A stretch of DNA of 64,000 bases from Ktedonobacterales bacterium (GTDB lineage: Bacteria > Chloroflexota > Ktedonobacteria > Ktedonobacterales > Ktedonobacteraceae), in the NCBI GenBank assembly GCA_038209195.1, contig JBBQXY010000002.1, positions 9,606 through 73,605 of the forward strand, given 5' to 3'. This document shows positions 1 to 64,000 of this stretch, one piece after another; positions within the stretch are counted from its first letter, which is position 1, and each line of letters opens with the position of its first letter. The notes below the pieces were generated by a model. The model ran no database searches and was not told where the DNA came from. It saw only the letters and a list, made by a program, of their open reading frames with translations. The translations under genes and the position numbers were made by a program.

Positions 1-2
1 CG

Positions 3-1013
3 GTCAATCCATGGGCAGCACTAGAACCGATCAATATTCGCGGCGTGACGGTCTCGCGTGCCAGTTTGCACAACGAAGGAGATATCCAACGCAAAGACCT
101 GCGAATTGGCGACTGGGTGCTCGTGCAACGAGCCGGTGAGGTTATTCCTCAGGTGGTCAAGCCGATCATCGAGCGGCGAACTGGCACAGAAGAGGTCTAT
201 CACCTGCCTGAAAACTGTCCTTTGTGCAATACTCCCATCATCCGTATAGCAGACCAAGCCATGGCCTACTGTCCAAATGAGGAGTGTCCAGCCCGCAATC
301 TTGAAGGCATCATCCATTTTGTCTCGCGCGGAGCCATGGACATCGATACTATCGGTGAAAAGATGTGCGAACAACTGGTGAGCGGAGGGTATGTCAAGAA
401 TGTAGCCGACTTCTACAGCTTGACACGCGACCAACTGCTCTCGCTAGAAGGGGTGAAAGACCGCAGCGCGGACAAGATGCTGGCAGCCATTGAAGCTAGC
501 AAGAAGCGTGCCTTCTGGCGGCTACTCTTCGGCCTTAATATCCGCTATATGGGCGAGAAAACGGCCCAAATTATTGCCAACGCCTTCGGCTCTATTGATA
601 AGCTATGTACTGCTAGTGAGGACGAGATTGTAAAAGTCCCTGGCATTGGCCCCATTATTGGGCATAGTGTCTACACCTGGCTGCAAAGTGAAAAGAATCG
701 CGCCTTGATTGAGCGATTGCGGCAAGCGGGTGTAAACATGGAAGCCGAACCACAGGTTGTACAAACAGGACCACTCGCAGATCAAACCTTCCTGCTCACT
801 GGTCGCCTCAATACCATGACCCGTCCCCTGGCTGAAGAGGCTATTGTGAAACTGGGCGGAACGATTGCCTCAGGAGTCAGCAAATCGCTGAGCCATTTAA
901 TTGTCGGTGAAGATGCTGGCTCAAAACTCGCGAAAGCGCAGAAAGCCGGAGTGCCTATTCACGATGAGCAATGGCTGGTTGATCTGCTAAGAGAACACGA
1001 GGTAAGGATTTAG
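3..1013 (+). CDS. ligA: NAD+-dependent DNA ligase LigA, C-terminal part (5' end outside window)
   Basis: The frame is open from the window edge. It shows the OB-fold (VSRASLHNEGDIQRKDLRIGDWVLVQRAGEVIPQV), a four-Cys zinc finger (CPLC...CPNEEC), a helix-hairpin-helix region (VPGIGPIIG) and a C-terminal BRCT (FLLTGRL...LIVGEDAGSKLAKAQKAGVPI). Confidence 0.95.
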   Translation, partial: VNPWAALEPINIRGVTVSRASLHNEGDIQRKDLRIGDWVLVQRAGEVIPQVVKPIIERRTGTEEVYHLPENCPLCNTPIIRIADQAMAYCPNEECPARNLEGIIHFVSRGAMDIDTIGEKMCEQLVSGGYVKNVADFYSLTRDQLLSLEGVKDRSADKMLAAIEASKKRAFWRLLFGLNIRYMGEKTAQIIANAFGSIDKLCTASEDEIVKVPGIGPIIGHSVYTWLQSEKNRALIERLRQAGVNMEAEPQVVQTGPLADQTFLLTGRLNTMTRPLAEEAIVKLGGTIASGVSKSLSHLIVGEDAGSKLAKAQKAGVPIHDEQWLVDLLREHEVRI

Positions 1014-1037
1014 CTGATCGGGTTATGTGGTGCTGTG

Positions 1038-2024
1038 CTATCGAATAATAGGATGTGCGAATTGGGCAAGGACGCCAAAGGCGACAATGAGGAGGCAGAT
1101 GGCAATAATAATCAAGGCCACGAGGATGGCATAGCGATAGCGACCACCTGCCTTAGGAACGTCTGGACTATAGTTGGTCGGTACTAAGTCATCGAGGTGA
1201 CGAAGGTCTTGCATCATGTCTCGCATAGACTTATACCGCTTTTGTGGATCACGACGGATGGCACGCATGACCACTGTAGCCAGGGCTGGTGAAAGGTTGG
1301 GGTTAAATTGTAGGATCGAGGGAGGGTCTTGCGAAACATGCTGGTTCATGATAGAAAAGATGTTCTCGCCCTCAAACGGCGTACGACCACAGAGCATCTC
1401 ATACAGTATCACACCGACAGCATAAATATCAGAGCCAGCCATACCACGTTCGCCCCGTAACTGCTCTGGTGCCATGTAATCTGGCGTCCCCACTGTGCTT
1501 GACAAACCACGCCAGGTCACGCGGCGCGCCCCCTCTAGCAATGCAATACCAAAATCTATAATTTTAATGTTGCCGTCCGGCAAAACCATGATGTTCTCAG
1601 GCTTGATATCGCGATGAAAGACGCCATGTTCATGACAGTAAGCTAGCGCATCACAAATCTGGAGAGTGATACGTATTGCCTCATCAACTGGAAGCAAATT
1701 GGGAGCGCGTTCTTCGAGTACCTCGCGGAGCGTACGCCCCTCAATGTATTCCACAACAAGGTACTCTTCGCGGCGTTCTTCACCAGCATTCAATACGCGT
1801 TGGACATGGGGATTGTTGAGGCGGGTACCGATCTCGGCTTCGCGTTTGTATCGTTCAAAGACAGCGACGTTGCCAATTAAATCGTCATTGGGGAACTTCA
1901 GGACAACGAGCTGCTGACTGAGGATATCTTGGGCAAGATAAACACGATTCATTCCTCCATGCCCAAGCATACGAATGATCTCGTAATGATCTATGCGCGC
2001 ACCTGGTATATATGTTGCCGTCAT
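1038..2024 (-). CDS. Hanks-type Ser/Thr protein kinase, C-terminally membrane-anchored
   Basis: Kinase motifs are present: LGHGGMNRVY, VLKFP, HRDIKPEN, DFG and TPDYMAPE. A single hydrophobic helix sits at the extreme C-terminus (YAILVALIIIAICLLIVAFGVLA). Confidence 0.9.
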   Translation of the reverse strand: MTATYIPGARIDHYEIIRMLGHGGMNRVYLAQDILSQQLVVLKFPNDDLIGNVAVFERYKREAEIGTRLNNPHVQRVLNAGEERREEYLVVEYIEGRTLREVLEERAPNLLPVDEAIRITLQICDALAYCHEHGVFHRDIKPENIMVLPDGNIKIIDFGIALLEGARRVTWRGLSSTVGTPDYMAPEQLRGERGMAGSDIYAVGVILYEMLCGRTPFEGENIFSIMNQHVSQDPPSILQFNPNLSPALATVVMRAIRRDPQKRYKSMRDMMQDLRHLDDLVPTNYSPDVPKAGGRYRYAILVALIIIAICLLIVAFGVLAQFAHPIIR

Positions 2025-2175
2025 ATGCTCTATGTTCTTCCATGTCGAGACAACGCTCTGCCATGCCCCTAGTATAGCATACCAGCGGCATAAACACCAT
2101 GGACGAAATAGCTCAGTTTTTCATCCTTGCAGGGCTTGTATTCCCACTTTAGCGCTCTGTCTCTTTTCTCGTGAC

Positions 2176-2559
2176 CTACCGTTCGACGGAATGACCTGCC
2201 TTTTCCAGAACCTGTAAGGCCTTTTCCACATTCTCCTCCTTGATCAGTAAATAATCAGTCTCATACGTAGCAATCGCCAGGACGCTAATATCCGCCTCTG
2301 CCAGTGGTACAGCGAGTGAGGCATGGACACCTGATACGGAAAAATCGAAGGCTCCGTGTACCTGTACACAACACCAACCTCTATCAGCTTCTATGTCACC
2401 TGGTACGTTGTTCTGCTGGCAAACGATAGAGAGTTCCTCGTGTGTACGTGTTAGCGAGACAAAGTCGCCCATCAGAGCCCAGTAGGGAATGTGTTTATCA
2501 GGATGGAAATGACAAACAGCATACTTATGTGAGAACAATGATAAGCGTAATTTTTTCAT
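2176..2559 (-). CDS. small ACT-domain-like ligand-binding protein (tentative)
   Basis: This 127-aa ORF fills the gap between phosphatase and kinase on the same strand. The sequence pattern resembles small ACT/CASTOR-type proteins. The family call is from memory only. Confidence 0.5.
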   Translation of the reverse strand: MKKLRLSLFSHKYAVCHFHPDKHIPYWALMGDFVSLTRTHEELSIVCQQNNVPGDIEADRGWCCVQVHGAFDFSVSGVHASLAVPLAEADISVLAIATYETDYLLIKEENVEKALQVLEKAGHSVER

Positions 2560-2587
2560 GAGTTTTGATGGCTCCTTTGCACAACGT

Positions 2588-3415
2588 TTATATTACGTAT
2601 GTAGGGGCAGTTGATACTGCGTGAACTTGTAATTGATGCACGAACCCAGAGCCACCGAGATACATACCGCCATCAACATTGACGCACTGTCCACCTGCAT
2701 AGATCCAAGGACTATCTACCTTTGCGGGCTGGTAGCGGAGTACAGAACTGATGGGGGTATGACCGTGTATCAGTTGTCGTCCGCCGAAAATGCGCAGAAA
2801 GCGGCGGGCGAAGTCTTCGCCAGTGTCCGTATGCATGAACGCTCCGCGTCGGGCAAAATCTTCCAACATTTCTTCCCAAGCTAATGCATCGCTCCGACTT
2901 AACAATTTATTGAAAGTAGCATTCACCTCGTCTATGCTGCGTCCACAGGTGATATAGAAGGGGGCGTCTGCATGCATCAAGAGGTAATCATCTACCAGCG
3001 CCATGGCGGGCAGATGAGCCATCCAATCGAGGTGGCGTAGCGTCAAAGCAGCGATATCCTTGCGGTTGCCACCGTTTTGTTTCCAACGGGTCAGAAAATT
3101 GCTCCCCAATCCTGTGGAACGCCTACCGAAACGATAAGCCGCGAGCAACATCATCTCATGGTTGCCCAGCAACGACGCAACAGTGCCACCAACGGCAGCG
3201 GCTTCGGCTTGCAAGCGCATCACCAGGTCCAGCACAGCAATGCCGTCAGGTCCACGATCGACAATATCGCCCATAAACCAGAGAGCTGCGATGTCTCCCT
3301 TCCAGGTATACTCGCCATCTATCAATTGCGCATCCTGCAGGAGCTTGACAAGTTTTTTCGGGTGTCCGTGGACATCACCAATAATAAAGATAGGTTGTGA
3401 GGATGGCGTCTGCAT
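2588..3415 (-). CDS. PPP-family metallophosphoesterase (Ser/Thr phosphatase, PrpE/ApaH-like)
   Basis: All four metallophosphoesterase motifs are present: GDVHGH, GDIVDRGPD, GNHE and HGH. Confidence 0.85.
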   Translation of the reverse strand: MQTPSSQPIFIIGDVHGHPKKLVKLLQDAQLIDGEYTWKGDIAALWFMGDIVDRGPDGIAVLDLVMRLQAEAAAVGGTVASLLGNHEMMLLAAYRFGRRSTGLGSNFLTRWKQNGGNRKDIAALTLRHLDWMAHLPAMALVDDYLLMHADAPFYITCGRSIDEVNATFNKLLSRSDALAWEEMLEDFARRGAFMHTDTGEDFARRFLRIFGGRQLIHGHTPISSVLRYQPAKVDSPWIYAGGQCVNVDGGMYLGGSGFVHQLQVHAVSTAPTYVI

Positions 3416-3471
3416 CGGTAATCTCTTTTTCTCTTGGTATAGCGCAACGCAGCCTCGTTCTGGCTACGATC

Positions 3472-4461
3472 TTAATGGCCGACATTATGGGCAAACTGCA
3501 CAAGGAAACCTAGCACGATAATCAGCAATAAAATGACGATAATGATGAGGGTAGCCATGATTGCGGTTCGACCAGACTGGTTGAGGCGTGGTGCTTCTGG
3601 CTCATAATGCACAGGCTTGACCTCTTCCAGGTTGCGCAAATCATGCAGGAAATCGCTCATCGATTGGTAACGCTTATCCTTGTCACGACGAATGGCTCGC
3701 ATCACGACGGTTGCCAGCGCCGACGAGAGCTGCGGATTCGCGAGAAGCAACGATGGTGGGTCCTGCGAAACATGCTGGTTCATAATGGCAAAGATATTCT
3801 CGCCTTCAAACGGCGTATGACCACAGAGCATTTCGTACAGCATCACACCGACAGCGTACAAGTCGGAGCTAGCCGCACCACGCTCGCCCTTAAGCTGTTC
3901 CGGGGACATATAATCGGGCGTACCCATTGTCCCGGAAAGGCCGCGCCAGGTCACGCGCCGCGCTCCTTCGAGCAGAGCGATACCAAAATCTATGATTTTG
4001 ATGTTGCCATCTTCCTGTAACATGATGTTCTCAGGCTTAATATCACGATGAAAGATGCCTTGTTCATGGCAGTACACCAGGGCCTCACAAATTTGTAACG
4101 TGATGCGGATCGCTTCAGCAACTGGCAATGGATTCGGGGCAAGCTCCTCGATCACCGCACGCAGGGTTTGCCCATTGATATACTCCACCACCAAATACTC
4201 TTCCGAGTGCTTTTCATCGTGATTGAGTAAGCGTTGCACATGCGGATGATGGAGGCGATTGCCGATCTCAGCCTCGCGCTTATAGCGTTCAAAAACAGCA
4301 ATATTCCCAATTAAATCATGATTGGGAAATTTGAGTACAACCTCTTGCTGATTGAGCACATCTTGCACAAGGTAGACGCGATTCATACCCCCCTGTCCGA
4401 GCATACGAATGATCTTATAGTGATCGATGTGCGCACCTGCTGTATAAATTGTTGTTGCCAT
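3472..4461 (-). CDS. Hanks-type Ser/Thr protein kinase, paralogue of 1038..2024, C-terminally anchored
   Basis: It carries the same motif set (LGQGGMNRVY, HRDIKPEN, DFG, TPDYMSPE) and a C-terminal TM helix. I placed the start at ATG 4461, which has AGGAAAC just upstream. This gives a protein colinear with the paralogue. The ORF track extends to 4488. Confidence 0.9.
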   Translation of the reverse strand: MATTIYTAGAHIDHYKIIRMLGQGGMNRVYLVQDVLNQQEVVLKFPNHDLIGNIAVFERYKREAEIGNRLHHPHVQRLLNHDEKHSEEYLVVEYINGQTLRAVIEELAPNPLPVAEAIRITLQICEALVYCHEQGIFHRDIKPENIMLQEDGNIKIIDFGIALLEGARRVTWRGLSGTMGTPDYMSPEQLKGERGAASSDLYAVGVMLYEMLCGHTPFEGENIFAIMNQHVSQDPPSLLLANPQLSSALATVVMRAIRRDKDKRYQSMSDFLHDLRNLEEVKPVHYEPEAPRLNQSGRTAIMATLIIIVILLLIIVLGFLVQFAHNVGH

Positions 4462-4634
4462 GTTTCCTGAATGCTCTTCCCTGCCCAAACCAACATATGC
4501 ATACGAGAGGCACAGCCACGAGGATCAAGATAGACATCTATCTCTAGTGTATATAGTGATCACTCTGACTGTGCCAAAGACTTACCGACTATGGGTACAA
4601 TGAGGAGGTACTCATAGCTACGTGATCACCTACC

Positions 4635-6197
4635 TCAGGCGGTCTCACTAACAGGGACTTCTTCTTCACCTTTCAGTGTAGTTTTATAGTCCTCCCCGTG
4701 TAAAATGGGTGTACCTTTCACCATCTTGCGACTATAAAGGAAGGCGAAGCCAACAACCAACCATGCTATACTGAAAACGCCAGCAATGATCGTATCAACC
4801 TGTGTCGAGCCACCGCCAGTTATGGCGAAGTAGATGACGCCGATAAGCATAGCGATATTGAGCACAGCCCCTAAGACAGGAGCAATGATAGTGTTGTAGA
4901 GGCTACGCTTTTGGACTCCGGCGAAGGCAACAATGCAGATAATACAGGTCATACCATACAATAGGAAGGTGCCGATATTAGAGACAAGGGTCACCTGCGT
5001 CAGCTTGTCGACACTCAGTACACCATATGAACCAATGATGGCAGACAAGACCGTCAATATGATCACGCCCACATGTGGTGTGCGGAACTTCCCATGCAAG
5101 AAACCAAAGACAGAAGGGAGTTCGGAATCTTTACCCATAGCATAGGTAACGCGCACTCCCGTGTTTAGGCAGGAGAGAGCTGTACCGATCAGTGCGATAA
5201 CAACAGTAACCGCTATGATCGTCGCAAAGGCAGTACCATTGCCGCCAAGCATCTGATTCCCTATGATCTGCGCCATGTCGCCGATTGGTGCACCTGAACT
5301 AAAAGCCGCTGCGAAGCCAGTTCCCGCGGCGTTCTTGTACCCATCGTTGATAAAGAAGTTAGCTGCAAAGTACTCAAGGAAGTAGAAGATGACTGCTTGA
5401 ATGACCAGCGAGAGCAGAACACCGCGTGGAATATCCCGACCTGGATTCTTGGCCTCTGCAGCCAGTGCGGTTGCCGACTCGAAACCGACCACGAGTAGGA
5501 TCGCGATAGTGGTCTGGAAGATGAGGCCACTGAAATCATGCGGTGTGATAACGCTTAAAGCACTGGGATGGAGATAGTGAACTCCAGGATGCGAAATGCG
5601 GTAAGCGATAGCGAGGGCAGAGAAGGTCACAAGAGCAACTATCTGAATAACATTGATGATGATGTTAGCAAGAGTAGAACCCGTGACGCCTACGTAAGCG
5701 ATAGCACCGACGATGCAGGAAAACACTACGCAGACCAGCACCTGTTCCACCGGTGTACCAAAGCTCGGTATAAAGGTTTGGATAATGTAGGTAATCAGTA
5801 GACCCATGAAGGCCACCATTACCCCTGGATAAACCCAATAGTATAAGTGCGAGGCCCAACCTACAATGAACTTACTCAGACGGGCAAACTTAAAATGACG
5901 ATGCTCCTCCCGCTGCAAGACGGCGGCTTCCGCAAAGAAATAGGAACTGCCGGCACCTGCTTCGGGGTAGCGTTTGGCAAGAGCGGCATATGCCGTTGCG
6001 GTAAAGAGCGCGATAGCGGTCGCAACAAATACTGCGAACCACATGTTCAGTGCTGAGCCTGGTGCTGCTTGCAACTGATACGTTGTCCAGAGGAAGGCCC
6101 CGGGCGCGATCAATGCCATCGCGTTGATCGTGACTCCCGTCAGGCCAAGGGTGGGTTTCATCTCTGTAGATGAACTATCCGGAGTTTGAGTTGCCAT
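4635..6197 (-). CDS. APC-superfamily amino acid/polyamine permease
   Basis: It is a roughly 520-aa polytopic membrane protein with 12 or more hydrophobic segments. I placed the start at ATG 6197, preceded by AAGGGAG. The ORF track extends to 6242. Confidence 0.8.
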   Translation of the reverse strand: MATQTPDSSSTEMKPTLGLTGVTINAMALIAPGAFLWTTYQLQAAPGSALNMWFAVFVATAIALFTATAYAALAKRYPEAGAGSSYFFAEAAVLQREEHRHFKFARLSKFIVGWASHLYYWVYPGVMVAFMGLLITYIIQTFIPSFGTPVEQVLVCVVFSCIVGAIAYVGVTGSTLANIIINVIQIVALVTFSALAIAYRISHPGVHYLHPSALSVITPHDFSGLIFQTTIAILLVVGFESATALAAEAKNPGRDIPRGVLLSLVIQAVIFYFLEYFAANFFINDGYKNAAGTGFAAAFSSGAPIGDMAQIIGNQMLGGNGTAFATIIAVTVVIALIGTALSCLNTGVRVTYAMGKDSELPSVFGFLHGKFRTPHVGVIILTVLSAIIGSYGVLSVDKLTQVTLVSNIGTFLLYGMTCIICIVAFAGVQKRSLYNTIIAPVLGAVLNIAMLIGVIYFAITGGGSTQVDTIIAGVFSIAWLVVGFAFLYSRKMVKGTPILHGEDYKTTLKGEEEVPVSETA

Positions 6198-6578
6198 GGT
6201 TACTCCCTTTTCATGTGTATCTTCCAATATTTCGATACCCATGGCCCCGTCACCATGTATTTAGCTTTCATCGCAGAATAAATAAAAGCAGAGGTGCAAT
6301 CACTGCATTACTCATGACTTTTTCCTGCTTAAAGTATAGAAGTGCTTGCCCATGGATACTACGGACAAAGTATAAGAAGTGAGCAATAGATATTTTGTGC
6401 ATCATGCATAATACGCATGTAGACTCTATAAAAATATATGCTCAGCCATGGCGGATAATGCACTTGTATCTGCCATTATTAAGGAGTGAGCATAGTTTTT
6501 ATGCAAGTTGCATAGCTGAGCAGGAGCATCAGCTAGCTGCCCTCAATCGTCATAATTCGGAAAGGAGAAAAATAACGT

Positions 6579-6652
6579 GCGGCAGTAGCGAAAGATGAGC
6601 AGCCAGGACAACCGTGCGGTTGTCCTGGCTGCTCATCTTTAGCTACTGCCGC
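6579..6652 (-). terminator. 35-bp stem hairpin (one G.A mismatch, GTGC loop) directly after glyA stop
   Basis: The left arm is gcggcagtagcgaaagatgagcagccaggacaacc and the right arm is ggttgtcctggctgctcatctttagctactgccgc. Confidence 0.6.
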
Positions 6653-6660
6653 AACGAATA

Positions 6661-7953
6661 TTACACGTATTTCATTTCAATATAGCGACCACGCATGGCA
6701 TTGACGTGGGCTTTCACGTTTTGGCCGTGAATGGCGTCGTGGATCAACTGGGCCAGCTCGCCCATTGCCGCTTCGTCCATGCCGAAGCGCGTCATTTCGG
6801 GAACGCCAATACGTAAGCCGGAGGGGTTGCGCGGGTCACTGTCGCCCGGCACCATATTGTAGTTGACGATGATATCATTGGCCTCTAAGCGTTTAGCCAC
6901 CTCGACCCCACCACCGGCCTGTGCGACATTGACGGCGATCATGTGGCTCTGTGTATAGCCAAAATCGCGTGCCTCTACAGGAGTGCCTAGCATGTCGAGG
7001 CTGCGACCAAGTGCCTGCGCGTTGCGCACTATTTGCGCCGTGTACGCCTGTCCATACTGCTTCATCTCGCGAGTCGCTACAACGAGGGCTGGCAACGTAT
7101 TCAAGTGATGGTTGCTCGACGAGCCAGGGAAGACACCGCGATCCGCGGCAGGCCAGTATTTCTTCTCGCCCTCGGCATCCAAGTTGCCCAGGATAACGCC
7201 GCGCTGTGGGCCAGGGAAGGTCTTGTGCGTACTGCCCGTCATCCAGGTTGCCCCTTCTTGTAAAGGTGATTGAAATTGACCACCGGCGACTAACCCTAAC
7301 ACATGTGCTCCATCGTAGAGCAAGGGAATATCCTTTGTTTTGCAGAAGGCAGCTACTTCCGCGACAGGCTCAGGAAAGAGGAACAGGCTTTTCCCCATCA
7401 CAACCAGTTGCGGCGACACCTTGTCGATGAGTTCAATCGTTTTCTGGGCATCAACATGGTAGTGATCGACGGTCAGAGGTAAATAATGGAGGTGAACCGA
7501 GTTTTCTCCGCCCAGCTTTAAGGATTGGCCACGACTCTGGATGCGGCGACCAAATACTCCTACTGGCCCATGGCTGATATGCCCACCGGCGTCAGTAGAA
7601 TTCGCCACAATGGTATCGCCTCCGCGCAAGAGCCCTAAAGCGATGGCAGTGTTGGCAGCATTTCCACTAATGGGGCGTACATCGGCTTGCCGGGCATGAA
7701 AGAGCTCTATGATTTCGTCATGGGCCATGCGCTCAATCTCGTCGATGTAACGCGTCCCCTGGTAGTAGCGATTGACGTGATCGCCTTCATTGGGATGCCC
7801 CTCGGCATAACGGCCCATAAAATCCGAGTTTTGTACACGGCGTACCGCCGCACTAGGCGTATTTTCACTGGCAATCAGATTAATGGTCTGCGTCTGCCGC
7901 CAGGTATTCTGTTGTGCTATGATATCTTCAATATCGCGAATATCTACAGTCAT
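6661..7953 (-). CDS. glyA: serine hydroxymethyltransferase, archaeal-type sequence
   Basis: Diagnostic segments include [20 protein letters not shown]...[53 protein letters not shown] (PLP Lys) and [17 protein letters not shown]. I chose the start at ATG 7953 (MTVDIRD). The ORF track extends to 8028. Confidence 0.9.
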   Translation of the reverse strand: [430 protein letters not shown]

Positions 7954-8048
7954 GGTACTGCTCTCTTTCACATGCGGTGGTAATGAACTTTTCTGTATCT
8001 CAGTATAGCAGCAGAGAGCGGTCATCACAAGAGAGAATCGAGAGTATG

Positions 8049-8077
8049 TTGAACAAATTGCCCATTGCTGCTATACT
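8049..8077 (+). promoter_or_regulatory. sigma-70-like promoter candidate upstream of EF-G paralogue
   Basis: TTGAAC (8049-8054), a 17-nt spacer, then TATACT (8072-8077). Confidence 0.4.
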
Positions 8078-8241
8078 ACCTCTTACCGAACTGGATCAGC
8101 GTATTGTACAATCTTTTTTCCTGGACGAACCAGCTATTGGTACGGGAGCATAGGTGGACTACGGCAGTTACCACAGTGCATACTGTAATTTCGACAGGTA
8201 GACCACCTCTTGCATAGAAACTCAGGAGGATAACAGGTTCT

Positions 8242-10299
8242 ATGAAGGTTTATAAGGCGGAACAAATCCGCAACGTAGCATTGATTTCCCACGTTGGTGC
8301 CGGAAAAACGTCGTTTGTAGATGCTGCACTCTTTGATAGTGGTGCGGTAACCCGTCAGGGCAAGGTAGATGAAGGAAGCTCCATCTCCGACTACGATCCT
8401 GATGAATTAAAACGACGGATGTCACTCAATACCACCGTGGTACCAGTCGAATGGAAAAACCACAAAATTAACCTCATCGATACTCCCGGCTATGCGGACT
8501 TCGTGGGGGAAGTGAAGGCAGGCCTGCGTGTAGCTGACGCCGCGCTGATCGTTGTGACGGCTGAAAAAGGCGTTGAGGTAGGAACTGAACTCACATGGCA
8601 GTTCGCGGACGAGCGCAACTTGCCGCGCATAGTGCTTGTCAATAAGCTGGATCGTGAAAATACCTCATTTGATACCGCTCTCAAATCATTGCGCGATCAG
8701 TTTGGCGTCAAAGTCGTCCCTCTCCAGGTACCTATCGGTGATCAAGCCAATTTCAAAGGCGTGGTAGACCTCGTCTCACAGAAGGGCTATACCTTTGAAG
8801 GTGGCAACAAAGTACAGGAAGTCGCTATTCCTGCTGACCTCAAGGAAAGCATCAGCGCGTACCGCGAACAGTTAATCGAGTCCGCCGTTGAGAGCGACGA
8901 CGCGATTATGGAAAAGTTCCTGGAAGGCGAAGAGTTGAGCGACGAGGAAATTCTCTCCGTTGTGAAAAAAGGCACCAGCAGCGGTCAGTTGATTCCCGTT
9001 TTGTGCGGCTCCACCGCTAAAAATGTCGGTGTGCAGACCCTCCTCGATGCTATCATTGAGTATTTGCCATCTGCTGCCGAGGCCCAGGCAGATGAAGCAA
9101 AAGCTCCTGGCAATGCGCTCTCACAGTTTGTCTTTAAGACAGCCGCCGCCCAGGTTGGCACCATCTCCTACTTCCGTGTCTATAGTGGCACGCTCAAACC
9201 AGACATGCATGTTTACAATGTGCGTACTAAAGCTGATGAGCGCATCGGGCAATTGATCATCCCACGCGGGAAATTGCAAGAAACCGCGACCGAGATTCCT
9301 GCCGGTGATATTGGTGCCGTCGCCAAACTTTCTAATACGCATACTGGCGATACGCTGGTCAGCAACAAGGACGTGACAGTGGATCTGGCACCAATTAACT
9401 TCCCACAACCGTGTTACACTGTCGCGGTCGTTCCCAAGAGCCAGGCCGACCTGGATAAGATGGGGAATGCCCTGGGACGCGTGGTGGAAGAAGATCGTAC
9501 CTTGCGTGTTTCCCGCGACCCCGAAACAGCGGAAGTGCTACTTTCTGGCATGGGTGAGTCGCACCTACAGATTACGATTGAAGGCATCAAACGCAAGTAT
9601 GCCGTTGATCTAGACGCCCACGAACAACGCATCTCTTATCGTGAGACCATTCGCAAAAAGGCGCGCGCCAACGGGCGCCACAAGCGGCAAAGCGGTGGTC
9701 ACGGCCAGTTCGGAGATGTCTGGTTAGAGATCGAACCGCTCCCCATGGGCAGTGAAGAAACCTTCATCTTTGAAGACAAAATCGTGGGCGGCGTGGTACC
9801 AGGCCAATACATCCCCGGTGTCGAAAAAGGCGTGCGCGAGTCCCTGCGACGCGGTTTTCTATCGGGCAATCCCATGCTCTACGTAAAGGTCGCCCTAGTA
9901 GATGGCAAATACCATCCGGTAGATTCATCGGCCCAGGCATTTGAAGTCGCCGCTTCGCTCGGTATGCAAGAGGCTGTCCCTCTGGCCAACCCAACGCTAC
10001 TGGAGCCTGTGATGACCGCAACCATTACGGTGCCAGAGCACTATATGGGCGATGTGATGAGCGATATCAATACGAAACGCGGACGCGTGTTGGGCATGAA
10101 TTCGCTGGACAGTGGGATGCAACAGATTGTTGCGCATGTCCCACAAGCCGAGATGCTCCATTATGCTACCGATATGCGCTCCATCACGCAAGGCCGTGGC
10201 TCCTTCACATTGGTATTCTATCAATACGAAGAAGTTCCCGCCAATGTGCAGCAAGATATCATCGCCCAGCACAAGAAGGCTTTAGAAGCGAAGAAATAA
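8242..10299 (+). CDS. elongation factor G family GTPase (paralogue-type N-terminus)
   Basis: GTPase motifs are G1 SHVGAGKTS, G3 DTPGYADF and G4 NKLD. The 685-aa length fits a five-domain EF-G. A strong RBS (CAGGAGGA) lies upstream. Confidence 0.9.
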   Translation: MKVYKAEQIRNVALISHVGAGKTSFVDAALFDSGAVTRQGKVDEGSSISDYDPDELKRRMSLNTTVVPVEWKNHKINLIDTPGYADFVGEVKAGLRVADAALIVVTAEKGVEVGTELTWQFADERNLPRIVLVNKLDRENTSFDTALKSLRDQFGVKVVPLQVPIGDQANFKGVVDLVSQKGYTFEGGNKVQEVAIPADLKESISAYREQLIESAVESDDAIMEKFLEGEELSDEEILSVVKKGTSSGQLIPVLCGSTAKNVGVQTLLDAIIEYLPSAAEAQADEAKAPGNALSQFVFKTAAAQVGTISYFRVYSGTLKPDMHVYNVRTKADERIGQLIIPRGKLQETATEIPAGDIGAVAKLSNTHTGDTLVSNKDVTVDLAPINFPQPCYTVAVVPKSQADLDKMGNALGRVVEEDRTLRVSRDPETAEVLLSGMGESHLQITIEGIKRKYAVDLDAHEQRISYRETIRKKARANGRHKRQSGGHGQFGDVWLEIEPLPMGSEETFIFEDKIVGGVVPGQYIPGVEKGVRESLRRGFLSGNPMLYVKVALVDGKYHPVDSSAQAFEVAASLGMQEAVPLANPTLLEPVMTATITVPEHYMGDVMSDINTKRGRVLGMNSLDSGMQQIVAHVPQAEMLHYATDMRSITQGRGSFTLVFYQYEEVPANVQQDIIAQHKKALEAKK

Positions 10300-10360
10300 T
10301 ACGTTTAGCAACAGGGTGTGTGACCATACGGTCACACACCCTGTTGCTAAACGTATTATT
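10295..10360. terminator. perfect 31-bp stem hairpin between convergent genes; left arm overlaps EF-G stop codon
   Basis: The arms are aataatacgtttagcaacagggtgtgtgacc and ggtcacacaccctgttgctaaacgtattatt, separated by the loop atac. A T-rich run follows. Confidence 0.7.
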
Positions 10361-10368
10361 TTGTAGCA

Positions 10369-11067
10369 CTATCTTGAAATTAGGCGAGCGATCAGGAAAG
10401 CGGCGGCGGCGGCAAGTCCGCCGATAAGTGCTGTTTGCAGGGCACTTCTGAACGGTTTGGCACCGGTAAAGCGTCCTTTGACGTAGCCGAAGACCAGTAA
10501 TGCAAGCAAGGTGGCAATGACTGAAACCAGCAGTGCCGTTGACGCTGGTGTGAATAAGAAGTAGGGACTGAGGGGAATTAAGCCGCCCACGATGTAAGAT
10601 GCGGCAATGGTAAGTGCGCTTGTTAATGCTCGCTTGGGGTCTGGCTTTTCGAGGCCAAGTTCGAAGCGCATCATAAAATCGATCCAGGCATCAGGACGCT
10701 TGCTCAAGGCCTCCACAATAGGTGTACTTTCTACCTTGGTGAGACCGTAGGAGACAAAAACGTCCATCACTTCCGCTTTTTCGGCTTCTGTTTTTTCTTT
10801 GATCTCTTGTTGTTCGCGCACACGCTCACTGTCGTAATGTTCAGCGTCGCTACGTGCCGCCAGGTATCCACCAAGCCCCATCGCGATGGAACCCGCCGCA
10901 ATCTCAGCAAGTCCCGCGGTGATGATAATCGTGGTTGAACTCACGGCACCTGAGAGTCCAGCGGCTAAGGCAAACGGAACTGTCAGCCCATCAGACATAC
11001 CAATAACTATGTCGCGAACAGTCTCTCCAGCGGTAAAGTGTCGCTCAATATGTGGTGTTTGTGGCAC
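10369..11067 (-). CDS. VIT1/CCC1-family iron/manganese transporter
   Basis: The layout is TM1 (GMSDGLTVPFALAAGLSG), a central Glu-rich cytoplasmic helix region (EQQEIKEKTEAEKAE) and C-terminal TM helices. Confidence 0.8.
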   Translation of the reverse strand: MPQTPHIERHFTAGETVRDIVIGMSDGLTVPFALAAGLSGAVSSTTIIITAGLAEIAAGSIAMGLGGYLAARSDAEHYDSERVREQQEIKEKTEAEKAEVMDVFVSYGLTKVESTPIVEALSKRPDAWIDFMMRFELGLEKPDPKRALTSALTIAASYIVGGLIPLSPYFLFTPASTALLVSVIATLLALLVFGYVKGRFTGAKPFRSALQTALIGGLAAAAAFLIARLISR

Positions 11068-11094
11068 AGCTTCTTTCCTCGTTTCGATTTTTCT

Positions 11095-11400
11095 TTATAT
11101 TTTTCGCTTGTGATTTCCTTTTCCTCTACCCTGTTTGGCCCCTTGTGGTTGTTTATCTCGTGTCAGAAAGGCGTTGGCATCCTCCTCGTGTCCGTTTGTT
11201 AGTAACCATGCACGCGCTTGTTCGTGGAGGTCGCGCAGTGTAGGGCTGCCCGCGATCATCATCCACATGGCGAACTTTGCATCCTCCGGTTGACCAGGAG
11301 ACCATTGTTTCTCGGCTATAAGAAAAGCAGATACCTGCTCCACATCCTGTGTGCGCAGGACGGCATCTAATCGTTGTCGAAAACTAGCATAATCAGCCAT
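11095..11400 (-). CDS. hypothetical protein
   Basis: This is a 101-aa ORF on the same strand as its neighbours. I recognised no motif. Confidence 0.5.
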   Translation of the reverse strand: MADYASFRQRLDAVLRTQDVEQVSAFLIAEKQWSPGQPEDAKFAMWMMIAGSPTLRDLHEQARAWLLTNGHEEDANAFLTRDKQPQGAKQGRGKGNHKRKI

Positions 11401-11433
11401 AGGTCACTTCCTCATTCTTCATACATCAAAATA

Positions 11434-12030
11434 CTATGGGTGTATTTTCTGGTTATTGGCTAACATTTCGATAAACTTGGTTATGCGAGCAGAGCGGGTG
11501 GCAGGCTTTTTAGCGGTTTGGATTCTAAAAATGAAAGCGTAGCGATTTGCGCTATCTAACGTGCCAAAAAAATCTTTAGCCTGCTGGTTTTTGTCCAGCT
11601 CACTTTGAAAGTCAGGTGGAATTGTTATCTTGCTCTGGGATTCGTAGGCTACGTCCCAGCGACCATCGGCTTGAGCTAGCTCCACTTGTCGCATCCCCGC
11701 TGGCTGCATCCTGCCTTCGGCAATAAGTGCCATGGCTTTATTACAATTCACCTTTGACCACATACTCTTTGAACGGCGTGGCGTGAATTTTTGTAACCAG
11801 TACGTGTCATCAAAAGGAGCTTTTTGACCATCGATCCAACCATAGCACAAGGCAATGTCTAATGCCTCTGCATAATTGATAGAAGGTATACCAGTACCTT
11901 TTTTGGCGAATTTGAGCCAAACGCCCTCGATGCCGGTATGGTGTTCTAGGAGCCACCTTTCCCAGTCTTGTGGGGTCTCAAATGTCTCCATTGGGAGACG
12001 ATTAGTATCTTTCATACCAGCATTATACAA
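11434..12030 (-). CDS. YdeI/OmpD-associated family protein (DUF1801-like)
   Basis: The sequence pattern (WLKFAKKGTGIPSINYAEALDIALCYGWIDG...RSARITKFIEML) is typical of the YdeI family. The start is uncertain, with alternative ATGs at 12015 and 11991. Confidence 0.7.
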   Translation of the reverse strand: MYNAGMKDTNRLPMETFETPQDWERWLLEHHTGIEGVWLKFAKKGTGIPSINYAEALDIALCYGWIDGQKAPFDDTYWLQKFTPRRSKSMWSKVNCNKAMALIAEGRMQPAGMRQVELAQADGRWDVAYESQSKITIPPDFQSELDKNQQAKDFFGTLDSANRYAFIFRIQTAKKPATRSARITKFIEMLANNQKIHP

Positions 12031-12271
12031 AATTTGGGTAACTCGCTGCTAAGCAGTGCCAGTACTCTGTTCCACTTCATTTTACGAGCAGGGATGTAAG
12101 GGACTGCCGTCCCTTGACTGGGTTCTAGGGCTGCGCCCTAGTTCTCCCTCCCCTGCTGCCTTCGGCGGCAAGTCACATAAAGAGGGACAAAGCAGTGCTA
12201 GAGTATATTGAATAAGAATTTGACTCTCCCGTAAAATGTAAGTATAAGTACTAGTCTTGTGTGCGAAGAAC

Positions 12272-12300
12272 TTGACTCTTGTCCATAAAATACGTACAAT
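12272..12300 (+). promoter_or_regulatory. sigma-70-like promoter candidate
   Basis: TTGACT (12272-12277), a 17-nt spacer, then TACAAT (12295-12300). A second, similar copy (TTGACT-17-TATAAG) lies about 50 nt upstream at 12220-12248. Confidence 0.45.
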
Positions 12301-12369
12301 GCCTGAAACGCAGGACAGGAAAATCGTCACTGTTTGGGGATAACACCACATCTAAGCATGAGGTAACAA

Positions 12370-13083
12370 TTGCAGCGCGAACGAATTTATTCAGCACCGT
12401 CGCTGATAGACGTAGTTAAGCAACTGCTTATTTATCGCTCCACTGGCGTGCTTACTATTTGGCGTGCAGCGGTTTCACGTCAGAACGAGGTCAAAATTAC
12501 GGTAGAACAAGGACGCCCCATTCGCGCTTTCTGGGGCGCGTCCTACAGAGAAGAGATGAACGATTCTATCCTCCATTGGTTTCACAACTGGGGCGAAATC
12601 CATTTCTCGTTTCAAGCTACCGAAACTCGCCTACAGTTACCTCCTCCTTCCCAACATGTGCTACAAACGGAGCACCCGTTATCGCGTACTTCCCCCAACA
12701 ATGCCGCGCCACAGGATTTCTCACGGCAAGCTAGCGTTACTCTTCCACTGTCTAGATTACCTGCGCTACCTTCTGCATCATCCCAACCACCGCAGCAAAG
12801 TTCATTCCTCAACCATGCCAATCATGGCTCGTCCGATCCGGACGCGCTTACGAACGCCGAGACCGTGGTGGCTAGCTTAACTACGCAAGGGCGAGAATTT
12901 TCCGCAGCCAACCTCCCACGCCACGAGCGTACCATCTTTCTACTGATCAATGGACGACGAACAGCAGTTGACCTGGCGCAACTGACGAAACGCACGCTTG
13001 ACGATGTTCACGTAACATTGTATCGCTTACAGAGCATGCAACTCGTCACCATCAATACCTTCCCTACAGTTCAGCACAGGTAA
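12370..13083 (+). CDS. hypothetical protein (possible DUF4388-like N-terminus, Pro/Ser-rich linker, winged-helix-like C-terminus)
   Basis: It has a TTG start with GAGGT 6 nt upstream. The C-terminal segment (IFLLINGRRTAVDLAQLTKRTLDDVHVTLYRLQSMQLV) looks like a wHTH. The domain calls are tentative. Confidence 0.55.
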   Translation: MQRERIYSAPSLIDVVKQLLIYRSTGVLTIWRAAVSRQNEVKITVEQGRPIRAFWGASYREEMNDSILHWFHNWGEIHFSFQATETRLQLPPPSQHVLQTEHPLSRTSPNNAAPQDFSRQASVTLPLSRLPALPSASSQPPQQSSFLNHANHGSSDPDALTNAETVVASLTTQGREFSAANLPRHERTIFLLINGRRTAVDLAQLTKRTLDDVHVTLYRLQSMQLVTINTFPTVQHR

Positions 13084-13098
13084 TGATAGAACGGATGC

Positions 13099-13758
13099 TC
13101 AGTTCAACATACTGCGATCATCGGAGTCTGTCTTCGCTATAATCTGACGCATGAAGGGAACCTCGCGGCGCAAAATCACAATCTCTTCCCGCAAACGCTG
13201 TATTGTTGAGGTAAGCTCCAAAAAATGTTGCTTTTGTTCATCCTGGATATCCAAAAAGTAAGCAATAAAGTGTGAGAGTGCTTCGGGGTCGTCCGGCAAA
13301 TGTGAGCGTATATCTTTCTCTTGCTCGTTGGCCGCTTGTAGTAGCATTTCGAGATACGTACCAAACAAGTTATGGGCTTTCCGACCCTCAACTTCCAACA
13401 TATCTTTGGGCTCAACAACATCCCTGTATAGCTCTACCACCCCTGATAAATATGGTTTCAAATGGTGCTTACTGATGATACGAAACCGCTGCGCCCCAAT
13501 TGCCATGAGGACATACCGCCCATCCTCCAATTGGCTGAGATTGTGAATCTCCGCCATCGTGCCCACGGCATAGGGTTCCTCTTGTAAAGGCAGGCTATTG
13601 GGACGTGCCAGCACCACACCAAACGGCGTCTTTTGTTGGACACACTCGGCGATCATCTGCCGATAGCGCGGCTCAAAGATATGCAAAGGCAGCACAACAC
13701 CTGGAAAAAGCACGACGTTTAACGGAAATAAAGGCAACTCAATGGCTGAAGCTGACAT
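13099..13758 (-). CDS. LON N-terminal (substrate-binding) domain protein
   Basis: LPLFPLNVVLFPGVVLPLHIFEPRYRQMI is the hallmark start of stand-alone LON-domain proteins. The protein is 219 aa. Confidence 0.85.
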   Translation of the reverse strand: MSASAIELPLFPLNVVLFPGVVLPLHIFEPRYRQMIAECVQQKTPFGVVLARPNSLPLQEEPYAVGTMAEIHNLSQLEDGRYVLMAIGAQRFRIISKHHLKPYLSGVVELYRDVVEPKDMLEVEGRKAHNLFGTYLEMLLQAANEQEKDIRSHLPDDPEALSHFIAYFLDIQDEQKQHFLELTSTIQRLREEIVILRREVPFMRQIIAKTDSDDRSMLN

Positions 13759-13837
13759 GGGTTTGCTCCTTTATCAACACCAATGATGGTTGGCTCTGCA
13801 TATCTTTCTTCTCGATACCTCTAGTCGCTTCCCTCTT

Positions 13838-13976
13838 TAGGCAAGGTTCAAACGCATATGACCGTTTCTCATCACCACAAAGGTTCAGCTCTGTCTTGCT
13901 GCGCGCAGCTAAGCATCTCCGTGCCACGCCATATGCTTCGCTGCGCTCAGCATGACAAAGCGTCGCTCAGGATGAC
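13838..13976 (-). repeat. miniature repeat, GTCATTCTGAG superfamily (diverged copy, opposite orientation to copy at 32678)
   Basis: ggcaaggttcaaacgcatatgaccgtttctcatcacc matches the reverse complement of 32796-32832. It is followed by ...gcttcgctgcgctcagcatgac and gcgtcgctcaggatgac. Confidence 0.75.
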
Positions 13977-14034
13977 AAAAATTCTCTAAGCATAGCTTAA
14001 CGCCAAAAGTACGTTTCTGACAAGTCAAAAAACT

Positions 14035-14096
14035 GGAAGGTCACTGTTCTCGTGGGCGAAAACCACCGCGTTCATGCGCGAGAACAGTGACCTTCC
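14035..14096. other. 18-20 bp inverted repeat with 25-nt loop in AT-rich intergenic region
   Basis: The arms are ggaaggtcactgttctcg and cgagaacagtgaccttcc. Confidence 0.5.
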
Positions 14097-14234
14097 AATT
14101 ACTATAATTAACAGTAATTATTATTATAACTTTTTAGCATAATGCGACGATGATCTATATACGTTAATTATAATACACAAGAATGATTTAAATATGGGAT
14201 CTTTTGCTCTGTTTAATAGCGTATAGTGCTGTTG

Positions 14235-15848
14235 TCAGCACTCTACTGCCATTATTTCGCCACCACGTTCAGCCGAACGTTTCGCGGCCTCCATCACCAC
14301 GATGTTGCGCCGCGCTTCCTCAGGCGGTACCGCTAACGGCTCTCCAGAGTGCAGGTGATTGGCCAGGTTGCGATGAAACGGGTTGATCGGTGGGGAAGGC
14401 AACATGACATGTTGCTCGTGGATAGCACCACCGAGGTCACGTGTAAAGATGCTCAACGCTGGCAGCGTTTCAGAGGGTGCCAGACGCTGCTCGATCAAGT
14501 CCCCTGACCATCGTCGTGTCTTCACCGCTTCCTGCCGCCAATGACCAACAATCGCCCCTTGCTCCCCCAAGATATACCACTTGGGCTTCAGTGCGGCAGC
14601 GATATCCGAATGCAAAAATTCCGCCTCTTGCCCACCTGCAAAGCGGATATAGACACCGGATTGGTCAGCATTGGTAACATCGTGCCAGACGCGCTTATGC
14701 TCGACGCCACGCACACTGACCACTCGTTCAGGAATTAATTGCAGGATCCAATCCAGGTAGTGGGAACCCCAGTCATAAAATACGCCACCAGAAATAGGTT
14801 CGTGTGAATGCCAGTAATCGCAGGGGTGAGCATAGCCACCAATAAAGGTTTCCATGTGAAAAACATCCCCAATCGTCCCGCGCCGCACTATCTCCTGAAT
14901 AGCCAGAAAATCAGCATCCCAACGACGGCACTGGTAGACCGTTAAGGCCCGTTGTCGCTCACGCGCAAGCTGTATCATGCCATCAGCTTCTGCCGTCGTC
15001 AAGCAAAAGGGTTTCTCCGACACTACATGTTTGCCGGCCTCTAACATTTGCATGGTGATAGCCGCGTGGGTATTGGGAGGCGTTGAGACAATCACCAGAT
15101 CAATACTAGGGTCTTCGGCCACCTGCTCAAGATTCAAACAGGTTTGTACTCCTGGGAATGCTTGTTGTGCTATCGCTAAACGCTCCTCGTTGCGATCACA
15201 AACGAGCGCGTATTCTAATCCTGGCACTTGCGAAATGGCAGTCCCATGTTCAAAACCGATGGCTCCATAGCCGATCATAGCAACACGGGCTGGGCGTTCC
15301 TCTGTCTCAACACCAGAGGCATAGCGAATAGCACGCGCCACCATTTGTTCATACACTGGATGAGCAGCAGAAGCAGGTGTACCGCCGAGCGTCGTACAGA
15401 AAACGCGCCCAGCGCCGTAATTGAAGGCATAAGCGAGGGTGTAAGAGGTATAGTGCCAGGTGGTACGCCACAGAACAGTGGCAGCAGCGGGAACTCGCGC
15501 CAACATATAGACGCTCTCAAGCACAGCAAAAGAGGTATCGACCCTGCGCGTGATATAGTGGTCGGGATGAGCAAGGCGCACAATTATCTCACTGTGCATC
15601 GAACATGTCCCCCGAATATCACCCAACACCTGCCCTAGGAGTTCATATTCGTGGTAGGTCTCAGCCGCGTTACCAACGCACACCAAGCCACCACCGCGCT
15701 CAACAAAGCTGACGAGTGCCTCTTCCTGTTGCAAAGTCAGCGGTCCCGAATTGCCATCAAGCACAAACACCTGACCTGGGCGCAACTGGTCGAGCGTATC
15801 AAGCATGGTAAGTGATTGGACAACTTCGACCTCGTGTAAAGTAATCAT
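14235..15848 (-). CDS. fusion protein: ThuA-like (class-I amidotransferase-like) N-domain + Gfo/Idh/MocA NAD(P)-dependent oxidoreductase
   Basis: The Rossmann segment is RVAMIGYGAIGFEHG...VIVSTPPNTHAAITMQMLEAGKHVVSEKP. I placed the start at ATG 15848 (MITLHEV) with GGAG upstream, 20 nt after the cysS stop. The ORF-track extension to 16088 overlaps cysS. Confidence 0.8.
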   Translation of the reverse strand: MITLHEVEVVQSLTMLDTLDQLRPGQVFVLDGNSGPLTLQQEEALVSFVERGGGLVCVGNAAETYHEYELLGQVLGDIRGTCSMHSEIIVRLAHPDHYITRRVDTSFAVLESVYMLARVPAAATVLWRTTWHYTSYTLAYAFNYGAGRVFCTTLGGTPASAAHPVYEQMVARAIRYASGVETEERPARVAMIGYGAIGFEHGTAISQVPGLEYALVCDRNEERLAIAQQAFPGVQTCLNLEQVAEDPSIDLVIVSTPPNTHAAITMQMLEAGKHVVSEKPFCLTTAEADGMIQLARERQRALTVYQCRRWDADFLAIQEIVRRGTIGDVFHMETFIGGYAHPCDYWHSHEPISGGVFYDWGSHYLDWILQLIPERVVSVRGVEHKRVWHDVTNADQSGVYIRFAGGQEAEFLHSDIAAALKPKWYILGEQGAIVGHWRQEAVKTRRWSGDLIEQRLAPSETLPALSIFTRDLGGAIHEQHVMLPSPPINPFHRNLANHLHSGEPLAVPPEEARRNIVVMEAAKRSAERGGEIMAVEC

Positions 15849-15867
15849 GAATGATTTTTTCTCCTGT

Positions 15868-18267
15868 TTATTGCGGCTCATGGTAATGGGGATGTTCATG
15901 CGAATGATCTGACCAGTGATGGTGCATATGCATATGTGGCGTGCCAGCAGGTGGCATCTCCTGCGGCGCATGGGTATGCGTTCCTTCCACGTGCCGCGGA
16001 TGGTCGTGACCATACCAGAGATTTTCGGGCTTGTAGTTTTGCACCAGCAAGCTCTCGCCATGATGCCAGCGATCACGGAAGATGTCATAGTTCTTCTTGC
16101 TCTTGGTGGCCTGCTCGTCCTCGCTCAGGCTATACCATTCTTTATGGGGGTGCTTCTCAAGCTGTTCAGCCAATTGCGGCAGCGCCAGTGCGCGATAGCC
16201 CGCGGTCTTGAAAAAGAAACTGAAGTAGATATCCATCAAACGGTAGAAGCGGAACTTCTCATCAATCGCCCCCACCTCTGGCAATAGTTCGCGCCGAAAA
16301 GCCATCAGGTACCCCTCGATAGCATCAACATCAGGGCCGGTAGACTCGCTGTAATCGCGTAGATCAGTGGTCACTAAGCCATACGGCCCGACGACACCGA
16401 CAGTGCGCTTTGCAAGTGTCTTCGCCAGTAGCTCCCAGATAGCACCTTTGACCTCAATCGAGGTATCCATCAGGACGATAAAACGTCCACGACTAGCACG
16501 CATCGTCGCGTTCCGTCCCGCCGCGAAACCCATGTTGTGATCGGCAAAAAGCACCTGGAGACCAACGCGCTGGCCGTCCACGCCGATCAACTCTCCACGG
16601 CGTGCCAATTGCTGCAAATAGGCCAGTGTTTCATCGGTCGAGCCGTTATCAATAAGCACCACTTCGAGTGCGTATTGACCAGCATGGCGACAAATGCTCT
16701 GTACACAACGTTCCAGGTCTTCTTTGCTATTATGGGCCAGCAGGTTGACAGAAAATTCATATAGGTCGGGGGCAGTCGTCTGCTCAGGCACATCAGTAGA
16801 ACTGGAGATGACGGTGAACTCCTCTTCCGGCGGTCGTGGTAAGATCAGCGAGCCGCGTTGCGTATCGCGCAGCATATAACCGGCAGCACTGAGTTCCGCG
16901 CGAATGCTGTCAGCCGGATGGTAATTCCGGTGCTGGCGCAGACCGTCTCGTTCGCGCACCTGCGTAGCAATAGGAGTTGGCACCGTCTCCAGAAATACCT
17001 GTGGGTTGGTTTTCTGCTGTGGTAGATCGCTTTGCAAGTAATTGCGCAGATCAAAGCCAAGGATACGGTCGAAATCCAGTAGCAAACGAACTTTCGTCGT
17101 GGCATCCTGGTCGGTCGAGTGCAGCATATTCCATACAATCGCCATGGCGCGGGGAATATTCAGATCATGCTCAACCTGCTCCAGAAACGCTTCCTGCCAC
17201 TGGTGGCTTTCAAAGGGCAGAGGTGAGAGTGCAAGCTCTTTATCCGCCTGGGTAAACAGTTGGTAGGCGCGTTCGCGCAGTCGTTCCAGGGAGGTCTGAG
17301 CGGACTGCAATGCGCGGAAGGTGAAGTTCAGACGGCTGCGATAGAGGGCCGTTGTATAAAAATAGCGCAGTGCAAAGGGATCAAAGCCACGGGCTTCGAT
17401 CTCCGAGCAAGTATAGGCATTACCAGTAGATTTCGCCATCTTCTGCCCATCAGCCAAGAGGTGCTGGGCATGAATCCAGTAGTTCACGAACTGATGGCCC
17501 GTAAAGCCTTCGCTCTGCGCAATCTCGTCTTCATGATGGGGAAAAATATTATCGACACCGCCTGTGTGCATGTCAAACTGCTCGCCAAGGTACTTGATCG
17601 ACATCGCACTACACTCGATGTGCCAACCCGGAAATCCACGTCCCCATGGACTATCCCATGCCATCTCGCGCCCTGGTTCGGCGGACTTCCACAGCGGGAA
17701 GTCCTCTGGATTATGGCGATCGGTATCTATCCCCTCGCGTACTCCTGCCAGCATGTTTTCAAGCTGATTGCCAGAGAGCTTCCCATAGCCAGGAAATCGT
17801 TTGATATCAAAATAGATAAAGCCATTGACCTCGTAGGCAATGCCCTTTGCCAGCAAGCCTTGAATAATCGTAATCATCTCTGGAATATGTTGTGTGGCGC
17901 GTGGAAAGATGTTCGCGGGCAAAATGTTGAGCTTGGCTTCATCCTCGTGGAATGCTTCTGTATAAAATTGCGCGATCTCTAACGAGGTTTTCCCCTCTTT
18001 GCGCGCCTGCGCCAGCATTTTATCCTCTCCGCGATCCACCACCTCCTGGCGCATATGCCCTACGTCGGTAATATTCTTGACATGCAGTACCTCGAAGCCG
18101 CGATACTCAAAGGTACGACGTATCCAGTCCGCCATCGTAAACGTGCGCAAATTGCCGATATGGATATAACGATACACGGTTGGGCCACACGAATACATGC
18201 TGATTTTGCCTGCTGTAATAGGAATAATCTCTTCGATACACCTGGTCAACGTATTGTAAATTTTCAT
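15868..18267 (-). CDS. cysS: cysteinyl-tRNA synthetase fused to a family-2 glycosyltransferase domain and a His-rich C-terminal tail
   Basis: Residues 1-478 form a complete CysRS: CGPTVY, HIGN, WHIECS, FPHHEDEIAQSE, KMAKS and the C-terminal ADSIRAELSAAGYMLRDT. Residues ~505-700 are GT2-like: VVLIDNGSTDET, HNMGFAAGRN, LMDTS. The last 66 residues contain 17 His. Confidence 0.9.
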   Translation of the reverse strand: MKIYNTLTRCIEEIIPITAGKISMYSCGPTVYRYIHIGNLRTFTMADWIRRTFEYRGFEVLHVKNITDVGHMRQEVVDRGEDKMLAQARKEGKTSLEIAQFYTEAFHEDEAKLNILPANIFPRATQHIPEMITIIQGLLAKGIAYEVNGFIYFDIKRFPGYGKLSGNQLENMLAGVREGIDTDRHNPEDFPLWKSAEPGREMAWDSPWGRGFPGWHIECSAMSIKYLGEQFDMHTGGVDNIFPHHEDEIAQSEGFTGHQFVNYWIHAQHLLADGQKMAKSTGNAYTCSEIEARGFDPFALRYFYTTALYRSRLNFTFRALQSAQTSLERLRERAYQLFTQADKELALSPLPFESHQWQEAFLEQVEHDLNIPRAMAIVWNMLHSTDQDATTKVRLLLDFDRILGFDLRNYLQSDLPQQKTNPQVFLETVPTPIATQVRERDGLRQHRNYHPADSIRAELSAAGYMLRDTQRGSLILPRPPEEEFTVISSSTDVPEQTTAPDLYEFSVNLLAHNSKEDLERCVQSICRHAGQYALEVVLIDNGSTDETLAYLQQLARRGELIGVDGQRVGLQVLFADHNMGFAAGRNATMRASRGRFIVLMDTSIEVKGAIWELLAKTLAKRTVGVVGPYGLVTTDLRDYSESTGPDVDAIEGYLMAFRRELLPEVGAIDEKFRFYRLMDIYFSFFFKTAGYRALALPQLAEQLEKHPHKEWYSLSEDEQATKSKKNYDIFRDRWHHGESLLVQNYKPENLWYGHDHPRHVEGTHTHAPQEMPPAGTPHMHMHHHWSDHSHEHPHYHEPQ

Positions 18268-18437
18268 GGTTTCGTCTATGGCCCTTCCTGGTACTCGTGC
18301 AAAGAAGTCATCTAAAATCAGCTATAGGAACATGCATTCAATTATAGTATGGTACGTGCGAATATCAGCCTTTGTCAAGAAGATACGTTATGCAACAACG
18401 CTTGGTTCATCGAAAATATTCCCTTCTATGACGCTTG

Positions 18438-18496
18438 CAATAATAAATAAAGGTAGCGCAAGAGGTCGGATGGTACCGTCCTCATTGAACTACCTT
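18438..18496 (-). terminator. candidate intrinsic terminator after yqeY-like gene
   Basis: On the minus strand, aaggtag...ctacctt encloses an inner gagg...cctc stem. A T-rich run (tatttattatt) follows. Confidence 0.4.
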
Positions 18497-18523
18497 CTTT
18501 TACCTGCTGATGATTCCGGATAT

Positions 18524-19009
18524 TTATTGAGCCAGTTCGCGCACGATCTGTTGCACACGCCCACCATTGGCACGTCCCTTGGTCTCCTTGATGGCGAGCG
18601 GCATGACGCGTTTGAAATCTTTGCCATTTTGCGCAACCAGATCTGCGACGATAGCGCGTAGCTCGTCGTCGCTGAGATGCGAACCTTGTAGGTAGGTCTG
18701 CAAGATGGCCATTTCGCGCTGCTCTTTCTCTGCTAGTTCTGGTCGTCCACCTTGCTTGTAGAAGGGGATAGCCTGTTCTCGCTTCTTAATCTCTTGCTCC
18801 ATGACATGCAAGCAATCTGCCGCAGTCAAGGGTTGTCCAAAATCACGATTTTTGCGATCAGTACGCGCCACTTCCAGGTTGTGTATAGCACCAAGGGCCA
18901 TGCGCAACGTATCCAGACGCACTTGGTCATGTGCGCGCTGGGCATCCTGGATGTCCTTACGTAGTTGTTGCTCTAAAGGGAATTCCTGTCGTGACTCTGC
19001 CATAGTCAA
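18524..19009 (-). CDS. GatB/YqeY domain protein
   Basis: It is 161 aa. The pattern LRMALGAIHNLEVA...ELAEKEQREMAILQTYL...GKDFKRVMPLAIKETKGRANG is typical of the YqeY family. Confidence 0.8.
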   Translation of the reverse strand: MTMAESRQEFPLEQQLRKDIQDAQRAHDQVRLDTLRMALGAIHNLEVARTDRKNRDFGQPLTAADCLHVMEQEIKKREQAIPFYKQGGRPELAEKEQREMAILQTYLQGSHLSDDELRAIVADLVAQNGKDFKRVMPLAIKETKGRANGGRVQQIVRELAQ

Positions 19010-19238
19010 TACTCCTCACTTGCTCAAAACGTTTGCGATATGTCAAGTATACCACAAATAGCCAGAAAAATCACCTGGGAATCTATTACAAGTAAGCGAC
19101 CACCGTAGGAAAAAGCTAAACATCCCAATAAGACAGACAAGTCGCGCAAAATGAGGTAAAATAGCTCTGGATATTTTCTCTTGCTGAAAGAACTATGAAA
19201 ATGGATACCTTTAGTCATGTCCCTTTGGAAGGATAAGT

Positions 19239-20954
19239 ATGTCGCGCTTACAAAAAATATTGCAGCGTTTTCGCGTTGGACCATATGAAATAGCGGCCAT
19301 CGCAATTATAGCCTTTACGATAGTATTTCGCATTATATTGATAGCTCTGGGCTGGCCCCAAACTGATAGCGACGAAGGCACCATGGGTCTAGCTGCTATG
19401 CACATTGCATTTCGTGGTGAGCATCCTGTGTTTCTCTATGGTCAGAACTATATGGGCATGATCGAGGCGTACGTGGGTGCCTTCCTCTTTCGCCTCTTTG
19501 GCGTCTCGCTCTTCAATCTGCGCCTCGGTATGATTCTCTTGTTCACGCTCTTTCTTGTTAGCACCTATTGCCTGACAAGCTTGCTCTATAGCAAGAAGTT
19601 GGCCCTGGTCACGCTGGCTTTGTTGAGTGTGGGTGCGAGCAACGTACTCTTGCCGGAAATGCGTGCTGTTGGTGGAGCGGTAGAAACCCTTATCTTTGGC
19701 TCCATCCTGATGCTACTCTCTTCGTGGCTGGCCTTCACCGCAGGTGGAGATGCTTTGCCGCGCAAGAGAAGACTCAGGTTGCTGGCATACGTTGGTTGGG
19801 GCTTAGCGACCGGACTGGGTCTGTGGAGCCACTTGCTCGTGCTTCCTTTCGTCTTGACGAGTGGTCTGCTCTTGCTGCTATTTTGCCTGCGCGATCTACG
19901 TTCATGGGCACCAATCTGCCTTTTCGTCGGCTTCGTGATCGGTGCCATGCCTTTAATCTACTACAACCTCACCGCACCCATTGCCCAGAACTCTCTCTCG
20001 GTCGCATTGAACATCCACAGCGCGAGTGACACGGGTCTATCGCTAGCCAAGGTTACCTTTGCTAAACAGCTCTCAGGGACACTTTTCTTTAGCATGCCAG
20101 AAGCTACCGGCATTAATTCTCTTTGTCATTTAGAACGGTTGCCGCTTTTTGGTCCACGCAGCTCGCGTGATATCGTCTGTACCGTCGTGCAAGGGGGTTG
20201 GAGCGTAGGCTATCTCGTTCTCATGGGTATCGCTGTACTGATGGCCCTAGTTGCGCTTTGGAAACTGTGGCAACTGCACCACTCTGCCAAGCAGCAATGG
20301 GGCATCGAGGAGCGGCAAAGCACGATTCTTCACACGGCACGTCTACTCTTGCTCTGTGGTGCAGCCATGACGCTGGCCCTTTTTGTACTTAGCCCTTTAG
20401 CGGCGGAGAAGCCGTGGAGTACGCGCTATCTAGTTGGGCTGCTCATCGCTACACCAGCGATCATCTGGCCGCTCTGGAACGGTTTACGCGGCAGTAACAT
20501 TGCCTCGCTCACACGATGGTCACAAAAGGCCGCTGTGGTAATAAGAGGGGGCCTACTTCTCCTGATCGGCGCGACATTCCTGTTCGGCGCTATCGGCGAT
20601 CTGAGCGAGATTCCTACCGATCAAAGCCTTCTCCAGCAGGATAAGGTACTCACTCATGATTTGATACAGCATGGCATCAAGCATATCTCCGCGGGCTACT
20701 GGGTCTGTGACCGCCTGATCTTCGCCAGCCAGGAACAGATCATCTGTAATGTTGTGGAAACATATCTAGGCGAGGGCTTAAATCGCTATACGCCCTATAT
20801 TGCTATCGTCAAAGCAGACCCTACCGCGCCGTATGTCTTTCCCCTCGGCTCCGATTTCGCTCTAGCTGCCGCCCACAATCCGTTGCTCAACAGTGCGCAC
20901 TATCATACATTCGTCTTGGATGGGTATATTGTTTACCAACCTACGAGGGCATAG
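19239..20954 (+). CDS. polytopic membrane glycosyltransferase, GT-C/ArnT/PMT_2-like (tentative)
   Basis: The 571-aa protein has more than 10 hydrophobic helices. An acidic first loop (PQTDSDEGTMG) follows TM1, as in ArnT-like enzymes. Confidence 0.6.
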   Translation: MSRLQKILQRFRVGPYEIAAIAIIAFTIVFRIILIALGWPQTDSDEGTMGLAAMHIAFRGEHPVFLYGQNYMGMIEAYVGAFLFRLFGVSLFNLRLGMILLFTLFLVSTYCLTSLLYSKKLALVTLALLSVGASNVLLPEMRAVGGAVETLIFGSILMLLSSWLAFTAGGDALPRKRRLRLLAYVGWGLATGLGLWSHLLVLPFVLTSGLLLLLFCLRDLRSWAPICLFVGFVIGAMPLIYYNLTAPIAQNSLSVALNIHSASDTGLSLAKVTFAKQLSGTLFFSMPEATGINSLCHLERLPLFGPRSSRDIVCTVVQGGWSVGYLVLMGIAVLMALVALWKLWQLHHSAKQQWGIEERQSTILHTARLLLLCGAAMTLALFVLSPLAAEKPWSTRYLVGLLIATPAIIWPLWNGLRGSNIASLTRWSQKAAVVIRGGLLLLIGATFLFGAIGDLSEIPTDQSLLQQDKVLTHDLIQHGIKHISAGYWVCDRLIFASQEQIICNVVETYLGEGLNRYTPYIAIVKADPTAPYVFPLGSDFALAAAHNPLLNSAHYHTFVLDGYIVYQPTRA

Positions 20955-20961
20955 ATTCTTC

Positions 20962-21213
20962 TTATGAAGGGAACCAGCGCACACCATCCGGTACTACTGA
21001 ATTGAGCCAGCCGCCGAAGACAGCCAGGCTCGGCTCAAGCGTGGTTGAATCCTCAAATTCCGCCGTCGGCATACTGCGTTTGATGCGTTCCAAGAACAGG
21101 GACTGCTCAATCGGGCCGAGCGACTGGCTGAACTCCAGCAGTTTGTGTGCCAACGATCCAATTTCCTGTTCACTGGCCAGTAAATATTGCGGCCCCTTAT
21201 GCTGCTCTGTCAT
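20962..21213 (-). CDS. hypothetical protein
   Basis: It is 83 aa starting from ATG 21213, with GGAG upstream. The ORF track extends to 21267. Confidence 0.45.
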   Translation of the reverse strand: MTEQHKGPQYLLASEQEIGSLAHKLLEFSQSLGPIEQSLFLERIKRSMPTAEFEDSTTLEPSLAVFGGWLNSVVPDGVRWFPS

Positions 21214-21370
21214 GCAAAAACTCCTTATTGGACAACGATAACTTCGGGTATTTTCGATAAATATCAATAGGTCATTTTTCTGGTTTGGGTGGAGTTGTTT
21301 TTTCTCTCCTTCACGGTGCTAGTACAATCATAACACAAAAATTGCTGTTGCCCAACAAGAAGATGGTATT

Positions 21371-21516
21371 TCAGACGTTTGGAGAAAAGACTGCTCGTGA
21401 GTGGACTGACGTGATGTCCTGGGTGTCATCCTGAGCGCGAGCGAAGGATCTCTGCGCCCGTTGAGCCAGATCCTTCACTGCGCTCAGGATGACTGGCCTT
21501 CTCTCCAAATGTCTGA
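21371..21516 (+). mobile_element. MITE-like miniature repeat (GTCATYCTGAG superfamily) with terminal inverted repeats
   Basis: The TIRs are tcagacgtttggagaaaag and cttctctccaaatgtctga, matching at 17 of 19 positions. A long internal hairpin spans 21425-21493 (gtcatcctgagcgc...gcgctcaggatgac). The left half is homologous to 32678-32760. GTATT occurs on both flanks. Confidence 0.7.
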
Positions 21517-21590
21517 TAGTATTTCAAGGTAGCAGTAGGGGATTGCTTCTAATTATGTATAGCACGGCTCTATGAGCCGCTTCCTAATAG

Positions 21591-21659
21591 AGATAAGCCA
21601 AATGGGAATGGAACAGGCGACCGCAACGGTCGCCTGTTCCATTCCCATTTGGCTTATCT
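21591..21659 (-). terminator. perfect 33-bp stem hairpin, CAA loop, 49 nt after the WXG100 stop
   Basis: The arms are agataagccaaatgggaatggaacaggcgaccg and cggtcgcctgttccattcccatttggcttatct, separated by the loop caa. Confidence 0.65.
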
Positions 21660-21707
21660 TGATGAGTATTCGCGACCGAGGGGGAAAGAGTCGCATTAAG
21701 AACAGAA

Positions 21708-21980
21708 CTAGGACTGATCAACCTGCTCGAAGCGGGTGGCAGTGTCTTGCAGGTGACGACCAATATCTTCACCGGCTTGTACGATGCGCTGCGTGGCTGA
21801 ACGCCATTCCTGATACAACTGCTCGTACTTCTGTCGGCTGACGCCCTGCCAGTCGCCCTCAAGCTCGTTGGTGTGGCCCTGGATTTGTGGCTCGATCTGA
21901 TTGTTGATCTGGTCATTGAGTTGGACGAAAACCTGTCCCAAATTGCGCATGAGGTCGGTATTTACGTGAATTGTGCCCAT
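21708..21980 (-). CDS. WXG100-family (EsxA-like) type VII secretion substrate
   Basis: It is 90 aa and helical, with a central W-x-G (LEGDWQGVSRQKYEQLYQEW). An AAGGAG RBS lies upstream. Confidence 0.85.
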   Translation of the reverse strand: MGTIHVNTDLMRNLGQVFVQLNDQINNQIEPQIQGHTNELEGDWQGVSRQKYEQLYQEWRSATQRIVQAGEDIGRHLQDTATRFEQVDQS

Positions 21981-22421
21981 TGTGAAACTCCTTGTATGTC
22001 AAATCATTAGAAATTTTAGAGGTTCCATTTGCCCCTATTTTGATGAGTAGCAACACTACAACGTGTGAAGAAATATTATCGCGTCCTAAGATTCTCTACT
22101 CATTTGCAGCATAAACAGGAGGTGAACACAGAAATTTGGATGTATCAATAGCACATTGAGAGAACTCTCTCCCAACTTGACAACAGATGTCAGCAATTCC
22201 ATGGTAGAATGATAGGGAAGAACAAGAGGAAACCTACTGTTTCGCCATCAAATGGCCCATAGCCACATGCCTAAAATCACCGATCCGATCCAAAGGCCGC
22301 ACGAGCTACCACCTTGCCAGGAGTAGACAGACCGTAGTAGAATATATGTGCTAACCAAATCGTACTGAGAGAGATACCAGTAATCCACACAGGCCAAAAG
22401 ACAGAAAGGCGGACATGTCGT

Positions 22422-24236
22422 ATGTCTGTCGGAGGTGTTTGCTTGTCTAACAGAGAATTTACCGTCATCAACGAATATCACTATAACCACAGCAGTCCTA
22501 TTCGTTGGATACTTTCGCATGTTTTGCGCTACAAACGCTTTATTGCCAGCTTTGCCTTAGCCTCATTGATTACAAATTCCTTCTATGCAACCGTTCCAAT
22601 CCTTACGGGGGCAGCATTCACCGCCGTGCTGCAAGGGAAGACGGGCCAGGGTCAGTTGATTCGTATTGTACTGCTCATCCTCACTGTCGTGCTCGTTGGA
22701 GGAGTCGTGGATTTGACCGCCCGTCTCTCATCTGAGATTCTGGGCAAACGCCTCGCAACCGATGCCCGCGCTGAACTCTACGCCAACTTGCTGGGCAAAA
22801 GCCAGACGTTCCACAATCGCCAGCGTGTGGGCGATATTATGGCCCGTGCGGCCAATGATATGAAGCAACTCAGCGACATGATTGTGCCAGGGGTAGATTC
22901 TGTCTTTGACTCGTTTACCAGCCTCGCTGTGACGCTCGTCTTTATTGGACTCCTCAGTCCTCAATTGCTGTTGACTCCGTTACTCTATACCGCCGTTTTT
23001 CTCGTGGCCTTGCGCTTTTACTCGCGTCAACTGGAACCTGTGTCCAATCGACTGCGTGACCAATTCGGCAAGATGAATGCTGTACTGACCGAGACGGTAG
23101 CTGGTATCGAGGTAGTGAAGGCCACGGCTCAAGAGAAACAGGAACAGGAGAAATTTGCCAGCAGTGCCAAACGCTATCGCGATTACTTCATACAAAATGG
23201 TGAGGTTCAGGCGCGCTATCTGCCAACGCTCTTACTGGTTGTCGCCTTGACTGGTGCTTTTCTGCACGCCCTCTTTCTGGTCGTGCATAACCAGCTTTCC
23301 GTGGGCAACTTGGTGGCCTACATGGGTCTGATGGGTATACTGCGCTTCCCCACCTCTATCTCGATCTGGTCACTCAACCTGGTGCAATTGGGTATCGCTG
23401 GTGCGGGTCGCATCCTCAACATCCTGCAAGAGGAAACGGAACTCGACGAGAACGAAGAGGGCTACAGTGGTGAGATGCGCGGCGACATCGTCTTTGACAA
23501 CGTCACGTTCAGCTACGGCAATACGCCCGTGTTGAAAAACATCTCCTTCCATGCCAAAGCGGGACAAACCATCGCTATTGTCGGACAGACCGGTGCTGGG
23601 AAAAGCACACTCACCAAGCTCGTGAACCGTATTTACGATGTCGACGCGGGACGTGTGCTGATTGATGGCATCGATGTACACGACTGGAGTATGGATGCCT
23701 TGCGTTCGCAGGTCTCCACCATCGAACAAGATATCTTCCTCTTTTCGCGCTCTCTCAGAGAGAATATCGCCTATGGACTCGGTCAGAAAGCGGACAGTGC
23801 GGCGATTGAACAGGCCGCGCACGATGCTCAGGCCCACGATTTCATCTTGCAGTTCAAAGATGGCTATGAGACGGTCATTGGAGAGCGCGGCGTCACCCTC
23901 TCCGGTGGTCAACGGCAGCGCATTGCCATCGCCCGTGCGCTCCTCACTGACCCACGCATTCTTATCCTGGATGACTCGACAAGCGCCATCGACAGCGCGA
24001 CCGAGGATGAAATTCAGAAAGCCATCCGCCGCCTGTTGCAGGGACGCACCACACTGCTCATCACCCATCGCCTTTCACAGATACGGTGGGCCGATTCCAT
24101 TCTGGTCTTGAAGCGCGGAGAGCTGATCGACCAGGGTACACACGAAGAACTGCTGCACCGCTGTGATGTGTATCGGCGCATCTTCACCCACTATGAACCA
24201 GCTACTTCCATTGCCTCCACTGGCAGTGAGCAATAG
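22422..24236 (+). CDS. ABC exporter, fused permease/ATPase (half-transporter 1 of a heterodimer)
   Basis: An N-terminal 6-TM domain is followed by Walker A (GQTGAGKST), the ABC signature (LSGGQRQR) and Walker B (ILILDD). Confidence 0.9.
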   Translation: MSVGGVCLSNREFTVINEYHYNHSSPIRWILSHVLRYKRFIASFALASLITNSFYATVPILTGAAFTAVLQGKTGQGQLIRIVLLILTVVLVGGVVDLTARLSSEILGKRLATDARAELYANLLGKSQTFHNRQRVGDIMARAANDMKQLSDMIVPGVDSVFDSFTSLAVTLVFIGLLSPQLLLTPLLYTAVFLVALRFYSRQLEPVSNRLRDQFGKMNAVLTETVAGIEVVKATAQEKQEQEKFASSAKRYRDYFIQNGEVQARYLPTLLLVVALTGAFLHALFLVVHNQLSVGNLVAYMGLMGILRFPTSISIWSLNLVQLGIAGAGRILNILQEETELDENEEGYSGEMRGDIVFDNVTFSYGNTPVLKNISFHAKAGQTIAIVGQTGAGKSTLTKLVNRIYDVDAGRVLIDGIDVHDWSMDALRSQVSTIEQDIFLFSRSLRENIAYGLGQKADSAAIEQAAHDAQAHDFILQFKDGYETVIGERGVTLSGGQRQRIAIARALLTDPRILILDDSTSAIDSATEDEIQKAIRRLLQGRTTLLITHRLSQIRWADSILVLKRGELIDQGTHEELLHRCDVYRRIFTHYEPATSIASTGSEQ

Positions 24237-24263
24237 CACTCATGAGAAGGAGAACAATACCCC

Positions 24264-26096
24264 ATGGGTTTCATTATGGATGGCCTCGATGCCGAAACAT
24301 ATGATCGCAGCTATGATGATCGCCAGTTGGTCGCTCGTATTATTCGCTACTTTCGACCGCAATTGACGGTTATGCTCTTCGTCGCGGTCCTCGTCGTGCT
24401 AAACTCGCTGATGGATACCGCTTTCCCCATCTTAATTGCCCATAGCCTGGATACGCTAGCTGCCGCCCAGACCGTCCAGACCATTAGTTTGCTGGTGGGC
24501 ACCATCCTGGTAACAGGGGTGCTTTCGTGGATATTCAACTTCTTGCGCCAACGCAATACCGCCCGTGCCGTGGGTAATGTCGTGCTGAATCTACAACAAG
24601 ACGCGTTCGCCGCCATCGTCGCCCGCGACATGTCCTTTTATGACGAGTATCCTTCCGGTAAGATTGTAAGCCGAGTAACATCGGACACCGAGAATTTCGC
24701 GACAGTCGTCACACTTACGCTGAACCTGCTGAGCCAATTATTGCTGTTCTTCCTGATCGCCGCCGTCCTGTTCTATATCAACGCACGACTAGCTCTATTG
24801 GCACTGACCATCACGCCCGCCATCGTAGTCATCGCGCTGGGTTTCCGCTGGATTGCGCGCCGTGCCACACAACGTTCGCAACGCTCCCTGGCTCGAGTCA
24901 ATGCCAACGTGCAAGAGGCCATTAGCGGTATCACCGTTGCCAAGAACTTTCGCCAAGAACAGAATATGTACGACGCGTTCAAGAAGGTCAATGAGCAGTC
25001 GTACCATGTCAATGTGCGTTCAGGCTTTGTCTACAACGGCGTCTTCCCGCTGCTCTTCCTCGTGGCTAACATCGGCACCACCATCGTAGTCTACTTTGGC
25101 GGCCTCAACGTGCTCGATCACAGCATTACCGCCGGCGACTGGTTCCTCTTCGTACAGAGTATTGGTATCCTCTGGTTTCCACTGACGAGTATTGCCTCCT
25201 TCTGGAGCCAGTTTCAACTGGGGCTTTCCGCCAGTGAACGTGTCTTTGCCTTGATCGACGCGGAACCGCGTGTGCAACAAATCGATAATCAAGCGGTACC
25301 ACACTTAGCGGGACGCATCGAATTCAAAGATATGTTTTTCCAGTACACCGAGCAGCAGACCGTCCTCGCTGGCTTCAATCTAACGATCAAGGCTGGCGAA
25401 ACTATCGCGCTGGTGGGTCACACTGGCGCAGGGAAATCGAGCCTGGGGCGGCTGGTAGCTCGTTTCTACGAGTTTCAAGGAGGGCAGTTATTGATTGATG
25501 GACACGATATCCGCACCTTTGATCTGAGTGCCTATCACCGTCAATTGGGCATTGTGCCACAGTCACCTTTCCTCTTCTCCGGTACAGTAGCCGACAACAT
25601 TCGCTATGCCCATCCAGCCGCGAGTGATGAAGAGGTGGCAGCCGTGGCACAGCGCATCGGCTATGGCGATTGGTTAGAGGCGTTGCCTGATGGGCTGCAA
25701 ACTGAGGTTGGCGAAGAAGGGAAAGCGTTGTCAATGGGCCAAAGACAACTGGTCGCGCTGGCAAGGGTGCTACTGCAAGACCCATCCATTATCATCCTGG
25801 ACGAGGCCACTGCTAGTGTTGACCCTTTGACCGAGGCGCAAATTCAAGAAGGGTTGGACTTGGTGCTGCAAGATCGCACCGCCATTCTGATCGCCCACCG
25901 TCTCTCGACTATTCGCCATGCCGACCGCATCATCGTCCTGGATCGTGGAAAAACCGTTGAAGAGGGCAGCCACGATGCCTTAATGGTGCAAGGTGGACAT
26001 TACGCTCATCTCTACAACACCTACTTTCGCCATCAATCGCCCGACTATCAGCCCGGTCAGGGATTCGTCCCGGTCCGTATCGCTTTAGCCGAATAA
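24264..26096 (+). CDS. ABC exporter, fused permease/ATPase (half-transporter 2)
   Basis: It has Walker A (GHTGAGKSS), the signature (LSMGQRQL) and Walker B (IIILDEAT). A GAAGGAGA RBS lies upstream. The gap from the previous gene is 27 nt. Confidence 0.9.
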   Translation: MGFIMDGLDAETYDRSYDDRQLVARIIRYFRPQLTVMLFVAVLVVLNSLMDTAFPILIAHSLDTLAAAQTVQTISLLVGTILVTGVLSWIFNFLRQRNTARAVGNVVLNLQQDAFAAIVARDMSFYDEYPSGKIVSRVTSDTENFATVVTLTLNLLSQLLLFFLIAAVLFYINARLALLALTITPAIVVIALGFRWIARRATQRSQRSLARVNANVQEAISGITVAKNFRQEQNMYDAFKKVNEQSYHVNVRSGFVYNGVFPLLFLVANIGTTIVVYFGGLNVLDHSITAGDWFLFVQSIGILWFPLTSIASFWSQFQLGLSASERVFALIDAEPRVQQIDNQAVPHLAGRIEFKDMFFQYTEQQTVLAGFNLTIKAGETIALVGHTGAGKSSLGRLVARFYEFQGGQLLIDGHDIRTFDLSAYHRQLGIVPQSPFLFSGTVADNIRYAHPAASDEEVAAVAQRIGYGDWLEALPDGLQTEVGEEGKALSMGQRQLVALARVLLQDPSIIILDEATASVDPLTEAQIQEGLDLVLQDRTAILIAHRLSTIRHADRIIVLDRGKTVEEGSHDALMVQGGHYAHLYNTYFRHQSPDYQPGQGFVPVRIALAE

Positions 26097-26204
26097 TTCC
26101 TATGCTCGTTGACTCTTGACAACTCACCTTTGCTGTCCTACACTCCAAAGAGAACGCGTTAGTATTTGCCTTGGCAGGTGAGAGGAAAAAGGAAAGCAAG
26201 CTCC

Positions 26205-26942
26205 ATGTCACAACGTATTACAGAAGAAGCCGACAACACCGAGCATTCGCACACGACCGAAGCCGATTTTGCCCAATTGCCACAACTCCCACCAGGTGTA
26301 TTTATCCCCGCGCCCAGTGCTACGCCACGGCGAAAAACGCGCTGGCCCGATGCCATCGACGTCATTTTCGAGAAAGACCCGGCCTGCCGTAATATCTTCG
26401 AGGCACTCCTCTATCAGAGCCTGTGGGCCATCTTCTACCACCGCATCGCCCACGCACTCTATACAGCGCACATTCCCTTCTTGCCACGCTTCATCTCCCA
26501 ATTCGCCCGTCTGATGACCAGCGGCATCGAAATTCATCCGGGAGCACAGATTGGCAAACGGTTCTTTATCGACCACGGTGCCGGTATCGTCATCGGCGAA
26601 ACCGCCGTCATTGGCGATAATGTCATGCTGTATCACCAAGTTACGCTGGGGGCAACAGGATGGTGGCGGCGCGGCCCCAGTCGCCTTCAGAAACGCCATC
26701 CCACCATTGAGAGCGATGTAACCATCGGCGTGGGAGCGGCAATCCTTGGCCCTATCACCATCGGTCGAGGTAGCAAGATTGGTGCAATGGCGCTGGTACT
26801 GGAATCGGTACCCCCCAATTCTGTGGTCGCCTCAAAACCTGCCGAATTGCTGGTCAAGAGCGGCGAGATGCTCGAAAAGCACGAGGAACTCACGCAGGGC
26901 TGGAATGGCAAAGACCCATGGGAAATGGATTATCAGATTTAG
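26205..26942 (+). CDS. cysE: serine O-acetyltransferase
   Basis: The hexapeptide-repeat core is IEIHPGAQIGKRFFIDHGAGIVIGETAVIGDNVMLYHQVTLG. I placed the start at ATG 26205 after a purine-rich RBS. The ORF track starts at 26166. Confidence 0.85.
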   Translation: MSQRITEEADNTEHSHTTEADFAQLPQLPPGVFIPAPSATPRRKTRWPDAIDVIFEKDPACRNIFEALLYQSLWAIFYHRIAHALYTAHIPFLPRFISQFARLMTSGIEIHPGAQIGKRFFIDHGAGIVIGETAVIGDNVMLYHQVTLGATGWWRRGPSRLQKRHPTIESDVTIGVGAAILGPITIGRGSKIGAMALVLESVPPNSVVASKPAELLVKSGEMLEKHEELTQGWNGKDPWEMDYQI

Positions 26943-27892
26943 TCATAGGTCAACAGTGTCTCAATTACCATATCCCAGAAGCGCGGCACGTCCAATGCAT
27001 AGCCCACGCGTGCGTTGGGCTGCTTGCCCCAGCGTCCATACACATCGCAGACAGTGCGTCCTGTTGTCCACTCCCCCATCGTCTCGATCTCGACATGTGC
27101 CATGTGAGCATGAAGTAGTGTCGGATCAATGACGGCAGCGACCGCGCAGGGATCATGTACCGGAGGAGCTGGAAAACCAAAGACATTACGATACGTATCC
27201 CCAAAGAAGAGCAACAAATCAGCGGCGAAGTTCGCCACCACGCGCTGAGTAGAGCGCAAACGACCAATCACTTCCTCTGTTGCCAAGGCTTGATGCGTCA
27301 CCTCCAAGGGCGACATTGTAATCGGTCGCCCACAGCCGAAGACAATCGCTGCCGCCTCCGGGTCTGCCCAGATATTAAACTCACTGGCTGGCTCACGATT
27401 GCCCAGGCCTATCGCGCCGCCCATCAATGAAATAGCTTGAATCTTGGGAAGGATAGCCGGTTCGCTGCGTATCGCCGTGGCGATATTCGTCAGCGGCCCC
27501 GTGGGGACGAGCGTAATATCACCTTCTGAATGCAGAAGAAGCTCAATCAGCAGGTCAACGGCGTGTTGGGACACAGGCTCGATATCCGGCTCCGGCACAT
27601 TCGGCCCATCCATACCCGATTCGCCGTGAATATGGGGATCATGTCGTGCTGGACGAATCATTGGACGATCCAATCCCCGTGCCACCGGGACATCACGGAT
27701 ATTCGCCAACGCACAGATCTTCAGCGCATTCAGCGTTGTCTTATCAACCGATTGATTGCCCGCCACCGTTGTGACCGCCAGCAACTCAATCTCTGGGTGA
27801 TGGGCTGCTAATAACAAAGCAATAGCATCGTCATGTCCGGGGTCGCAGTCGAGGATAATTTTATGTTTCACGCCGTTGCACCTCTCAACCAT
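26939..27892 (-). CDS. inosine/uridine-preferring nucleoside hydrolase family protein
   Basis: The N-terminal motif is DCDPGHDDAIALLLA. The stop codon overlaps the convergent cysE stop (TTTAG). Confidence 0.9.
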   Translation of the reverse strand: MVERCNGVKHKIILDCDPGHDDAIALLLAAHHPEIELLAVTTVAGNQSVDKTTLNALKICALANIRDVPVARGLDRPMIRPARHDPHIHGESGMDGPNVPEPDIEPVSQHAVDLLIELLLHSEGDITLVPTGPLTNIATAIRSEPAILPKIQAISLMGGAIGLGNREPASEFNIWADPEAAAIVFGCGRPITMSPLEVTHQALATEEVIGRLRSTQRVVANFAADLLLFFGDTYRNVFGFPAPPVHDPCAVAAVIDPTLLHAHMAHVEIETMGEWTTGRTVCDVYGRWGKQPNARVGYALDVPRFWDMVIETLLTYD

Positions 27893-27894
27893 CT

Positions 27895-29892
27895 TTAACT
27901 GTTTTTGCTAGTATCGGGTGTTAGACGCAGGAGGCGGTTGAGCCACTTGCGTGGGGCGACAGGTGGACTGGGCTGACTTTCTGGTAATGGCTTATGCTCA
28001 TACTCGATGTTACCATGACCATTCGAGGACGGCACGGTATTGTTGCTGTGAAGCGGTGTTGTCGGTTGTCGCTCCTCGTCATCGTTGTCGTCACTGTTCA
28101 AACCAGGCTGTGGTGATAGCCAGTTCCGATGATTATCGAAGGTCTCTTCACTTCGAATAGGTTCGTGCGGGTTAGGTAGATCGGCAGGAGGCAGATTGCC
28201 AGAAATCATGGGTGGTTGACGCAAGATTTGGTCGCGCCGCATGGGCTGCGTCTCCTGCTGTTCCAGAGCAAGGCGGTTCTCCACTTCTTTCAGGAGGCGT
28301 TCGATTTCGGGGCGCAAGGCGCGATTCGGTTCTGGAATACGTGTCCATTGGACTAAAGCCGCCGGAAAGTAGCCAGCGCGATAGCAGAAAAGGCCGAGCA
28401 TAGAGCGTGCATCATAAATGTTCATGCGTTGCCAGAGTGCCAACTCTTCGGCAGGAGTCTCAATGACATCTTCACTGGCCTCGATGATTTCTACGCGGTG
28501 GTAGAGGCGTAAGCCCATCAGTTGATAGGGAAAGCCATAGAAGAGAGCGAGTCGACGGCGGCGTGTGCGCTCAGCCGGATGTTTTCCGACGAAGTAGCGT
28601 CGTGTCCAGGAGCCGCTAGACCAGACAAGCCAGGCCAATATCAGCACCAGAATACGACCAAAGTAGCGTTCCCACGTTTCAGGAGCCAAGCCGACCATGA
28701 CGCCAAGGGTGGCAAACGTAGCTCCCAAGGCCCAAGCAGCGTAAACCAGCCGACGGCGGTCCCAACCGATAAGGTCAAAGTGGTGGTGCAATGGAGTGGC
28801 CAGAAATGGGAGCGGGAACTCGGTATGATGGATATGGGTGGACGTGCTGGCGAAACGCAGCATTTGTAAGCGCTGACGAAAGAGTGGCGTCAAGGCTTTG
28901 GCTGAAATGAGCGCGGAGAGGCCCTCTAACACGAAGGCAGCACCAATCATCAGGAGCAGGGTTTCCTGGCGGGAAAAAATGGCGATCATGGCTAGGATAC
29001 CGCCCAAGCCCAGTGCGCCACTATCCCCCATGTAGATCATGGCGCGTCTGCGAGCTGTACCACGCCGCGCAGCCCAAGCAGAAGGCCAGTTCCACGGCAG
29101 ATAGCCAAGCACACTGCTGGCACAAAGTAGGGACATGACTTCCAGGACAATGCCTTCAGGGTTTTTCAGGTTTCCGGTAATGATGATGCCGAAGGCGAGG
29201 GCGGAACTAAAAACCAGTCCACCCGCCAGCCCATCAAGTCCATCGCTGAAATCTACTGAGAGGGCAGTCAAGCTACCGATGACGCTGGTAATTAACATCA
29301 GCAGGATGAGCCAGAGAAAGTATGCCAATTGTCCAAAGTGGGCCACTTTGGGACAAATTGGGAGTCCTGAATGAGGCATAGGACAAAGCAACTGACCAAT
29401 AATAGGTAAGTCAGTATACGGTGAATAGGAGAGCCCCCCGCTGCTGGGCAGGAGGAAGAAATAGAGTAGCGCGGCGATGATCGAGATCGCGAATAAACCA
29501 CCGAATTTTGCGCGCTGTGAAATGCCTTCTTTACTATAGACTTTGTGCCAGTCATCAATAAAACCAACGGAGGTATAGCCAATGGTCGCGCCAAGGCTAA
29601 TCAAGAACAAGACCCATTGATCATAGGTAAACCTGAGCAGGAAGCCAGCCACAACGCCAACCACGGTAAGAGCCAGCACAAAGGCTGGGCCACCGACTAA
29701 CGGTAGTTCTATCGTTTTAATCTCTCGTCCACTGGCAGGAAGGTCCGAGCGAAGATCGGAGCGATGTGGGCCGGGCTTAAATTCACCGCTACGGAAGCGT
29801 GGAAACAGCGTTTTGGCAGCCAGACAGAATAGCGTGCTCAAGATCGCACAGCTTATAAAGATAAGGAATAACCAAAGTAGAACCATATACAC
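27895..29892 (-). CDS. mraY: phospho-N-acetylmuramoyl-pentapeptide transferase (MraY) with ~250-aa C-terminal extension
   Basis: MraY landmarks are VGFIDDWHKV, MGDSGALGLGG and TPLHHHFDLIGWDRRRLV. The protein is 665 aa, whereas MraY is typically ~320-360 aa. The tail is hydrophilic and Pro/Asp/Glu-rich. Confidence 0.85.
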   Translation of the reverse strand: MYMVLLWLFLIFISCAILSTLFCLAAKTLFPRFRSGEFKPGPHRSDLRSDLPASGREIKTIELPLVGGPAFVLALTVVGVVAGFLLRFTYDQWVLFLISLGATIGYTSVGFIDDWHKVYSKEGISQRAKFGGLFAISIIAALLYFFLLPSSGGLSYSPYTDLPIIGQLLCPMPHSGLPICPKVAHFGQLAYFLWLILLMLITSVIGSLTALSVDFSDGLDGLAGGLVFSSALAFGIIITGNLKNPEGIVLEVMSLLCASSVLGYLPWNWPSAWAARRGTARRRAMIYMGDSGALGLGGILAMIAIFSRQETLLLMIGAAFVLEGLSALISAKALTPLFRQRLQMLRFASTSTHIHHTEFPLPFLATPLHHHFDLIGWDRRRLVYAAWALGATFATLGVMVGLAPETWERYFGRILVLILAWLVWSSGSWTRRYFVGKHPAERTRRRRLALFYGFPYQLMGLRLYHRVEIIEASEDVIETPAEELALWQRMNIYDARSMLGLFCYRAGYFPAALVQWTRIPEPNRALRPEIERLLKEVENRLALEQQETQPMRRDQILRQPPMISGNLPPADLPNPHEPIRSEETFDNHRNWLSPQPGLNSDDNDDEERQPTTPLHSNNTVPSSNGHGNIEYEHKPLPESQPSPPVAPRKWLNRLLRLTPDTSKNS

Positions 29893-29951
29893 TCCCCAAG
29901 ACGAAAAGACAACCTAAACGCTTCACTTGTTGAAACGCTGAAAAAGGAGTA

Positions 29952-31520
29952 TCAGTAACGTTCTTGTTTATATCCTAATTTACCTAGTTCTTTCCGCGCT
30001 ACAGTGCGATCATCCCAAGGTAATTTTTCTCTTCCAATAATAATACTCTGTTCGTGGCCCTTCCCGGCCAGAAGAACCGTATCGCCTGGTTGGGCATGAG
30101 AAAATGCGGCGGCTATGGCTTGTGTGCGGTCGGCAAGGCAGAGAAAATCACGTCCTTCACGTTTTCCCATATCTCTCGCTCCTTGTGCAATCGCGCGCAA
30201 AATGCTTTCACGATCTTCTTCTCGTGGGTCCTCATCAGTAATAACGAAAAATTCTGTCATTTGTGCAGCAATACGTCCCATGATAGGACGTTTCTGCACA
30301 TCACGCTCACCGGCAGAGCCAAAAACGAGCAGCAGTTTCCCGCTAGTTAGAGGCCGCAAGGTTGCCAGTACTTTTTCCAGACTATCGGGTGTGTGGGCAT
30401 AATCAACGATGACGGTAAACGGCTGTCCCGCTACAATATTCTCCATACGACCTGTCACGCCCGTTACCTTGGCCAGGCCACGAGCAATAGCGGCGGGTTG
30501 GACTCCCTGGCTGTACGTTGCTGCAATAGCCGCTAAGCAATTGCTGATATTAAAGCTCCCCACAAGTTGTGTCTCAATGTGCAACTCACTCGTGGGAAAG
30601 ATCACGCGGAAACTAGTGCTATGGGCGCGTAGCCTTATATCGACGGCACGTACAGCAGCAGCAGGGTCAATACCGTAGTCAAGAATTGGGACACGGCAAT
30701 AGGGCAGCAAGACATTAAAACTGACATCGTCGCGGTTCAGAACGGCAATAGGACGCGTAGCTATGTCTTTTTCAGAGGTGGGATCAAGCATTTCAAAGAG
30801 TCGTGCCTTGGCCCGGCGGTAATTTTCGATGGTACCGTGAAAATCCAGATGTTCATGGGTGATATTTGTGACAACGCCAACATCAAAATGGCAGCCGCGC
30901 ACACGCTGCAATGCCAGCCCATGCGAAGTTGCCTCTACAATGGCGTGGGTGACACCAGCATCAAGCATGCGGCGCAGGAATTGCTGTACTTCTAAGGCTT
31001 CGAGTGTACTTTGCCGTGTCGCGTTCTCCCATTCCTGACCGGATATTTTGAAATTGGCGGTCGTCATAAGCCCTGTCGGGAAGCCCGCTGTTTCTAGGAT
31101 GGTGCTGATGAGGTTGCTGGTGGTAGTTTTGCCGTCGGTGCCAGTAACGCCGAACGTACAGAGATGTGCGCTGGGGTCGCCATAAAAAGTGCAGGCGAGA
31201 TTTGCCAAAGCAATTCTTACATCTTCTACCTCTATATAGGGAAGTGGTAGCAAGGTACGTGCAGAGCCTTCCAGAGGAGCACCGAGGGCGGCAAATGCTC
31301 CGCGTTGGGCGGCATCTTGTAGAAAGCGACGCCCATCGGTATGATCGCCAGGCACAGCAATGAATAAACCACCTGGCTGCACCTTGCGCGAATCATAAGC
31401 CAACGAAGTGATCTCGCCCTCCTCGTCGAAGACATTACCACGCTCGCTCTTCTCAGATAGAGCAGAAAAGACGTTGATAGGAGGTTGTTCTAACGCGGAT
31501 AGTAATGTCTTTACTTGCAT
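29952..31520 (-). CDS. murE: UDP-N-acetylmuramoyl-L-alanyl-D-glutamate--2,6-diaminopimelate ligase
   Basis: The Mur ligase P-loop is GVTGTDGKTT. A DEDPR motif sits at the position of the DNPR motif of DAP-adding MurE. The protein is 522 aa. Confidence 0.9.
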   Translation of the reverse strand: MQVKTLLSALEQPPINVFSALSEKSERGNVFDEEGEITSLAYDSRKVQPGGLFIAVPGDHTDGRRFLQDAAQRGAFAALGAPLEGSARTLLPLPYIEVEDVRIALANLACTFYGDPSAHLCTFGVTGTDGKTTTSNLISTILETAGFPTGLMTTANFKISGQEWENATRQSTLEALEVQQFLRRMLDAGVTHAIVEATSHGLALQRVRGCHFDVGVVTNITHEHLDFHGTIENYRRAKARLFEMLDPTSEKDIATRPIAVLNRDDVSFNVLLPYCRVPILDYGIDPAAAVRAVDIRLRAHSTSFRVIFPTSELHIETQLVGSFNISNCLAAIAATYSQGVQPAAIARGLAKVTGVTGRMENIVAGQPFTVIVDYAHTPDSLEKVLATLRPLTSGKLLLVFGSAGERDVQKRPIMGRIAAQMTEFFVITDEDPREEDRESILRAIAQGARDMGKREGRDFLCLADRTQAIAAAFSHAQPGDTVLLAGKGHEQSIIIGREKLPWDDRTVARKELGKLGYKQERY

Positions 31521-31556
31521 TTTGAGTATCTCTTACATTAGGGTTTGAGCAGAACG

Positions 31557-32600
31557 TTAATAGAAGATGGTTGGTGTACGGTGATATGGTTTCATTTCAG
31601 TCGAATGTTGTCCCAAAGACCAGAGACGCAAATCAATTTGAGCGGAGGTGAAAGGGTGCCCGTCGTGCGTCATTGCACGGCGTAACAGTTCACAGGCCCA
31701 AACAGTGGCGGCTCGCAGCTCTACCTCTTCCTCGGAACCCGCTTCGATTATTTCCTGCTTGTCGATGCGTTGTGCCAAGGAGGGATGATACTCTAGAATA
31801 CCATATTGACGAAGTACTTGTGGCAGTTTGTAATCGGCAAAGACGGTGAGCTGATCGATATCGGGGTATGCGCCCCAACTTTGCCCACGAAACGCATGAT
31901 GAAGATCGGCTACACAGATTTGAGCGCGTTTCAAGAAACGCACTTTACGAGTACGATAGAGTGCCACATCATTAAACGAAGGGAAATGTTTTGCCAGAAG
32001 CAAAGCCAATTTTACGGCACTACCCTCTGCCTGTTCTATGGCGTTCGTAAACTGACCATCATACTGCTCTAACAGTACGCGTCCAACCTGATGTATATTC
32101 TGTAGCCGTTGCTCAAAGAGCGGGATGGTTTGTTCGCCACGAAAAATAGCGGTCAGGGCTTCAGCACTGATCGTGCTGAGATAGTGTGCATTCCAGATGG
32201 GAATATCTTCTTCTACCGCACGTCTGAGTGCTGCTGCCTCAGCCAGGTAGCCGTTGAGAAGCTCACCCTTGTAGTCGATACGCCAACGGGGCTGATCTTT
32301 CTCGCTCCAAAAACAGAAATTCATGGCATCGAGCACGAGCACCCAGTTTACAGTGCGCTCACTTCCATCGAAGAAATGGTAGCTGTCATATGCTGACGTG
32401 GGAACAACGGTAGTAGCCGCACTATCCTGTTGTAGCCATTGCTGCGCCAAATCAGCGACACCGTCCTCATTGATCCAGACGTGTTCACCCACCTCCACGA
32501 CGCTTTGTGTGCTACTCAATACACCTAACAAATCAATACCTTGCAGGTGGTAGGGACCACTATCGTCTGCCGCGTCGTGATTTTGTAGGAAATCTATCAT
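31557..32600 (-). CDS. queuosine salvage protein family (DUF2419/QNG1-like)
   Basis: Family-typical segments are VLDAMNFCFWSE and VFADYKLPQVLRQYGIL. I placed the start at ATG 32600 with AAGGA upstream. The ORF-track extension to 32735 runs into the repeat element. Confidence 0.7.
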   Translation of the reverse strand: MIDFLQNHDAADDSGPYHLQGIDLLGVLSSTQSVVEVGEHVWINEDGVADLAQQWLQQDSAATTVVPTSAYDSYHFFDGSERTVNWVLVLDAMNFCFWSEKDQPRWRIDYKGELLNGYLAEAAALRRAVEEDIPIWNAHYLSTISAEALTAIFRGEQTIPLFEQRLQNIHQVGRVLLEQYDGQFTNAIEQAEGSAVKLALLLAKHFPSFNDVALYRTRKVRFLKRAQICVADLHHAFRGQSWGAYPDIDQLTVFADYKLPQVLRQYGILEYHPSLAQRIDKQEIIEAGSEEEVELRAATVWACELLRRAMTHDGHPFTSAQIDLRLWSLGQHSTEMKPYHRTPTIFY

Positions 32601-32677
32601 CTCACATCCTTCTCGGTTTGCAATTTCCTTGATTCTACAGGTATTGCTAGCTTTCGTCAATGTTCTGCCTGCATTCA

Positions 32678-32840
32678 CAGACGTTTGGAGATAAGACTGC
32701 TCGTGAGCGGACTGATGTGGTATTTTGCTTGTCATTCTGAGCGCAGCGAAGAATCTCGCGTGGCCGGAGATTCTTCGCTGCGCTCAGAATGACAGGGGGT
32801 GATGAGAAACGGTCACGTGCGTTTGAACCTTGCCTTAGCA
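32678..32840 (+). repeat. miniature repeat, GTCATTCTGAG superfamily (composite copy)
   Basis: cagacgtttggagataagactgctcgtgagcggactga matches 21372-21409. A 63-nt hairpin spans 32731-32793 (gtcattctgagcgcagcgaagaatctc...gagattcttcgctgcgctcagaatgac). The right part matches the reverse complement of 13838-13876. Confidence 0.8.
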
Positions 32841-32995
32841 CGGACTGAGGAGTAGTGTGACCATTCCCGGCGCCATCCATGAGCGTTATAAAGGAAATAT
32901 AGCTAAAGTCATATACTTCTTTTATAACACTTGATAACGATCTTAAGCTTTTTTACCGAGATACTCTGTGAAATCTGTTAGATGGCTCTTGCTTT

Positions 32996-33023
32996 TTGTA
33001 AGCTTATCTTGTATCATTATAGT
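32996..33023 (+). promoter_or_regulatory. sigma-70-like promoter candidate upstream of the precursor-peptide gene
   Basis: TTGTAA (32996-33001), a 16-nt spacer, then TATAGT (33018-33023). This would give a ~230-nt leader, so the call is weak. Confidence 0.3.
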
Positions 33024-33260
33024 ATTCTCACGTAATGAGTGCGAAACATACTCAGTTACTCTAAACCCTTTATTGTATAGTGTATCCTATATAGTGCAAT
33101 CCGCGGTGAAGCCTACTCCTGGCATGTCCTCCCGGTACAATGAACCTCAAAACATAGGTTGGCCTCTTGCGACCTTCATGAGTTTCAAGAATTGAGACCA
33201 GCAGGAAAACATGTATTTTCTGCCTCTAAGCGTAAGCAAAAAGAAAGGTAACATTCCCGA

Positions 33261-33482
33261 ATGGAAGAGCAGCAAATTCGAGATTTTGTGTACCGCGTTT
33301 CTCATGATGAGAAACTGCGCAGCGAACTGACCAGCAGCCCTGATGACGTGTTGGGGCGCGAGAGCTTTTCCCCCCGCGTGGCAGAGATTGTACGAAAGCT
33401 AGTCCCACACCTTGCTTTCAACACCGAGTTTGCGACACCTTCTTCCTGGTGGAAAATTTACACGTCTGCCATAGATGGATGA
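33261..33482 (+). CDS. candidate RiPP/pheromone precursor peptide (Nif11-like leader, Trp-Trp core)
   Basis: It is 73 aa. The N-terminus (MEEQQIRDFVYRVSHDEKLRSELTSS) resembles Nif11-type leaders. The C-terminus is FNTEFATPSSWWKIYTSAIDG. The stop overlaps the next start by 8 nt (ATGGATGA). Confidence 0.65.
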   Translation: MEEQQIRDFVYRVSHDEKLRSELTSSPDDVLGRESFSPRVAEIVRKLVPHLAFNTEFATPSSWWKIYTSAIDG

Positions 33483-34521
33483 CAATACTCGTTCGCACGT
33501 AGCTCAGTTAGCCGCTCAACAGCTCCTTCTTGTTGAGCGGCTTCGCATTTTTTTAGCAGCACTCCAAAGTGACTTGCGTGCTGACGTTGAACGTGCGCTG
33601 GCATCTGAAGGGAAATTATTATTTCCAACAGCCAAAGAAGACGTTGCTCAAGCCTCCCGCATTGCTGGTTCCTGGTCGCTTTTAACGTTCCTGGTGGCTC
33701 AAACGGTTATGCCTGAAATCGATCTTGCGTATGCCAGTAACGTTGCTATAGCGACCGAATGTTTTATTTGTGCCCTTGATCTGCTGGATGATATAGAAGA
33801 TGATGATCAGACACCGATAGTCCAAACTTTGGGCATTGCCCGCACGCTGAATGTCTCGACCGCGCTCTTAACGTTGGCGCAACAGGCTCTCCTCTCGCTA
33901 TCCCAATACCATGTTCCAAGTGAACGCATAGTACTACTGCTTGATACCCTCCAAGCTTGTACGTTAGCGGCTGTGGTCGGTCAGCACAGAGACATCCTGG
34001 CCGAACAACAGCCAGCGCAAGATTTTACTGAGCATGATTGTATAGAAATTGCTCGTGGGAAGGCAGGTTCGCTGATGCGCCTGGCTTTTCTATTTGGCGC
34101 GATTTGTGCTGGCGCGGATGAACAGACCCTTGACCAATGTTCCACACTAGGTGAACTTCTGGGGATAGCCCATCAACTTGACAATGATGCTCACGACTTG
34201 TATTATCTACTACAAGGTTATCCTTCCATTGAAACGCTTGCAGCAGGAACGAATACCACTTCACCTGCCGTGAAAACAGACCTGGCACGAAGTAAGAAGA
34301 CGCTACCGGTTGTGCTTGCCGCTCATAGCGAAGAGGTTCTTCAAGGAAATGCATTGCCAGCCGATGAAAAGAAACAAGTGCATCAACGCGCACTACTTGA
34401 TGGAATAATTACAACTTGGGGCATTTTTCTCCTGTATCGTGAGCGAGCACGTGACAGTTTACGGGAGATTGAGACTCATTTGCCGCTTAGTCCATTACTG
34501 AGACTACTTTTAGGTTTATAG
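33475..34521 (+). CDS. polyprenyl-synthase-fold protein, ComQ-like candidate peptide prenyltransferase
   Basis: The acidic first motif is LLDDIEDDD (33781-33807), with no following RRG. It also has GQHRDI, RGKAGSL and a degenerate second motif LDNDAHD. The protein is 348 aa and helical. Confidence 0.7.
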   Translation: MDDNTRSHVAQLAAQQLLLVERLRIFLAALQSDLRADVERALASEGKLLFPTAKEDVAQASRIAGSWSLLTFLVAQTVMPEIDLAYASNVAIATECFICALDLLDDIEDDDQTPIVQTLGIARTLNVSTALLTLAQQALLSLSQYHVPSERIVLLLDTLQACTLAAVVGQHRDILAEQQPAQDFTEHDCIEIARGKAGSLMRLAFLFGAICAGADEQTLDQCSTLGELLGIAHQLDNDAHDLYYLLQGYPSIETLAAGTNTTSPAVKTDLARSKKTLPVVLAAHSEEVLQGNALPADEKKQVHQRALLDGIITTWGIFLLYRERARDSLREIETHLPLSPLLRLLLGL

Positions 34522-34588
34522 GAGATGTCTGACCTGGCATCTGCATTTGGTAGGAGTAAGTGGTGTGGCTTACGCGAGAGGAAGTTGT

Positions 34589-37522
34589 ATGAGAAATATC
34601 TCCTGGACGCAGGCCAGGGTTGGACGCTTCTTAATAATCCTCGTGGCTCTGGTATTCTATACATTCTTATTATATTTTGATGCCTCACGATATTTCCCTC
34701 GCGCTTTTCCAGGAAGTTCTTCTTTTTCCTGGCTCAACTGGTTAAGCTTTGATTTTTCCGCTTTAGTGGCATTATTTTTTTGGGCAGTGGGAGCATTAGT
34801 TTGGCTTTTCGCTCGTCACCGCCAGGTTGCTCTATTACTTTTCAGCTTCTGTTTAGCCATGATGGCCACTTTTGCGGTAGAAAATGCTGCGGCATCAAAT
34901 GATTCTGCCTCATCATTAATTGGAGCAGGAGCTAGTGCTATAGCTCTCCTGCTTTTTTCAGCTTTGTTGCTGGTTTTCCCGCGCAACTTTCTCGCATTTC
35001 CGCAGCAAGACGAGCTATCAGGAACATCAGAAACACGTTCAAGAGGTCAACGTCAACATCCGAAGCAATATTATATCGCACTAGGTTTACGAGGGTATCT
35101 CATTGCGCTCGTTTTGTTGTGTGTTAGTAGTCTTATCTTCTCGGCTTTTGGTTCCTTCCTCCCGTTGCCATTAGTAAATGTGCTCAATATTCTTGATTAT
35201 ATTTACAGGTTGATGACTATGGTAGGCCTCCTGGTCACTATTCTCATGTCCTATTTCTCATCCTATTCTGTGCGAGAGCGTCAACAACGCCGCCTATTTG
35301 TGATTGGGGTTATTCTGTCTGTTGCCCCTTTTTTATTGCTCTCATTTATACCAGCAGTTTTACAGTTCTCACCCCAATACGTCGCTGACAGTGAGGTAAC
35401 GACCATTCCTATTGTGCTGTTTCCGCTTGCCCTGGGTTATACCATTTTGCGCTACCAGATATTAGTCTTTGATATGTACATTCGCCGTGCGGCTGCATGG
35501 ATGGTTGGCGTAGTGGGTTTAACGTTTCTGGGCTATCTGGTAGTGACAATTGGCAGCGTTATTTTGTCGAAAACCATCTCATCCTACGTCGTCTTTGTCG
35601 TGGTCGCCATGGCCCTGCTCTCGCCATGTATCTGGTGGTTGGCAAAGCTAGTGACGGAACGCCTCTTCTTCAGCGAAATTTTACACTATCGGACGCTGAT
35701 TGATGGCCCTGATATTATGTCGAGTGAAACATTCGACCTCAATGAAGCGGCGCGTTTACTCACCGTTGCCGCTGTTAATACCTTTGAAACGCAGGAAGTA
35801 TGCTTATTTGTTTTGGATGAGGATACTGGCTGTTTCCAAATATATCCTCCGCTCACAGAAAAAGACTCCCATGATGCCGCGCGTCGCGACCTGGCACAAC
35901 AACTATTGCAGACAGTGAAAATCCCTTCCCACGAGGGATTTGCTTGGCTGGATGCTAATGAGCCTTTCCTGATAAACCTGGCCGTCGCTCATCGTCCTTT
36001 GCTGCTTAGCGAGGCAATGAAAGCAGACGGTGAGGTATCGCTTGGCCTGGGTCGGTATTTAGCAGGTACCACAGTTCTCAATAGTGCTGAACCCCTCCTT
36101 GCAGCCGTACAAGCCCAGGGGAGGATGATTGGTATACTAGCCTTGGGCAAACGAGGAGATCGTCAACTCTATGCAGGCCCAGACTTTGAGGCCATCTTTC
36201 ACATGTTGGCACGTTTCTCTCCTGTCTTGGAGATAGCACGGCTGTATGTGAAGGAGAGTCAGCACGTTGCTATCCTCAATACACTCTATAGTGCTAATAC
36301 CTTGACCATCAAAGATTATGAGACAATCGAAGAGGTTGCGAGTGCCTATACAAAAATTGCCGCGGATGCCACTACGACTGGGGCAAGTCTCTGGTTGTAT
36401 AACCAGCAAGACAACAAGGTACATTTTGTGACGTACGCGGGTTCTGGTCCGCGCTTGATGAGCCAGCAACCAACGATGTCGCTCCATGAGATGGATTGGG
36501 CACCGTGGTTTTATCATGGGAAGGGCAAGCAGGCATGGAATGGCGATGCGACCAACGTTCCTTCGTGCCTAGAACAGGCTCCGTATTTCCCTGTGGCTTG
36601 GATTCCGCTGTACCGCGGTAAACAACCACTAGGACTGCTCACGTTGACGTATGACCGTCCACATCTTTTTTCGCAAGAAGAGAAGCGGGTGCTGGAGATG
36701 TTTGCCAGGCAATGTGCCGTAGCACTGGAAAATGCTAGTATTACGATAGAGCTGCGTGCCGCTTATGAGCGCCAAAAAGAGTTAGATACCCTGAAGGATC
36801 AGTTTATCATTACGGCATCCCATGAGCTGCGCACGCCACTTACGGCTGTCTTGGGCTATATTGAACTGCTAGCAGCCTATAATTCCAGTCTTTCTTTAGA
36901 AACACGGGCTGATTTTATTGCCAAGGCCCATCATGGCTGTGATGAATTAGCACTGATGGTGAATAACATCATGGACGCCAGCCGCGTGCAACTTGACGCT
37001 GAGAACATCAAGTTGAGTAAGCTATCACTGGGTGAACCCATCACACATGTTCTGGAAATTCTCGAAGCTATGACGAAGCGGGAACAGCGCACTGTACTGG
37101 TAAGCATACCCGCTGAGGTAAGTGTGATGGCGAATGCGATACAATTGCGCCAGGTCTTATTAAATTTAATGAGTAATGCCCTTAAATATTCGCCGCAAAG
37201 CAGTACCATTGAGATTACCTGCGAGACCGATGATGAGCATGTGTTAATACGGGTACATGACCACGGACTTGGTGTACCAGTAGAAGATCAACTTCACCTG
37301 TTTGAACGTTTTGTCCGCCTTGAACGCGACATGAATAGCCCTGTGCGCGGTGCAGGTTTGGGTTTGTATATTTGTAAACAATTAGTGGTTGCGATGGGAG
37401 GAGAAATCTGGGTGGAAAGCAGTGGTATCCCCGGAGAAGGCAGTAGTTTTGTTTTCAAACTCAAGCGCGGTACCCGTGGCTCAGATACGAATAAGCTTGC
37501 ATTAGAGCACCAGGAAGTATAG
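34589..37522 (+). CDS. polytopic sensor histidine kinase (ComP-like architecture)
   Basis: About 10 N-terminal TM helices are followed by a central region that may hold GAF-like domains. It has an H-box (ITASHELRTPLTAVLGY), an N-box (LLNLMSNALKYS), G1 (DHGLGV) and G2 (GAGLGLYICKQLV). ATG 34589 follows GAGAGGAAG. The ORF track starts at a TTG at 34547. Confidence 0.9.
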   Translation: MRNISWTQARVGRFLIILVALVFYTFLLYFDASRYFPRAFPGSSSFSWLNWLSFDFSALVALFFWAVGALVWLFARHRQVALLLFSFCLAMMATFAVENAAASNDSASSLIGAGASAIALLLFSALLLVFPRNFLAFPQQDELSGTSETRSRGQRQHPKQYYIALGLRGYLIALVLLCVSSLIFSAFGSFLPLPLVNVLNILDYIYRLMTMVGLLVTILMSYFSSYSVRERQQRRLFVIGVILSVAPFLLLSFIPAVLQFSPQYVADSEVTTIPIVLFPLALGYTILRYQILVFDMYIRRAAAWMVGVVGLTFLGYLVVTIGSVILSKTISSYVVFVVVAMALLSPCIWWLAKLVTERLFFSEILHYRTLIDGPDIMSSETFDLNEAARLLTVAAVNTFETQEVCLFVLDEDTGCFQIYPPLTEKDSHDAARRDLAQQLLQTVKIPSHEGFAWLDANEPFLINLAVAHRPLLLSEAMKADGEVSLGLGRYLAGTTVLNSAEPLLAAVQAQGRMIGILALGKRGDRQLYAGPDFEAIFHMLARFSPVLEIARLYVKESQHVAILNTLYSANTLTIKDYETIEEVASAYTKIAADATTTGASLWLYNQQDNKVHFVTYAGSGPRLMSQQPTMSLHEMDWAPWFYHGKGKQAWNGDATNVPSCLEQAPYFPVAWIPLYRGKQPLGLLTLTYDRPHLFSQEEKRVLEMFARQCAVALENASITIELRAAYERQKELDTLKDQFIITASHELRTPLTAVLGYIELLAAYNSSLSLETRADFIAKAHHGCDELALMVNNIMDASRVQLDAENIKLSKLSLGEPITHVLEILEAMTKREQRTVLVSIPAEVSVMANAIQLRQVLLNLMSNALKYSPQSSTIEITCETDDEHVLIRVHDHGLGVPVEDQLHLFERFVRLERDMNSPVRGAGLGLYICKQLVVAMGGEIWVESSGIPGEGSSFVFKLKRGTRGSDTNKLALEHQEV

Positions 37523-37671
37523 TGCTCCTGTAAACATTCCTAGAATTATGGAGTTACTACACGGGACATTACCCATCATTCTCCTGCACAACGTCTTTGA
37601 GACGAATACGTGAGTTGGTCAATCCTTAGAGGATCACCAATAGAACAATTATTTGCAGGAGAATACAACAT

Positions 37672-37938
37672 ATGACAACCATGCGTCGGGAAACCGTTAG
37701 TGTCACTCCACGCCAGCTAGAGATACTTACCCTTCTATCAGGTCGCGATCACTGGCTAGTGGGTGAAATTGCAACAGCACTCAAAGTTAGCTCCGCGGCA
37801 GCGACAAAAGCAATTGCGCGTTTGGAGCGTAAGGGGCTAGTAGTACGAGCAATCGATATGATGGATCGCCGTTGTGTGAACGTGAGCCTTACACGCTCAG
37901 GGAGCGAGACTGCCCGCCGACTCGCCCAGAATGTATAG
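37672..37938 (+). CDS. minimal MarR-type winged-helix transcriptional regulator (88 aa)
   Basis: The wHTH core is LTPRQLEILTLLSGRDHWLVGEIATALKVSSAAATKAIARLERKGLVVRAIDMMDRRCVNVSLT. The terminal dimerisation helices of full-length MarR proteins are missing. Confidence 0.75.
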   Translation: MTTMRRETVSVTPRQLEILTLLSGRDHWLVGEIATALKVSSAAATKAIARLERKGLVVRAIDMMDRRCVNVSLTRSGSETARRLAQNV

Positions 37939-37977
37939 GAATTGCGTATTACACATACTACCGCCCACAAAAGTTTT

Positions 37978-38040
37978 GTTCGCCTATGTAATGTGGGTCT
38001 GATAGCCTTCGGCTATCAGACCCACATTACATAGGCGAAC
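37978..38040. terminator. perfect 30-bp stem hairpin between convergent genes
   Basis: The arms are gttcgcctatgtaatgtgggtctgatagcc and ggctatcagacccacattacataggcgaac, separated by the loop ttc. Confidence 0.7.
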
Positions 38041-38054
38041 AGGCTCGATGAAAT

Positions 38055-38693
38055 TCAGGAGGCTTTGACGTAGCCCCTATCTTTGGCATACTGCCAGAGC
38101 GAACGTTGCAATTGGCGACGCGCACGGGATATTCGGCTCATTACTGTGCCTATCGGTATATTTAATGCTTCAGCAATCTCTTTGTATGATAAGCCTTCGA
38201 TATCGGCGAGGATGACTGCTATGCGAAAATTCGGCGGCAGGTCATTGAGCGCGTTATGAACATCTTCATCTAAATAGTGGCTCAGTACTTCTTCCTCCGC
38301 CCCCGCACTGAGTTCCTGCCCGCTTAAATCCTTGATGCGGTTATAAATATAGAAATCTTCTCCCTCGGGTAGCGATGCTGTTGAAGGATGAGTAGCCTGT
38401 TTGCGATAGCGATTAATCGCGGATGTATTTAAGATGCGGAAAAGCCAGGCACGTAAATTGGTGCCAGGTTGATAGGTATGGGCAAAACGAAATGCTTTGA
38501 GCATCGTCTCTTGTACCAGGTCTTCGGCTTCTTGCTGACTGCTCATCATGCGCCGCGCAGTACGGTATAGACTATCGAGTTGAGCCAGGACTCCTGCCTC
38601 AAAATCTTCAGTTTGTTTCTGTTCAGTATCTGTCAACTGCTCTTTTGGTTCCGGTATGGTCTCTTCCGGTTCCACGATTGGCTGTTCCGACAT
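38055..38693 (-). CDS. ECF (group 4) RNA polymerase sigma factor, SigR/SigE-like
   Basis: Region 2 is DLVQETMLKAFRFAHTYQPGTNLRAWLFRILNT. Region 4 is VILADIEGLSYKEIAEALNIPIGTVMSRISRARRQL. There is an acidic N-terminal extension. Confidence 0.9.
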   Translation of the reverse strand: MSEQPIVEPEETIPEPKEQLTDTEQKQTEDFEAGVLAQLDSLYRTARRMMSSQQEAEDLVQETMLKAFRFAHTYQPGTNLRAWLFRILNTSAINRYRKQATHPSTASLPEGEDFYIYNRIKDLSGQELSAGAEEEVLSHYLDEDVHNALNDLPPNFRIAVILADIEGLSYKEIAEALNIPIGTVMSRISRARRQLQRSLWQYAKDRGYVKAS

Positions 38694-38750
38694 GCAAAAC
38701 TCCTCGCTTGTGGTCGTCCAGTACCTTTGCAGTATATCGCACTCTGAATG

Positions 38751-38776
38751 GGAATGAAACCCCCCCTCAGTATGTT
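38751..38776 (+). promoter_or_regulatory. SigR/SigH-type ECF promoter: GGAAT-N18-GTT
   Basis: GGAAT (38751-38755), an 18-nt spacer, then GTT (38774-38776). It lies about 50 nt upstream of the anti-sigma ATG at 38828. Confidence 0.55.
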
Positions 38777-38827
38777 AGAATGTACAGAATATATGACGGA
38801 CGAGCCAGTGCAGGAGGATAAAGAATC

Positions 38828-39130
38828 ATGAACTGTTATGAAAGTATCGCTCGTCTTCATCTCTATATTGGTCGGGAACTCAACACGGAAGAGGTCGCTG
38901 TTGTCCAGCAACATCTTACAAATTGTCCATTATGTGAATGTCGCTTTCAATTTGATATGAAAGTGCAACGACTTATCCACGAGCGGTGTACTATCGAACA
39001 GGCACCCGCGCACCTGCGCGAGGCTGTATTACGAGTAGCACGTTCGCCCATTGGTGAGTCAGTCGAACTTGATCCCGCAGTAGCGATGGAGATTCGAGCC
39101 GATTTGGCAGAGCTGGAGGACTGTGAGTAG
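38828..39130 (+). CDS. zinc-binding anti-sigma factor (ZAS), RsrA-like
   Basis: The H-x3-C-x2-C motif is HLTNCPLC. An N-terminal Cys (MNC) and a downstream RLIHERC are also present. It is 100 aa and soluble. An AGGAGGA RBS lies upstream. Confidence 0.8.
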   Translation: MNCYESIARLHLYIGRELNTEEVAVVQQHLTNCPLCECRFQFDMKVQRLIHERCTIEQAPAHLREAVLRVARSPIGESVELDPAVAMEIRADLAELEDCE

Positions 39131-39264
39131 TTTTGTGCAGACACGCTCACAGTCCAAGCCCAATGACAACAAAATTGCACCACTGCTAGTATTAGCAGTA
39201 CCTCACTTTTGGTCAGCAGAAGCGCAAGGCCGGAAAGCGACAGTAGACTATTGTCAGGTCGTGT

Positions 39265-39984
39265 TTACACGCTGATCCCTAGGGTAAAAAAGTGATTCAG
39301 GGAAGGTAGGAGGTTGAAGAAAATACATACGCCGGCAAAGATCATTACGATACCTGTGCCAATTTCGATTTTCCCTAGATGTGGCTTGAGCCATTTTAAC
39401 CCTCTACTGAGTTGATCTACGCCCAGTCCTAAGAGCAAAAACGGTAAGCCGAGACCAAGCGAATAGACCAGTAAGAGGGTGACACCTTGGCGCAGCGTTG
39501 CCGCGCTGGCTGCTAGGCTCAGAATCGGGCCGAGGATAAGGCCGACGCAAGGCGTCCAGCCGATGGCGAAGATGATGCCGAAGAGCAGAGAGGCATAGTA
39601 ACTGGGACGGCTGGGATGAAATTCAAAGCGTTTTTGCAAGTAAAGCCAGGGTATTTTCAGAATGCCGATCATTTGCAGTCCAAAAAGGATCAGGACGATG
39701 CCGCCAATTTGGCGAAGCAGAAATTGGTAGCTGCGTAAAAAACTGCCCACCGTGCTGGCAGTTGCTCCCAGAGATACAAAAGCCAGAGTGAACCCAACGA
39801 CGAACGTCAATGCATGCAAAAAAGTGTTCAGACGGCTGCCTAAAGTATGCTGATCGGCTTGATAGACGCTATGCCCCACTAATTGAGCTAAGTATATTGG
39901 AACCAGTGGCAAAACGCATGGTGAGAGGAATGAGGCCAATCCAGCGAGAAACGCGAACCCCAGACTGATCTGCGATAAATTCAT
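39265..39984 (-). CDS. ccdA: cytochrome c biogenesis / thiol-disulfide transfer membrane protein CcdA (DsbD core family)
   Basis: It has six TM helices. The two conserved Cys lie in SPCVLPLVPIY and TPCVGLILGP. Confidence 0.85.
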   Translation of the reverse strand: MNLSQISLGFAFLAGLASFLSPCVLPLVPIYLAQLVGHSVYQADQHTLGSRLNTFLHALTFVVGFTLAFVSLGATASTVGSFLRSYQFLLRQIGGIVLILFGLQMIGILKIPWLYLQKRFEFHPSRPSYYASLLFGIIFAIGWTPCVGLILGPILSLAASAATLRQGVTLLLVYSLGLGLPFLLLGLGVDQLSRGLKWLKPHLGKIEIGTGIVMIFAGVCIFFNLLPSLNHFFTLGISV

Positions 39985-40057
39985 ACCCTGCTGTCACTCC
40001 TGCTAACTCACAATCTCTTCCTGAAATAGTATAGCGCGAAAGTGCAGTCTGCACAAG

Positions 40058-41812
40058 CTACAATTCGTACAGGAGAGGATATTTGGCAAGCCATTTCTTC
40101 AGCAACAGCCGCGCGGATGTGCATAGTTCGTCTTCATTATGTTTTACTGGGCTGCTAAAGGCAGCGAGTTCTTGGATACAATAGAGAACGATAGCATCAG
40201 CAGTGGTGGACAGTGGGTCTAGGGCATCGAGAGCGTTAAGCGCGGTAATAGCTACCAGTTCGTCGGAGTCCAATAACGCCTCGAGCAGAGCGGGAATAGC
40301 CCAATGAGCAGCAACTTGTCCCAGGATAAAAGCGATACATGCCCGTACACCGCTATCAGTGTCATGATGCAAGAGGTACAGCAGTTGCGCATGAAGTGTT
40401 GGTGGTTGATTGTCCAACATGCAGAGTAGTTCTATAGCGCGTTGGCGCACCCAAGCATGAGGACTTGCCAGCAACCGCAAAGGCGTTCCATCCTGGTTGA
40501 TCGCGGCGCAAATAGCCGTGTTTGCGGGCAATTTCCTCCGCGTGCGTGTCTGCCAAACGAGGTAAGCCAGTGAATCAAGTGCTGTAACCTGTACCTCTTC
40601 ATTGGGTTGTGCTAGTACATAGAGCAGCCATTGCACCACTTTTTCGCGTATAGGAAGACGCAAAACACCATGCAGTAAGCGCAATGCCTCGATAGCTTCA
40701 ATCTGGCCTAGGTGCTCACAATTCTGTAGTGCTATACCCAGCACTGCCGTCACATATTCTCCCCCTATAGCTGCCAAAGTATAACCAGCTTGCCGCCGTA
40801 CAGTCGAACGTGTTGCTTGTAAAAGCGGTAGGATGTTAGCTGAAAACATATGTTGCCGCAGGATTAGACGTATAGCTTTGTGCTGTGCCATCTCTTCCAA
40901 GGCCAGAAGGGCAGCGATTTGCACAGACGGTATACAAGAAGCAAGCAAGGGGAGTAGCAAGAGCAGCGTGGATGGCTGGACAATAGCGCCTAGTGTGCGC
41001 GCCGCAAGTTGGCTGATCTCTGTATTTTCGTCGGTGAGTGCGGCGAGCAGTAGACGAGTTAATTGTTCGTGTTGTTGGGGGTTAAGGTGTGTTGGCGGCT
41101 CCGTTGCCAGAATAAAGATTGTTGCCTTACAAACTTCGCCTGTTGTGTTTTCGGCCAATAGCTTCATGAGCACTTCAATGCCGCTACTATCCCCGCTACG
41201 TAATAACGTGTAGGAAGCTGCGAGCCGAACAGATATCGGTTCCTGTGTGCTTTGGCAGATACGCAGTGCTGCTCGGGTTGACTCTTGCAATGGTTCGTTA
41301 CTTGTCAGATTGGCTAAGGCCATTGCCGCGGCGTAGCGCGTTGTCTCCCACGGTGCCGCCAGCCCATCACATAACAGCGCTTCGTAGCAGGAATCCGATT
41401 GCGCATCAACCGCTTCTATGACACTGGTCCAGAGTACGGGGCCAGCGGGTTGAGAAATGGCAGGGTGTTGTAGCAGTGCATCGAGCGAAAGGTTTGCGTC
41501 CTGGCAGAGGTGAATGAGCAAACGGCTGCACTGTTCGTATTGCAGGGGCCATCCGGGCCAGGGTGGCGAAATAAGTTCAGGGTAGTGATGCAGTGTGCTT
41601 AACAACAATGGCAGCACAGCGGAACCCTGGCGAGCCAAATAGCGTGTAGCACGCAAGCGCGTATCAAAAGCAGTTTCGGGGCCAAGCAAAAGGGTCAAGG
41701 CCTTGAGGGTACGTTCTTGCCTGGCTGTGTTATATGGAAAATGCCGCCCCTTGGGCTGCTCTGAGGGTAAGCGATTCGAAAGTTGTCGTCTGTTGCTATA
41801 TTCACTAATCAT
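40058..41812 (-). CDS. HEAT/armadillo-like repeat protein
   Basis: The 584-aa protein is Leu/Ala-rich with repetitive helical units (..VRxxAAxxLxxIG.. pattern). No catalytic motif is present. Confidence 0.65.
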   Translation of the reverse strand: MISEYSNRRQLSNRLPSEQPKGRHFPYNTARQERTLKALTLLLGPETAFDTRLRATRYLARQGSAVLPLLLSTLHHYPELISPPWPGWPLQYEQCSRLLIHLCQDANLSLDALLQHPAISQPAGPVLWTSVIEAVDAQSDSCYEALLCDGLAAPWETTRYAAAMALANLTSNEPLQESTRAALRICQSTQEPISVRLAASYTLLRSGDSSGIEVLMKLLAENTTGEVCKATIFILATEPPTHLNPQQHEQLTRLLLAALTDENTEISQLAARTLGAIVQPSTLLLLLPLLASCIPSVQIAALLALEEMAQHKAIRLILRQHMFSANILPLLQATRSTVRRQAGYTLAAIGGEYVTAVLGIALQNCEHLGQIEAIEALRLLHGVLRLPIREKVVQWLLYVLAQPNEEVQVTALDSLAYLVWQTRTRRKLPANTAICAAINQDGTPLRLLASPHAWVRQRAIELLCMLDNQPPTLHAQLLYLLHHDTDSGVRACIAFILGQVAAHWAIPALLEALLDSDELVAITALNALDALDPLSTTADAIVLYCIQELAAFSSPVKHNEDELCTSARLLLKKWLAKYPLLYEL

Positions 41813-41925
41813 TTACTTACACGCTGCTTTCCAGGTTAGTAGATAGTACTCTCTTTTATTTATACCAATCCCTACCAAATGTGGAAGGTGGAGGAGGCAG
41901 GAAGTGAGGCTGGAGTAAGATCGTG

Positions 41926-43092
41926 TTATTTCGCTGAAGTTCTAAAGATTTTGCGCCAAAAGGAACGCTGCGCCTTGTTTTTGCGTGCTTTTTGGGCCCG
42001 TTGCTCGCGTCTGGCAACAGGCGAGGGTGGGCCAAGCGGTCCCGTTGGAGCCTCTGTATCGATCCCAGGGACAGTAGTGGGACGTGTGGGCGATTCGCTG
42101 AAATTCGGCTGTTGCGTTGTGGGGGAGAGAGCCTCAACTCGCACACCAGAAGGCGGTTGGGGCAGTTCCAGGTCCATATAGCGTGGTACTTGCATTTGCG
42201 GGCGTTTCGGTGGGTGAAGCACCACCTTTGGGCGTGGTGGTGGCTCAGGAGTCTCCTGTGCCACTGGCCTCAAGTTGAGTGAGCGCAGGTCTCGTGCGAT
42301 GAGCATAGCCTGCTCATAGCGTTGATTGCGATCGCGTGACATGGCGATGAGAATGATTTGCTCTAGCTCTTGTGAAATATCTGGCACAAGTGCAGCAGGA
42401 GGGCGTAACGGGCCGCTAATAATCGCTTGTGTGAGCTCTGGCAATGACCGTCCGATAAAGGGACGCTGTCCCGTCACCATCTCATAGAGCACCACGCCAA
42501 GCGCGTAGATGTCGCTGCGATTATCTAATGTCTGTCCCCATACTTGTTCAGGCGAGGCATAATAAATGCTCCCGACCAGCGTTTTCGCGACCGTGATTTT
42601 CTGATGGCCGGTGGCGCGCGCCAAGCCAAAATCCATCACTTTGACCTTGCCCCAGCGATCCAACATTAAATTCTCAGGCTTGATGTCACGATGGATCACA
42701 TTGCGCTCACGATAGGCTGAATCGAGGGCATCGGCAATTTGTGCCGCGTACTCAGCCGCCAGATAGTGCGGAATGGTGCCATCTAAATGCAAAAGACTGG
42801 CGAGCGTTGGCCCTTGGACAAATTCCATCACGAAGTAGAGGAGGCCATTTTGCTGGCCCGCGTCAAAGATTTGTACGATATTCGGGTGGTTGAGGCCAGC
42901 GATGATTTGGGCTTCGCGAATAAAACGAGCTACATAGGAAGTATCTTTCGCAAGCGCTTGTGACAATACTTTGACGGCAACTTCGCGGCCCAGGGCGATC
43001 TGGCGACCACGATACACCATCCCCATGGAGCCGCGTCCTATTTCTTCTTCCAACTGATAGCCACCCAGGCACTGGCCTGCCAGTTCATTCAT
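41926..43092 (-). CDS. Hanks-type Ser/Thr protein kinase with Pro-rich basic C-terminal tail
   Basis: Kinase motifs are GRGSMGMVY, VAVKVL, HRDIKPEN, DFGLA and ASPEQ. No TM segment was seen. Confidence 0.9.
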   Translation of the reverse strand: MNELAGQCLGGYQLEEEIGRGSMGMVYRGRQIALGREVAVKVLSQALAKDTSYVARFIREAQIIAGLNHPNIVQIFDAGQQNGLLYFVMEFVQGPTLASLLHLDGTIPHYLAAEYAAQIADALDSAYRERNVIHRDIKPENLMLDRWGKVKVMDFGLARATGHQKITVAKTLVGSIYYASPEQVWGQTLDNRSDIYALGVVLYEMVTGQRPFIGRSLPELTQAIISGPLRPPAALVPDISQELEQIILIAMSRDRNQRYEQAMLIARDLRSLNLRPVAQETPEPPPRPKVVLHPPKRPQMQVPRYMDLELPQPPSGVRVEALSPTTQQPNFSESPTRPTTVPGIDTEAPTGPLGPPSPVARREQRAQKARKNKAQRSFWRKIFRTSAK

Positions 43093-43707
43093 ACTAGTGT
43101 CTGACCTCGAGACCTAATTATCATCAGGTCATGCAAATTCAGTGAAGAACACGTTTTACAAATACTATCCAAAATGATTAAACGTACCAGGAGTGCGTAT
43201 ATAGTGTACGTTAGCTAAAAGTACTTTTCTTACATGCGTCGCGGCAAGAAAGCCCCTGTCTTTCAAGCAGGGGATGAATTGCCGCTTCTGATTGGGGCGT
43301 GGTGGGTGCGGTACATCCGCTTCCCACGCCCGTTGGCACTTGACTTTGAGGTGTCACTATGGTAAACTTCTTGTGTGCTAAGGCACTTCGGCTGACCGGG
43401 CCGAAGAGAGACAGTTCGCACACACCCGCCTCAGCTTCATGAGGTTCTTGCACCGCCACGCAAGATAAAACAGTGCATCTGAAAACGCTGCTTATCCGGC
43501 AAGACTGGATGAGTACGGGTTGCTTGTCAGACCGCCCAGAGCCAGCGATGGTTCGGATGTGTCGTTCGGTGAAGCCAAAGCACCATCTGGTAACAGATAG
43601 TGAGTTGCGGTGGAGGGCAGACACAAGCCCCTCGGCTTTAGACAGGGGTATCTGACCCGTGGAGTGAGATGAATACACTTGCAAGTAAGGGTACATAGGT
43701 AGTGTGA

Positions 43708-43773
43708 GGAGTAAACCTACAGTAGAGAAGGCACGTTCGGGCGAACGTACCTTCTCTACTGTAGGTTTACTCC
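43708..43773 (-). terminator. 32-bp stem hairpin (one mismatch) immediately after sigma-factor stop codon
   Basis: The arms are ggagtaaacctacagtagagaaggcacgttcg and cgaacgtaccttctctactgtaggtttactcc. Confidence 0.65.
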
Positions 43774-44691
43774 TTAATCGAGGTACTCTTTTAGGATGCG
43801 GCTAGCCTGTGGATGGCGTAACTTGCGAATGGCACGCTCTTCAATCTGACGTACCCGTTCGCGAGTCACTTTCAGCTTCTTGCCTACCTCTTCGAGTGTA
43901 TGGTCGTGATCGTCAACCAGTCCGAAGCGTAGTTCAATAACCTGCCTTTCACGGACAGTAAGCTGGTTAAGTACTTTGCGAATCTCTTCGCGCAGCAACT
44001 GTTGCTCGGTAATTTCCATTGGGCCACGATCGCGCGTATCTTCGATGATATCTCCCAAGGTATTTTCCTCTTCTTCGGAAAGGGGAGCATCAAGCGAAAA
44101 TACTTTTTCCGCCCAGATCAACAATTCACTGACACGATCAGCCGTCATACCTAGCCGTTGTCCAATCATTTCAGGGGTAGGTTCGCGCCCCAGCTCCTGG
44201 TAGAGTTGGCGCATCATGCGTTTCACGCGCATGACCTCTTCCATAATATAGACGGGCAGGCGGACAACACGGGTACCTTCTAGAATAGCACGAGTAATGG
44301 CTTGTTTAATCCACCAAGTGGCATAGGTGGAAAAGCGGAAGCCTTTTCTATAGTCGAACTTGGTAACTGCACGAATGAGACCAATGTTACCCTCACCGAT
44401 GAGGTCTTCGAGGGACAAACCTTGGCCGACATACTTTTTCGCAATACTGACTACCAGTCGTAAGTTCGCCTCAATCAGTTGATTGCGGGCATCTTTATCG
44501 CCCATCTCTATGTGTTCCGCGAGATAGGATTCGCGGCCCGCAGTAAGCAGCGAAATGCGTGAAATCTCGCGAAGATAGAGGCGTAAGCTGTCGCTTTGCG
44601 CTAAAGTACTGATATCAGCATCCGGTATAGTTTCGCGTTCTGACTCAATCGGTTTGTCTCGGTCAGCGTCAAACATCACATTTCGTTCCAA
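43774..44691 (-). CDS. RpoD-family (group 1/2) sigma-70 factor
   Basis: Region 2 is [36 protein letters not shown]. Region 4 is [29 protein letters not shown]. The protein is 305 aa. Confidence 0.9.
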
Positions 44692-44889
44692 GTACTTGCT
44701 CTCTCTTCCATCAGCATAGAAGTCGGATTAGTTCAGTATGAAGGTATTGTATCATACAAACGGGTTATTGCAACAATGTTCTCATCTTTTTTGAGAATGA
44801 GATTTCGGAAACAGCGTTTTCTCGCACAAATTCTTATCCTATCTACTACTTCGGCTACTTTGTACATATTCCGTAGGGATGCTGCCCGA

Positions 44890-45861
44890 TTACACCACTA
44901 ATACAACTTTTCCCATGCTTTTGCGATCAGCGATGGCTTGATGGGCCGCAGCGGCCTCGGTAAGCGGGAAAGTTTGTCCAACGATGATTTCCAGTTTACC
45001 GCTGGCGAGATAGCGCATAAGCTCCATCATAGCTCTGGCAATATGATCGGTGCGTCCCAATTGTGAGGTTAGCCAATACCCAATGATGGCCTGGTTTTTG
45101 TACATCAACTGGATGCCCATAAATTGCGTGAGCTGGCTACTCGCTGCACCATAAATAACCATGCGTCCATAGGGAGCCAGACATTGCAAGCTCTTCTCAG
45201 CAATCTTTCCGCCCACCATCTCTAAAATGATATCAGGCCCTTTTCCGCCAGTGGCCTCCTTTACCTGTTCGGCCCAATCAGCTTCGGTATAATTGATGGC
45301 GGCATCGGCTCCTAGTCTGCTCACCAGTGCAAGTTTGCTGCTGTTGCTGGCGGTGCCAATCACTGTAGCGGCACCCATCAGTTTCGCCAATTGTACGGCC
45401 AAGGTGCCGACACCACCAGCAGCGGCATGCACCAAGACACTTTCGCCTGGTTGCATATGGGCGGACTCGCGCAATAATTGATAGGCGGTAATACCTTGCA
45501 CCGGTAAAGCAGCCGCGTGCGTAAAATCGAGGCTCTGGGGAATGGGAATAGCCGAAGTAGCGAGAGCAATAGCATATTCAGCATAGCCTCCCTCGCCGAA
45601 GGCTACTACCCGCGTTCCTAGCGCGGGAGAATGTACCCCAGAACCAAGAGCCGCGACTGTACCAGCAAATTCAACGCCCAATGTCGTTGGGGTACGAGTG
45701 CGCGTAAGATATGCTCCCTGGCGTTGCGCTAAATCTGCAAAGTTAATACCCGCGGCGGCAACTTTGATAAGAACCTGGCCCTCTTGTGGTGTAGGTGTCT
45801 CAACTTCTTCTACATGCATCACCTCAGGGCCACCAGTTTCGTTAATGCGGATTGCTTTCAT
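44890..45861 (-). CDS. zinc-type alcohol dehydrogenase superfamily NADPH:quinone oxidoreductase
   Basis: The nucleotide-binding segment is VLVHAAAGGVGTLAVQLAK. The N-terminus (MKAIRINETGGPEV) is typical of Qor. I placed the start at ATG 45861 after GAGAGGG. The ORF track extends to 45882. Confidence 0.85.
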   Translation of the reverse strand: MKAIRINETGGPEVMHVEEVETPTPQEGQVLIKVAAAGINFADLAQRQGAYLTRTRTPTTLGVEFAGTVAALGSGVHSPALGTRVVAFGEGGYAEYAIALATSAIPIPQSLDFTHAAALPVQGITAYQLLRESAHMQPGESVLVHAAAGGVGTLAVQLAKLMGAATVIGTASNSSKLALVSRLGADAAINYTEADWAEQVKEATGGKGPDIILEMVGGKIAEKSLQCLAPYGRMVIYGAASSQLTQFMGIQLMYKNQAIIGYWLTSQLGRTDHIARAMMELMRYLASGKLEIIVGQTFPLTEAAAAHQAIADRKSMGKVVLVV

Positions 45862-46556
45862 GCTTTGAACCCTCTCTTTCAAACACTTTTGAGATGAAAA
45901 TTATCCTCATGTGCAACGTATAGTGATTGTATCATGTACGTGTCCTGAAACATGTCTTGAGGGTTATTTACACACTGAACCACTGTTGTCATTCACAACG
46001 TATTATGTGTAGAAGTACCAGCTTCACGCTAGGAGTTTACCCAATTTTCTGGCGAATTTCCTAGCTTTAACCCAAAACTGAAACAATAAGCGTCTTTAAT
46101 GCGTCTAAAAAATTATGCTCTGCAATGTGTTGCTATACATAGATACAATTTGATGCATGGGGTTATAATGAGAAGATAGTACTGTATTAGAGCTAAATTC
46201 TCAAAGTAGCGATACACTTGGATGTGTGTCTATGTGTTTAACCGCCTGAATTCTTAATCAATTCATCGTCTTAAGGCCTTTTTCCTGCAATTACTAGCAG
46301 GTAATCGTAAAAGGATTCTCTCGTGAAGTGGCGTTCGTAGTGTCGAAGGGGATAAAACTTGATGTGGTGTAGTCTATGGAGACAGCGAGAGAATGTGTCT
46401 CAATTTTGTAGGATAAAAAAGAGTGGTGTAGGGGTACACCTAGTGTGGCGACGTCTCGAACGCACTGTTTGTGTGCTGCCAACTTACTCCTACGAACACA
46501 TATTGGTTGGTCAGAATGTTTGCTCTGTACAACCTTTTCAGGCGAGGTGAATTTAC

Positions 46557-48875
46557 ATGGACGGCAAGGGTAGTCGCCGCGGAAAATTACGCATAAAATT
46601 TCTTGGGCAATGGCGACGACACAAACATGGTGGGAGCTACCGACGCGATATCGTAAAGTTTCTCGGTACCCATATGCGACTTCTTTTCACCACAATGCTC
46701 CTTTTAGCAGTTGTTGTATTGCTTTTTGGTATCGTCGGTCGATTGCAGTCGCCACAAACCAATACGCCTCCCAATGGCGTCACCGTGATTAACTACAGCA
46801 CGCTATTGCAACAGGTAAAAGCGGGCAATGTGCTGGCCGTAACGCTTCAGGGCAATGCGGTGAATGGGCTACTGGAAAATCCTCTGACACAAAACGCTAC
46901 TGCGATAGCGACGCCAGTTACCCACGGCAACAACAAAGCAGCGGATTTCGCAGCCTGGAGTCGCTATGTTGGGGCAGGCTATCCCTCGTGGCCAAACATG
47001 AGCGCGACGCCAACAATTGACCCCGCACGGGCGGTCTATTCGCTGCTCCCTGTTCATGGCGATGCAAGCCTGATGCAATTGTTGCTCAGCAATCACGTCA
47101 TAGTGAATACGCTAGCAGTTGCCCAACCGCCGCTCTGGATAAGCCTGTTCTGGAAATTCTTACCGCTCGTGTTTTTACTACTGATTTTCCTGATTATCCT
47201 CGCTCCGAAAAAGAATGCACGTCCAATGCGAGCAGCAGATGATCGCATGGCACAAATGGGGAAAAGTCGAGCGCGCCGTTTTGGGCAGGCCAAAGAGACA
47301 CTGCAAACGCCTGGGCTCAACCATAAAGCATCATTGGTGAGCAGATCTTCCACCGCCGGAAAGACTTCCCAAACAAGCAAAGCAGTGGTCAACCTGGAGC
47401 CACCTGTAACCTTTGCTGATGTCGCTGGTATCGATGAGGTGCGTGCCGAGCTTGAAGAAATCGTCCAGTTTTTGCGTAGTCCGGAGCGTTTTAATCGGCT
47501 GGGTGCTCGCATTCCGCGTGGTGCCTTGCTTGTTGGCCCTCCAGGGACAGGCAAAACACTGCTGGCGAAGGCGGTAGCGGGTGAAGCTAGCGTACCATTC
47601 TTTAGTATGAGTTCCTCCGAGTTTGTCGAGATGTTTGTGGGAGTGGGTGCCAGCCGAGTACGTGATCTCTTCAACCAGGCACGCCAAAATGCCCCGTGCG
47701 TCGTCTTTCTGGATGAGATCGATGCAGTAGGTCGCAAACGCTCGATGCGTGCCTCTGGCAATGACGAACGGGATCAGACGCTCAACCAATTGCTGGTGGA
47801 GTTGGACGGCTTCGATGGGCACAAAGCGGTGGTGGTCTTGGCAGCTACCAATCGTGTCGATATCCTGGACAAAGCCTTATTGCGTCCAGGTCGCTTTGAT
47901 CGTACAATTAACGTTTCGCTGCCCGACCGTGTTGGTCGAGAGGCCATCCTCAAGGTGCATTCGCGCAACACCCCTCTACACGAAGAGGTGTCTTTAGAGC
48001 GTCTATCGCGCTTAACGACAGGGATGAGCGGAGCCGACCTGGCTAATCTTGTCAACGAAGCTGCTCTGTGTGCCGCTCGCCAAGACCTGTTGCACATTAC
48101 CCATGACTGCTTCGAGGATGCGCTGGCTCGTGTTCAGCTTGGAGCGTTGCGTCCAATCGTGATGGGCGAGAAAGATCGCCGCATCATCGCGTACCATGAA
48201 GGCGGTCATGCCCTCGTTGCCTATCATCAGCCCCAAGCCGATACCGTCAACCGCGTCACGATTTTACCACGCGGGCAGAGCTTGGGTGTAACCCAGTTTA
48301 CTGCCGAGGAAGACCGTTATAACTATAGCCGCGATACACTGATGGCGCGTATCGCTGTTGGTCTGGGCGGTCGTGCCGCCGAAGAACTGACCTTTGGGCC
48401 AGCGCATGTGACAACCGGAGCTGAGAACGATCTCCAGGTCGTCACTGACCTGGCGCGACGCATGGTTACGCGTTGGGGGATGAGCGAACAAGTTGGCGTC
48501 GTCTTTGCCGACTTCGAACCCGGTGCGATGAGCTTGAATATGGCGCGCATTGACCCCAGCACGCTGCCCTCTCAAGCGCATTCTCTTGTTGCCGATGCCA
48601 ATGGGCGGCTCATGCTCAATGGGAACGACCTTCATGACAGCAGGGACAATTGGCAGAACTTTGCCATGAGTATGCCTGCCGTGCGCAACACAAGCAGTAG
48701 CACAAGCATGGCCATGCTCATTGATACGGAGGTGCAGAATATCCTCAAAGAGGGCTATGCTATAGCTCGTTCCATCTTGAGCGAACATTCCGAGCAACTC
48801 ACCAAACTAGCTGAAGTATTGATGGAACATGAACAACTCGACCGTAAACAGTTCGAGGCGTTGTTCCAAGAATAA
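46557..48875 (+). CDS. ftsH: ATP-dependent zinc metalloprotease FtsH (long N-terminal region)
   Basis: It has Walker A (GPPGTGKT), Walker B (VVFLDEID), the SRH region, and the zinc site HEGGHAL. Confidence 0.95.
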
Positions 48876-48940
48876 TTAGGAAGACAGCACAATAGCTGGT
48901 CAACCCATGGGTTGACCAGCTATTGTGCTGTCTTCCTAAT
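48875..48940. terminator. perfect 32-33 bp palindrome abutting the ftsH stop codon
   Basis: The arms are attaggaagacagcacaatagctggtcaaccc and gggttgaccagctattgtgctgtcttcctaat, separated by at. Confidence 0.7.
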
Positions 48941-49031
48941 TACCCTCTGGTAAAGATTGACCATTGCCCCTCTGAGCTAATAAAATGCATGAAAGAGTTC
49001 TCTTATCTGAAAAGCAGTAGGGAGTGTATTT

Positions 49032-51356
49032 ATGATTCCTCACGACGATTTTACCCCACATGGCTATCTTGACAATCCGTATCACTCGTGGAAGCTCAAT
49101 CCCAGCGGTGTATTGCGTTCGCTGCCGCCGCTGGGCATGGGTTGGCATGTACCGAACTTAGGAAGTTATGTCAATAATCAATTTCAGTATACAGCTCATC
49201 TGACTCTGGGGCTGAAGATATATGACAGGGTAATGGTGACTCCTGAAGACTTTCGACGCCACAAGTGTGTTATCAGCAGTTCACTACATACGAAGAATCG
49301 CTTTGAATATACCTGTTTTGTGCCAAAGTATGGACTCACGCTCACGGCTCGCTATTTTCTGGTTCATGAAGATGCGCTCGGCTGTATGCTCACATTTTCA
49401 ACGACATCGAAACAACCTGTGCCTGTCACCTGCTATCTGATTCACTGCCATACCCATAATCCTCATACCAGCAGGTTGTGGGAACACGGGTTGTATGCGC
49501 GCCAGGAAGCTGACGGCAGTTATACGATGCTGGGACTGGCAAGCGAAGGCGATGTCTTTGTCCATGGTGTGCGAGCAGCCGATGGCGGCCCATTGGAAAT
49601 CGGCTCTATGGGCTATACCGTCTCCCTTGACGAAATGGCACACTGGGCAGCCGGAAAGCGTGTGGAGCAGCCGCATATCACGCAGCGAGAGGAGAATGGC
49701 TGGCAAGTGCGCACCGTGGCACTACCCTTTGCATTGACGCTCGAAGGCAACCAGCAGCGCATCATCAATACTGTTCTGGCACGAGGAGTATCGCAAGATC
49801 AGGCACTTCAGCATTGGGATGATGGTATTGAGGAGATTGCCTTGGCAGAGGCAGGACATCGCGCTGACGATGAGAAGTTTTGGGAACAAGCGCCACAGCT
49901 TTCAGGTGACTGGCCTGCAAGCTGGAAGCGCGGCTTAGTCTACGATCTAGAGACGCTGCGCATGACGATTCGTCCTTCAGTGGGTGTGATTCCGCAGCCT
50001 TGGGATGGCATGCAAATACAAGCCCCACGCACTGTGTTGGCTGAAGCCGCGATGGATACTCTCTTTCTCAGTTATGCTGATCCCGAATTGGCTGCTGAAG
50101 TCATCCTGGGTCATTTCGAGTCCACTCCGCATGCAAACTTGCCTTGTATGCGCGAGGACGGCAGCTACAATATGGTGGCCGACGATGGACAATTGTGTGG
50201 CACCGCGCCCGAATGGGGATATCCTTTATGGTGCTGCCAGCAACTATGGTTGAGAACGGGCAATCTCTCTTGGTTGAAGCGACTTTACCCTGGTGCGGCT
50301 GCCTACTTGCGCTGGTGGCTCGATCATCGTCGCGATGCGCAAGGCTGGGAAATATACGAGTGCTCATGGGAAAGCGGCCAAGATGTGTCCAGCCGCTTTG
50401 GTCCACAACAAACGGGGGGAACGATCATTGAGCATGTCCGCCCGGTGGATCTTCAGGCAAGCATTGCTCAAAGTGCAGCGATGCTGGCTTCCTGGGCCGA
50501 AGTACTTTCACCAACACACACCGATAAAACGCTTCCTAATCCCTATCAAGCTGACATCGCTTTCTGGCAGGAGATCGCCAACGAGTTCACTGCCAAAACC
50601 CAGCTAATGTGGCAAAATGGTTGGTTCCGCGATTACGATTCTGTGACGCAAGAATGGTCTACTGAGCAGGACACGATGCATCTGGCACCGGTCTTTTGTG
50701 GCGTGGCAAGTCGGGAACAGATGGAGCACCTGCGTCCCTTCCTAGCGCAGCCTCCCAAGCATAGTTCAGGTTGGGCTCCGCTGTCGTGGCCGCCTGTCGT
50801 GATGACACTGATAGGAGCAGCCGCAACCGCACAAATGCCTTTGGATGCTGCTGAACTGGCCTATCGCTTTATCGATGGATCATATCGCAGTACAGATCGT
50901 CGTGAACTGGATGAACATGGTGGTTTGCCTGGTGTGACTCGTGAGTATCGCCAACCGGTGACAGTCGGCGAATGGGGTGAAATCGACTACGTGAATGCTG
51001 GTATCGAGGGTTATGGATGGGGTGCACTCAGCATTCATCTGCTCATACGCCATCTGCTTGGCCTGTATGCCCCTGATTCCAACAGCATTACCTTGGCTCC
51101 GACCCTCCCCGCGGCTCTGCGACGGCCTGGCGCAATCTATAGTATTGCCCCTATTCCCTGGGGGAAGTACACGCTGAGCTTCACCTGCCAAGTGAAAAAT
51201 GGGAACAGCTACGCAGCAACCTTCCATGTGCGTCCACGCGCACATGAAGGCCAGTTGGTGGAAGAGACCGCGGCCCAGTCAGAGAGAGCAGCCGAACAGG
51301 AACATCGCTGGGAAGGAACTTGGGGCGAAGAGCGAACATTTCTGTTTGATCACTAA
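49032..51356 (+). CDS. (alpha/alpha)6-barrel glycoside hydrolase, GH63/MGH1-like (tentative)
   Basis: It is 774 aa. The acidic catalytic-type segment SWESGQDVSSRF resembles the ESGxDxSxR of GH63/GH37-type enzymes. A GGGAG RBS lies upstream. Confidence 0.55.
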   Translation: MIPHDDFTPHGYLDNPYHSWKLNPSGVLRSLPPLGMGWHVPNLGSYVNNQFQYTAHLTLGLKIYDRVMVTPEDFRRHKCVISSSLHTKNRFEYTCFVPKYGLTLTARYFLVHEDALGCMLTFSTTSKQPVPVTCYLIHCHTHNPHTSRLWEHGLYARQEADGSYTMLGLASEGDVFVHGVRAADGGPLEIGSMGYTVSLDEMAHWAAGKRVEQPHITQREENGWQVRTVALPFALTLEGNQQRIINTVLARGVSQDQALQHWDDGIEEIALAEAGHRADDEKFWEQAPQLSGDWPASWKRGLVYDLETLRMTIRPSVGVIPQPWDGMQIQAPRTVLAEAAMDTLFLSYADPELAAEVILGHFESTPHANLPCMREDGSYNMVADDGQLCGTAPEWGYPLWCCQQLWLRTGNLSWLKRLYPGAAAYLRWWLDHRRDAQGWEIYECSWESGQDVSSRFGPQQTGGTIIEHVRPVDLQASIAQSAAMLASWAEVLSPTHTDKTLPNPYQADIAFWQEIANEFTAKTQLMWQNGWFRDYDSVTQEWSTEQDTMHLAPVFCGVASREQMEHLRPFLAQPPKHSSGWAPLSWPPVVMTLIGAAATAQMPLDAAELAYRFIDGSYRSTDRRELDEHGGLPGVTREYRQPVTVGEWGEIDYVNAGIEGYGWGALSIHLLIRHLLGLYAPDSNSITLAPTLPAALRRPGAIYSIAPIPWGKYTLSFTCQVKNGNSYAATFHVRPRAHEGQLVEETAAQSERAAEQEHRWEGTWGEERTFLFDH

Positions 51357-51458
51357 GACAAAGCCTTGATAACCCTTGTCACATACCTGGAAACCATGCT
51401 TAGAAAATTTATTGTTTGTGCAAACTAAACAATAAATTTTTATATCCCTAAAGAAAAG

Positions 51459-51531
51459 CTCAAGAAAATTCGTGATATTCTCAAGAAACACTCAATATAA
51501 TCGGTAATATTCTCAAGAAAATCTCAAGAAA
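51459..51531. repeat. four phased copies of CTCAAGAAA
   Basis: The copies start at 51459, 51480, 51512 and 51523. The spacings of 21, 32 and 11 bp approximate whole helical turns. Confidence 0.7.
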
Positions 51532-51927
51532 CCATGAATATTTGTATATTTTACACAAACATCTTATGGAAACTTGTGGTAGATTACCTCTATCTTCAAA
51601 GTCCTGGCAGAAGTTATACTTTTAGCGATAGGAAGAATAGTAACTCCACATCAATGCTGATGCCTCATTGCAACGCTCGTGCTAAACGAAAATGCTTTCG
51701 CAAATTTTCTATCCTTCACTCACAGCTTTAGCTTCAAATTGCTTGCGCTAACCGCAACAGGAATTGCGACTAGCCCGTTTGTATTGCCCATCTCAACAGG
51801 AGCAGGAGATGTCAAAAGGATCAGGGCTAAAACTGCTGGTATCTTACGTTGGTTCATTTTTGCAGAAAGGACTTATCGCTTAATGTTGAATCTTCTTAGC
51901 ATCGCTGGGTCGCGTATACGCGCGAAT

Positions 51928-52270
51928 ATGAGCGATCCACTCATTCGAAAAAATGTCATCTACTTTATGGGAGGAAAACTCCTAGGTTTTGCACTTGTCC
52001 TCACTGCTATGTGGGTGGTGCTTCCGAACATCGTTCATGCAGCGACGAAGGGCGCAGTTGCTGACATGCCTACCATCAATGCTGTCAACACGGTCTGGAC
52101 GTTGGTAGCAGCTTTCCTTGTATTCTGTATGCAAGTTGGATTTGTAATGTTAGAAGCGGGGTTTGCACGCTCGCGCGAGTCTGTCAATATCCTTGTAGAA
52201 GGTATTGCTGATACCTGTATCTGCGGCGTCCTGTTCTGGGCTTGGGGTTTCGCCTTTATGTTTGAGCCTT
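51928..52270 (+). pseudogene. amt: ammonium transporter (Amt) N-terminal fragment, truncated
   Basis: INAVNTVWTLVAAFLVFCMQVGFVMLEAGFARSRESVNILVEGIADTCICGVLFWAWGFAFMF is Amt TM1-TM3. Homology stops near 52265. No Amt-like sequence continues in any frame. Confidence 0.65.
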
Positions 52271-52565
52271 CCCGAGAACTGTGTACCTGCTTGTTATGGC
52301 TGTGGCAGACGCAAGAAGAACGAACGTGCTCAAGCTCAAATGCGCGTGCAAACATGCCTTTCCAACCGAAAAAACTGGCGTGAGTACGTCCAACCGCACG
52401 GCTTCGCGCCATTGCCTCTTTCATAGCAAACAACGCTCTATCTATCGCCAAACAGTTGTCTTTCTCCTCGCTACTATAGAAAGATGTGGACGCTGCCTAG
52501 AAGGCACCGCCCACATCCAGTGAGTCTTCGTCGGATCGAACCGATATGCTCAGTTGTGCCGACGC

Positions 52566-54293
52566 CTAGTGGTCACCCGTCACATCCCAGATTCTCGTAC
52601 CCCAGTTATCGACTAGATCTGATCCTCCCGGAGGTGGCCCAATGTACTCGGTTCCACTCCAGATGTCTAAGCCATTGGGATCGAGCTCAACCGCCGAGTA
52701 GTCTCCCCAGCGTGCCCGACCGGCAATGACGTCAGCGAAGCTGATGTGTGGCCCACTGCCGAGCGCAGCGGTCTGGACAGAGCCGAAGCTGTTGCTCGTC
52801 GACTTGCGCACGACGTAGGCCGCACTTGGGTTGATGGTGGGGCTGGTGATGGTGAAGGCCATCGCCGTCGTGCCCTCGGTCGTGTGCAGGATCGCCGGGT
52901 AGAGGAGGTAGGCTCCCGCGACGCCGATGTAGCCCTGGTTGGAAACGCGGGCATGCATCGGATCGAGGACAAACCAAGCCGCGCCGTCGCGCGCGGATGG
53001 ATCGCCCGAGATGTTTACAGCAGTGCTCAGCGACGCGTAGAGCTGTAGCCCACTTTTTTCGTCGTTGACGAGCTGTACTTGCTGCATGCGACTATCGTCC
53101 GGGTTCAAGAACGCCTCAGAAGTTTCAATACCAGAAACAGCACCAGTACCGGTGCTAGCTGCGGGCATTGGGAAGGCGTACGTCTCACTACCGATGATCC
53201 GCCCGGTGAGTGTGACCGTTCCATGACCAGAGGTGATGCCTGTATCGCCGCTCACCGACCAGAAGCCTAGCGTGTTGGCGATTGAGTTGTTGTTGCCAAA
53301 CTGGTCAAAGGGGAAGGAGTTGAGAAGGTACTCGTTGCTGCTACCGTTGCCAAACGCCGGCTGGAGCGTCAAAATGGGCACGCCGCCCAGACTGAGGAAA
53401 CCAAAGCTCACCGCATTCGGCGTAGCCCCTTGAGCAACCAACTGCGACTTGGAGATGGCGATCAGCAGTGCCCCGTTATAGGAGTTTCCGCAGAACTCAT
53501 CGGTGGAGATGTATAATGCATGGTTGTCGTAGCCAGTGTGCGGCTGGTCGCCAAAGCAGGTACCGCCGACCGAGGTATCGAACTGGTACGTCGTCGCCAA
53601 TCCGTTGCTGTTTACCACCAGCACATCGTCAAACGTGTCATTTCCACCAGTTGCAGTGCTAATCACTGTCATGTAGAAAGAGTGGGTCGACACGTCGTAG
53701 AAGCAGCGGGGATCGCTGAAGGCATTCGGATCCAAAAACCCTTGGGCCAAAGTGAAAGGCGGCTGCAGCAGGGTACCACCCGGACTGTAGATGCCGAATA
53801 TGCTGTTGACGACCTCGATCACGACCTTCTGCGAGCCTAAGTAGCCGACGCAGAGGCCTTGGTCTGGCGGTGTATCGTGGAAGCCAGCGATTAATTTATT
53901 CTGGGTATCGCTGAGCCCATCGAAATTGGACGCCAGTGTGCCCTCAGTCTTAGAGAAGGCCGAGCCGCTCACCAGCGGAGCACCGCTCGAGACAGCGTGG
54001 GAGCTATTGCTATTTTGCTTGCCTGGACTGCGGTAAGGAATGACCCGAAAATCATTCGACTGCGTTGTGGCGCTCGTATGCGTTCCTAAATCAAAGAAAT
54101 TCTGGGTTGTCCCTAATACCTTGGACTTGATAGTAGCGCCCTGATAGCTGGCAGTAACGCTAGTGGGAGGAGGAGATGCGGCATGGGAGGCAGTTCCACG
54201 GGCCGCGAGTGTCGCCATCAAGGTACCAACTACCGTGAGGATGGCGATGACCGAAAGCAGGATGCCTAATTTCGGACGGAAAGAGAAGCGCAT
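52566..54293 (-). CDS. secreted/membrane-anchored hypothetical protein (575 aa)
   Basis: It has an N-terminal signal-anchor (KLGILLSVIAILTVVGTLMATLAA), is Ser/Thr/Gly-rich, and has a C-terminal RWGDYS motif. It is visibly more G+C-rich than its flanks. Confidence 0.7.
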   Translation of the reverse strand: MRFSFRPKLGILLSVIAILTVVGTLMATLAARGTASHAASPPPTSVTASYQGATIKSKVLGTTQNFFDLGTHTSATTQSNDFRVIPYRSPGKQNSNSSHAVSSGAPLVSGSAFSKTEGTLASNFDGLSDTQNKLIAGFHDTPPDQGLCVGYLGSQKVVIEVVNSIFGIYSPGGTLLQPPFTLAQGFLDPNAFSDPRCFYDVSTHSFYMTVISTATGGNDTFDDVLVVNSNGLATTYQFDTSVGGTCFGDQPHTGYDNHALYISTDEFCGNSYNGALLIAISKSQLVAQGATPNAVSFGFLSLGGVPILTLQPAFGNGSSNEYLLNSFPFDQFGNNNSIANTLGFWSVSGDTGITSGHGTVTLTGRIIGSETYAFPMPAASTGTGAVSGIETSEAFLNPDDSRMQQVQLVNDEKSGLQLYASLSTAVNISGDPSARDGAAWFVLDPMHARVSNQGYIGVAGAYLLYPAILHTTEGTTAMAFTITSPTINPSAAYVVRKSTSNSFGSVQTAALGSGPHISFADVIAGRARWGDYSAVELDPNGLDIWSGTEYIGPPPGGSDLVDNWGTRIWDVTGDH

Positions 54294-54446
54294 TACATGG
54301 ACTCACTTTCAATAAAAATATTCATGAATCCACAAGAATGGATTCATTGGTATAGCCTTTGCTCGCAGGGTAATAGGGAATGGGCACTAGCGAAAGACTA
54401 TTGCCAGTCAAGTATAGAGGAAACAACTTCACGATGAAAGAGAGAA

Positions 54447-54534
54447 ATGGTTGTGATCTGGTTAATATATGGTTGCGATCTAGTCAATATATGGTTGCGA
54501 TTTGATCAAGATATGTTTGTATTTTGTTATCACC
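54447..54534. repeat. tandem 22-bp direct repeats (3 good copies + 1 degenerate)
   Basis: The copies in order are atggttgtgatctggttaatat, atggttgcgatctagtcaatat, atggttgcgatttgatcaagat and atgtttgtattttgttatcacc. Confidence 0.85.
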
Positions 54535-54696
54535 AGTTAAGGCTGGGCGATATCACAATCGGCTCTCTTATCTCGTCATCGGCGCATTTTTGGCTCAAAT
54601 TTCTTCTCTTTTACACGAGTTAATATGGTATAGTATGAGAAAGAATAGTACATCTTTTATAGCTTCATTGACGAGGTTAAGACAAGGACGAGGAAG

Positions 54697-54939
54697 ATGA
54701 ATACTTTTGATGCTCTCCATACGCTCTTTTTAGACGACCTTTTCGAATTGCAGCAGATTCAAAAGCGAAAGTGGCGTGTTCTACCTATGACCAGGGTTGT
54801 GAAAGAAGAACACCTGGGACGTTGCTGCTATCTAGCTGAAGAGTTTCTTAGTCCTGCCGAACTGAACATGCTCAAACAAAAGGTTGGACTTGATGAACGG
54901 CAATGGCACACCTATAAAGTAAAGATTTCTGGGCAATAG
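54697..54939 (+). CDS. hypothetical protein (80 aa)
   Basis: The ATG is preceded by GGACGAGGAAG. No motif was recognised. Confidence 0.45.
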   Translation: MNTFDALHTLFLDDLFELQQIQKRKWRVLPMTRVVKEEHLGRCCYLAEEFLSPAELNMLKQKVGLDERQWHTYKVKISGQ

Positions 54940-54958
54940 CTTTTTTAAGCGACAAGCC

Positions 54959-55933
54959 TCATGTGTTCTGGGCCTTGTTGTAAAGAGCATACCAGGTATC
55001 ATCATAGTAGGGTGAGAACATGTGTTTGGGCATCATACTACTGGTGAAGTCATTATGCCCATTGAGGTAGTAGTTGCCGTTAATCTTTATAAACCAAGGG
55101 CCACCACTGGAACCACCAGTCATATCACAGGGGATGGAGACAACTGTGCCGCCCCCGTGTTGCCAACTTTGGCCGGAAGGAGCCTCGCAGGTCTTTCTGG
55201 TTTGACCGTCGAAAGGATATCCTGCTGGATAGCCATACGCGTAGAACGGTTGATTGACTGGCTGATTATAGGCCCAACCTGCCCCTCCCACCACGTCGGT
55301 CAAGTTGCCTTGGCTGTTAGGCGCAACGATGGCTATGCCAAAGTCATGATGCAAATCATTGGGCTTGGCATTTATCCAGTCGGAAGGAACCTCCAAATCA
55401 CGAGCGGCCCAGCAGCCATAGGGTGTATTGCCGTTCTCGTACAGAGGGCAAAAGATCACGTTCTTCACCCAACCGCCATCCCAGTAGAGGCAGTGACCAG
55501 CGGTATCAACAGCACTATGGTTGAGACTGGCAACGGCAGTACCAGAACAGACGAAGTTTTGACCAGCACTGTTGGAAAAAAAGACTTTCCCCACAGTCGA
55601 GAGAGGGTAGGCTGGCTCCCCAGTGCTGGGAAGCTGCCCTTCTTGCTGCTTCCCAGCACTGGTGTCGAGGCTTACCTGTGTCAGATCGAAAGCAGGGCTC
55701 GTCTGCTGATCGACACCAATGGCATTGAGCATATTAGCTGGTGTCCAATGCTGAACGACAAGAGCAGGACTCGTATCCACCTGATGCTCAACGATCGTTG
55801 GCGCAAGAGCCGATACCGATGCGTACAGAAAATTGCCCATTGCGACCATGTATACCAGATACACAGCGGCAAGCGCGTAAAGAAGTATTCTGCCAACCAG
55901 CGGTAATTGGTTGAGTTTCAACTGTCGTGGCAT
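54959..55933 (-). CDS. secreted trypsin-like (S1 family) serine protease with N-terminal anchor/propeptide
   Basis: The catalytic triad contexts are His in DTAGHC, Asp in HDFGIAIV and Ser in TGGSSGGPWF. The N-terminal TM helix is LPLVGRILLYALAAVYLVYMVA. Confidence 0.85.
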   Translation of the reverse strand: MPRQLKLNQLPLVGRILLYALAAVYLVYMVAMGNFLYASVSALAPTIVEHQVDTSPALVVQHWTPANMLNAIGVDQQTSPAFDLTQVSLDTSAGKQQEGQLPSTGEPAYPLSTVGKVFFSNSAGQNFVCSGTAVASLNHSAVDTAGHCLYWDGGWVKNVIFCPLYENGNTPYGCWAARDLEVPSDWINAKPNDLHHDFGIAIVAPNSQGNLTDVVGGAGWAYNQPVNQPFYAYGYPAGYPFDGQTRKTCEAPSGQSWQHGGGTVVSIPCDMTGGSSGGPWFIKINGNYYLNGHNDFTSSMMPKHMFSPYYDDTWYALYNKAQNT

Positions 55934-55966
55934 CAGACCTCTCTCTTTCTTTCAGCAGAGTGTGGA

Positions 55967-56251
55967 CTAGACGCGAGGGCGGCGTGGTTGCCGTTTCCCT
56001 CGCTCAGGAGCTTTAATATTCGGGAGCTCGACAGGTTTGGCATTGCGCATTTTGTCCGCAGTCCAATACTTGAGAACCTCATCGGCTGATTTATCCACGG
56101 AGTGCTTCTCGATAGAGGCAGAAGTATCGCGTTTAGAAAAACGCTTCCATGCAAACAGGTACACACTGGCAAGCAAACACAGTAAGAGTACGCCAACCAG
56201 CGGCAATTGGATGAGTTTTTGTTGTCGTGACATCATGCCTCTCTCTTTCAT
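55967..56251 (-). pseudogene. N-terminal fragment of a paralogous S1 protease (anchor + propeptide only)
   Basis: RQQKLIQLPLVGVLLLCLLASVYL and IEKHSVDKSADEVLKYWTADKMRNA align with RQLKLNQLPLVGRILLYALAAVYL and VEHQVDTSPALVVQHWTPANMLNA of 54959..55933. No catalytic domain follows. Confidence 0.6.
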
Positions 56252-56367
56252 TCATTTTTCTCACTTCACTTTTTCAGAAGCAAGAGTATGTTTTCCTCTA
56301 CAGAGTATATCACATGCGTTAATAGTAAGTAGCATGGTAACTCCCCTTGACAAAATGACAAGCCCAC

Positions 56368-56396
56368 TTGACAAAAATAAAACTATGCTTTATACT
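56368..56396 (+). promoter_or_regulatory. near-consensus sigma-70 promoter
   Basis: TTGACA (56368-56373), a 17-nt spacer, then TATACT (56391-56396). It lies upstream of the membrane-protein/XRE operon. Confidence 0.6.
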
Positions 56397-56398
56397 AT

Positions 56399-56430
56399 GA
56401 CAAGTGTACTTGATATTAAGACAAGTGTAC
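56399..56430 (+). promoter_or_regulatory. candidate operator: two GACAAGTGTAC direct repeats 21 bp apart, first within inverted repeat CAAGT-GT-ACTTG
   Basis: The repeats lie at 56399-56409 and 56420-56430, immediately downstream of the -10 element. A third TGACAAG is at 56355. Confidence 0.5.
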
Positions 56431-56489
56431 GTAGCAGAAAAAAGATGTACTGAGTTGGTATACGTGCATACCGAAGAAAGAAGTGACGA

Positions 56490-56879
56490 ATGATGAGCAA
56501 ATCCGCAGAAAGACTGTACTTGAAAGAATTTGGGGCCGCGATGACGGCCTACGTGATCCTGGTGATAGTTTCAACTACGTTGATCAATATCAGCCCAAGT
56601 TCAGCATGGTGGCGCATTCCACTGGCATTGACTCCGATTATACCGGCGATTTTCGCCATGATCGCCTATATGCGCTTCGTGGGGCGGGTAGATGAACTGC
56701 AACGGCGCATCCAATTCGAGGGATTGGCTTTTGGCTTTGGCAGTGCTGGTATCCTTACCTTCACCTATGGTTTCCTAGAAAATGTTGGATTCCCGCATAT
56801 TAGTTGGCTTATCGTCTTTCCATTGATGATCGCGCTCTGGGGCATCGGCGTTGCCCTCGCTTCATGGAGATACCGATGA
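56490..56879 (+). CDS. small integral membrane protein (4 TM)
   Basis: The 129-aa protein has four hydrophobic helices. Its stop overlaps the start of the XRE regulator (ATGA). Confidence 0.7.
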   Translation: MMSKSAERLYLKEFGAAMTAYVILVIVSTTLINISPSSAWWRIPLALTPIIPAIFAMIAYMRFVGRVDELQRRIQFEGLAFGFGSAGILTFTYGFLENVGFPHISWLIVFPLMIALWGIGVALASWRYR

Positions 56880-57094
56880 ACAACAAGCTGAAAGTGCTCA
56901 GGGCGATGCGCAACTGGTCACAGGCTGACCTTGCCGAACGCTTGGATGTCTCGCGACAGACAGTCAATGCACTGGAAACGGGCAAATACGATCCAAGCCT
57001 GCCGCTGGCTTTCAAGATCGCCCGCCTCTTCCAGATGCCCGTCGAAGAAATTTTTGCAGCAGAACCAGAACAAACAAACCGAAAGGTTGAATAA
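56876..57094 (+). CDS. XRE-family helix-turn-helix regulator (YozG-like, 72 aa)
   Basis: The HTH core is LKVLRAMRNWSQADLAERLDVSRQTVNALETGKYDPSLPLAFKIARLF. The start is at ATG 56876. The ORF track starts at 56804. Confidence 0.85.
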   Translation: MNNKLKVLRAMRNWSQADLAERLDVSRQTVNALETGKYDPSLPLAFKIARLFQMPVEEIFAAEPEQTNRKVE

Positions 57095-57157
57095 CGAGCT
57101 ATGCATCTTCTCTCATCGTGCTATATACTATGAAGTATGAGAAAGGAGCATACTTCT

Positions 57158-57763
57158 ATGCCTGTACAAATTGATGTCTGGTCTGACTTTGTTTGACCGT
57201 TCTGTTTTTTAGTAGCCTCCAGTTTGGAGAAGCTTCAAGAAACATATGATCTCGCCATTACGTGGCGTTCGTTCCAACTACGTCCCGCTGGTTCTCCACC
57301 GATACCGCCTGAATATCGCGCTAGAATAGAGGCCTCACGTCCCCGTTTTGCCGAACGAGTGCAGCAGGAACTTGGTCTCACGTTGAATGCTGGCCCCTTT
57401 GAGATTGATAGTCGTCCTTCGCTGATCCTCGAGAAATTTTTCGAGGCGCAGGGTAAGGGTGAAGAGGGTCACAAAGCAATCCAAGACGCTTACTGGCTGC
57501 AAGGCCGAGCGATAGATAAACCAGCAGTGCTCAAAGAGCTTGTGCAAGAGGTTGGTCTACCAACCGACAATATCGATGACGTATTGGACAGTTCCGTGTA
57601 TGACGCGGAAGTGTCGGCTGATATCGATCTAGCACAGCAATACGGGCTGGACGCTGTTCCCGCGCTGGTTTTCAACAATAGATACCTGGTGTCGGGCGCA
57701 CAACCATACGATGTATTGCGCAAGGTGGTAGAAAAGGTGCAAGCTGAGGAAGCGGCAACATAA
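57158..57763 (+). CDS. DsbA/FrnE-family thiol oxidoreductase with in-frame TGA at the first Cys of CxxC (selenocysteine candidate, or nonsense pseudogene)
   Basis: AAGGAG (57143-57148) lies 9 nt before ATG 57158. The frame reads MPVQIDVWSDFV-TGA(57194-57196)-PFCFLVASSLEKLQ and is continuous with track ORF 57224..57763. Confidence 0.7.
57215..57233 (+). other. small hairpin downstream of the in-frame TGA (possible bacterial SECIS apical stem-loop)
   Basis: In gcCTCCAgttTGGAGaagc, a 5-bp stem carries a G/U-containing loop. The loop G lies 28 nt from the UGA. The structure is weak. Confidence 0.3.
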
Positions 57764-57790
57764 TACCTACAACCAAGCGAGTTAACAAAT

Positions 57791-57830
57791 AGGAATAGAT
57801 TCTTCGGCTGCGGCCTCAGAATGACAATTG
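57791..57830 (-). repeat. half-element of the GTCATTCTGAG repeat superfamily
   Basis: aggaatagattcttcggctgcggcctcagaatgacaat is the reverse complement of GTCATTCTGAGGCCGCAGCCGAAGAATCT. It is identical to the copy at 63717. Confidence 0.8.
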
Positions 57831-57876
57831 AAAAGAAGAGGTCGCCTATTTGTTCACTCGCTTACATTACAGGCAA

Positions 57877-59238
57877 TTACGAACGAATAAAGGCCAGCAG
57901 TTCGTCGCGTTTCTGTTCCATCAAAGCTTGGCTATTGGCTTCGACATTGAGGCGGAGCAGAGGCTCGGTATTGGAGGAACGCACATTAAACCACCAGTCG
58001 CCAAAGTCAATCGTGAGCCCATCCAGATGGTCAACAGACAGTGAGCCTGTCTTGAAGTGTTCTTCCAGGGCCTTTAGCTTCCCTTGCGCATCATTAACGG
58101 TGCTATTGATTTCACCGCTACGCACGCCTTGATCCAGGGGTTTGAGGATTTCTGAGAACGGTTTTCCCTCGACCGAAACCAGTTCCAGGATAATTAAGAA
58201 GGCAATCAGGCCGGAGTCGGCGAACCAGTTGTCACGGAAGTAGAAGTGACCAGAGTGTTCGCCGCCGAAAATGCCGTTGTCCTTGCGCATCTCAGCCTTA
58301 ATAAACGAGTGCCCGACGCGAGTACGTATCGCTTTGCCGCCTAGGGATTGCACCAAGGCAGGGACACTCTTGGAGACAATGAGGTTATAAAGAATCGTGG
58401 AACCAGGGGATTTGTGTAGGAGGCTATTGGATACAGCTTCAATGACCTTAGAGCCATCGACCAAGTCGCCGTGTTCATCGACGGGGAACATGCGATCGGC
58501 ATCGCCATCGAAGGCTGCACCCAGGTCGGCATGGACTTCACGCGCCTTCTTCTGTAGATCAGCCATGTTCTCTGGCTCAATCGGGCTAGCCGGGTGATTG
58601 GGAAAAGTACCGTCCAGTTCAAAATACAGTGGGACCAGTTCGCAAGGCAGATGCTTGAACACGTAGGGCATAATCATACCAGCCATGCCATTGCCAGCGT
58701 CAATCACGACTTTGAGCGGTCGAATCTTGCTCACATCGATGAACGACAGGGCGTGTTGCACATAGGCATCGGTGATGTCGTGCTTGATGATCCGTCCCTT
58801 GGCGGCAGGTTCGCTGAAATTGCCGCTGATGGCGAGATCGCGAATATCGGAGAGGCCAGTTTCCTGGCTGACGGGAAATGCCTGCGCGCGGCAGAATTTC
58901 ATACCGTTGTCTCTGCCAGGGTTGTGAGAGGCGGTAATCATCACACCAGCAGCATAGTTGAACTTGCCGACGGCGAAATAGAGGCCATCGGTGGTGGTCA
59001 TGCCCAGTTCGATAGCGTTGGCGCCATTATCGGTGATACCGCGCATCATAGCGGCGGCCAACTGCGGTGAGGAGACGCGCATGTCACGACCTACCGCGAT
59101 CTCCGGCACGTTCAAATACTGGGCGGCTGCACGCCCGATACGATAGGCGACCTCGTCGGTCAGGTTCTGACCATAGATGCCGCGGATATCGTAGGCCTTA
59201 AATAGCTTGGGATCAACGGTTACATTGGATTGTGTCAT
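57877..59238 (-). CDS. phosphomannomutase/phosphoglucomutase (alpha-D-phosphohexomutase)
   Basis: It has the phosphoserine loop (TASHNPGRDNG), the Mg site (FDGDADR) and the sugar loop (GEHSGH). I placed the start at ATG 59238. The ORF track extends to 59262. Confidence 0.9.
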   Translation of the reverse strand: MTQSNVTVDPKLFKAYDIRGIYGQNLTDEVAYRIGRAAAQYLNVPEIAVGRDMRVSSPQLAAAMMRGITDNGANAIELGMTTTDGLYFAVGKFNYAAGVMITASHNPGRDNGMKFCRAQAFPVSQETGLSDIRDLAISGNFSEPAAKGRIIKHDITDAYVQHALSFIDVSKIRPLKVVIDAGNGMAGMIMPYVFKHLPCELVPLYFELDGTFPNHPASPIEPENMADLQKKAREVHADLGAAFDGDADRMFPVDEHGDLVDGSKVIEAVSNSLLHKSPGSTILYNLIVSKSVPALVQSLGGKAIRTRVGHSFIKAEMRKDNGIFGGEHSGHFYFRDNWFADSGLIAFLIILELVSVEGKPFSEILKPLDQGVRSGEINSTVNDAQGKLKALEEHFKTGSLSVDHLDGLTIDFGDWWFNVRSSNTEPLLRLNVEANSQALMEQKRDELLAFIRS

Positions 59239-59246
59239 TTTGTAGG

Positions 59247-59810
59247 CTACCTCTTCTTCCAAATTTCTAAAAGTATCCAGGGTTCGCCTGAACTACGGGG
59301 GTCAAAAATCTGGCCGACCTCGACAAAGTTGGCTTTGACGAAAGCGCGGCGTGCGGGAAGATTCGCTTTAGCGGTCTCGGCGTAGATGCGCGCCAGTCCA
59401 GTCGTGGAGAAGAGGTGGTATACGAGTGCGCGAATGGCTTCCGAGCCATAGCCTCTTCCCCAGCGCGTCTTTTCGCCCAGTCCCAATCCAATTTCGACTT
59501 GCCCAAGACGATAATCAATATTAAAATACGTGATAGTGCCGATAGGAATATGTTTTTCGTCTTCGATGATGAACCAGAATTGTCGCCCGTTGCCGTGAAC
59601 ATAGTTACGGTCAAAAATGGGCAAGAACTCGGACATGTTATCCGAATAGGGGCGATGCGGATCGTAACGCCAGACCTCGTCATCGCGTTCCCAATGGAAA
59701 ACTTTCGCGGCATCGTCCATCGTGGGGCGGCGGAGAAAAACTCTTTCACCATGTATAGGCATGCCTCCTTGCGGATGTCCCGCGGGATTATTACGTTGTG
59801 TTTCTGTCAT
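59247..59810 (-). CDS. GNAT-family N-acetyltransferase (RimJ/RimL-like)
   Basis: It is 187 aa. The acetyl-CoA motif region is WGRGYGSEAIRALVYHLF. The gene overlaps the deoB stop by 4 nt. Confidence 0.8.
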   Translation of the reverse strand: MTETQRNNPAGHPQGGMPIHGERVFLRRPTMDDAAKVFHWERDDEVWRYDPHRPYSDNMSEFLPIFDRNYVHGNGRQFWFIIEDEKHIPIGTITYFNIDYRLGQVEIGLGLGEKTRWGRGYGSEAIRALVYHLFSTTGLARIYAETAKANLPARRAFVKANFVEVGQIFDPRSSGEPWILLEIWKKR

Positions 59811-60988
59811 AATAGCCCTATCTCGTGTGCAAAACTCGTACCAGCCGCCAGTTGTCCAACGGCGAAAGCAGCGGCCAATGTCTGACCCAGATCAGCATAG
59901 GTAGAACGAACGCCTAGATTGACACCTGCTCGCACAGGTTCGCCATAGGCCAGCAATGGCACCTGTTCGCGGGTATGATCTGTCCCGCGATAGGTGGGAT
60001 CGACGCCATGATCGGCAGTAAAAAAGAGCGCGTCCTCCGGTCGCATGGCTTTTTGCACGTCAACAAGCCATGCATCTACTGCGCGCAGTGCTTGTGCATA
60101 CCCTGCACTATCGCGGCGGTGTCCCCACAGCATATCAAATTCTACCAGATTGACAAAGAGTAAGCCAGTAAAATCTTGCCGAAGGTAGTGCAGGGTAGCT
60201 GCCATACCAGCACTATTGGTTTCGGTATGATCGCGCTGGGTCAGACCGCGCCCGGCGAAGAGGTCTTCAATTTTCCCGATGCCGATGACATCTTTGCCGT
60301 GCTCCTTTAATAGATCGAGGAGCGTGACGCCGAGCGGTTCGAGTGAGAAATCGCGGCGGTGTTCGGTGCGCGTAAAGTGGCCCGGCGTGCCGATAAAAGG
60401 ACGGGCAATGACGCGTCCAACAGCGTGATCTCCTGTCAGCATATTACGCGCAAGCTGGCACATATGGTACAGCTCTGACAAGGGAATAATATCCTGGTGC
60501 GCGGCAATCTGGAAAACACTATCAGCGGAGGTATAGATGATAGGGCTACCCGTACGCATGTGTTCTTCGCCCAGTTCCTTGATAATCTCGGTGCCAGAGG
60601 CAACCTGGTTGCCAATGACTTTGCGACCAATGGCCTGTTCAAAGGCTGCCACTACATCCGCGGGAAAGCCATGCGGGTATGTGGGCAGTGCGTTGTGCAA
60701 AACGACGCCCATCATTTCCCAATGTCCGGTCGTACTATCTTTGCCGGCTGCCAACTCAATCATGCGCCCATAGGCTCCGCTAGCGGCATCCGTTGGGGAT
60801 GTTCCCAGAATAGGGGTGATATTTCCCAGGCCGAGGCTACCCAGGTGGGGCAACGCCAGGCCACCAACAGCCTGTGCGCAGTGCTCAAGCGAACTGGCAC
60901 CATCATCGCCATAGGCGTGTGCGTCAGGGTTAGCTCCCGCGCCAACGCCGTCCAAGACGACAACAATAGCTCGTTTCAGTGCCGTCAT
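59807..60988 (-). CDS. deoB: phosphopentomutase
   Basis: The N-terminus is RAIVVVLDGVGAG. The length of ~393 aa from ATG 60988 fits the family, and there is an ATGA overlap with the pfk stop. The ORF-track extension to 61165 overlaps pfk. Confidence 0.9.
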   Translation of the reverse strand: MTALKRAIVVVLDGVGAGANPDAHAYGDDGASSLEHCAQAVGGLALPHLGSLGLGNITPILGTSPTDAASGAYGRMIELAAGKDSTTGHWEMMGVVLHNALPTYPHGFPADVVAAFEQAIGRKVIGNQVASGTEIIKELGEEHMRTGSPIIYTSADSVFQIAAHQDIIPLSELYHMCQLARNMLTGDHAVGRVIARPFIGTPGHFTRTEHRRDFSLEPLGVTLLDLLKEHGKDVIGIGKIEDLFAGRGLTQRDHTETNSAGMAATLHYLRQDFTGLLFVNLVEFDMLWGHRRDSAGYAQALRAVDAWLVDVQKAMRPEDALFFTADHGVDPTYRGTDHTREQVPLLAYGEPVRAGVNLGVRSTYADLGQTLAAAFAVGQLAAGTSFAHEIGLL

Positions 60989-62193
60989 TTCTCTATCCTC
61001 GTCAATTTCAAAGCAGCATGGTGTGGCAATGGTTCCCCAAGCAATGGCAAAGCATAGTCGTAGAATGCCTTTGTCACCATCGTCTTGCCTTCGTCGAGAT
61101 AGTCTGCTGGCATGAGCCGTTGCACATTGGCAATCTCTGCCAGTTCTACCAAGTCGGTGCTGCAATGATAGGTTGGTTCGTTATGCCGCACTAATATCAC
61201 CATTTTATCACTTTCACCATGCATAAGCGCGTGTATAGCCTGTCGCCCTACGAGATACGCTTCGTCGCGATCAGTAGCCGAGACACTATCGGAGGCCATG
61301 CGTTGCAGGTCGCCAGGCTTATCAAAGCGAGCGCGTAGGCGCAGGTGCTTCTTCACTAATTCTACCAGATATTGCGCCGCTCCGCTCAGCAATGGATGAG
61401 AAAAAGCATCTGTTCCCACCTGTCCCGCGGTTCCCAGTGGCTGCCCTTGCTCATCGCGGGCCGCCTCGGAGACGACGACGATCACATAGCCAAGACGGCG
61501 ATAGAACTCCTCCACCTGCGCCAGGTAGCTATCCTCGCGGACTGCTTGTTCGGGCATGAGAATGATATGTGGTGGGTCGATCTCGTCGCGCTTGCCCAAC
61601 GCGGAAGCGGCGGCTAACCAACCAGCGTTGCGCCCCATTGTTTCGATGACCTTGACAGGATAGTGTGTGGGTATCGCGATAGTGTTCAAGGTCGAGTCCA
61701 TAGTTGCCATAGCGATGAAACGGGCCGCACTGCCATAGCCAGGACAATGATCGGTGAACGGTAGGTCGTTATCAATGGTTTTGGGTACGCTGATCGCCTG
61801 GAGATCATAGCCGCTCTGCTGTGCAAACTGGGCTAAGCGATGGGCGGTATCGGCGGAATCATTGCCACCTATATAGACAAAGTAGCGAATAGTATATTTG
61901 CGGAAGAGTGAGAGCACCCGTGCGGGATCATCCTCCCGGAGTTTATAGCGACAAGAGCCAAGAGCGGCTGATGGGGTGTGCAGAAGCCGTTGCCAGATAG
62001 TGCTGGGCTGCTGGCGCAGGTCGAGAATATCTTCCTGTAAGAAGCCTTCGATACCATGGCGCATGCCGTAGATCTCTCCAATGCGTGTCTCTTGCATGGC
62101 GGCCTCAACGGCCCCAACCAGGCTAGCATTGATAACGGCGGTCGCTCCTCCTGATTGCCCAATAATGATATTACCGTGTGTTGTCAAGGACAA
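60985..62193 (-). CDS. pfkA: 6-phosphofructokinase, PfkA family (GGNDS variant; phosphoryl donor unclear)
   Basis: Motifs are IIIGQSGGATAVINA, YIGGNDSA, PKTIDNDL and MGRNAGWLA. Confidence 0.85.
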   Translation of the reverse strand: MSLTTHGNIIIGQSGGATAVINASLVGAVEAAMQETRIGEIYGMRHGIEGFLQEDILDLRQQPSTIWQRLLHTPSAALGSCRYKLREDDPARVLSLFRKYTIRYFVYIGGNDSADTAHRLAQFAQQSGYDLQAISVPKTIDNDLPFTDHCPGYGSAARFIAMATMDSTLNTIAIPTHYPVKVIETMGRNAGWLAAASALGKRDEIDPPHIILMPEQAVREDSYLAQVEEFYRRLGYVIVVVSEAARDEQGQPLGTAGQVGTDAFSHPLLSGAAQYLVELVKKHLRLRARFDKPGDLQRMASDSVSATDRDEAYLVGRQAIHALMHGESDKMVILVRHNEPTYHCSTDLVELAEIANVQRLMPADYLDEGKTMVTKAFYDYALPLLGEPLPHHAALKLTRIEK

Positions 62194-62376
62194 TGTTCTC
62201 TCCTATTAGATTGCTCACAGTTATTTCAACCATTATATCAAGCGCAAGGTAAGGCGTCGAGTGGTCATATCTCTTCAGTAAATATTATATGAACGTCTGT
62301 TAACCTTAATAGGTTGTTTCTTGCGGTTATTCGAGTTTCTGTGTTACACTTTCTTCACAAAAGCTGAGTAGCAAAA

Positions 62377-62443
62377 GGAATAGATTCTTCGCCCTTCGCT
62401 TCGCTCGAGGGCTTCGGCTACTGCGGCCTCAGAATGACAATTG
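62377..62443 (-). repeat. GTCATTCTGAG-superfamily half-element with a 29-nt internal insertion/hairpin
   Basis: aggaatagattcttc [gcccttcgcttcgctcgagggcttcggcta] ctgcggcctcagaatgacaat. Confidence 0.8.
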
Positions 62444-62470
62444 AAAAAACAATGGTTGGGAAGGTAACAC

Positions 62471-63697
62471 ATGCAGCGAACAGACGGCACATCCTGGACA
62501 CTCGACACGCTCTTCGTACATGGAGAGAAACGCTCTCGTACTACCGGTCTTACAGGTGTGCCATCTGTGCAGCCTATTTATGCCAGTACGACTTACTTGC
62601 ATCAAAGTGCAGCCGCGCTCGATCAGGCCTTTGAGCGGGGAACTGGTTCTGGAGAAGAAGCGGCCTATGTCTATGGACGGCAAGGCAATCCCAGTATGCA
62701 AGGGCTGGAAGCTGTGATGACAGAGGCTGAGGGAGGTGTTGGGGCTGTCACATTTGCATCGGGTATGGCGGCAATTCACGCAGCATTGCTGGCGGCGGGA
62801 CTGGTTGCGGGGTGCAAGATTGTGGCGGGACAAGATATGTATGGCGCATCCGTTGCTTTGCTACGGCAAATGTTTATGCCCATGGGTGTTGAGGTGGTAT
62901 TGCTTGACCTGTGTGGCCCGCACGCGGCTGACCTTATTCGGGGCGAGCAACCAGACGTGGTGTATGTTGAGACACTCTCAAACCCACTGGTGAAGCTGAT
63001 TGATCTCGCGGCAATCACTGCTGCGGCTGCCGAGGTAGGAGCAGTAAGTATTGTGGATAGCACGATGACGACGCCATACTTGCTGCGACCAATAGTCTAT
63101 GGCTTTGACATGGTAGTACATAGCGCGACAAAATATTTGGGTGGGCATGGCGATAGTACAGCCGGCGTGGTCGTCAGCGCGAAGAAGACATTACTTGATG
63201 CACTGCGCAATTGTGCTACGCTAATGGGTGCCATGCTCAGTCCTTTTGAGGCCCATTTGATTAAGCGCGGTTTACAGACGTTGCCACTACGTATGGAACG
63301 CCACTGCCGCAATGCCATCCAAGTGGCGTATTTCTTGCAAGAACATCCAGCCGTGGCCTGCGTCCATTACCCCGGTTTGCCCGCTCATCCCCAGCATGAG
63401 CTTGCCACCGCTCTGCTAGATCGCGGACTGTATGGTGGGATGCTGTCCTTTGAACTAAAGGCGCAGTCTCGCCAGGCAGTGATGTGCTTTATGGATAAGC
63501 TAGGTCTCTGCCTGCCAGCTACCACCCTTGGTGATGCCTGGTCGCTGGTGAGCTATCCTCCAATGTCATCACATCGGACATTGTCAGAGGCTGATCGCAA
63601 AAAGATGGGGATCACTGAGGGTTGCATCCGCCTGTCAGTGGGCATTGAGGATGTTGAAGATATTATCAGAGATTTGGATCAGGCCTTGCAGGGATAA
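62471..63697 (+). CDS. Cys/Met-metabolism PLP-dependent enzyme (cystathionine gamma-synthase / O-acylhomoserine sulfhydrylase / gamma-lyase family)
   Basis: The PLP-lysine motif is SATKYLGGHGD. The N-terminus (IYASTTY) and C-terminus (IRLSVGIEDVEDIIRDL) are typical of the family. Confidence 0.9.
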   Translation: MQRTDGTSWTLDTLFVHGEKRSRTTGLTGVPSVQPIYASTTYLHQSAAALDQAFERGTGSGEEAAYVYGRQGNPSMQGLEAVMTEAEGGVGAVTFASGMAAIHAALLAAGLVAGCKIVAGQDMYGASVALLRQMFMPMGVEVVLLDLCGPHAADLIRGEQPDVVYVETLSNPLVKLIDLAAITAAAAEVGAVSIVDSTMTTPYLLRPIVYGFDMVVHSATKYLGGHGDSTAGVVVSAKKTLLDALRNCATLMGAMLSPFEAHLIKRGLQTLPLRMERHCRNAIQVAYFLQEHPAVACVHYPGLPAHPQHELATALLDRGLYGGMLSFELKAQSRQAVMCFMDKLGLCLPATTLGDAWSLVSYPPMSSHRTLSEADRKKMGITEGCIRLSVGIEDVEDIIRDLDQALQG

Positions 63698-63716
63698 TTG
63701 TGGAGTACCGATGGCA

Positions 63717-63754
63717 AGGAATAGATTCTTCGGCTGCGGCCTCAGAATGACAAT
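63717..63754 (-). repeat. half-element of the GTCATTCTGAG repeat superfamily
   Basis: aggaatagattcttcggctgcggcctcagaatgacaat is identical to 57791-57828. Confidence 0.8.
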
Positions 63755-64000
63755 CTTCCACCTAAATGCAAAAATTTGCGCACTATTCTAGCGGTGAATA
63801 GTCAATTTGGTGCATAAAAATACTTACAGATAATCCTTCCATATGGTAATATTACAGTTATACCCATGTATATAGTTATAGACGCACCGTAAGCATTGCC
63901 TTTTCACTGCGCACCTAAACAGCTCTAGCTCACTATGCTTTACAGATAAGCACTGCACAGTCTGATAGTGAAATGGTAAACAGTATTTTTCTTTATGTTC

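Follow-up and report, generated by a model that had tools for sequence, protein, structure and literature searches.

A cysteinyl-tRNA synthetase–glycosyltransferase fusion in Chloroflexota and its possible link to the anticodon of tRNA-Cys

Few enzymes have been studied as thoroughly as the aminoacyl-tRNA synthetases, and domains appended to them usually mark an added function. Synthetase parts have also been reused for anticodon modification, as in GluQRS (YadB), a paralogue of GluRS that glutamylates queuosine in the anticodon of tRNA-Asp. Among enzymes that attach sugars to tRNA, QTGAL (B3GNTL1) belongs to the GT2 family; we know of no aminoacyl-tRNA synthetase that is joined to a glycosyltransferase. 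In vertebrates, the tRNA glycosyltransferases QTGAL and QTMAN produce galactosyl- and mannosyl-queuosine at anticodon position 34 (PMC12518689). Here we describe a gene that encodes a cysteinyl-tRNA synthetase (CysRS) and a GT2 domain in one protein, located in a 64,000-nucleotide stretch of DNA from a Ktedonobacterales bacterium (the window; contig JBBQXY010000002.1). Databases name the protein just 'cysteine--tRNA ligase', full-text literature searches found no account of a CysRS–glycosyltransferase architecture, and a fusion of this kind across much of Chloroflexota is apparently undescribed so far.

Architecture of the fusion protein

The protein of 799 residues comprises, in order, a complete CysRS (aa 1–478), a GT2/GT-A glycosyltransferase (aa ~504–745) and a His-rich tail (Table 1). 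The initial annotation, made from the sequence of the window, had claimed a single-frame CysRS–GT2–His-tail open reading frame, which is borne out by the ORF call and by domain matches. The motifs it quoted are all present, both in the synthetase (CGPTVY, aa 27–32; HIGN, 36–39; WHIECS, 215–220; HHEDE, 244–248; KMAKS, 276–280), including its anticodon-domain end (ADSIRAELSAAGYMLRDT, aa 452–469), and in the GT2 domain (VVLIDNGSTDET, aa 536–547, nt 16627–16662; HNMGFAAGRN, 577–586; LMDTS, 599–603). The pTM of 0.80 of a full-length AlphaFold model (pLDDT 86.1) suggests that the CysRS and GT2 parts are held in a fixed arrangement.

Table 1. Coordinates of the fusion gene, its domains and adjoining features in the window
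Feature	Position (nt)	Strand	Basis and remarks
Whole fusion gene	15868..18267	(-)	ATG start, 799 aa, TAA stop (stop codon 15868-15870)
CysRS catalytic Rossmann, CP and helical anticodon-binding domains (aa 1-430)	16978..18267	(-)	HIGN, KMAKS, zinc-site residues
CysS_C minidomain, anticodon-reading end of CysRS (aa 431-478)	16834..16977	(-)	Alignment to E. coli CysRS, model
Connector (aa 479-503)	16759..16833	(-)	Family motif 'SSS.DVP..L.EPD'; conserved, ordered in model
GT2 / GT-A domain and C-terminal helices (aa 504-745)	16033..16758	(-)	PF00535, conservation, model
His-rich tail (aa 746-799, 15 His)	15871..16032	(-)	Counts, conservation, model
ThuA + GFO_IDH_MocA sugar-oxidoreductase fusion	14235..15848	(-)	Pfam; downstream neighbour
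YqeY-like gene (GatB/YqeY family)	18524..19009	(-)	PF09424; upstream; Ktedonobacteria-type loci keep it beside the fusion
Two overlapping sigma-70-like promoter matches	18341..18378	(-)	Lie between yqeY and the fusion gene (256-nt gap); weak

The synthetase part is matched over aa 1–473 both by the NCBIfam equivalog model for cysS (TIGR00435; 442.9 bits against a cut-off of 340) and, in a PDB search, by the E. coli CysRS structure 1li5 (E 1e-88), with Pfam tRNA-synt_1e covering aa 16–324 (E 1.4e-97). The E. coli CysRS match runs through residue 456, and superposition of the model on the tRNA-bound chain 1u0b_B gives a TM of 0.83. Among 106 fused proteins, H36, G38, N39, K276, M277, K279 and S280 are invariant, as are C27, C219, H244 and E248, which form a putative Cys/Cys/His/Glu zinc site; the E. 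coli zinc site that selects cysteine is presumably C28, C209, H234 and E238. Judged from sequence and model together, aa 1–478 hold everything that a tRNA-charging CysRS needs. This is the only cysS copy in the window; the CysRS part is canonical, and a housekeeping role is the one we favour for it. The fallback offered by the initial annotation, a canonical CysRS with an unrelated appended domain, stands in its first half and fails on the word 'unrelated', since the GT2 domain always accompanies the anticodon-reading minidomain of CysRS.

The GT2 domain, first placed at nt ~16168–16755, is present and extends further than that, to about aa 745 (nt ~16033). Pfam PF00535 (Glycos_transf_2) covers aa 509–645 (E 4.4e-17; 62.9 bits against a gathering cut-off of 23.3), and the domain is modelled as a GT-A fold (pLDDT 89.2, pTM 0.84). 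Foldseek returned 378 PDB matches at E ≤ 0.001, and 50 of the 50 matches listed are GT-A glycosyltransferases; the best fold matches (E 1e-9 to 3e-11) are the Leptospira GT2 enzyme 6p61, ppGalNAc-Ts, WrtF, K4CP and PcManGT, and 6p61 is matched by sequence as well (E 1e-14).

Conservation in this domain covers D540-N-G-S, D576, N586, D601-T-S-I-E605, R658-R659, D669, FRFYR-x-x-D679, H706-x-H708 and S723-x-x-N726, with D540, N541, D576, N586, D601, E605, D669, D679, H706 and H708 conserved across 48 fused modules. The nucleotide-binding position of strand 2, D540, is D or E in 48/48 of these and N541 is present in 48/48. The DxD region reads D601-T-S603-I-E605 and lacks the second Asp (D601 in 42/48, E605 in 46/48); E605 may complete a metal site with H706/H708, residues located after the fold core that, we assume, recall the C-terminal His metal ligand of ppGalNAc-Ts. 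D679, which follows FRFYR, is invariant in 78/78 modules and aligns with an Asp of 6p61, which makes it the putative catalytic base. Loss of the GT2 catalytic residues, a possibility raised at the outset, is not seen: D540, D576, D601, D679 and H706/H708 are conserved. The domain is likely to keep the residues expected for nucleotide-sugar and metal binding, and glycosyltransferase activity is predicted.

The count of 17 His in the last 66 residues given by the initial annotation is exact. His content reaches 27.8% over aa 746–799 versus 3–4% elsewhere in the protein, individual tail His residues are invariant among 16 homologues, and the model folds the last ~17 residues into an HxHxH beta-hairpin (pLDDT about 50–77). 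The tail probably binds metal. Short His-rich C-termini recur across the CysS_C–GT2 family, and the conserved His-rich tail is an addition in the Ktedonobacteria/Roseiflexaceae-type branch. An origin of the tail as a DNA repeat or slippage product was rejected by a repeat check of the DNA.

The CysS_C–GT2 unit and its distribution

The GT2 domain follows the anticodon-reading end of CysRS, the CysS_C minidomain, which is modelled as two helices and a beta-hairpin (pLDDT 85–95) and aligns without gaps to residues 414–458 of 1li5. In E. coli CysRS the GCA anticodon is read by R427, W432, D436 and R439 (PMC13449415), the counterparts of which are R444, Y449, D453 and R456 in the fusion. The ~25-aa linker noted initially does exist as a 25-aa stretch (aa 479–503), but its sequence is conserved and the model shows it ordered (pLDDT about 88), so it is no floppy linker; in the model, both the connector and CysS_C pack against the GT domain.

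Fusions of about 800 aa account for all of the best 120 homologues (120/120), and a second set of 120 clusters from Dehalococcoidia/Anaerolineae MAGs consists mostly of fusions of ~700–750 aa. Among 82 related loci that were classified (80 from a genome scan, plus L001 and L002), 51 encode CysRS and GT2 in one frame and 31 are free-standing, numbers that are no unbiased census because the scan motif (SKRNFY[RH]F) was derived from free-standing proteins; Ktedonobacteria-type fused genes (SKKNYDIF) lay outside its reach. The fused loci span Anaerolineae, Dehalococcoidia, Thermoflexales and Ktedonobacteria, and the survey of the CysRS–GT2 architecture proposed by the initial annotation thus finds it widespread in Chloroflexota, in several classes. 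In every fused locus or protein found, the partner of GT2 is CysRS. The search for cultured isolates with the fused form gave solely MAG or read-derived members, and cultured Ktedonobacteria were confirmed for the free-standing paralogue only, including Ktedonobacter racemifer DSM 44963. The fusion is ancient and has been maintained by purifying selection.

CysS_C and GT2 also occur together as a free protein of ~300 aa, which in one genome adjoins a normal cysS, and derived relatives of ~600 aa have lost the catalytic domain and kept the helical anticodon-binding part and GT2. In the free-standing proteins, CysS_C scores above the Pfam cut-off, its conservation is 1.42 bits versus 1.45 bits in the GT core, and the anticodon-reading positions are R, aromatic, D and R/K in 100/100, the last being Lys rather than Arg in 5/100. 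CysS_C plus GT2 is the conserved unit, and we infer that it is also the functional one. Within the GT2 domain of free-standing relatives, D540 is replaced by Ala in 16/30 and D576 is likewise lost in about half, and the K. racemifer paralogue has S-S-H where the fused protein has D-T-S. With D540 and D576 missing in half of the free relatives, part of the family may lack activity or rely on a different donor.

Candidate roles of the glycosyltransferase

The reading we favour, at a probability of roughly 40%, is a standard CysRS with a glycosyltransferase that docks on tRNA-Cys via the anticodon, or is gated by tRNA-Cys, and we propose it because the free CysS_C–GT2 form keeps the four anticodon-reading residues. 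The glycosyltransferase would dock on tRNA-Cys through the anticodon by means of a CysS_C borrowed from CysRS. One possibility is that it then glycosylates tRNA-Cys at a position within or close to the anticodon arm; the other is that tRNA-Cys binding turns the glycosyltransferase on and off. With CysRS and GT2 fused, transfer or switching would involve the very tRNA molecule that the synthetase is charging, and would join charging with modification or with a sugar-status signal, while the His tail would probably hold a divalent metal, either Zn for the thiolate site of CysRS or Mn for the GT. That CysS_C and GT2 constitute a new bacterial tRNA glycosyltransferase, one that reads the GCA anticodon, places a sugar on the anticodon loop or its vicinity and is built into the synthetase across much of Chloroflexota, is a tentative proposition that we consider unlikely as a whole. 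Should tRNA-Cys prove to be its substrate, the GT would be the first tRNA glycosyltransferase from bacteria and would provide a new link between sugar-nucleotide status and the decoding of cysteine codons. The hypothesis is directly testable, with the free ~300-aa form available in cultured K. racemifer DSM 44963 and four named residues that predict a binding phenotype.

Several observations were counted against tRNA docking, namely the acidic CysS_C–GT2 module (median pI 5.1–5.8), the atypical D601-T-S603, the loss of the nucleotide-binding Asp in half of the free-standing relatives, and the absence of a nearby tRNA-Cys gene. Because the module is acidic, bulk charge gives no support for tRNA binding; the positive charge that would hint at RNA binding was looked for in the module and not found, a weak test given that the CysRS part is also acidic. 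The window contains no tRNA genes, and ARAGORN found just a tRNA-Met (L083) and a tRNA-Arg (L060), and no tRNA-Cys, in 21 related loci. Gene context that points away from a role in tRNA reading includes a glutaredoxin-like gene, sugar enzymes and a PIG-L deacetylase.

The downstream ThuA–Gfo/Idh/MocA fusion reported by the initial annotation was recovered, starting 19 nt past the stop codon behind its own GGAG, and in the window it is probably co-transcribed with the fusion gene. In a neighbour comparison that rests on precomputed gene calls (raw ORFs being partly spurious in high-GC DNA), it is found in 4/5 Ktedonobacteria-type loci (the window, L001, L086 and L087; absent in L002) and is absent at L088, the sole Dehalococcoidia-type locus with gene calls. 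The association is therefore at the level of lineage only, and the gene might be a sugar-processing one and no core part. A hexapeptide transferase gene, which may be the cysE noted initially, lies on the opposite strand about 8 kb away, beyond two ABC transporter genes. Upstream, the sigma-70-like promoter matches do not exceed shuffled controls in number, and no T-box or other regulatory RNA was matched by Rfam in the window.

A canonical CysRS carrying a glycosyltransferase with a non-tRNA acceptor (a small molecule, lipid carrier or protein) is the alternative that survives best, although we regard it as doubtful. The two would be fused only for co-expression or a loose metabolic link, with CysS_C retained in the free form as a structural base for the GT domain. 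The fold is like that of ordinary sugar, peptide and polymer transferases (6p61, ppGalNAc-Ts, WrtF, K4CP), and the acidity of the module, the modelled packing of connector and CysS_C on the GT domain and sugar-metabolism neighbours (ThuA–Gfo, and a ManC-like GDP-mannose pyrophosphorylase gene upstream of the K. racemifer free form) all agree with such an acceptor. It leaves unexplained, however, both the four anticodon-reading side chains that stay fixed in 100/100 free proteins at about 35% identity and the choice of CysRS as partner throughout the fused proteins.

The initial annotation had itself proposed that cysteine activation is coupled to glycoside formation, through MshC-like and MshA-like steps that yield a Cys-glycoside or low-molecular-weight thiol; in a variant, the GT would S-glycosylate cysteine, as do the known GT2 enzymes SunS and ThuS. 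We consider this improbable: gene context lends it weak backing and the anatomy of the protein opposes it. A glutaredoxin-like CxxC gene lies 0–101 nt upstream on the same strand in 20/45 other fused loci, ThuA–Gfo follows the gene in the Ktedonobacteria-type loci listed above, and a PIG-L (MshB/BshB-type) deacetylase and an ECF sigma/zf-HC2 anti-sigma pair each lie about 3 kb from actinobacterial free forms. However, neighbours vary by lineage and none is universal, and no mshA, mshB or mshD adjoins the fusion in the window or in related loci with gene calls. Membership in MshC was rejected: the MshC model TIGR03447 scores 212.6 bits, below its cut-off of 485.1, and MshC structures align only to the catalytic core (aa 12–332, E 3e-50), whereas E. 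coli CysRS aligns to aa 1–473. In place of the ~410-aa MshC architecture without an anticodon-reading end, the full anticodon-binding region is kept. The GT module also occurs in nature without a cysteine-activating domain, and in the fusion it adjoins the anticodon-binding end of the synthetase; the E. coli complex 1U0B places that end tens of angstroms away from the adenylate site. MshA and BshA, moreover, are GT4 and not GT2 enzymes. Were the GT to act on a thiol or small molecule, it would point to unknown cysteine–sugar chemistry in Chloroflexota; to our knowledge, the low-molecular-weight thiols of this phylum are poorly characterised.

It is quite improbable that GT2 is no longer an enzyme and serves as a tRNA-binding, oligomerisation or regulatory add-on, with a His tail that senses or stores metal (zinc destined for the CysRS active site, for example). 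Many aminoacyl-tRNA synthetases carry appended domains that have no catalytic function, and the atypical D-T-S, the recurring His-rich C-termini and the free-standing paralogues without nucleotide-binding residues (about half, with S-S-H in K. racemifer) would fit. Set against this, the acidic and His residues of the GT-A domain are invariant or nearly so among 48–106 fused sequences that are only about 38% identical here, a pattern expected of a working active site. An assembly or frameshift artefact uniting two genes can be dismissed, as nothing was found in its favour, GC content is even across the CysRS/GT2 junction, and the fusion is conserved among relatives, with the same architecture in every top homologue; hundreds of independent assemblies, among them contigs of 0.5–3.4 Mb, show an identical single-ORF layout. 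By this comparison, the fusion gene is real.

Comparison with described enzymes

Over aa 1–478 the fusion is like E. coli CysS (1LI5, 1U0B) in its motifs, zinc-site residues and anticodon domains, and it differs by about 320 extra C-terminal residues (connector, GT2 and His tail). The class I catalytic core (aa 12–332) is common to the fusion and MshC, but the fusion alone keeps the full anticodon-binding region. The GT-A fold is shared with 6P61, ppGalNAc-Ts, WrtF, K4CP and PcManGT at only 13–24% identity; D-T-S stands here in place of their DxD or DxH, and an N-terminal CysS_C and a C-terminal 'SK(R/K)N(F/Y)' helix are specific to the CysS_C–GT2 family.

Closest in concept to the proposed docking on tRNA-Cys are QTGAL and QTMAN, which place a sugar onto the anticodon loop of specific tRNAs. 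The likeness is one of proposed mechanism, and no QTGAL or QTMAN structure is among the 50 PDB matches listed. Both are eukaryotic enzymes that act on the queuosine of tRNA-Tyr and tRNA-Asp and have no synthetase fusion, whereas tRNA-Cys (anticodon GCA) is without queuosine. GluQRS/YadB reuses the catalytic domain of a synthetase and has lost the anticodon-binding domain; CysS_C–GT2, in contrast, reuses the anticodon-reading minidomain and combines it with an unrelated enzyme fold.

The fusion gene and its synthetase half

The initial annotation described a cysteinyl-tRNA synthetase (CysRS) joined to a family 2 glycosyltransferase (GT2) and a His-rich tail, and the gene was recovered as a single open reading frame (see table), with every quoted sequence motif in its place, exactly 17 His in the last 66 residues, and a ThuA-Gfo/Idh/MocA gene just downstream on the same strand, its ATG 19 nt past the fusion stop. 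Pfam assigned aa 16-324 to the class I CysRS catalytic domain (E 1.4e-97) and aa 509-645 to Glycos_transf_2 (E 4.4e-17). GC content was even over the domain junction, and the 25-residue connector between CysS_C (the C-terminal anticodon-reading minidomain of CysRS) and GT2 was conserved and modelled as ordered.

Judged from its sequence, the synthetase half is a canonical CysRS. It scored 442.9 bits against the NCBIfam cysS equivalog TIGR00435 (cut-off 340, aa 1-473), E. coli CysRS structures (1li5/1u0b) matched aa 1-473 (E 1e-88), and the full-length AlphaFold model (pLDDT 86.1, pTM 0.80) aligned with the tRNA-bound E. coli chain 1u0b_B at a TM score of 0.83 over all 461 residues. Among 106 fused proteins 46-94% identical to the window protein, HIGN, KMAKS, C27, C219, H244 and E248 were invariant; the latter four are taken to be putative zinc ligands, corresponding to C28/C209/H234/E238 in E. 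coli numbering. Identity with the mycothiol enzyme MshC is ruled out, as the MshC family model gave 212.6 bits, below its cut-off of 485.1, and MshC structures matched aa 12-332 only. The more cautious reading in the initial annotation, a canonical CysRS with an appended domain, was essentially right. The window holds one CysRS copy, in housekeeping surroundings (upstream YqeY; downstream a LON-N-domain protein, EF-G and SHMT) that recur in the related locus L001.

In an alignment of 16 of the best 120 homologues, most tail His residues were invariant and the GT domain was highly conserved. The model places the HxHxH of the tail on a hairpin (pLDDT about 50-77), shorter His-rich C-termini turn up again in other family members, and the modelled tail probably binds a divalent metal. 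An origin of the tail as a DNA tandem repeat was rejected, as its DNA contains none. The ThuA-Gfo/Idh/MocA gene most likely starts at the ATG at 15848 rather than at the beginning of the longer mechanical frame, because this codon lies behind a GGAG and the resulting protein length fits the 534-543-aa orthologues in L001, L086 and L087.

Features in the window and at related loci (L handles)
Locus	Feature	Position	Strand	Remarks
Window	CysRS-GT2-His-tail gene	15868..18267	-	ATG to TAA, 799 aa
Window	ThuA + Gfo/Idh/MocA fusion	14235-15848	-	ATG behind GGAG, 537 aa
Window	Mechanical ORF of the same gene	14235-16088	-	617 aa; overlaps His-tail codons in other frame
Window	ORF between OmdA-domain and LON-N-domain genes	12370-13083	+	237 aa; Q/S/P-rich middle; no Pfam match
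Window	Hexapeptide-repeat transferase	26166-26942	+	
L038 (NZ_ADVG01000001.1)	Free-standing paralogue, K. racemifer DSM 44963	5971-6951	+	About 326 aa; ManC-like NTP_transferase gene about 550 nt upstream, MurJ gene farther upstream
L083, L084	Free-standing gene and neighbours	About 7560-13000		Gene 20-22 nt after 139-aa cNMP-binding gene, convergent with ftsH; then ECF sigma factor, zf-HC2 anti-sigma factor and PIG-L (MshB/BshB-type) deacetylase within about 3 kb; L084 from Actinomycetota-labelled MAG
L085	Free-standing GT gene	8001-8963	+	Convergent with cysS, 33 nt apart
L085	Ordinary cysS with own CysS_C	8996-10555	-	519 aa
L087	GT2 + PMT_2 protein (988 aa) and GH113 glycoside hydrolase	1-3565	-	Ktedonobacteria-type locus; replace yqeY upstream of fusion
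L088	Glutaredoxin-like gene	3711-3938	+	MATE/MurJ-type transporter precedes; only such locus with gene calls
L010, L011, L014, L015, L017, L020, L021, L023-L025, L027, L029, L031, L036, L043, L047, L049, L052, L058, L062	Glutaredoxin-like gene

Fused and free-standing forms across genomes

Both domains were present in all of the best 120 database matches (75-94% identity, ~800 aa), whose contigs reach 3.4 Mb; the named ones were annotated 'cysteine--tRNA ligase' and came from Ktedonobacteraceae or Ktedonosporobacter MAGs. This recurrence, together with the widespread related loci, rules out an assembly or frameshift artefact. The survey of the architecture that the initial annotation had called for found it widespread in Chloroflexota. 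A search of cluster representatives with aa 479-799 only added two groups: CysRS-GT2 fusions that are more distant (709-745 aa) and have no His tail, and proteins of ~300-345 aa that begin with Met and carry a CysS_C segment followed by GT2. A further search seeded with a Dehalococcoidia fusion yielded at least 120 further clusters, mostly fusions of ~700-750 aa, the named ones again being cysteine--tRNA ligases.

With one genome scanned per species, 80 loci were recovered, almost all of them labelled Chloroflexota (Anaerolineae, Dehalococcoidia, Thermoflexales, 'Chloroflexia', Limnocylindria and Ktedonobacteria) and a few Actinomycetota, and addition of L001 and L002 brought the set to 82. 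CysRS and GT2 shared one reading frame at 51 of these loci (694-807 aa) and the other 31 had the free-standing form and lacked a CysRS within 6 kb, counts that are no census because the scan motif was derived from free-standing proteins. Cultured strains with the free-standing form include Ktedonobacter racemifer DSM 44963, Ktedonobacter sp. SOSP1-85 and Ktedonospora formicarum. A full-text literature search found no description of the CysRS-GT2 architecture.

In a midpoint-rooted neighbour-joining tree of the GT module (CysS_C plus GT2), fused and free-standing sequences fell in separate pure clades, three of each (one free-standing clade being a single sequence), and the window module clustered with other fused forms. 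The topology is consistent with an old fusion and old free-standing paralogues. Three free-standing loci (L053, L061, L072) came from MAGs labelled Steroidobacteraceae or Planctomycetaceae, and their proteins cluster with Chloroflexota-type ones; misbinning or horizontal transfer may account for the odd labels.

The glycosyltransferase and the anticodon-reading minidomain

Among family members the GT domain was never found alone. In fusions it comes after CysS_C, which makes up the final ~50 residues of CysRS, and in free-standing proteins CysS_C lies at the N-terminus, above the Pfam cut-off in the database proteins P0129, P0135 and P0125 and in the K. racemifer protein. In E. coli CysRS, contact with the GCA anticodon is made by R427, W432, D436 and R439, of which R427 bonds to G34 (PMC13449415, using PDB 1U0B), and the aligned window residues are R444, Y449, D453 and R456. 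All 48 fused modules have R, an aromatic residue, D and R at these positions. The 30 free-standing proteins from genomes have R, W/F/Y and D throughout, then R in 25 and K in five, and 70 additional free-standing database proteins were 70/70 at each position. E. coli CysRS 414-458 aligned without gaps with the first 48 residues of one free-standing protein. In free-standing proteins the conservation of CysS_C matches that of the GT core (entropy 1.42 vs 1.45 bits), so the minidomain is no degenerating remnant. Across the sequences compared, the GT domain is consistently linked to the domain that reads the tRNA-Cys anticodon.

Further variants in the family agree with this link, if less cleanly. 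P0144 (593 aa) combines a ~290-aa N-terminal domain of no identified family, a weak CysS_C match (22.3 bits vs cut-off 23) and GT2. In P0241, P0266 and P0267 (about 570-606 aa; 29% identity to window aa 268-735) the CysRS catalytic Rossmann fold is reduced to a short remnant and the helical anticodon-binding region and GT2 are kept, with a Lys/Glu-rich insert in place of CysS_C in P0241. A nearby cysS was seen at just one free-standing locus, L085, on a 1.36-Mb metagenomic contig.

The GT half looks active as an enzyme. Modelled with a 104-sequence alignment, the GT module (aa 430-799) adopted a GT-A fold (pLDDT 89.2, pTM 0.84); its top PDB matches (the uncharacterised Leptospira GT2 6p61, polypeptide GalNAc-transferases, WrtF, K4CP and PcManGT) are all too distant for transfer of function. 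The putative catalytic residues of the GT2 domain, on which the initial annotation had made its idea depend, are conserved in 48 fused modules whose GT domain is only about 38% identical to that of the window: D540 is D in 44 and E in four, and N541 (48), D576 (47), N586 (48), D601 (42), E605 (46) and D669, D679, H706 and H708 (48 each) are kept. D601, S603, D669, D679 and H708 were invariant in the 106-sequence fused set. The DxD motif is unusual (D-T-S-I-E), and D601/E605 with H706/H708 probably form the metal site. Nucleotide-binding positions are looser in free-standing paralogues (16 of 30 have Ala for D540, and D576 varies). Cultured Ktedonobacteria (L038; also L032, L074 and L035) encode a free-standing paralogue 34% identical to the window GT module, with S-S-H for D-T-S and an acidic E/D tail instead of a His tail.

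Gene neighbourhoods and candidate functions

The initial annotation preferred an enzyme coupling cysteine activation to glycoside formation, and several neighbouring genes have a thiol or sugar flavour. At 20 of 45 fused loci a glutaredoxin-fold CxxC gene (67-75 aa, 37-90% identity) precedes the fusion by 0-101 nt on its strand; its product carries CPTC (NCPTC) and falls below every specific NCBIfam cut-off, the best match being the 'Uxx-star' glutaredoxin-like family. Behind the fusion comes the ThuA-Gfo/Idh/MocA gene in the window and in L001, L086 and L087. The K. racemifer paralogue has a ManC-like gene upstream, and a PIG-L deacetylase with an ECF sigma/zf-HC2 pair lies about 3 kb from actinobacterial free forms. 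However, none of these neighbours is universal, each being limited to one lineage. The window and all 28 free-standing loci lack the glutaredoxin-like gene, and in L002 the fusion has no ThuA-Gfo/Idh/MocA gene behind it. The hexapeptide-repeat transferase in the window may be the cysE that had been claimed there, but it stands outside the fusion operon, as it is encoded on the opposite strand about 8 kb off, beyond two ABC transporter genes. Given a canonical CysRS, a GT at the anticodon end and a GT module that occurs without any activating domain, coupled cysteine activation and glycoside formation is unlikely; both the anatomy and the MshC model score leave it unsupported.

A role at the anticodon would fit the domain order. 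In the E. coli complex (1U0B), the active site and the C-terminal minidomain lie at opposite ends of the L-shaped tRNA, the minidomain gripping the anticodon, so a domain rigidly behind CysS_C should lie near the anticodon arm and not the cysteinyl-adenylate. In the proposed mechanism, the GT module would dock on tRNA-Cys by way of the anticodon, and the docked GT could attach a sugar within the anticodon loop or close to it, or tRNA-Cys binding could gate the GT. Two observations count against this reading: the module is acidic (pI about 5-6), and no tRNA-Cys gene lay near the fusion or related loci at any locus checked. With a fusion that is widespread in the phylum, no description of it found and a GT tied to an anticodon reader, the proposal is a concrete, testable hypothesis. 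It has a precedent in vertebrates, where the glycosyltransferases QTGAL and QTMAN act at anticodon position 34 (PMC12518689).

Follow-up and report, generated by a model that had tools for sequence, protein, structure and literature searches.

A putative prenylated-peptide signalling cassette of Ktedonobacteria related to the StheQ/StheX system of Chloroflexi

The ComQXPA quorum-sensing locus, known from Bacillus subtilis and further Firmicutes, encodes a short precursor whose Trp close to the C-terminus is prenylated by an enzyme with the IPPS fold but no second Asp-rich motif (PMC4008528). The PalP-PalX-PalQ system of Paenibacillus alvei consists of a histidine kinase, a Trp prenyltransferase of the isoprenoid synthase superfamily and an NHLP-type precursor whose C-terminal Trp is conserved (PMC10853753). 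Paenibacillus thus already offers a case in which the precursor gene precedes the prenyltransferase gene beside a histidine kinase gene. According to a preprint dated 31 Aug 2026, StheQ from Sphaerobacter thermophilus (Chloroflexi, Thermomicrobia) attaches a farnesyl group to StheX, a peptide of 69 aa, at W68, which is the penultimate residue and the second of a Trp-Trp pair (10.64898/2026.08.29.745113). The mutants N215D, D216A and D219A in the pseudo-second motif of StheQ lost 83-98% of the activity. The preprint mentions a kinase 0 times and calls the biological role unknown. Trp-prenylated peptide systems are therefore no longer restricted to Firmicutes, and the statement in the preliminary description of our locus that ComQXP-type loci are essentially reported only from that group has been overtaken.

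The window analysed here, a stretch of 64,000 nucleotides from a Ktedonobacterales bacterium, contains the genes X, Q and P, which form a conserved cassette across Ktedonobacteria (Table 1). X, an ORF of 73 codons, is a genuine gene. By tblastn, an X homologue of about 65 amino acids was found just 5' of Q in 54 of 58 Ktedonobacteria genome loci, and a kinase 3' of Q in 55 of them. The X peptides combine a conserved leader (mean pairwise identity 54%) with a core of 15% identity, the hypervariable stretch being about 10 amino acids long in the Ktedonobacteria homologues. An AlphaFold model places the helices of X within residues 2-52 (pLDDT about 80), and the leader is homologous to that of X peptides from other clades (hhalign 97.8%, E 8.1e-13); a match to the Nif11 leader family in the profile search was weak and below the curated threshold. 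X ends with ...FNTEFATPSSWWKIYTSAIDG. W64 is invariant in both X alignments (A2 and A9), and the invariant Trp is preceded by W in 128 of the 161 X peptides, by F in 28 and by Y in 3. Because of this invariance, and since in StheX it is the second Trp of the pair that StheQ prenylates, Trp64 is the predicted prenyl acceptor.

Table 1. Features of the cassette and its surroundings, with positions in the window
Feature	Position	Strand	Basis
X, precursor peptide, 73 aa	33261-33482	+	ORF; gene call in NCBI assembly; homologues upstream of Q in 54/58 genome loci
X leader, residues 1-52 (MEEQQIRDFVYRV...RKLVPHLA), four predicted helices	33261-33416	+	identity, AlphaFold, hhalign
X hypervariable core, residues 53-62 (FNTEFATPSS)	33417-33446	+	X alignments A2 and A9; 15% identity
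Trp63-Trp64 (TGGTGG), Trp64 predicted prenyl acceptor	33447-33452	+	X alignments, StheX analogy
9-aa tail KIYTSAIDG and stop, lineage-specific, creating the ATGGATGA overlap	33453-33482	+	DNA alignment with L125 and L001
Q, 348 aa, predicted trans-IPPS-fold peptide Trp prenyltransferase, ComQ/StheQ family	33475-34521	+	PF00348, model, Foldseek, hhalign
RNA hairpin followed by U-rich tract, in 5' end of Q coding region	33509-33555	+	terminator-like match, folding, covariation
First Asp-rich motif D102-L-L-D105-D106-I-E-D109-D-D111, predicted prenyl-diphosphate/Mg2+ site	33778-33807	+	Q alignment A1
Pseudo-second Asp-rich motif Q234-L-D-N237-D238-A-H-D241	34174-34197	+	Q alignment A1
P, 977-aa polytopic sensor histidine kinase	34589-37522	+	ORF, Pfam, hydropathy, NCBI assembly call
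Membrane sensor module, conserved (transmembrane helices and juxtamembrane region)	34760-35911	+	BLASTP, profile-profile
GAF domain of P	36323-36730	+	PF13185, E 1.3e-09
HisKA (PF00512) and HATPase_c (PF02518) kinase core	36794-37468	+	Pfam
MarR-like winged-helix protein, 88 aa, frequent companion of the module	37672-37938	+	PF01047, E 1.7e-12

The ORF calls confirm that X and Q share the 8 nt ATGGATGA (33475-33482), as originally noted. The overlap had been taken as a sign of translational coupling. It is present, but the spacing between X and Q across Ktedonobacteria loci is usually 15-100 nt, so that of the features pointed out at first the ORF and its invariant near-terminal Trp are conserved and the overlap is not. 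In a DNA alignment with two related loci (L125 and L001), the ancestral X stop codon has been lost in the lineage of the window, which gave rise to the overlap. The last Trp lies 0-3 residues from the C-terminus in 159 of 161 X relatives, and the window's X, with nine residues after Trp-Trp, is a 1-in-161 outlier. Both overlap and long tail thus appear peculiar to the window's lineage. As C-terminal extensions of the precursor abolish the activity of PalQ (PMC10853753, PMC13290415), this X could be a poor substrate. The hairpin behind X (fold energy -27 kcal/mol, z = -2.8) is kept in most Ktedonobacteraceae loci, with a consensus stem of 8 bp including 4 pairs with compensatory changes, and is a candidate leaky terminator or attenuator.

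Q matches the Pfam family polyprenyl_synt (PF00348, E 1.6e-18), and its predicted structure is all-alpha (pLDDT 86). The motifs reported before, LLDDIEDDD (33781-33807), GQHRDI, RGKAGSL and LDNDAHD, were all found. In the first Asp-rich motif D102, D105, D106, D109 and D111 are invariant in alignment A1, and the pattern D..D[DE]..D.D corresponds to D82/D85/E86/D89/D91 of StheQ. Likewise, the invariant Q234, N237, D238 and D241 correspond to Q212/N215/D216/D219. In the alignment with 3nf2, a polyprenyl synthetase of Streptomyces, QTP of Q stands in place of RRHR after the first motif, in agreement with the lack of RRG described earlier, and QLDND in the position of QAVDD. The best NCBIfam and PDB sequence matches are GGPP/FPP synthases. 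However, all NCBIfam matches scored 58-63 bits against curated cut-offs of 450-475 and thus missed them by far. Foldseek ranked GGPP synthases first, with the indole prenyltransferase Ord1 about equal (TM-score 0.65-0.69, sequence E 7.8e-07, among the best matches). By profile comparison, Q is clearly homologous to the StheQ-type enzymes (hhalign 100%, E 1.7e-47, 39% identity), as judged through close Thermomicrobiales proxies and not StheQ's own sequence. Three of these proxies carry 12 of 13 residues named for StheQ at the exact numbering of the preprint, and family members are labelled Thermomicrobiales, Thermomicrobiaceae or Nitrolancea in the databases. All StheQ residues found important by mutagenesis or crystallography are kept in Q.

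P starts in the NCBI assembly call with the ATG at 34589, 67 nt past the Q stop; the longest ORF begins at an alternative TTG start (34547). The gene distance, the length of 977 aa and the number of about 10 transmembrane helices, which a hydropathy scan places in the first roughly 370 residues, are as described previously. Searches of Pfam and NCBIfam gave no match for the membrane sensor module. It resembles the membrane part of a GGDEF/HD-GYP protein from Thermomicrobiaceae whose gene follows an X-Q pair (BLASTP E 1e-12), and the module profiles of both lineages align over 352 columns (hhalign 100%, E 1.1e-39). The module follows X-Q in 24 of 24 assessable Ktedonobacteria-type metagenomic loci and in 25 of 27 other ones. 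Since it stays with X-Q although its cytoplasmic output domains differ (HisKA/HATPase_c, GGDEF plus HD-GYP, or HD-GYP on its own), the conservation pattern suggests a dedicated receptor that recognises the modified peptide. The literature searched contains no mention of a polytopic kinase membrane module constantly accompanying X-Q, nor of an X-Q-linked module fused to GGDEF/HD-GYP instead of a kinase.

The genes of the cassette include none for a protease, an exporter or a response regulator, and no response regulator was found adjacent among the neighbours examined. A MarR-like gene is often adjacent: of the 49 Ktedonobacteria loci that were assessable, 26 have it 120-335 nt past the kinase, Thermogemmatispora among them. 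In a further clade, an OmpR-type response regulator comes after X-Q-HK. The whole chromosomal neighbourhood is syntenic, with murE and a queuosine-salvage gene upstream of the cassette and an ECF sigma factor with its anti-sigma factor and a CcdA-like protein downstream. Adjacency within Ktedonobacteria is therefore weaker evidence than it appears, and the argument for a module is carried by the co-occurrence across lineages.

The initial reading of the locus as a ComX/ComQ/ComP-like prenylated-peptide module outside the Firmicutes, with the order X-Q-P and no ComA, is supported by the sequence analysis because X is conserved, the catalytic residues of the StheQ family are kept and a sensor module follows X-Q. 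We consider the locus to be probably the Ktedonobacteria form of the lipopeptide signalling cassettes of the ComQX/StheQX type; its peptide would be prenylated, cleaved and sensed by the adjacent kinase. The primary product of X would be a precursor of about 65-73 aa that docks onto Q through its four-helix leader. A prenyl diphosphate, with farnesyl or geranyl as the probable chain, would be bound by the intact first Asp-rich motif together with Mg2+. Since Q appears to have lost both the second Asp-rich motif and the site for isopentenyl diphosphate, it would not elongate a chain but pass the prenyl group on to the W64 indole near the C-terminal end of X. Removal of the leader and export would release a short, strain-specific prenylated peptide. 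Its putative receptor, the membrane module of the kinase with its about ten helices, would then switch the HisKA/HATPase core and, through it, presumably a downstream regulator.

It seems unlikely to us that X is prenylated by Q and stays with the producing cell, cleaved or uncleaved, rather than being a secreted quorum signal. The same low likelihood applies to retained X serving as a membrane-anchored partner or ligand which reaches the sensor from the cytoplasmic or membrane side, CaaX-like as in eukaryotic proteins. Neither a signal peptide nor an exporter or leader protease is found in the cassette, but ComX, too, has no known exporter or protease and is cleaved by unknown proteases (PMC10853753). 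Similarly, the leader of about 52 aa is strongly conserved and predicted to be a folded domain and not a disposable tag, yet conserved leaders are normal in ribosomally made, modified peptides. Retention would also fit the stable complex of StheQ and StheX and the acceptor Trp at the extreme C-terminus, comparable to lipid anchors. However, a hypervariable core beside an invariant Trp is the ComX pattern, and mature ComX pheromones have 6-10 aa and no defined consensus sequence.

We regard it as rather improbable that X-Q makes a secreted lipopeptide natural product (antimicrobial or surfactant), the sensor merely regulating production or sensing effects without being a specific receptor. Further tailoring, transport and immunity genes are absent from the cassette, and the module, present as a single copy of ancestral origin, has housekeeping genes around it and does not form a variable biosynthetic island, although X leaders are weakly similar to the modified-peptide precursor families Nif11, NHLP and 'Frankia_peptide' and membrane activity is possible for prenylated Trp peptides (review PMC13290415). 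Moreover, a sensor module staying with X-Q across lineages despite the output swap is expected of a cognate receptor. That Q is an ordinary short-chain FPP/GGPP synthase with unrelated neighbours is highly improbable in spite of its best matches and the label 'geranylgeranyl pyrophosphate synthase' of homologues, given the missed cut-offs, the invariant NDxxD and missing basic residues, the co-occurrence of X and sensor with Q across distant clades and StheQ as a proven peptide prenyltransferase in the family.

Compared with known systems, Q shares the fold, the first Asp-rich motif and the GQ..D and K(A/T)G motifs with canonical trans-IPPS (IspA, GGPPS, IdsA/IdsB), but has NDxxD instead of DDxxD and lacks the basic residues after the first motif. 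Ord1 (PDB 9V4G-9V4J), an all-alpha enzyme, has the IPPS fold and a similar active-site logic, but its substrate is an indole rather than a ribosomal peptide, and neither precursor nor receptor genes have been described with it (10.64898/2026.08.29.745113). PalPXQ, compared by description, also has the precursor gene before the prenyltransferase gene and beside a histidine kinase; PalQ, however, belongs to its own sequence cluster, was once annotated as terpene synthase and needs Trp as the very last residue (PMC10853753).

ComQXPA resembles the cassette in its hypervariable pheromone region and adjacent histidine kinase with about 10 transmembrane helices (PMC4008528), but has the order Q-X-P and, unlike our locus, a ComA-type response regulator. 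X matches no ComX model, its leader being Nif11/NHLP-like. The proposed likeness of the kinase to ComP holds for the ten-helix architecture and not for the core, which is HisKA (PF00512) plus GAF instead of HisKA_3 (PF07730). The link between Q and ComQ is drawn through the StheQ-type enzymes, which according to the preprint share only about 19% identity with ComQ (10.64898/2026.08.29.745113).

StheQ/StheX belongs to the same phylum, albeit to another class (Thermomicrobia versus Ktedonobacteria). Both Asp-rich motif patterns and the Lys and Asp ligands of StheQ are identical in Q, which is about 45 aa longer. X and StheX share the size of about 65-70 aa, a folded helical leader, a disordered tail and the C-terminal Trp-Trp, and the leaders are homologous. 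X lies upstream of Q in every relative examined, whereas stheX is placed downstream of stheQ (10.64898/2026.08.29.745113). The partner of Q is a histidine kinase; in Thermomicrobiales relatives the same membrane module is fused to GAF, HD-GYP and GGDEF. Judged by these sequence features, the Ktedonobacteria cassette is a close cousin of the Chloroflexi StheQ/StheX system shown biochemically in 2026.

As the preliminary description of this DNA had it, the region 33261-37522 holds a small gene for a Trp-Trp precursor peptide (X), an enzyme gene overlapping it (Q) and, behind Q, the gene of a histidine kinase with ten helices (P), all of which are called in an NCBI assembly without a gene name. 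The gene order X-Q-P and the lack of an adjoining ComA-type regulator, stated there too, were confirmed by ORF order and domain scans. As judged by comparison with related loci, X, Q and P are conserved together and Q is homologous to a proven family of peptide Trp prenyltransferases. The original reading as a ComX/ComQ/ComP-like module thereby proved essentially right, since Q appears to belong to the family of StheQ from Sphaerobacter thermophilus, and both X and the sensor module of P are conserved.

Features of the X-Q-P locus and its surroundings in the window
Feature	Position	Strand	Description
Two adjacent ABC exporter genes	22422-26096	+	half-size, ABC_membrane + ABC_tran; 604 and 610 aa; 7-11 kb upstream of X
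X	33261-33482	+	73 aa; C-terminal end ...PSSWWKIYTSAIDG
Additional tail of X	33453-33482		nine more residues, read into ATGGATGA
X-Q overlap	33475-33482		ATGGATGA, common to the end of X and the start of Q
Q	33475-34521	+	348 aa; Pfam polyprenyl_synt PF00348, E 1.6e-18
Hairpin inside Q	33509-33555	+	codons 12-27 of Q; 13 bp, AGCCGCTCAACAG...CTGTTGAGCGGCT-like, then U-rich tract
P	34589-37522	+	start ATG; 977 aa; 67 nt past Q
MarR-like winged-helix gene	37672-37938	+	88 aa; 150 nt past P
ECF sigma factor	38055-38693	-	
zf-HC2 anti-sigma factor	38828-39130	+	
CcdA/DsbD-like membrane protein	39265-39984	-	
HEAT-repeat protein gene	40058-41812	-	584 aa
Ser/Thr protein kinase gene	41926-43092	-	

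With one genome per species, a scan for Q gave 58 loci. Apart from a few whose label reads only Chloroflexia or Chloroflexota, they are from Ktedonobacteria, with Thermogemmatispora, Ktedonosporobacter and Dictyobacter among them. X is a real, conserved gene: a homologue lies directly upstream of Q in 54 of these 58 loci, and 161 distinct peptides were compared. In the peptide alignments the leader follows the consensus MEEQQIxxFVHRVSxDExLRxEL..P..VIxREGFSPRVAxVxxRLVPHL, after which come about 10 unconserved residues and an invariant Trp (W64 in the window). The Trp pair singled out earlier is thereby fixed in one member only, the residue preceding the invariant Trp being Trp in 128 of the 161 peptides, Phe in 28 and Tyr in 3. 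Between 0 and 3 residues follow the last Trp in 159 of them, and pairwise identity is 54% in the leader compared to 15% in the core. A conserved Gly-Gly ahead of the core was not seen in the alignment.

The AlphaFold model of X comprises four helices across residues 2-52 and a less confident tail. Foldseek detected no significant match to it in the PDB, the best being DesB (LigAB-type) and a proteusin precursor, both with E > 1. In a Pfam scan up to E 0.1, with a library assumed to hold a ComX model, X matched Nif11 alone and weakly (E 0.009); over the domain scans its Nif11 matches lie at E 0.008-0.009 and 16-17 bits, with cut-offs of 23.8 and 32.3. X peptides of other clades matched Frankia_peptide (PF14407) in 13 of 24 cases with a best E of 6.6e-08; the first member of these clades scored 19.5 bits at a cut-off of 48. 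Pairwise BLASTP of the window X against a Thermomicrobiaceae X gave no match, and only Ktedonobacteria occurred among the best 120 matches listed for a database search with the peptide profile. The leaders of different clades are nevertheless homologous, which is detectable by profile-profile comparison only (97.8%, E 8.1e-13).

In the window, the end of X departs from this layout. Its Trp-Trp is followed by nine residues, against the family norm of 0-3, and it is the sole peptide of the 161 with more than six residues past the last Trp. Compared to the related loci L125 (330-365) and L001 (5940-5995) the ancestral stop is gone; in a relative whose Q is 82% identical, X ends WWRNT-stop 13 nt ahead of the start codon of Q. 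The gap between X and Q normally measures 15-100 nt. The 8-nt overlap in the window exists because the stop codon of X was lost, so that the overlap, with the translational coupling deduced from it in the preliminary description, is no design feature but a recent accident.

A hairpin lies near the start of Q, and a similar one with a U-rich tail occupies the same site in most Ktedonobacteraceae loci; it is not evident in the Thermogemmatispora loci. RNAalifold predicted no structure for all 34 hairpin sequences together, because the 5' arm, whose register differs between lineages, sits in two different registers; the 3' arm encodes a conserved E-R-L. For a single-register subset of 22 sequences an 8-bp consensus stem was predicted, with compensatory changes at 4 of the 8 pairs. 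The hairpin may be a leaky terminator or attenuator keeping X transcripts above those of Q and P, thereby setting the ratio of X to Q/P.

The confident model of Q (pLDDT 86) is all-alpha with a TM-score of 0.70 to the GGPP synthases 5jfq and 6kd7, corresponding to the all-alpha IPPS fold; Foldseek put GGPP synthases and Ord1, an indole prenyltransferase, at about the same rank. A canonical FPP/GGPP synthase is very unlikely, as the second DDxxD and the basic residues past the first motif are missing and NCBIfam scores of 58-63 bits fall widely short of the curated synthase cut-offs of 450-475. Compared to 3nf2, the second-motif site reads QLDNDAHD versus QAVDD, NDAHD replacing DDxxD, and the first-motif stretch DDIEDDDQTP versus DGDEQRRHRD, without the basic residues for IPP binding.

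In crystal structures of StheQ a single Mg2+ is bound by D85 and D89 of the first Asp-rich motif, and the pseudo-second motif (N215, D216, D219) has no Mg2+; the mutants N215D, D216A and D219A lost 83-98% of activity (10.64898/2026.08.29.745113). The residues D102/D105/D106/D109/D111, D173, K196 and Q234/N237/D238/D241 of Q, invariant in 26 of 26 homologues, match D82/D85/E86/D89/D91, D153, K174 and Q212/N215/D216/D219 of StheQ in pattern; the pseudo-second motif is N-D-x-x-D with a Gln one helical turn ahead, and the Lys and Asp ligands are present. Homologues of Q number in the hundreds, and all those with an organism label are Ktedonobacteria. Searched with a profile, a set of 1.84 billion representative proteins contained 96 relatives with E no higher than 1e-30 and 813 with E no higher than 1e-10, among them a family of proteins of about 300 aa with the motifs D..DE..D.D and Q..ND..D, labelled Thermomicrobiales, Thermomicrobiaceae or Nitrolancea by their sources. 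In three of its members, 12 of the 13 residues that the preprint names for StheQ occur under exactly the same numbers. Such proteins, chosen by residue-number fingerprint and organism label, stood in for StheQ. The Ktedonobacteria enzymes align with the Thermomicrobiales-type family over 276 columns with 39% identity (hhalign, 100%, E 1.7e-47). The StheQ-type residues together with the homology to these proxies place Q, as far as sequences can tell, in the StheQ branch of ComQ-like enzymes and not among the chain-elongating synthases, whose features it evidently lost while keeping the predicted catalytic residues of a proven Trp-prenyltransferase family.

Four metagenome-assembled genomes possess two separate Q loci each (L002 and L027, L023 and L036, L008 and L037, L021 and L046). 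Where both X cores are visible they differ within the genome, e.g. ...PTNPWWQR in L002 versus ...AAGGWWGF in L027, which suggests parallel signalling channels within one organism. A second X-like match was detected on the opposite strand of L036 (5840-5694).

The surroundings of the X-Q-P cassette are conserved core genome and do not form an island: murE and a queuosine-salvage gene are syntenic upstream in 39 of the 58 loci, and the ECF sigma, anti-sigma and CcdA/DsbD-like genes downstream in 33-47. The whole neighbourhood being syntenic, adjacency within the class alone is weak evidence, and it is the comparison across lineages that counts. No receiver-domain protein was found among the immediate neighbours of the module or eight other ORFs of the window scanned, and neither a response regulator nor any paralogue of the three genes turned up when the window was searched. 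Of the 49 Ktedonobacteria loci that could be assessed, 26 have kept the MarR-like gene at its place after the kinase, those of Thermogemmatispora among them. Because no response regulator adjoins, its product is a candidate and could be the transcription factor of the module. Within the flanks fetched, the Ser/Thr protein kinase gene is kept in 4 related loci and the HEAT-repeat protein gene in 1. For the upstream ABC exporters no C39 peptidase domain is reported.

P possesses about 10 hydrophobic helices in residues 28-366, followed by GAF, HisKA (PF00512, E 4.3e-12) and HATPase_c domains, and a kinase is found downstream of Q in 55 of the 58 genome loci. No Pfam or NCBIfam model matches its membrane module. 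Two relatives from the 300-aa family, including a Thermomicrobiaceae MAG, have a small ORF upstream of the enzyme, with ...GSWY or ...GYWF at its end, and downstream of the enzyme a protein of roughly 1100 aa that combines transmembrane helices with GAF, HD-GYP and GGDEF domains. The membrane region of this protein aligns with residues 126-450 of P (BLASTP E 1e-12), the stretch P.....Y.ILRYQ..D...IRR being common to both. When profiles of the N-terminal regions were compared between Ktedonobacteria kinases and the remaining sensors, 352 columns aligned with a probability of 100% and E 1.1e-39.

A further 80 loci came from a metagenome scan; they are counted here where enough flanking sequence was available. 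In Ktedonobacteria-type loci an X-like ORF with terminal Trp lies upstream in 29 of 32 and the membrane module downstream in 24 of 24, with a kinase as output in 20. In loci of other types the corresponding values are 37 of 42 and 25 of 27, with a kinase in 5 and GGDEF and/or HD-GYP in 11. The X-Q pair thus travels with one membrane sensor module whose output differs by lineage, being a kinase or the synthesis and breakdown of c-di-GMP. That the module stays with X-Q while the cytoplasmic output is swapped is as expected of a cognate receptor, and is the strongest argument that the system, as predicted from these sequences, signals. No description of an X-Q-linked receptor module with interchangeable outputs was found in the literature searched.

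Outside the Ktedonobacteria, the module is fused to GAF, HD-GYP and GGDEF in either order or to HD-GYP alone (L060:1313-4645, L059:6891-10232, L082, L076, L088, L124), and the sensor of L060 (Thermomicrobiaceae) has an N-terminal PDZ-like domain, too. These versions weakly match TIGR02916, the model of the PEP-CTERM kinase PrsK, in its membrane region (E about 1e-05, far below cut-off). One metagenome clade (L132:2834-7149, L131 likewise) encodes X (...PLDNYWL), Q, a HisKA kinase and an OmpR-type response regulator, with a DDE transposase gene upstream in L132. In L110 an HTH_17-receiver regulator lies directly upstream of X.

We propose that Q prenylates W64, or possibly W63, of X with a C10 or C15 donor, that the leader would then be cleaved off, most obviously behind the conserved LVPHL-x-x, and the peptide exported, and that the kinase P would sense it. 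The cassette itself encodes no protease, exporter or response regulator. Alternatively, and this is the main rival, X might remain with its cell once prenylated and, anchored by the lipid, act as a partner of the sensor. Ktedonobacteria are filamentous, spore-forming bacteria. In its widest form our preferred reading, a sensed prenylated peptide, would make X, Q and the receptor a widespread and so far unrecognised signalling system. Its ligand would be a prenyl-Trp peptide and its receptor a dedicated polytopic membrane module with interchangeable fusion partners: a histidine kinase in Ktedonobacteria and some clades from soil and peat, and GGDEF and/or HD-GYP, fused directly, in Thermomicrobiales and others. 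The cassette, ancestral and nearly universal in Ktedonobacteria, may time multicellular development. We put this reading forward tentatively, at slightly less than an even chance; if true, a single protein would lead from a lipopeptide pheromone to c-di-GMP. As the loci compared here show, the enzyme-peptide pair is ancestral and near-universal in the class. A concrete candidate receptor is named, making the role of StheX-type peptides directly testable, and cultured carriers of the cassette are available in Ktedonosporobacter rubrisoli (SCAWS-G2) and several Thermogemmatispora species (T. carboxidivorans PM5, T. tikiterensis T81, T. aurantia A1-2); strain brp13 carries it as well. Furthermore, the hundreds of natural X/Q pairs are candidate enzymes for near-C-terminal Trp lipidation in diverse peptide contexts.

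Trp-prenylated peptide pheromones have long been regarded as a speciality of Bacillus and the Firmicutes. The preliminary description had limited ComQXP-type loci essentially to that phylum, which does not hold: with StheQ/StheX of the Chloroflexi, published in a preprint of 31 August 2026 (10.64898/2026.08.29.745113), such a system was known outside Firmicutes before the cassette described here. What is added is a receptor module that is conserved while its outputs are interchangeable, together with the near-universal presence in Ktedonobacteria. StheQ/StheX is the closest relative, sharing enzyme family and precursor type and belonging to the same phylum but a different class. StheX has 69 aa with Trp-Trp third and second from the end, W68 being farnesylated by StheQ; the preprint mentions no kinase and calls the biological role unknown (10.64898/2026.08.29.745113). 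It places stheX immediately downstream of stheQ, unlike the StheQ-type loci we examined (L059-L070), in every one of which a Trp-terminal ORF lies upstream of the enzyme gene.

PalPXQ of Paenibacillus (PMC10853753), compared by description, has the same gene set with the precursor also ahead of the enzyme, but PalQ falls in a sequence cluster of its own and depends on a Trp at the very end, whereas in most X peptides the Trp is not the last residue. With ComQXPA (PMC4008528) the logic is shared: Q is, like ComQ, a single-domain PF00348 protein without the second Asp-rich motif, and the N-terminus of P with its approximately 10 helices resembles the polytopic 8-10-helix N-terminus of ComP. However, the ComP core consists of HisKA_3 (PF07730) and HATPase_c, that of P of HisKA PF00512 and HATPase_c with GAF ahead; the ComX-family precursor sits between comQ and comP, whereas here the order is X-Q-P and X is not of the ComX family; and instead of the adjacent ComA a MarR-like gene follows the kinase. 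X-Q-P resembles ComQXPA in how it works, without being an orthologous locus.

Follow-up and report, generated by a model that had tools for sequence, protein, structure and literature searches.

Locus and gene model

The window, which is the whole stretch of 64,000 nucleotides of Ktedonobacterales DNA that was analysed, contains a DsbA/FrnE-like gene on the plus strand with an in-frame TGA at its codon 13. The features of the gene are as follows.

57143-57148, plus strand: ribosome-binding site AAGGAG, with a spacer of 9 nt to the ATG at 57158
57158-57763, plus strand: full coding sequence of the predicted DsbA/FrnE-like selenoprotein, from ATG 57158 to TAA 57761-57763 with the TGA read through (PF01323 match, structural model and FrnE match)
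57194-57196, plus strand: UGA, the predicted selenocysteine codon 13 and first residue of U-P-F-C (codon conservation, Cys homologues and FrnE alignment)
57203-57205, plus strand: TGT, Cys16, the resolving Cys of U-x-x-C (TGC in 17 and TGT in 15 orthologues, so that the codon varies and the amino acid is kept)
57214-57234, plus strand: SECIS-like hairpin AGC-CUCCA-GUU-UGGAG-AA-GCU (RNAalifold, codon entropy and covariation)
57656-57661, plus strand: codons of Val167-Pro168, the putative cis-proline loop facing the redox motif (V167 and P168 invariant in a 25-sequence alignment)

The frame begins with 12 sense codons, MPVQIDVWSDFV, followed by the TGA and then by PFCFLVASSLEKLQETY. The segment 3' of codon 13 reads PFCFLVASSLEKLQ, and the predicted peptide across residue 13 is ...IDVWSDFV-U-PFCFLVASSLEK. 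No other stop was present between the TGA and the TAA, and readthrough of the TGA gives a product of 201 aa, in which C16 is the sole Cys besides the predicted Sec13. Purine-rich GGA/GGAG motifs were also found at a similar spacing 5' of the start in most of 32 orthologues. The earlier note had claimed that AAGGAG and ATG 57158 open a frame, that this frame continues across the TGA into the listed 179-aa open reading frame, and that the TGA replaces the first redox Cys to give U-P-F-C. Re-reading of the sequence bore out the first claim; the second holds because the listed frame (57224-57763, TTG start) is in frame with ATG 57158 and runs to the same TAA; and the third agrees with the alignment of the motif to CP[FWY]C homologues and to CPWC of FrnE. 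The TTG at 57224 picked by gene callers is the codon of Leu23 and lies within the hairpin. In the public protein collection, the products called for most close relatives were about 177 aa long (175-185) and lacked the active site, and a few records of relatives were named "DsbA family oxidoreductase" or "hypothetical protein". The 201-aa Sec model gives the catalytic centre back to a gene that is routinely shortened by gene callers.

Directly 5' of the gene, at 56490-57094 on the plus strand, lies a small operon that encodes a 129-aa protein, for which no Pfam match was found, together with a 96-aa HTH regulator of the XRE type (HTH_3, E 5e-16). The XRE gene terminates 64 nt upstream of the selenoprotein ATG. 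The 3' neighbour is a phosphoglucomutase-family gene on the opposite strand. A consensus scan found no plus-strand promoter, including between the XRE gene and the selenoprotein gene, and no terminator, and cotranscription of the XRE operon and the selenoprotein gene is possible. All-against-all BLAST of the flanking open reading frames at 85 loci found no neighbour common to more than 11 loci, and the larger clusters consisted of shadow frames overlapping the selenoprotein gene itself. The selenoprotein gene therefore appears to stand alone with no conserved neighbourhood, and the neighbourhood gives no hint on substrates or a redox partner.

Conservation of the UGA codon

A six-frame search of 60 relatives yielded orthologues in 19 further genomes, each with exactly one TGA, which was always located within the translated context ..DVWSDFV-*-PFC... 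In the alignment of 32 Ktedonobacteria orthologues from at least 23 genera, with identity to the window protein as low as about 51%, the TGA occupied the identical codon in all 32 and was mostly the 13th codon from the start, which was ATG in 31 and TTG in one. Conservation of this codon also extended beyond the class. A scan of species-representative Chloroflexota genomes gave 78 usable loci from Ktedonobacteria, Anaerolineae, Caldilineae, Ardenticatenaceae, Thermoflexales, Promineifilaceae, Chloroflexaceae, and Aggregatilineales, and the codon was TGA in 68, TGC in five, and TGT in five of them. Outside Ktedonobacteria, TGA forms occurred in Anaerolineae, Caldilineae, Ardenticatenaceae, Thermoflexales, and Chloroflexaceae. 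Two Cys forms were found in genus g24. Full-length metagenomic homologues carried C-P-[FWY]-C in the column of U-P-F-C, and the CPWC of FrnE (5cnw) aligned at the same site.

The segment 5' of the TGA was conserved as protein. IDVWSDFV was invariant in the 32 orthologues, and its codons varied synonymously, with four codons each at Ser9 and Val7 and an even split of Asp10 between GAC and GAT (16 each). Invariant residues with variable codons 5' of the TGA indicate purifying selection on a translated segment, which is incompatible with either a pseudogene or a start located after the TGA.

SECIS-like hairpin

The hairpin at 57214-57234 begins about 20 nt 3' of the TGA and consists of a lower stem AGC/GCU, an upper stem formed by CUCCA (57217-57221) and UGGAG (57225-57229), the apical loop GUU (57222-57224), and an AA bulge (57230-57231), with 8 bp in total and the loop 28-30 nt from the U of UGA. 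CUCCA-GUU-UGGAG is encoded by the S-S-L-E stretch of helix 1. RNAalifold applied to 19 orthologues predicted exactly this hairpin. Its core is short, with five invariant base pairs and a triloop, and the stability gain in the single sequence was only modest, as the 52-nt stretch folded at -13 kcal/mol with z = -2.2 against shuffles. Although this z value is weak alone, the conservation of the hairpin goes far beyond chance. The earlier note had described a small hairpin with a G/U loop at 57215-57233; it proved to be real, with boundaries refined to 57214-57234 and with conservation and covariation. An extended lower stem, with columns 10-17 paired to 44-51, is formed by this sequence; it was rejected because it was not conserved in the orthologues.

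Codon usage was strongly constrained within the hairpin. Ser21 was encoded by TCC in 32 of 32 orthologues and Ser22 by AGT in 30 of 30, whereas other conserved Ser residues used four codons, and Leu23 was restricted to TTG and CTG in comparison with six codons at Leu41. The normalised codon entropy was 0.23 within the hairpin and 0.78 outside it (Mann-Whitney p = 7e-5, which is overstated since the sequences are related), and the 8-codon windows with the lowest entropy in the entire gene started at codons 19-22, on the hairpin. In addition to this constraint, compensatory changes were observed among 81 distinct Sec-form sequences at three of the five upper-stem pairs, namely columns 24-36 (CG to UA, AU, or GC), 25-35 (UA to GC), and 26-34 (CG to UA). 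The covariation score was reached by none of 500 shuffles, a p-value that again overstates the case for related sequences. The loop G and U (columns 29-30) were invariant in the 81 sequences, while the three lower-stem pairs differed between classes and the lower stem was not kept outside Ktedonobacteria.

Distant Cys forms had no hairpin at this site. Two Cys (TGC) forms nested in Ktedonobacteraceae, L054 (G156) and L055 (G157), retained a near-intact relic in which a weaker U-G stands in place of one C-G pair; one of the two also has the loop GCU instead of GUU. VASSLEKL was still encoded in both. These two forms look like recent Sec-to-Cys conversions that preceded the decay of the hairpin. 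No SECIS family was recovered when 57100-57400 was compared with Rfam at E <= 10, where the sole match was a chance snoRNA; the phylum-wide SECIS alignment that now exists is a possible seed for a family model.

Selenocysteine machinery of the genome

The earlier note had proposed a search of the genome for selA, selB, selC (tRNA-Sec), and selD, and all four were present. The assembly carries selA (578 bits), selB (370 bits, model positions 3-579 of 581), and a Sec-type selD (385 bits), together with a tRNA-Sec of 95 nt (62.5 bits) that was identified by ARAGORN as tRNA-SeC with anticodon TCA, and all scores were above the curated cut-offs. The full-length selB is located on contig C25. In addition, a 26-residue match to the selB N-terminus was observed at the end of the short selA contig C288 (3461-3538, plus strand), possibly the beginning of another GTPase gene that is truncated by the edge of the contig.

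The assembly is a MAG, 85% complete and 6% contaminated, so that the linkage of gene and machinery in this organism rests on relatives. Among 61 relatives, 52 carried selA. In Ktedonosporobacter rubrisoli SCAWS-G2, with a closed 11.3-Mb chromosome, the TGA gene (NZ_CP035758.1, 7,123,696-7,124,295) and selA (7,307,659) are on one molecule. The only TGA-carrying relative in which selA was not found, G005, has selB and tRNA-Sec. Contigs C9 (70,092 nt) and C10 (68,032 nt) of the assembly are each their own reverse complement over the full length; these perfect palindromes are most likely assembly artefacts of the MAG, and features on them appear twice.

Other in-frame TGA codons were also observed in this genome. 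The selD gene itself is a selenoprotein gene, with the TGA at position 9241 of contig C47 (position 1531 of locus L010) in the context SCAG-U-AAKMGPEAL, followed by the hairpin GGCGCAG-GUU-CUGCGUC, whose loop lies 36 nt from the UGA and has the GUU sequence also seen in the DsbA-like gene. Two paralogous genes contain an in-frame TGA in LLTPV-U-PMCN, one on C10 (31613, plus strand) and one on the minus strand of C13 (37904 on the reverse complement), with 8-9-bp hairpins and triloops GUG and GUA immediately 3' of the TGA. The readthrough product of the C10 gene matched Pfam GRDB (PF07355, glycine/sarcosine/betaine reductase selenoprotein B family) with E 3e-11, and both paralogues are candidates for further selenoproteins of this genome. 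The idea that the Sec machinery was kept only for the DsbA-like gene was rejected, because several relatives have selA without the orthologue and this genome has other Sec genes.

Reading of the UGA codon

Judged from sequence comparison, the TGA at 57194-57196 is very probably decoded as selenocysteine, in a genuine Sec-encoding gene. Two other readings of an active gene, both very unlikely, were weighed against this one. Translation might terminate at the UGA and start independently at TTG 57224 or at another internal start, producing a 179-aa DsbA-fold protein without the redox centre. A TTG is indeed present at 57224, and gene callers pick either this codon or one nearby; in addition, any bacterial selenoprotein is expected to show some termination at UGA when selenium is scarce. 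This TTG, however, has no ribosome-binding site, lies inside the conserved hairpin, and is replaced in 6 of the 32 orthologues by CTG, which is not a usual start. The product would be devoid of strand 1 and the start of helix 1, and an internal start gives no reason for the conservation of the 12 upstream codons, the U-P-F-C motif, and the ribosome-binding site.

The UGA could also be read as Cys or Trp, by near-cognate suppression or by a Cys-loaded tRNA-Sec, and this possibility has a similarly slight chance. The public gene calls P0007 and P0078 give W at this position, presumably by use of another code table, and other systems are known to misincorporate Cys at Sec codons when selenium is limiting. 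Against this reading, TGA is an ordinary stop in this genome, where it closes 421 of the 1641 open frames that have 400 codons or more; the same count led to rejection of a genome-wide reassignment of TGA. The complete Sec machinery is present, and the conserved hairpin with the invariant GU in its loop is a signature of SelB-dependent decoding. Moreover, lineages that need Cys encode it by TGC or TGT and then lose the hairpin.

A decaying dsbA/frnE-like gene disabled by a nonsense TGA agrees with a frame that is broken under table 11 at 12 codons past the start and with public gene calls that hold only truncated products of 175-185 aa, but it is hardly credible for a codon found as TGA in about 100 species spread over a phylum, in frames free of further stops and frameshifts, with residues kept and synonymous sites variable on both sides of the TGA, and with a conserved ribosome-binding site and start codon (ATG 31/32, TTG 1/32) upstream. 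The pseudogene and the restart at TTG 57224 were the alternatives named in the earlier note, and both were contradicted by the purifying selection upstream and the conserved start region. The note had also suggested a check of the codon in orthologues, which was TGA or TGC/TGT exactly here, with no further disabling mutations.

Under the favoured decoding as selenocysteine, the mRNA hairpin at 57214-57234 would act as a bacterial SECIS element about 20 nt 3' of the UGA. It would bring SelB-GTP with Sec-tRNA(Sec), whose anticodon is UCA, to a ribosome that has paused at this UGA, and Sec would be inserted at codon 13 in place of termination.

Protein fold and predicted function

The 201-aa protein scored 102.3 bits with Pfam DSBA (PF01323), for which the gathering cut-off is 25.6, and the match (E 3.8e-29) covered profile positions 1-189 of 191. 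No NCBIfam model matched at its cut-off, with weak C-terminal matches to other thioredoxin-like (seleno)protein families. The AlphaFold2 model, which was built from the 25-sequence alignment, had a pLDDT of 93.9 and a pTM of 0.88. In the model, strand 1 comprises residues 3-9, Sec13 is located at the N-terminus of helix 1 (residues 14-27), residues 51-161 form a helical insertion, and Val167-Pro168 precedes the final strands (strand 169-172). Pro168 would adopt the cis conformation, as is expected from the fold family. Foldseek placed five Deinococcus FrnE entries on top with TM scores of 0.82-0.85, followed by Streptomyces SCO1869, cytosolic DsbM, HCCA isomerases, YjbH, and kappa-class GSTs; periplasmic or classical DsbA structures were more remote, with TM scores of 0.6-0.65.

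No hydrophobic segment was present at the N-terminus of the 201-aa protein, and a signal peptide could not be accommodated ahead of strand 1, which starts at residue 3. These features suggest a cytoplasmic enzyme. Taken together, we infer from the sequence and the predicted fold that the protein is probably a cytoplasmic thioredoxin-fold oxidoreductase of the DsbA/FrnE type (COG2761, PF01323). In the predicted product, U13-P-F-C16 would lie where helix 1 begins and would face the Val167-Pro168 loop, and Sec13 would serve as the N-terminal nucleophilic residue of the active site. U13 and C16 would be expected to cycle between the selenol/thiol and the selenenyl-sulfide, by which the enzyme would act as a reductase or isomerase on the disulfides, or on other oxidised thiols, of cytoplasmic substrates; the direction of this redox chemistry is presumed.

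Sec and Cys forms in Chloroflexota

Nine state changes were required on a quick maximum-likelihood tree that combined 85 Sec forms with 26 Cys forms, and at least four of these changes were forced by well-supported branches. In this tree, which was midpoint-rooted with no outgroup, Sec forms were on both sides of the root and Cys forms occurred in small nested groups. All Sec lineages have the same hairpin sequence. The tree pattern, read with its midpoint root and no outgroup, and the common hairpin together favour an ancestral Sec with repeated Sec-to-Cys replacement. There is about an even chance that Sec and one SECIS hairpin are ancestral for the FrnE-like enzyme of the whole phylum Chloroflexota, including the aerobic soil Ktedonobacteria. 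If Sec is ancestral, the scattered Cys forms may be later, repeated replacements after which the hairpin decayed. The enzyme would then rank with the selenoproteins that a largely aerobic phylum has kept most broadly and most stably, and its Sec and Cys forms would provide a clean natural series for the study of Sec-to-Cys conversion.

Comparison with known systems

The DsbA-like selenoprotein (COG2761, UxxC) was described as a new family in the Sargasso Sea metagenome by Zhang, Fomenko, and Gladyshev in 2005 (PMC1088965). Members were subsequently detected in Anaeromyxobacter, Desulfovibrio, and Desulfotomaculum (PMC1794560). A count in 2016 gave 41 organisms (PMC5029168), and a 2026 review enters the family as "DsbA-like protein form 1, PF01323, UxxC" (PMC13188914). 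The statement of the earlier note that DsbA-like selenoproteins had been predicted computationally before is therefore correct (PMC1088965, PMC1794560, PMC13188914). The gene described here belongs to this known DsbA-like form 1 UxxC family, and every defining feature of the family that can be assessed in silico was found in it. It shares PF01323, the FrnE-like COG2761 assignment, U-x-x-C with predicted Sec at the first Cys, Cys homologues, and, 3' of the UGA, a SECIS-like hairpin whose small apical loop contains G; the placement was made by these features. Chloroflexota and Ktedonobacteria are not mentioned for this family in PMC1088965, PMC1794560, PMC5029168, or PMC13188914. What is new here is the taxon (Ktedonobacteraceae and, more broadly, most sampled Chloroflexota lineages), the supported SECIS alignment, and the truncation of the public gene calls. 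General knowledge of selenoproteins is unchanged, as the family and the mechanism are already established, but the results predict the use of selenium in a cytoplasmic thiol-disulfide enzyme of Ktedonobacteria and most other sampled Chloroflexota lineages. Cultured carriers of the gene are Ktedonosporobacter rubrisoli SCAWS-G2 and Thermosporothrix hazakensis ATCC BAA-1881.

FrnE of Deinococcus radiodurans (5cnw, 5coh, 5co3, 5xwh, 5cp1), deposited as "a novel disulfide oxidoreductase", was both the best sequence match (E 8e-16, identity about 26%) and the best structural match (TM 0.82-0.85). The two proteins have in common the DsbA fold with a helical insertion, the lack of a signal peptide, and the alignment of C-P-W-C with U-P-F-C. 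They differ in that FrnE has Cys where this protein has the predicted Sec, and in length, with a chain of 260 residues in FrnE and 201 here. The alignment stops at FrnE residue 222, and the C-terminal stretch of FrnE, including the cysteine mutated in 5cp1 (C239S), is absent from this protein. Periplasmic DsbA of the E. coli type is characterised by a Sec-dependent signal peptide, export, and CPHC, none of which applies to the predicted enzyme.

The putative decoding signal resembles the SECIS/SelB system of E. coli fdhF, with a hairpin within the coding sequence just 3' of the UGA and G-U in the apical loop. In comparison with fdhF, the stem is shorter here (five invariant and three variable pairs), a bulged U is not evident, and the loop reads GUU, whereas the loop of the fdhF SECIS is GGUC. 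The variants CUCC-GGUCU-GGAG observed in some orthologues resemble this GGUC loop.
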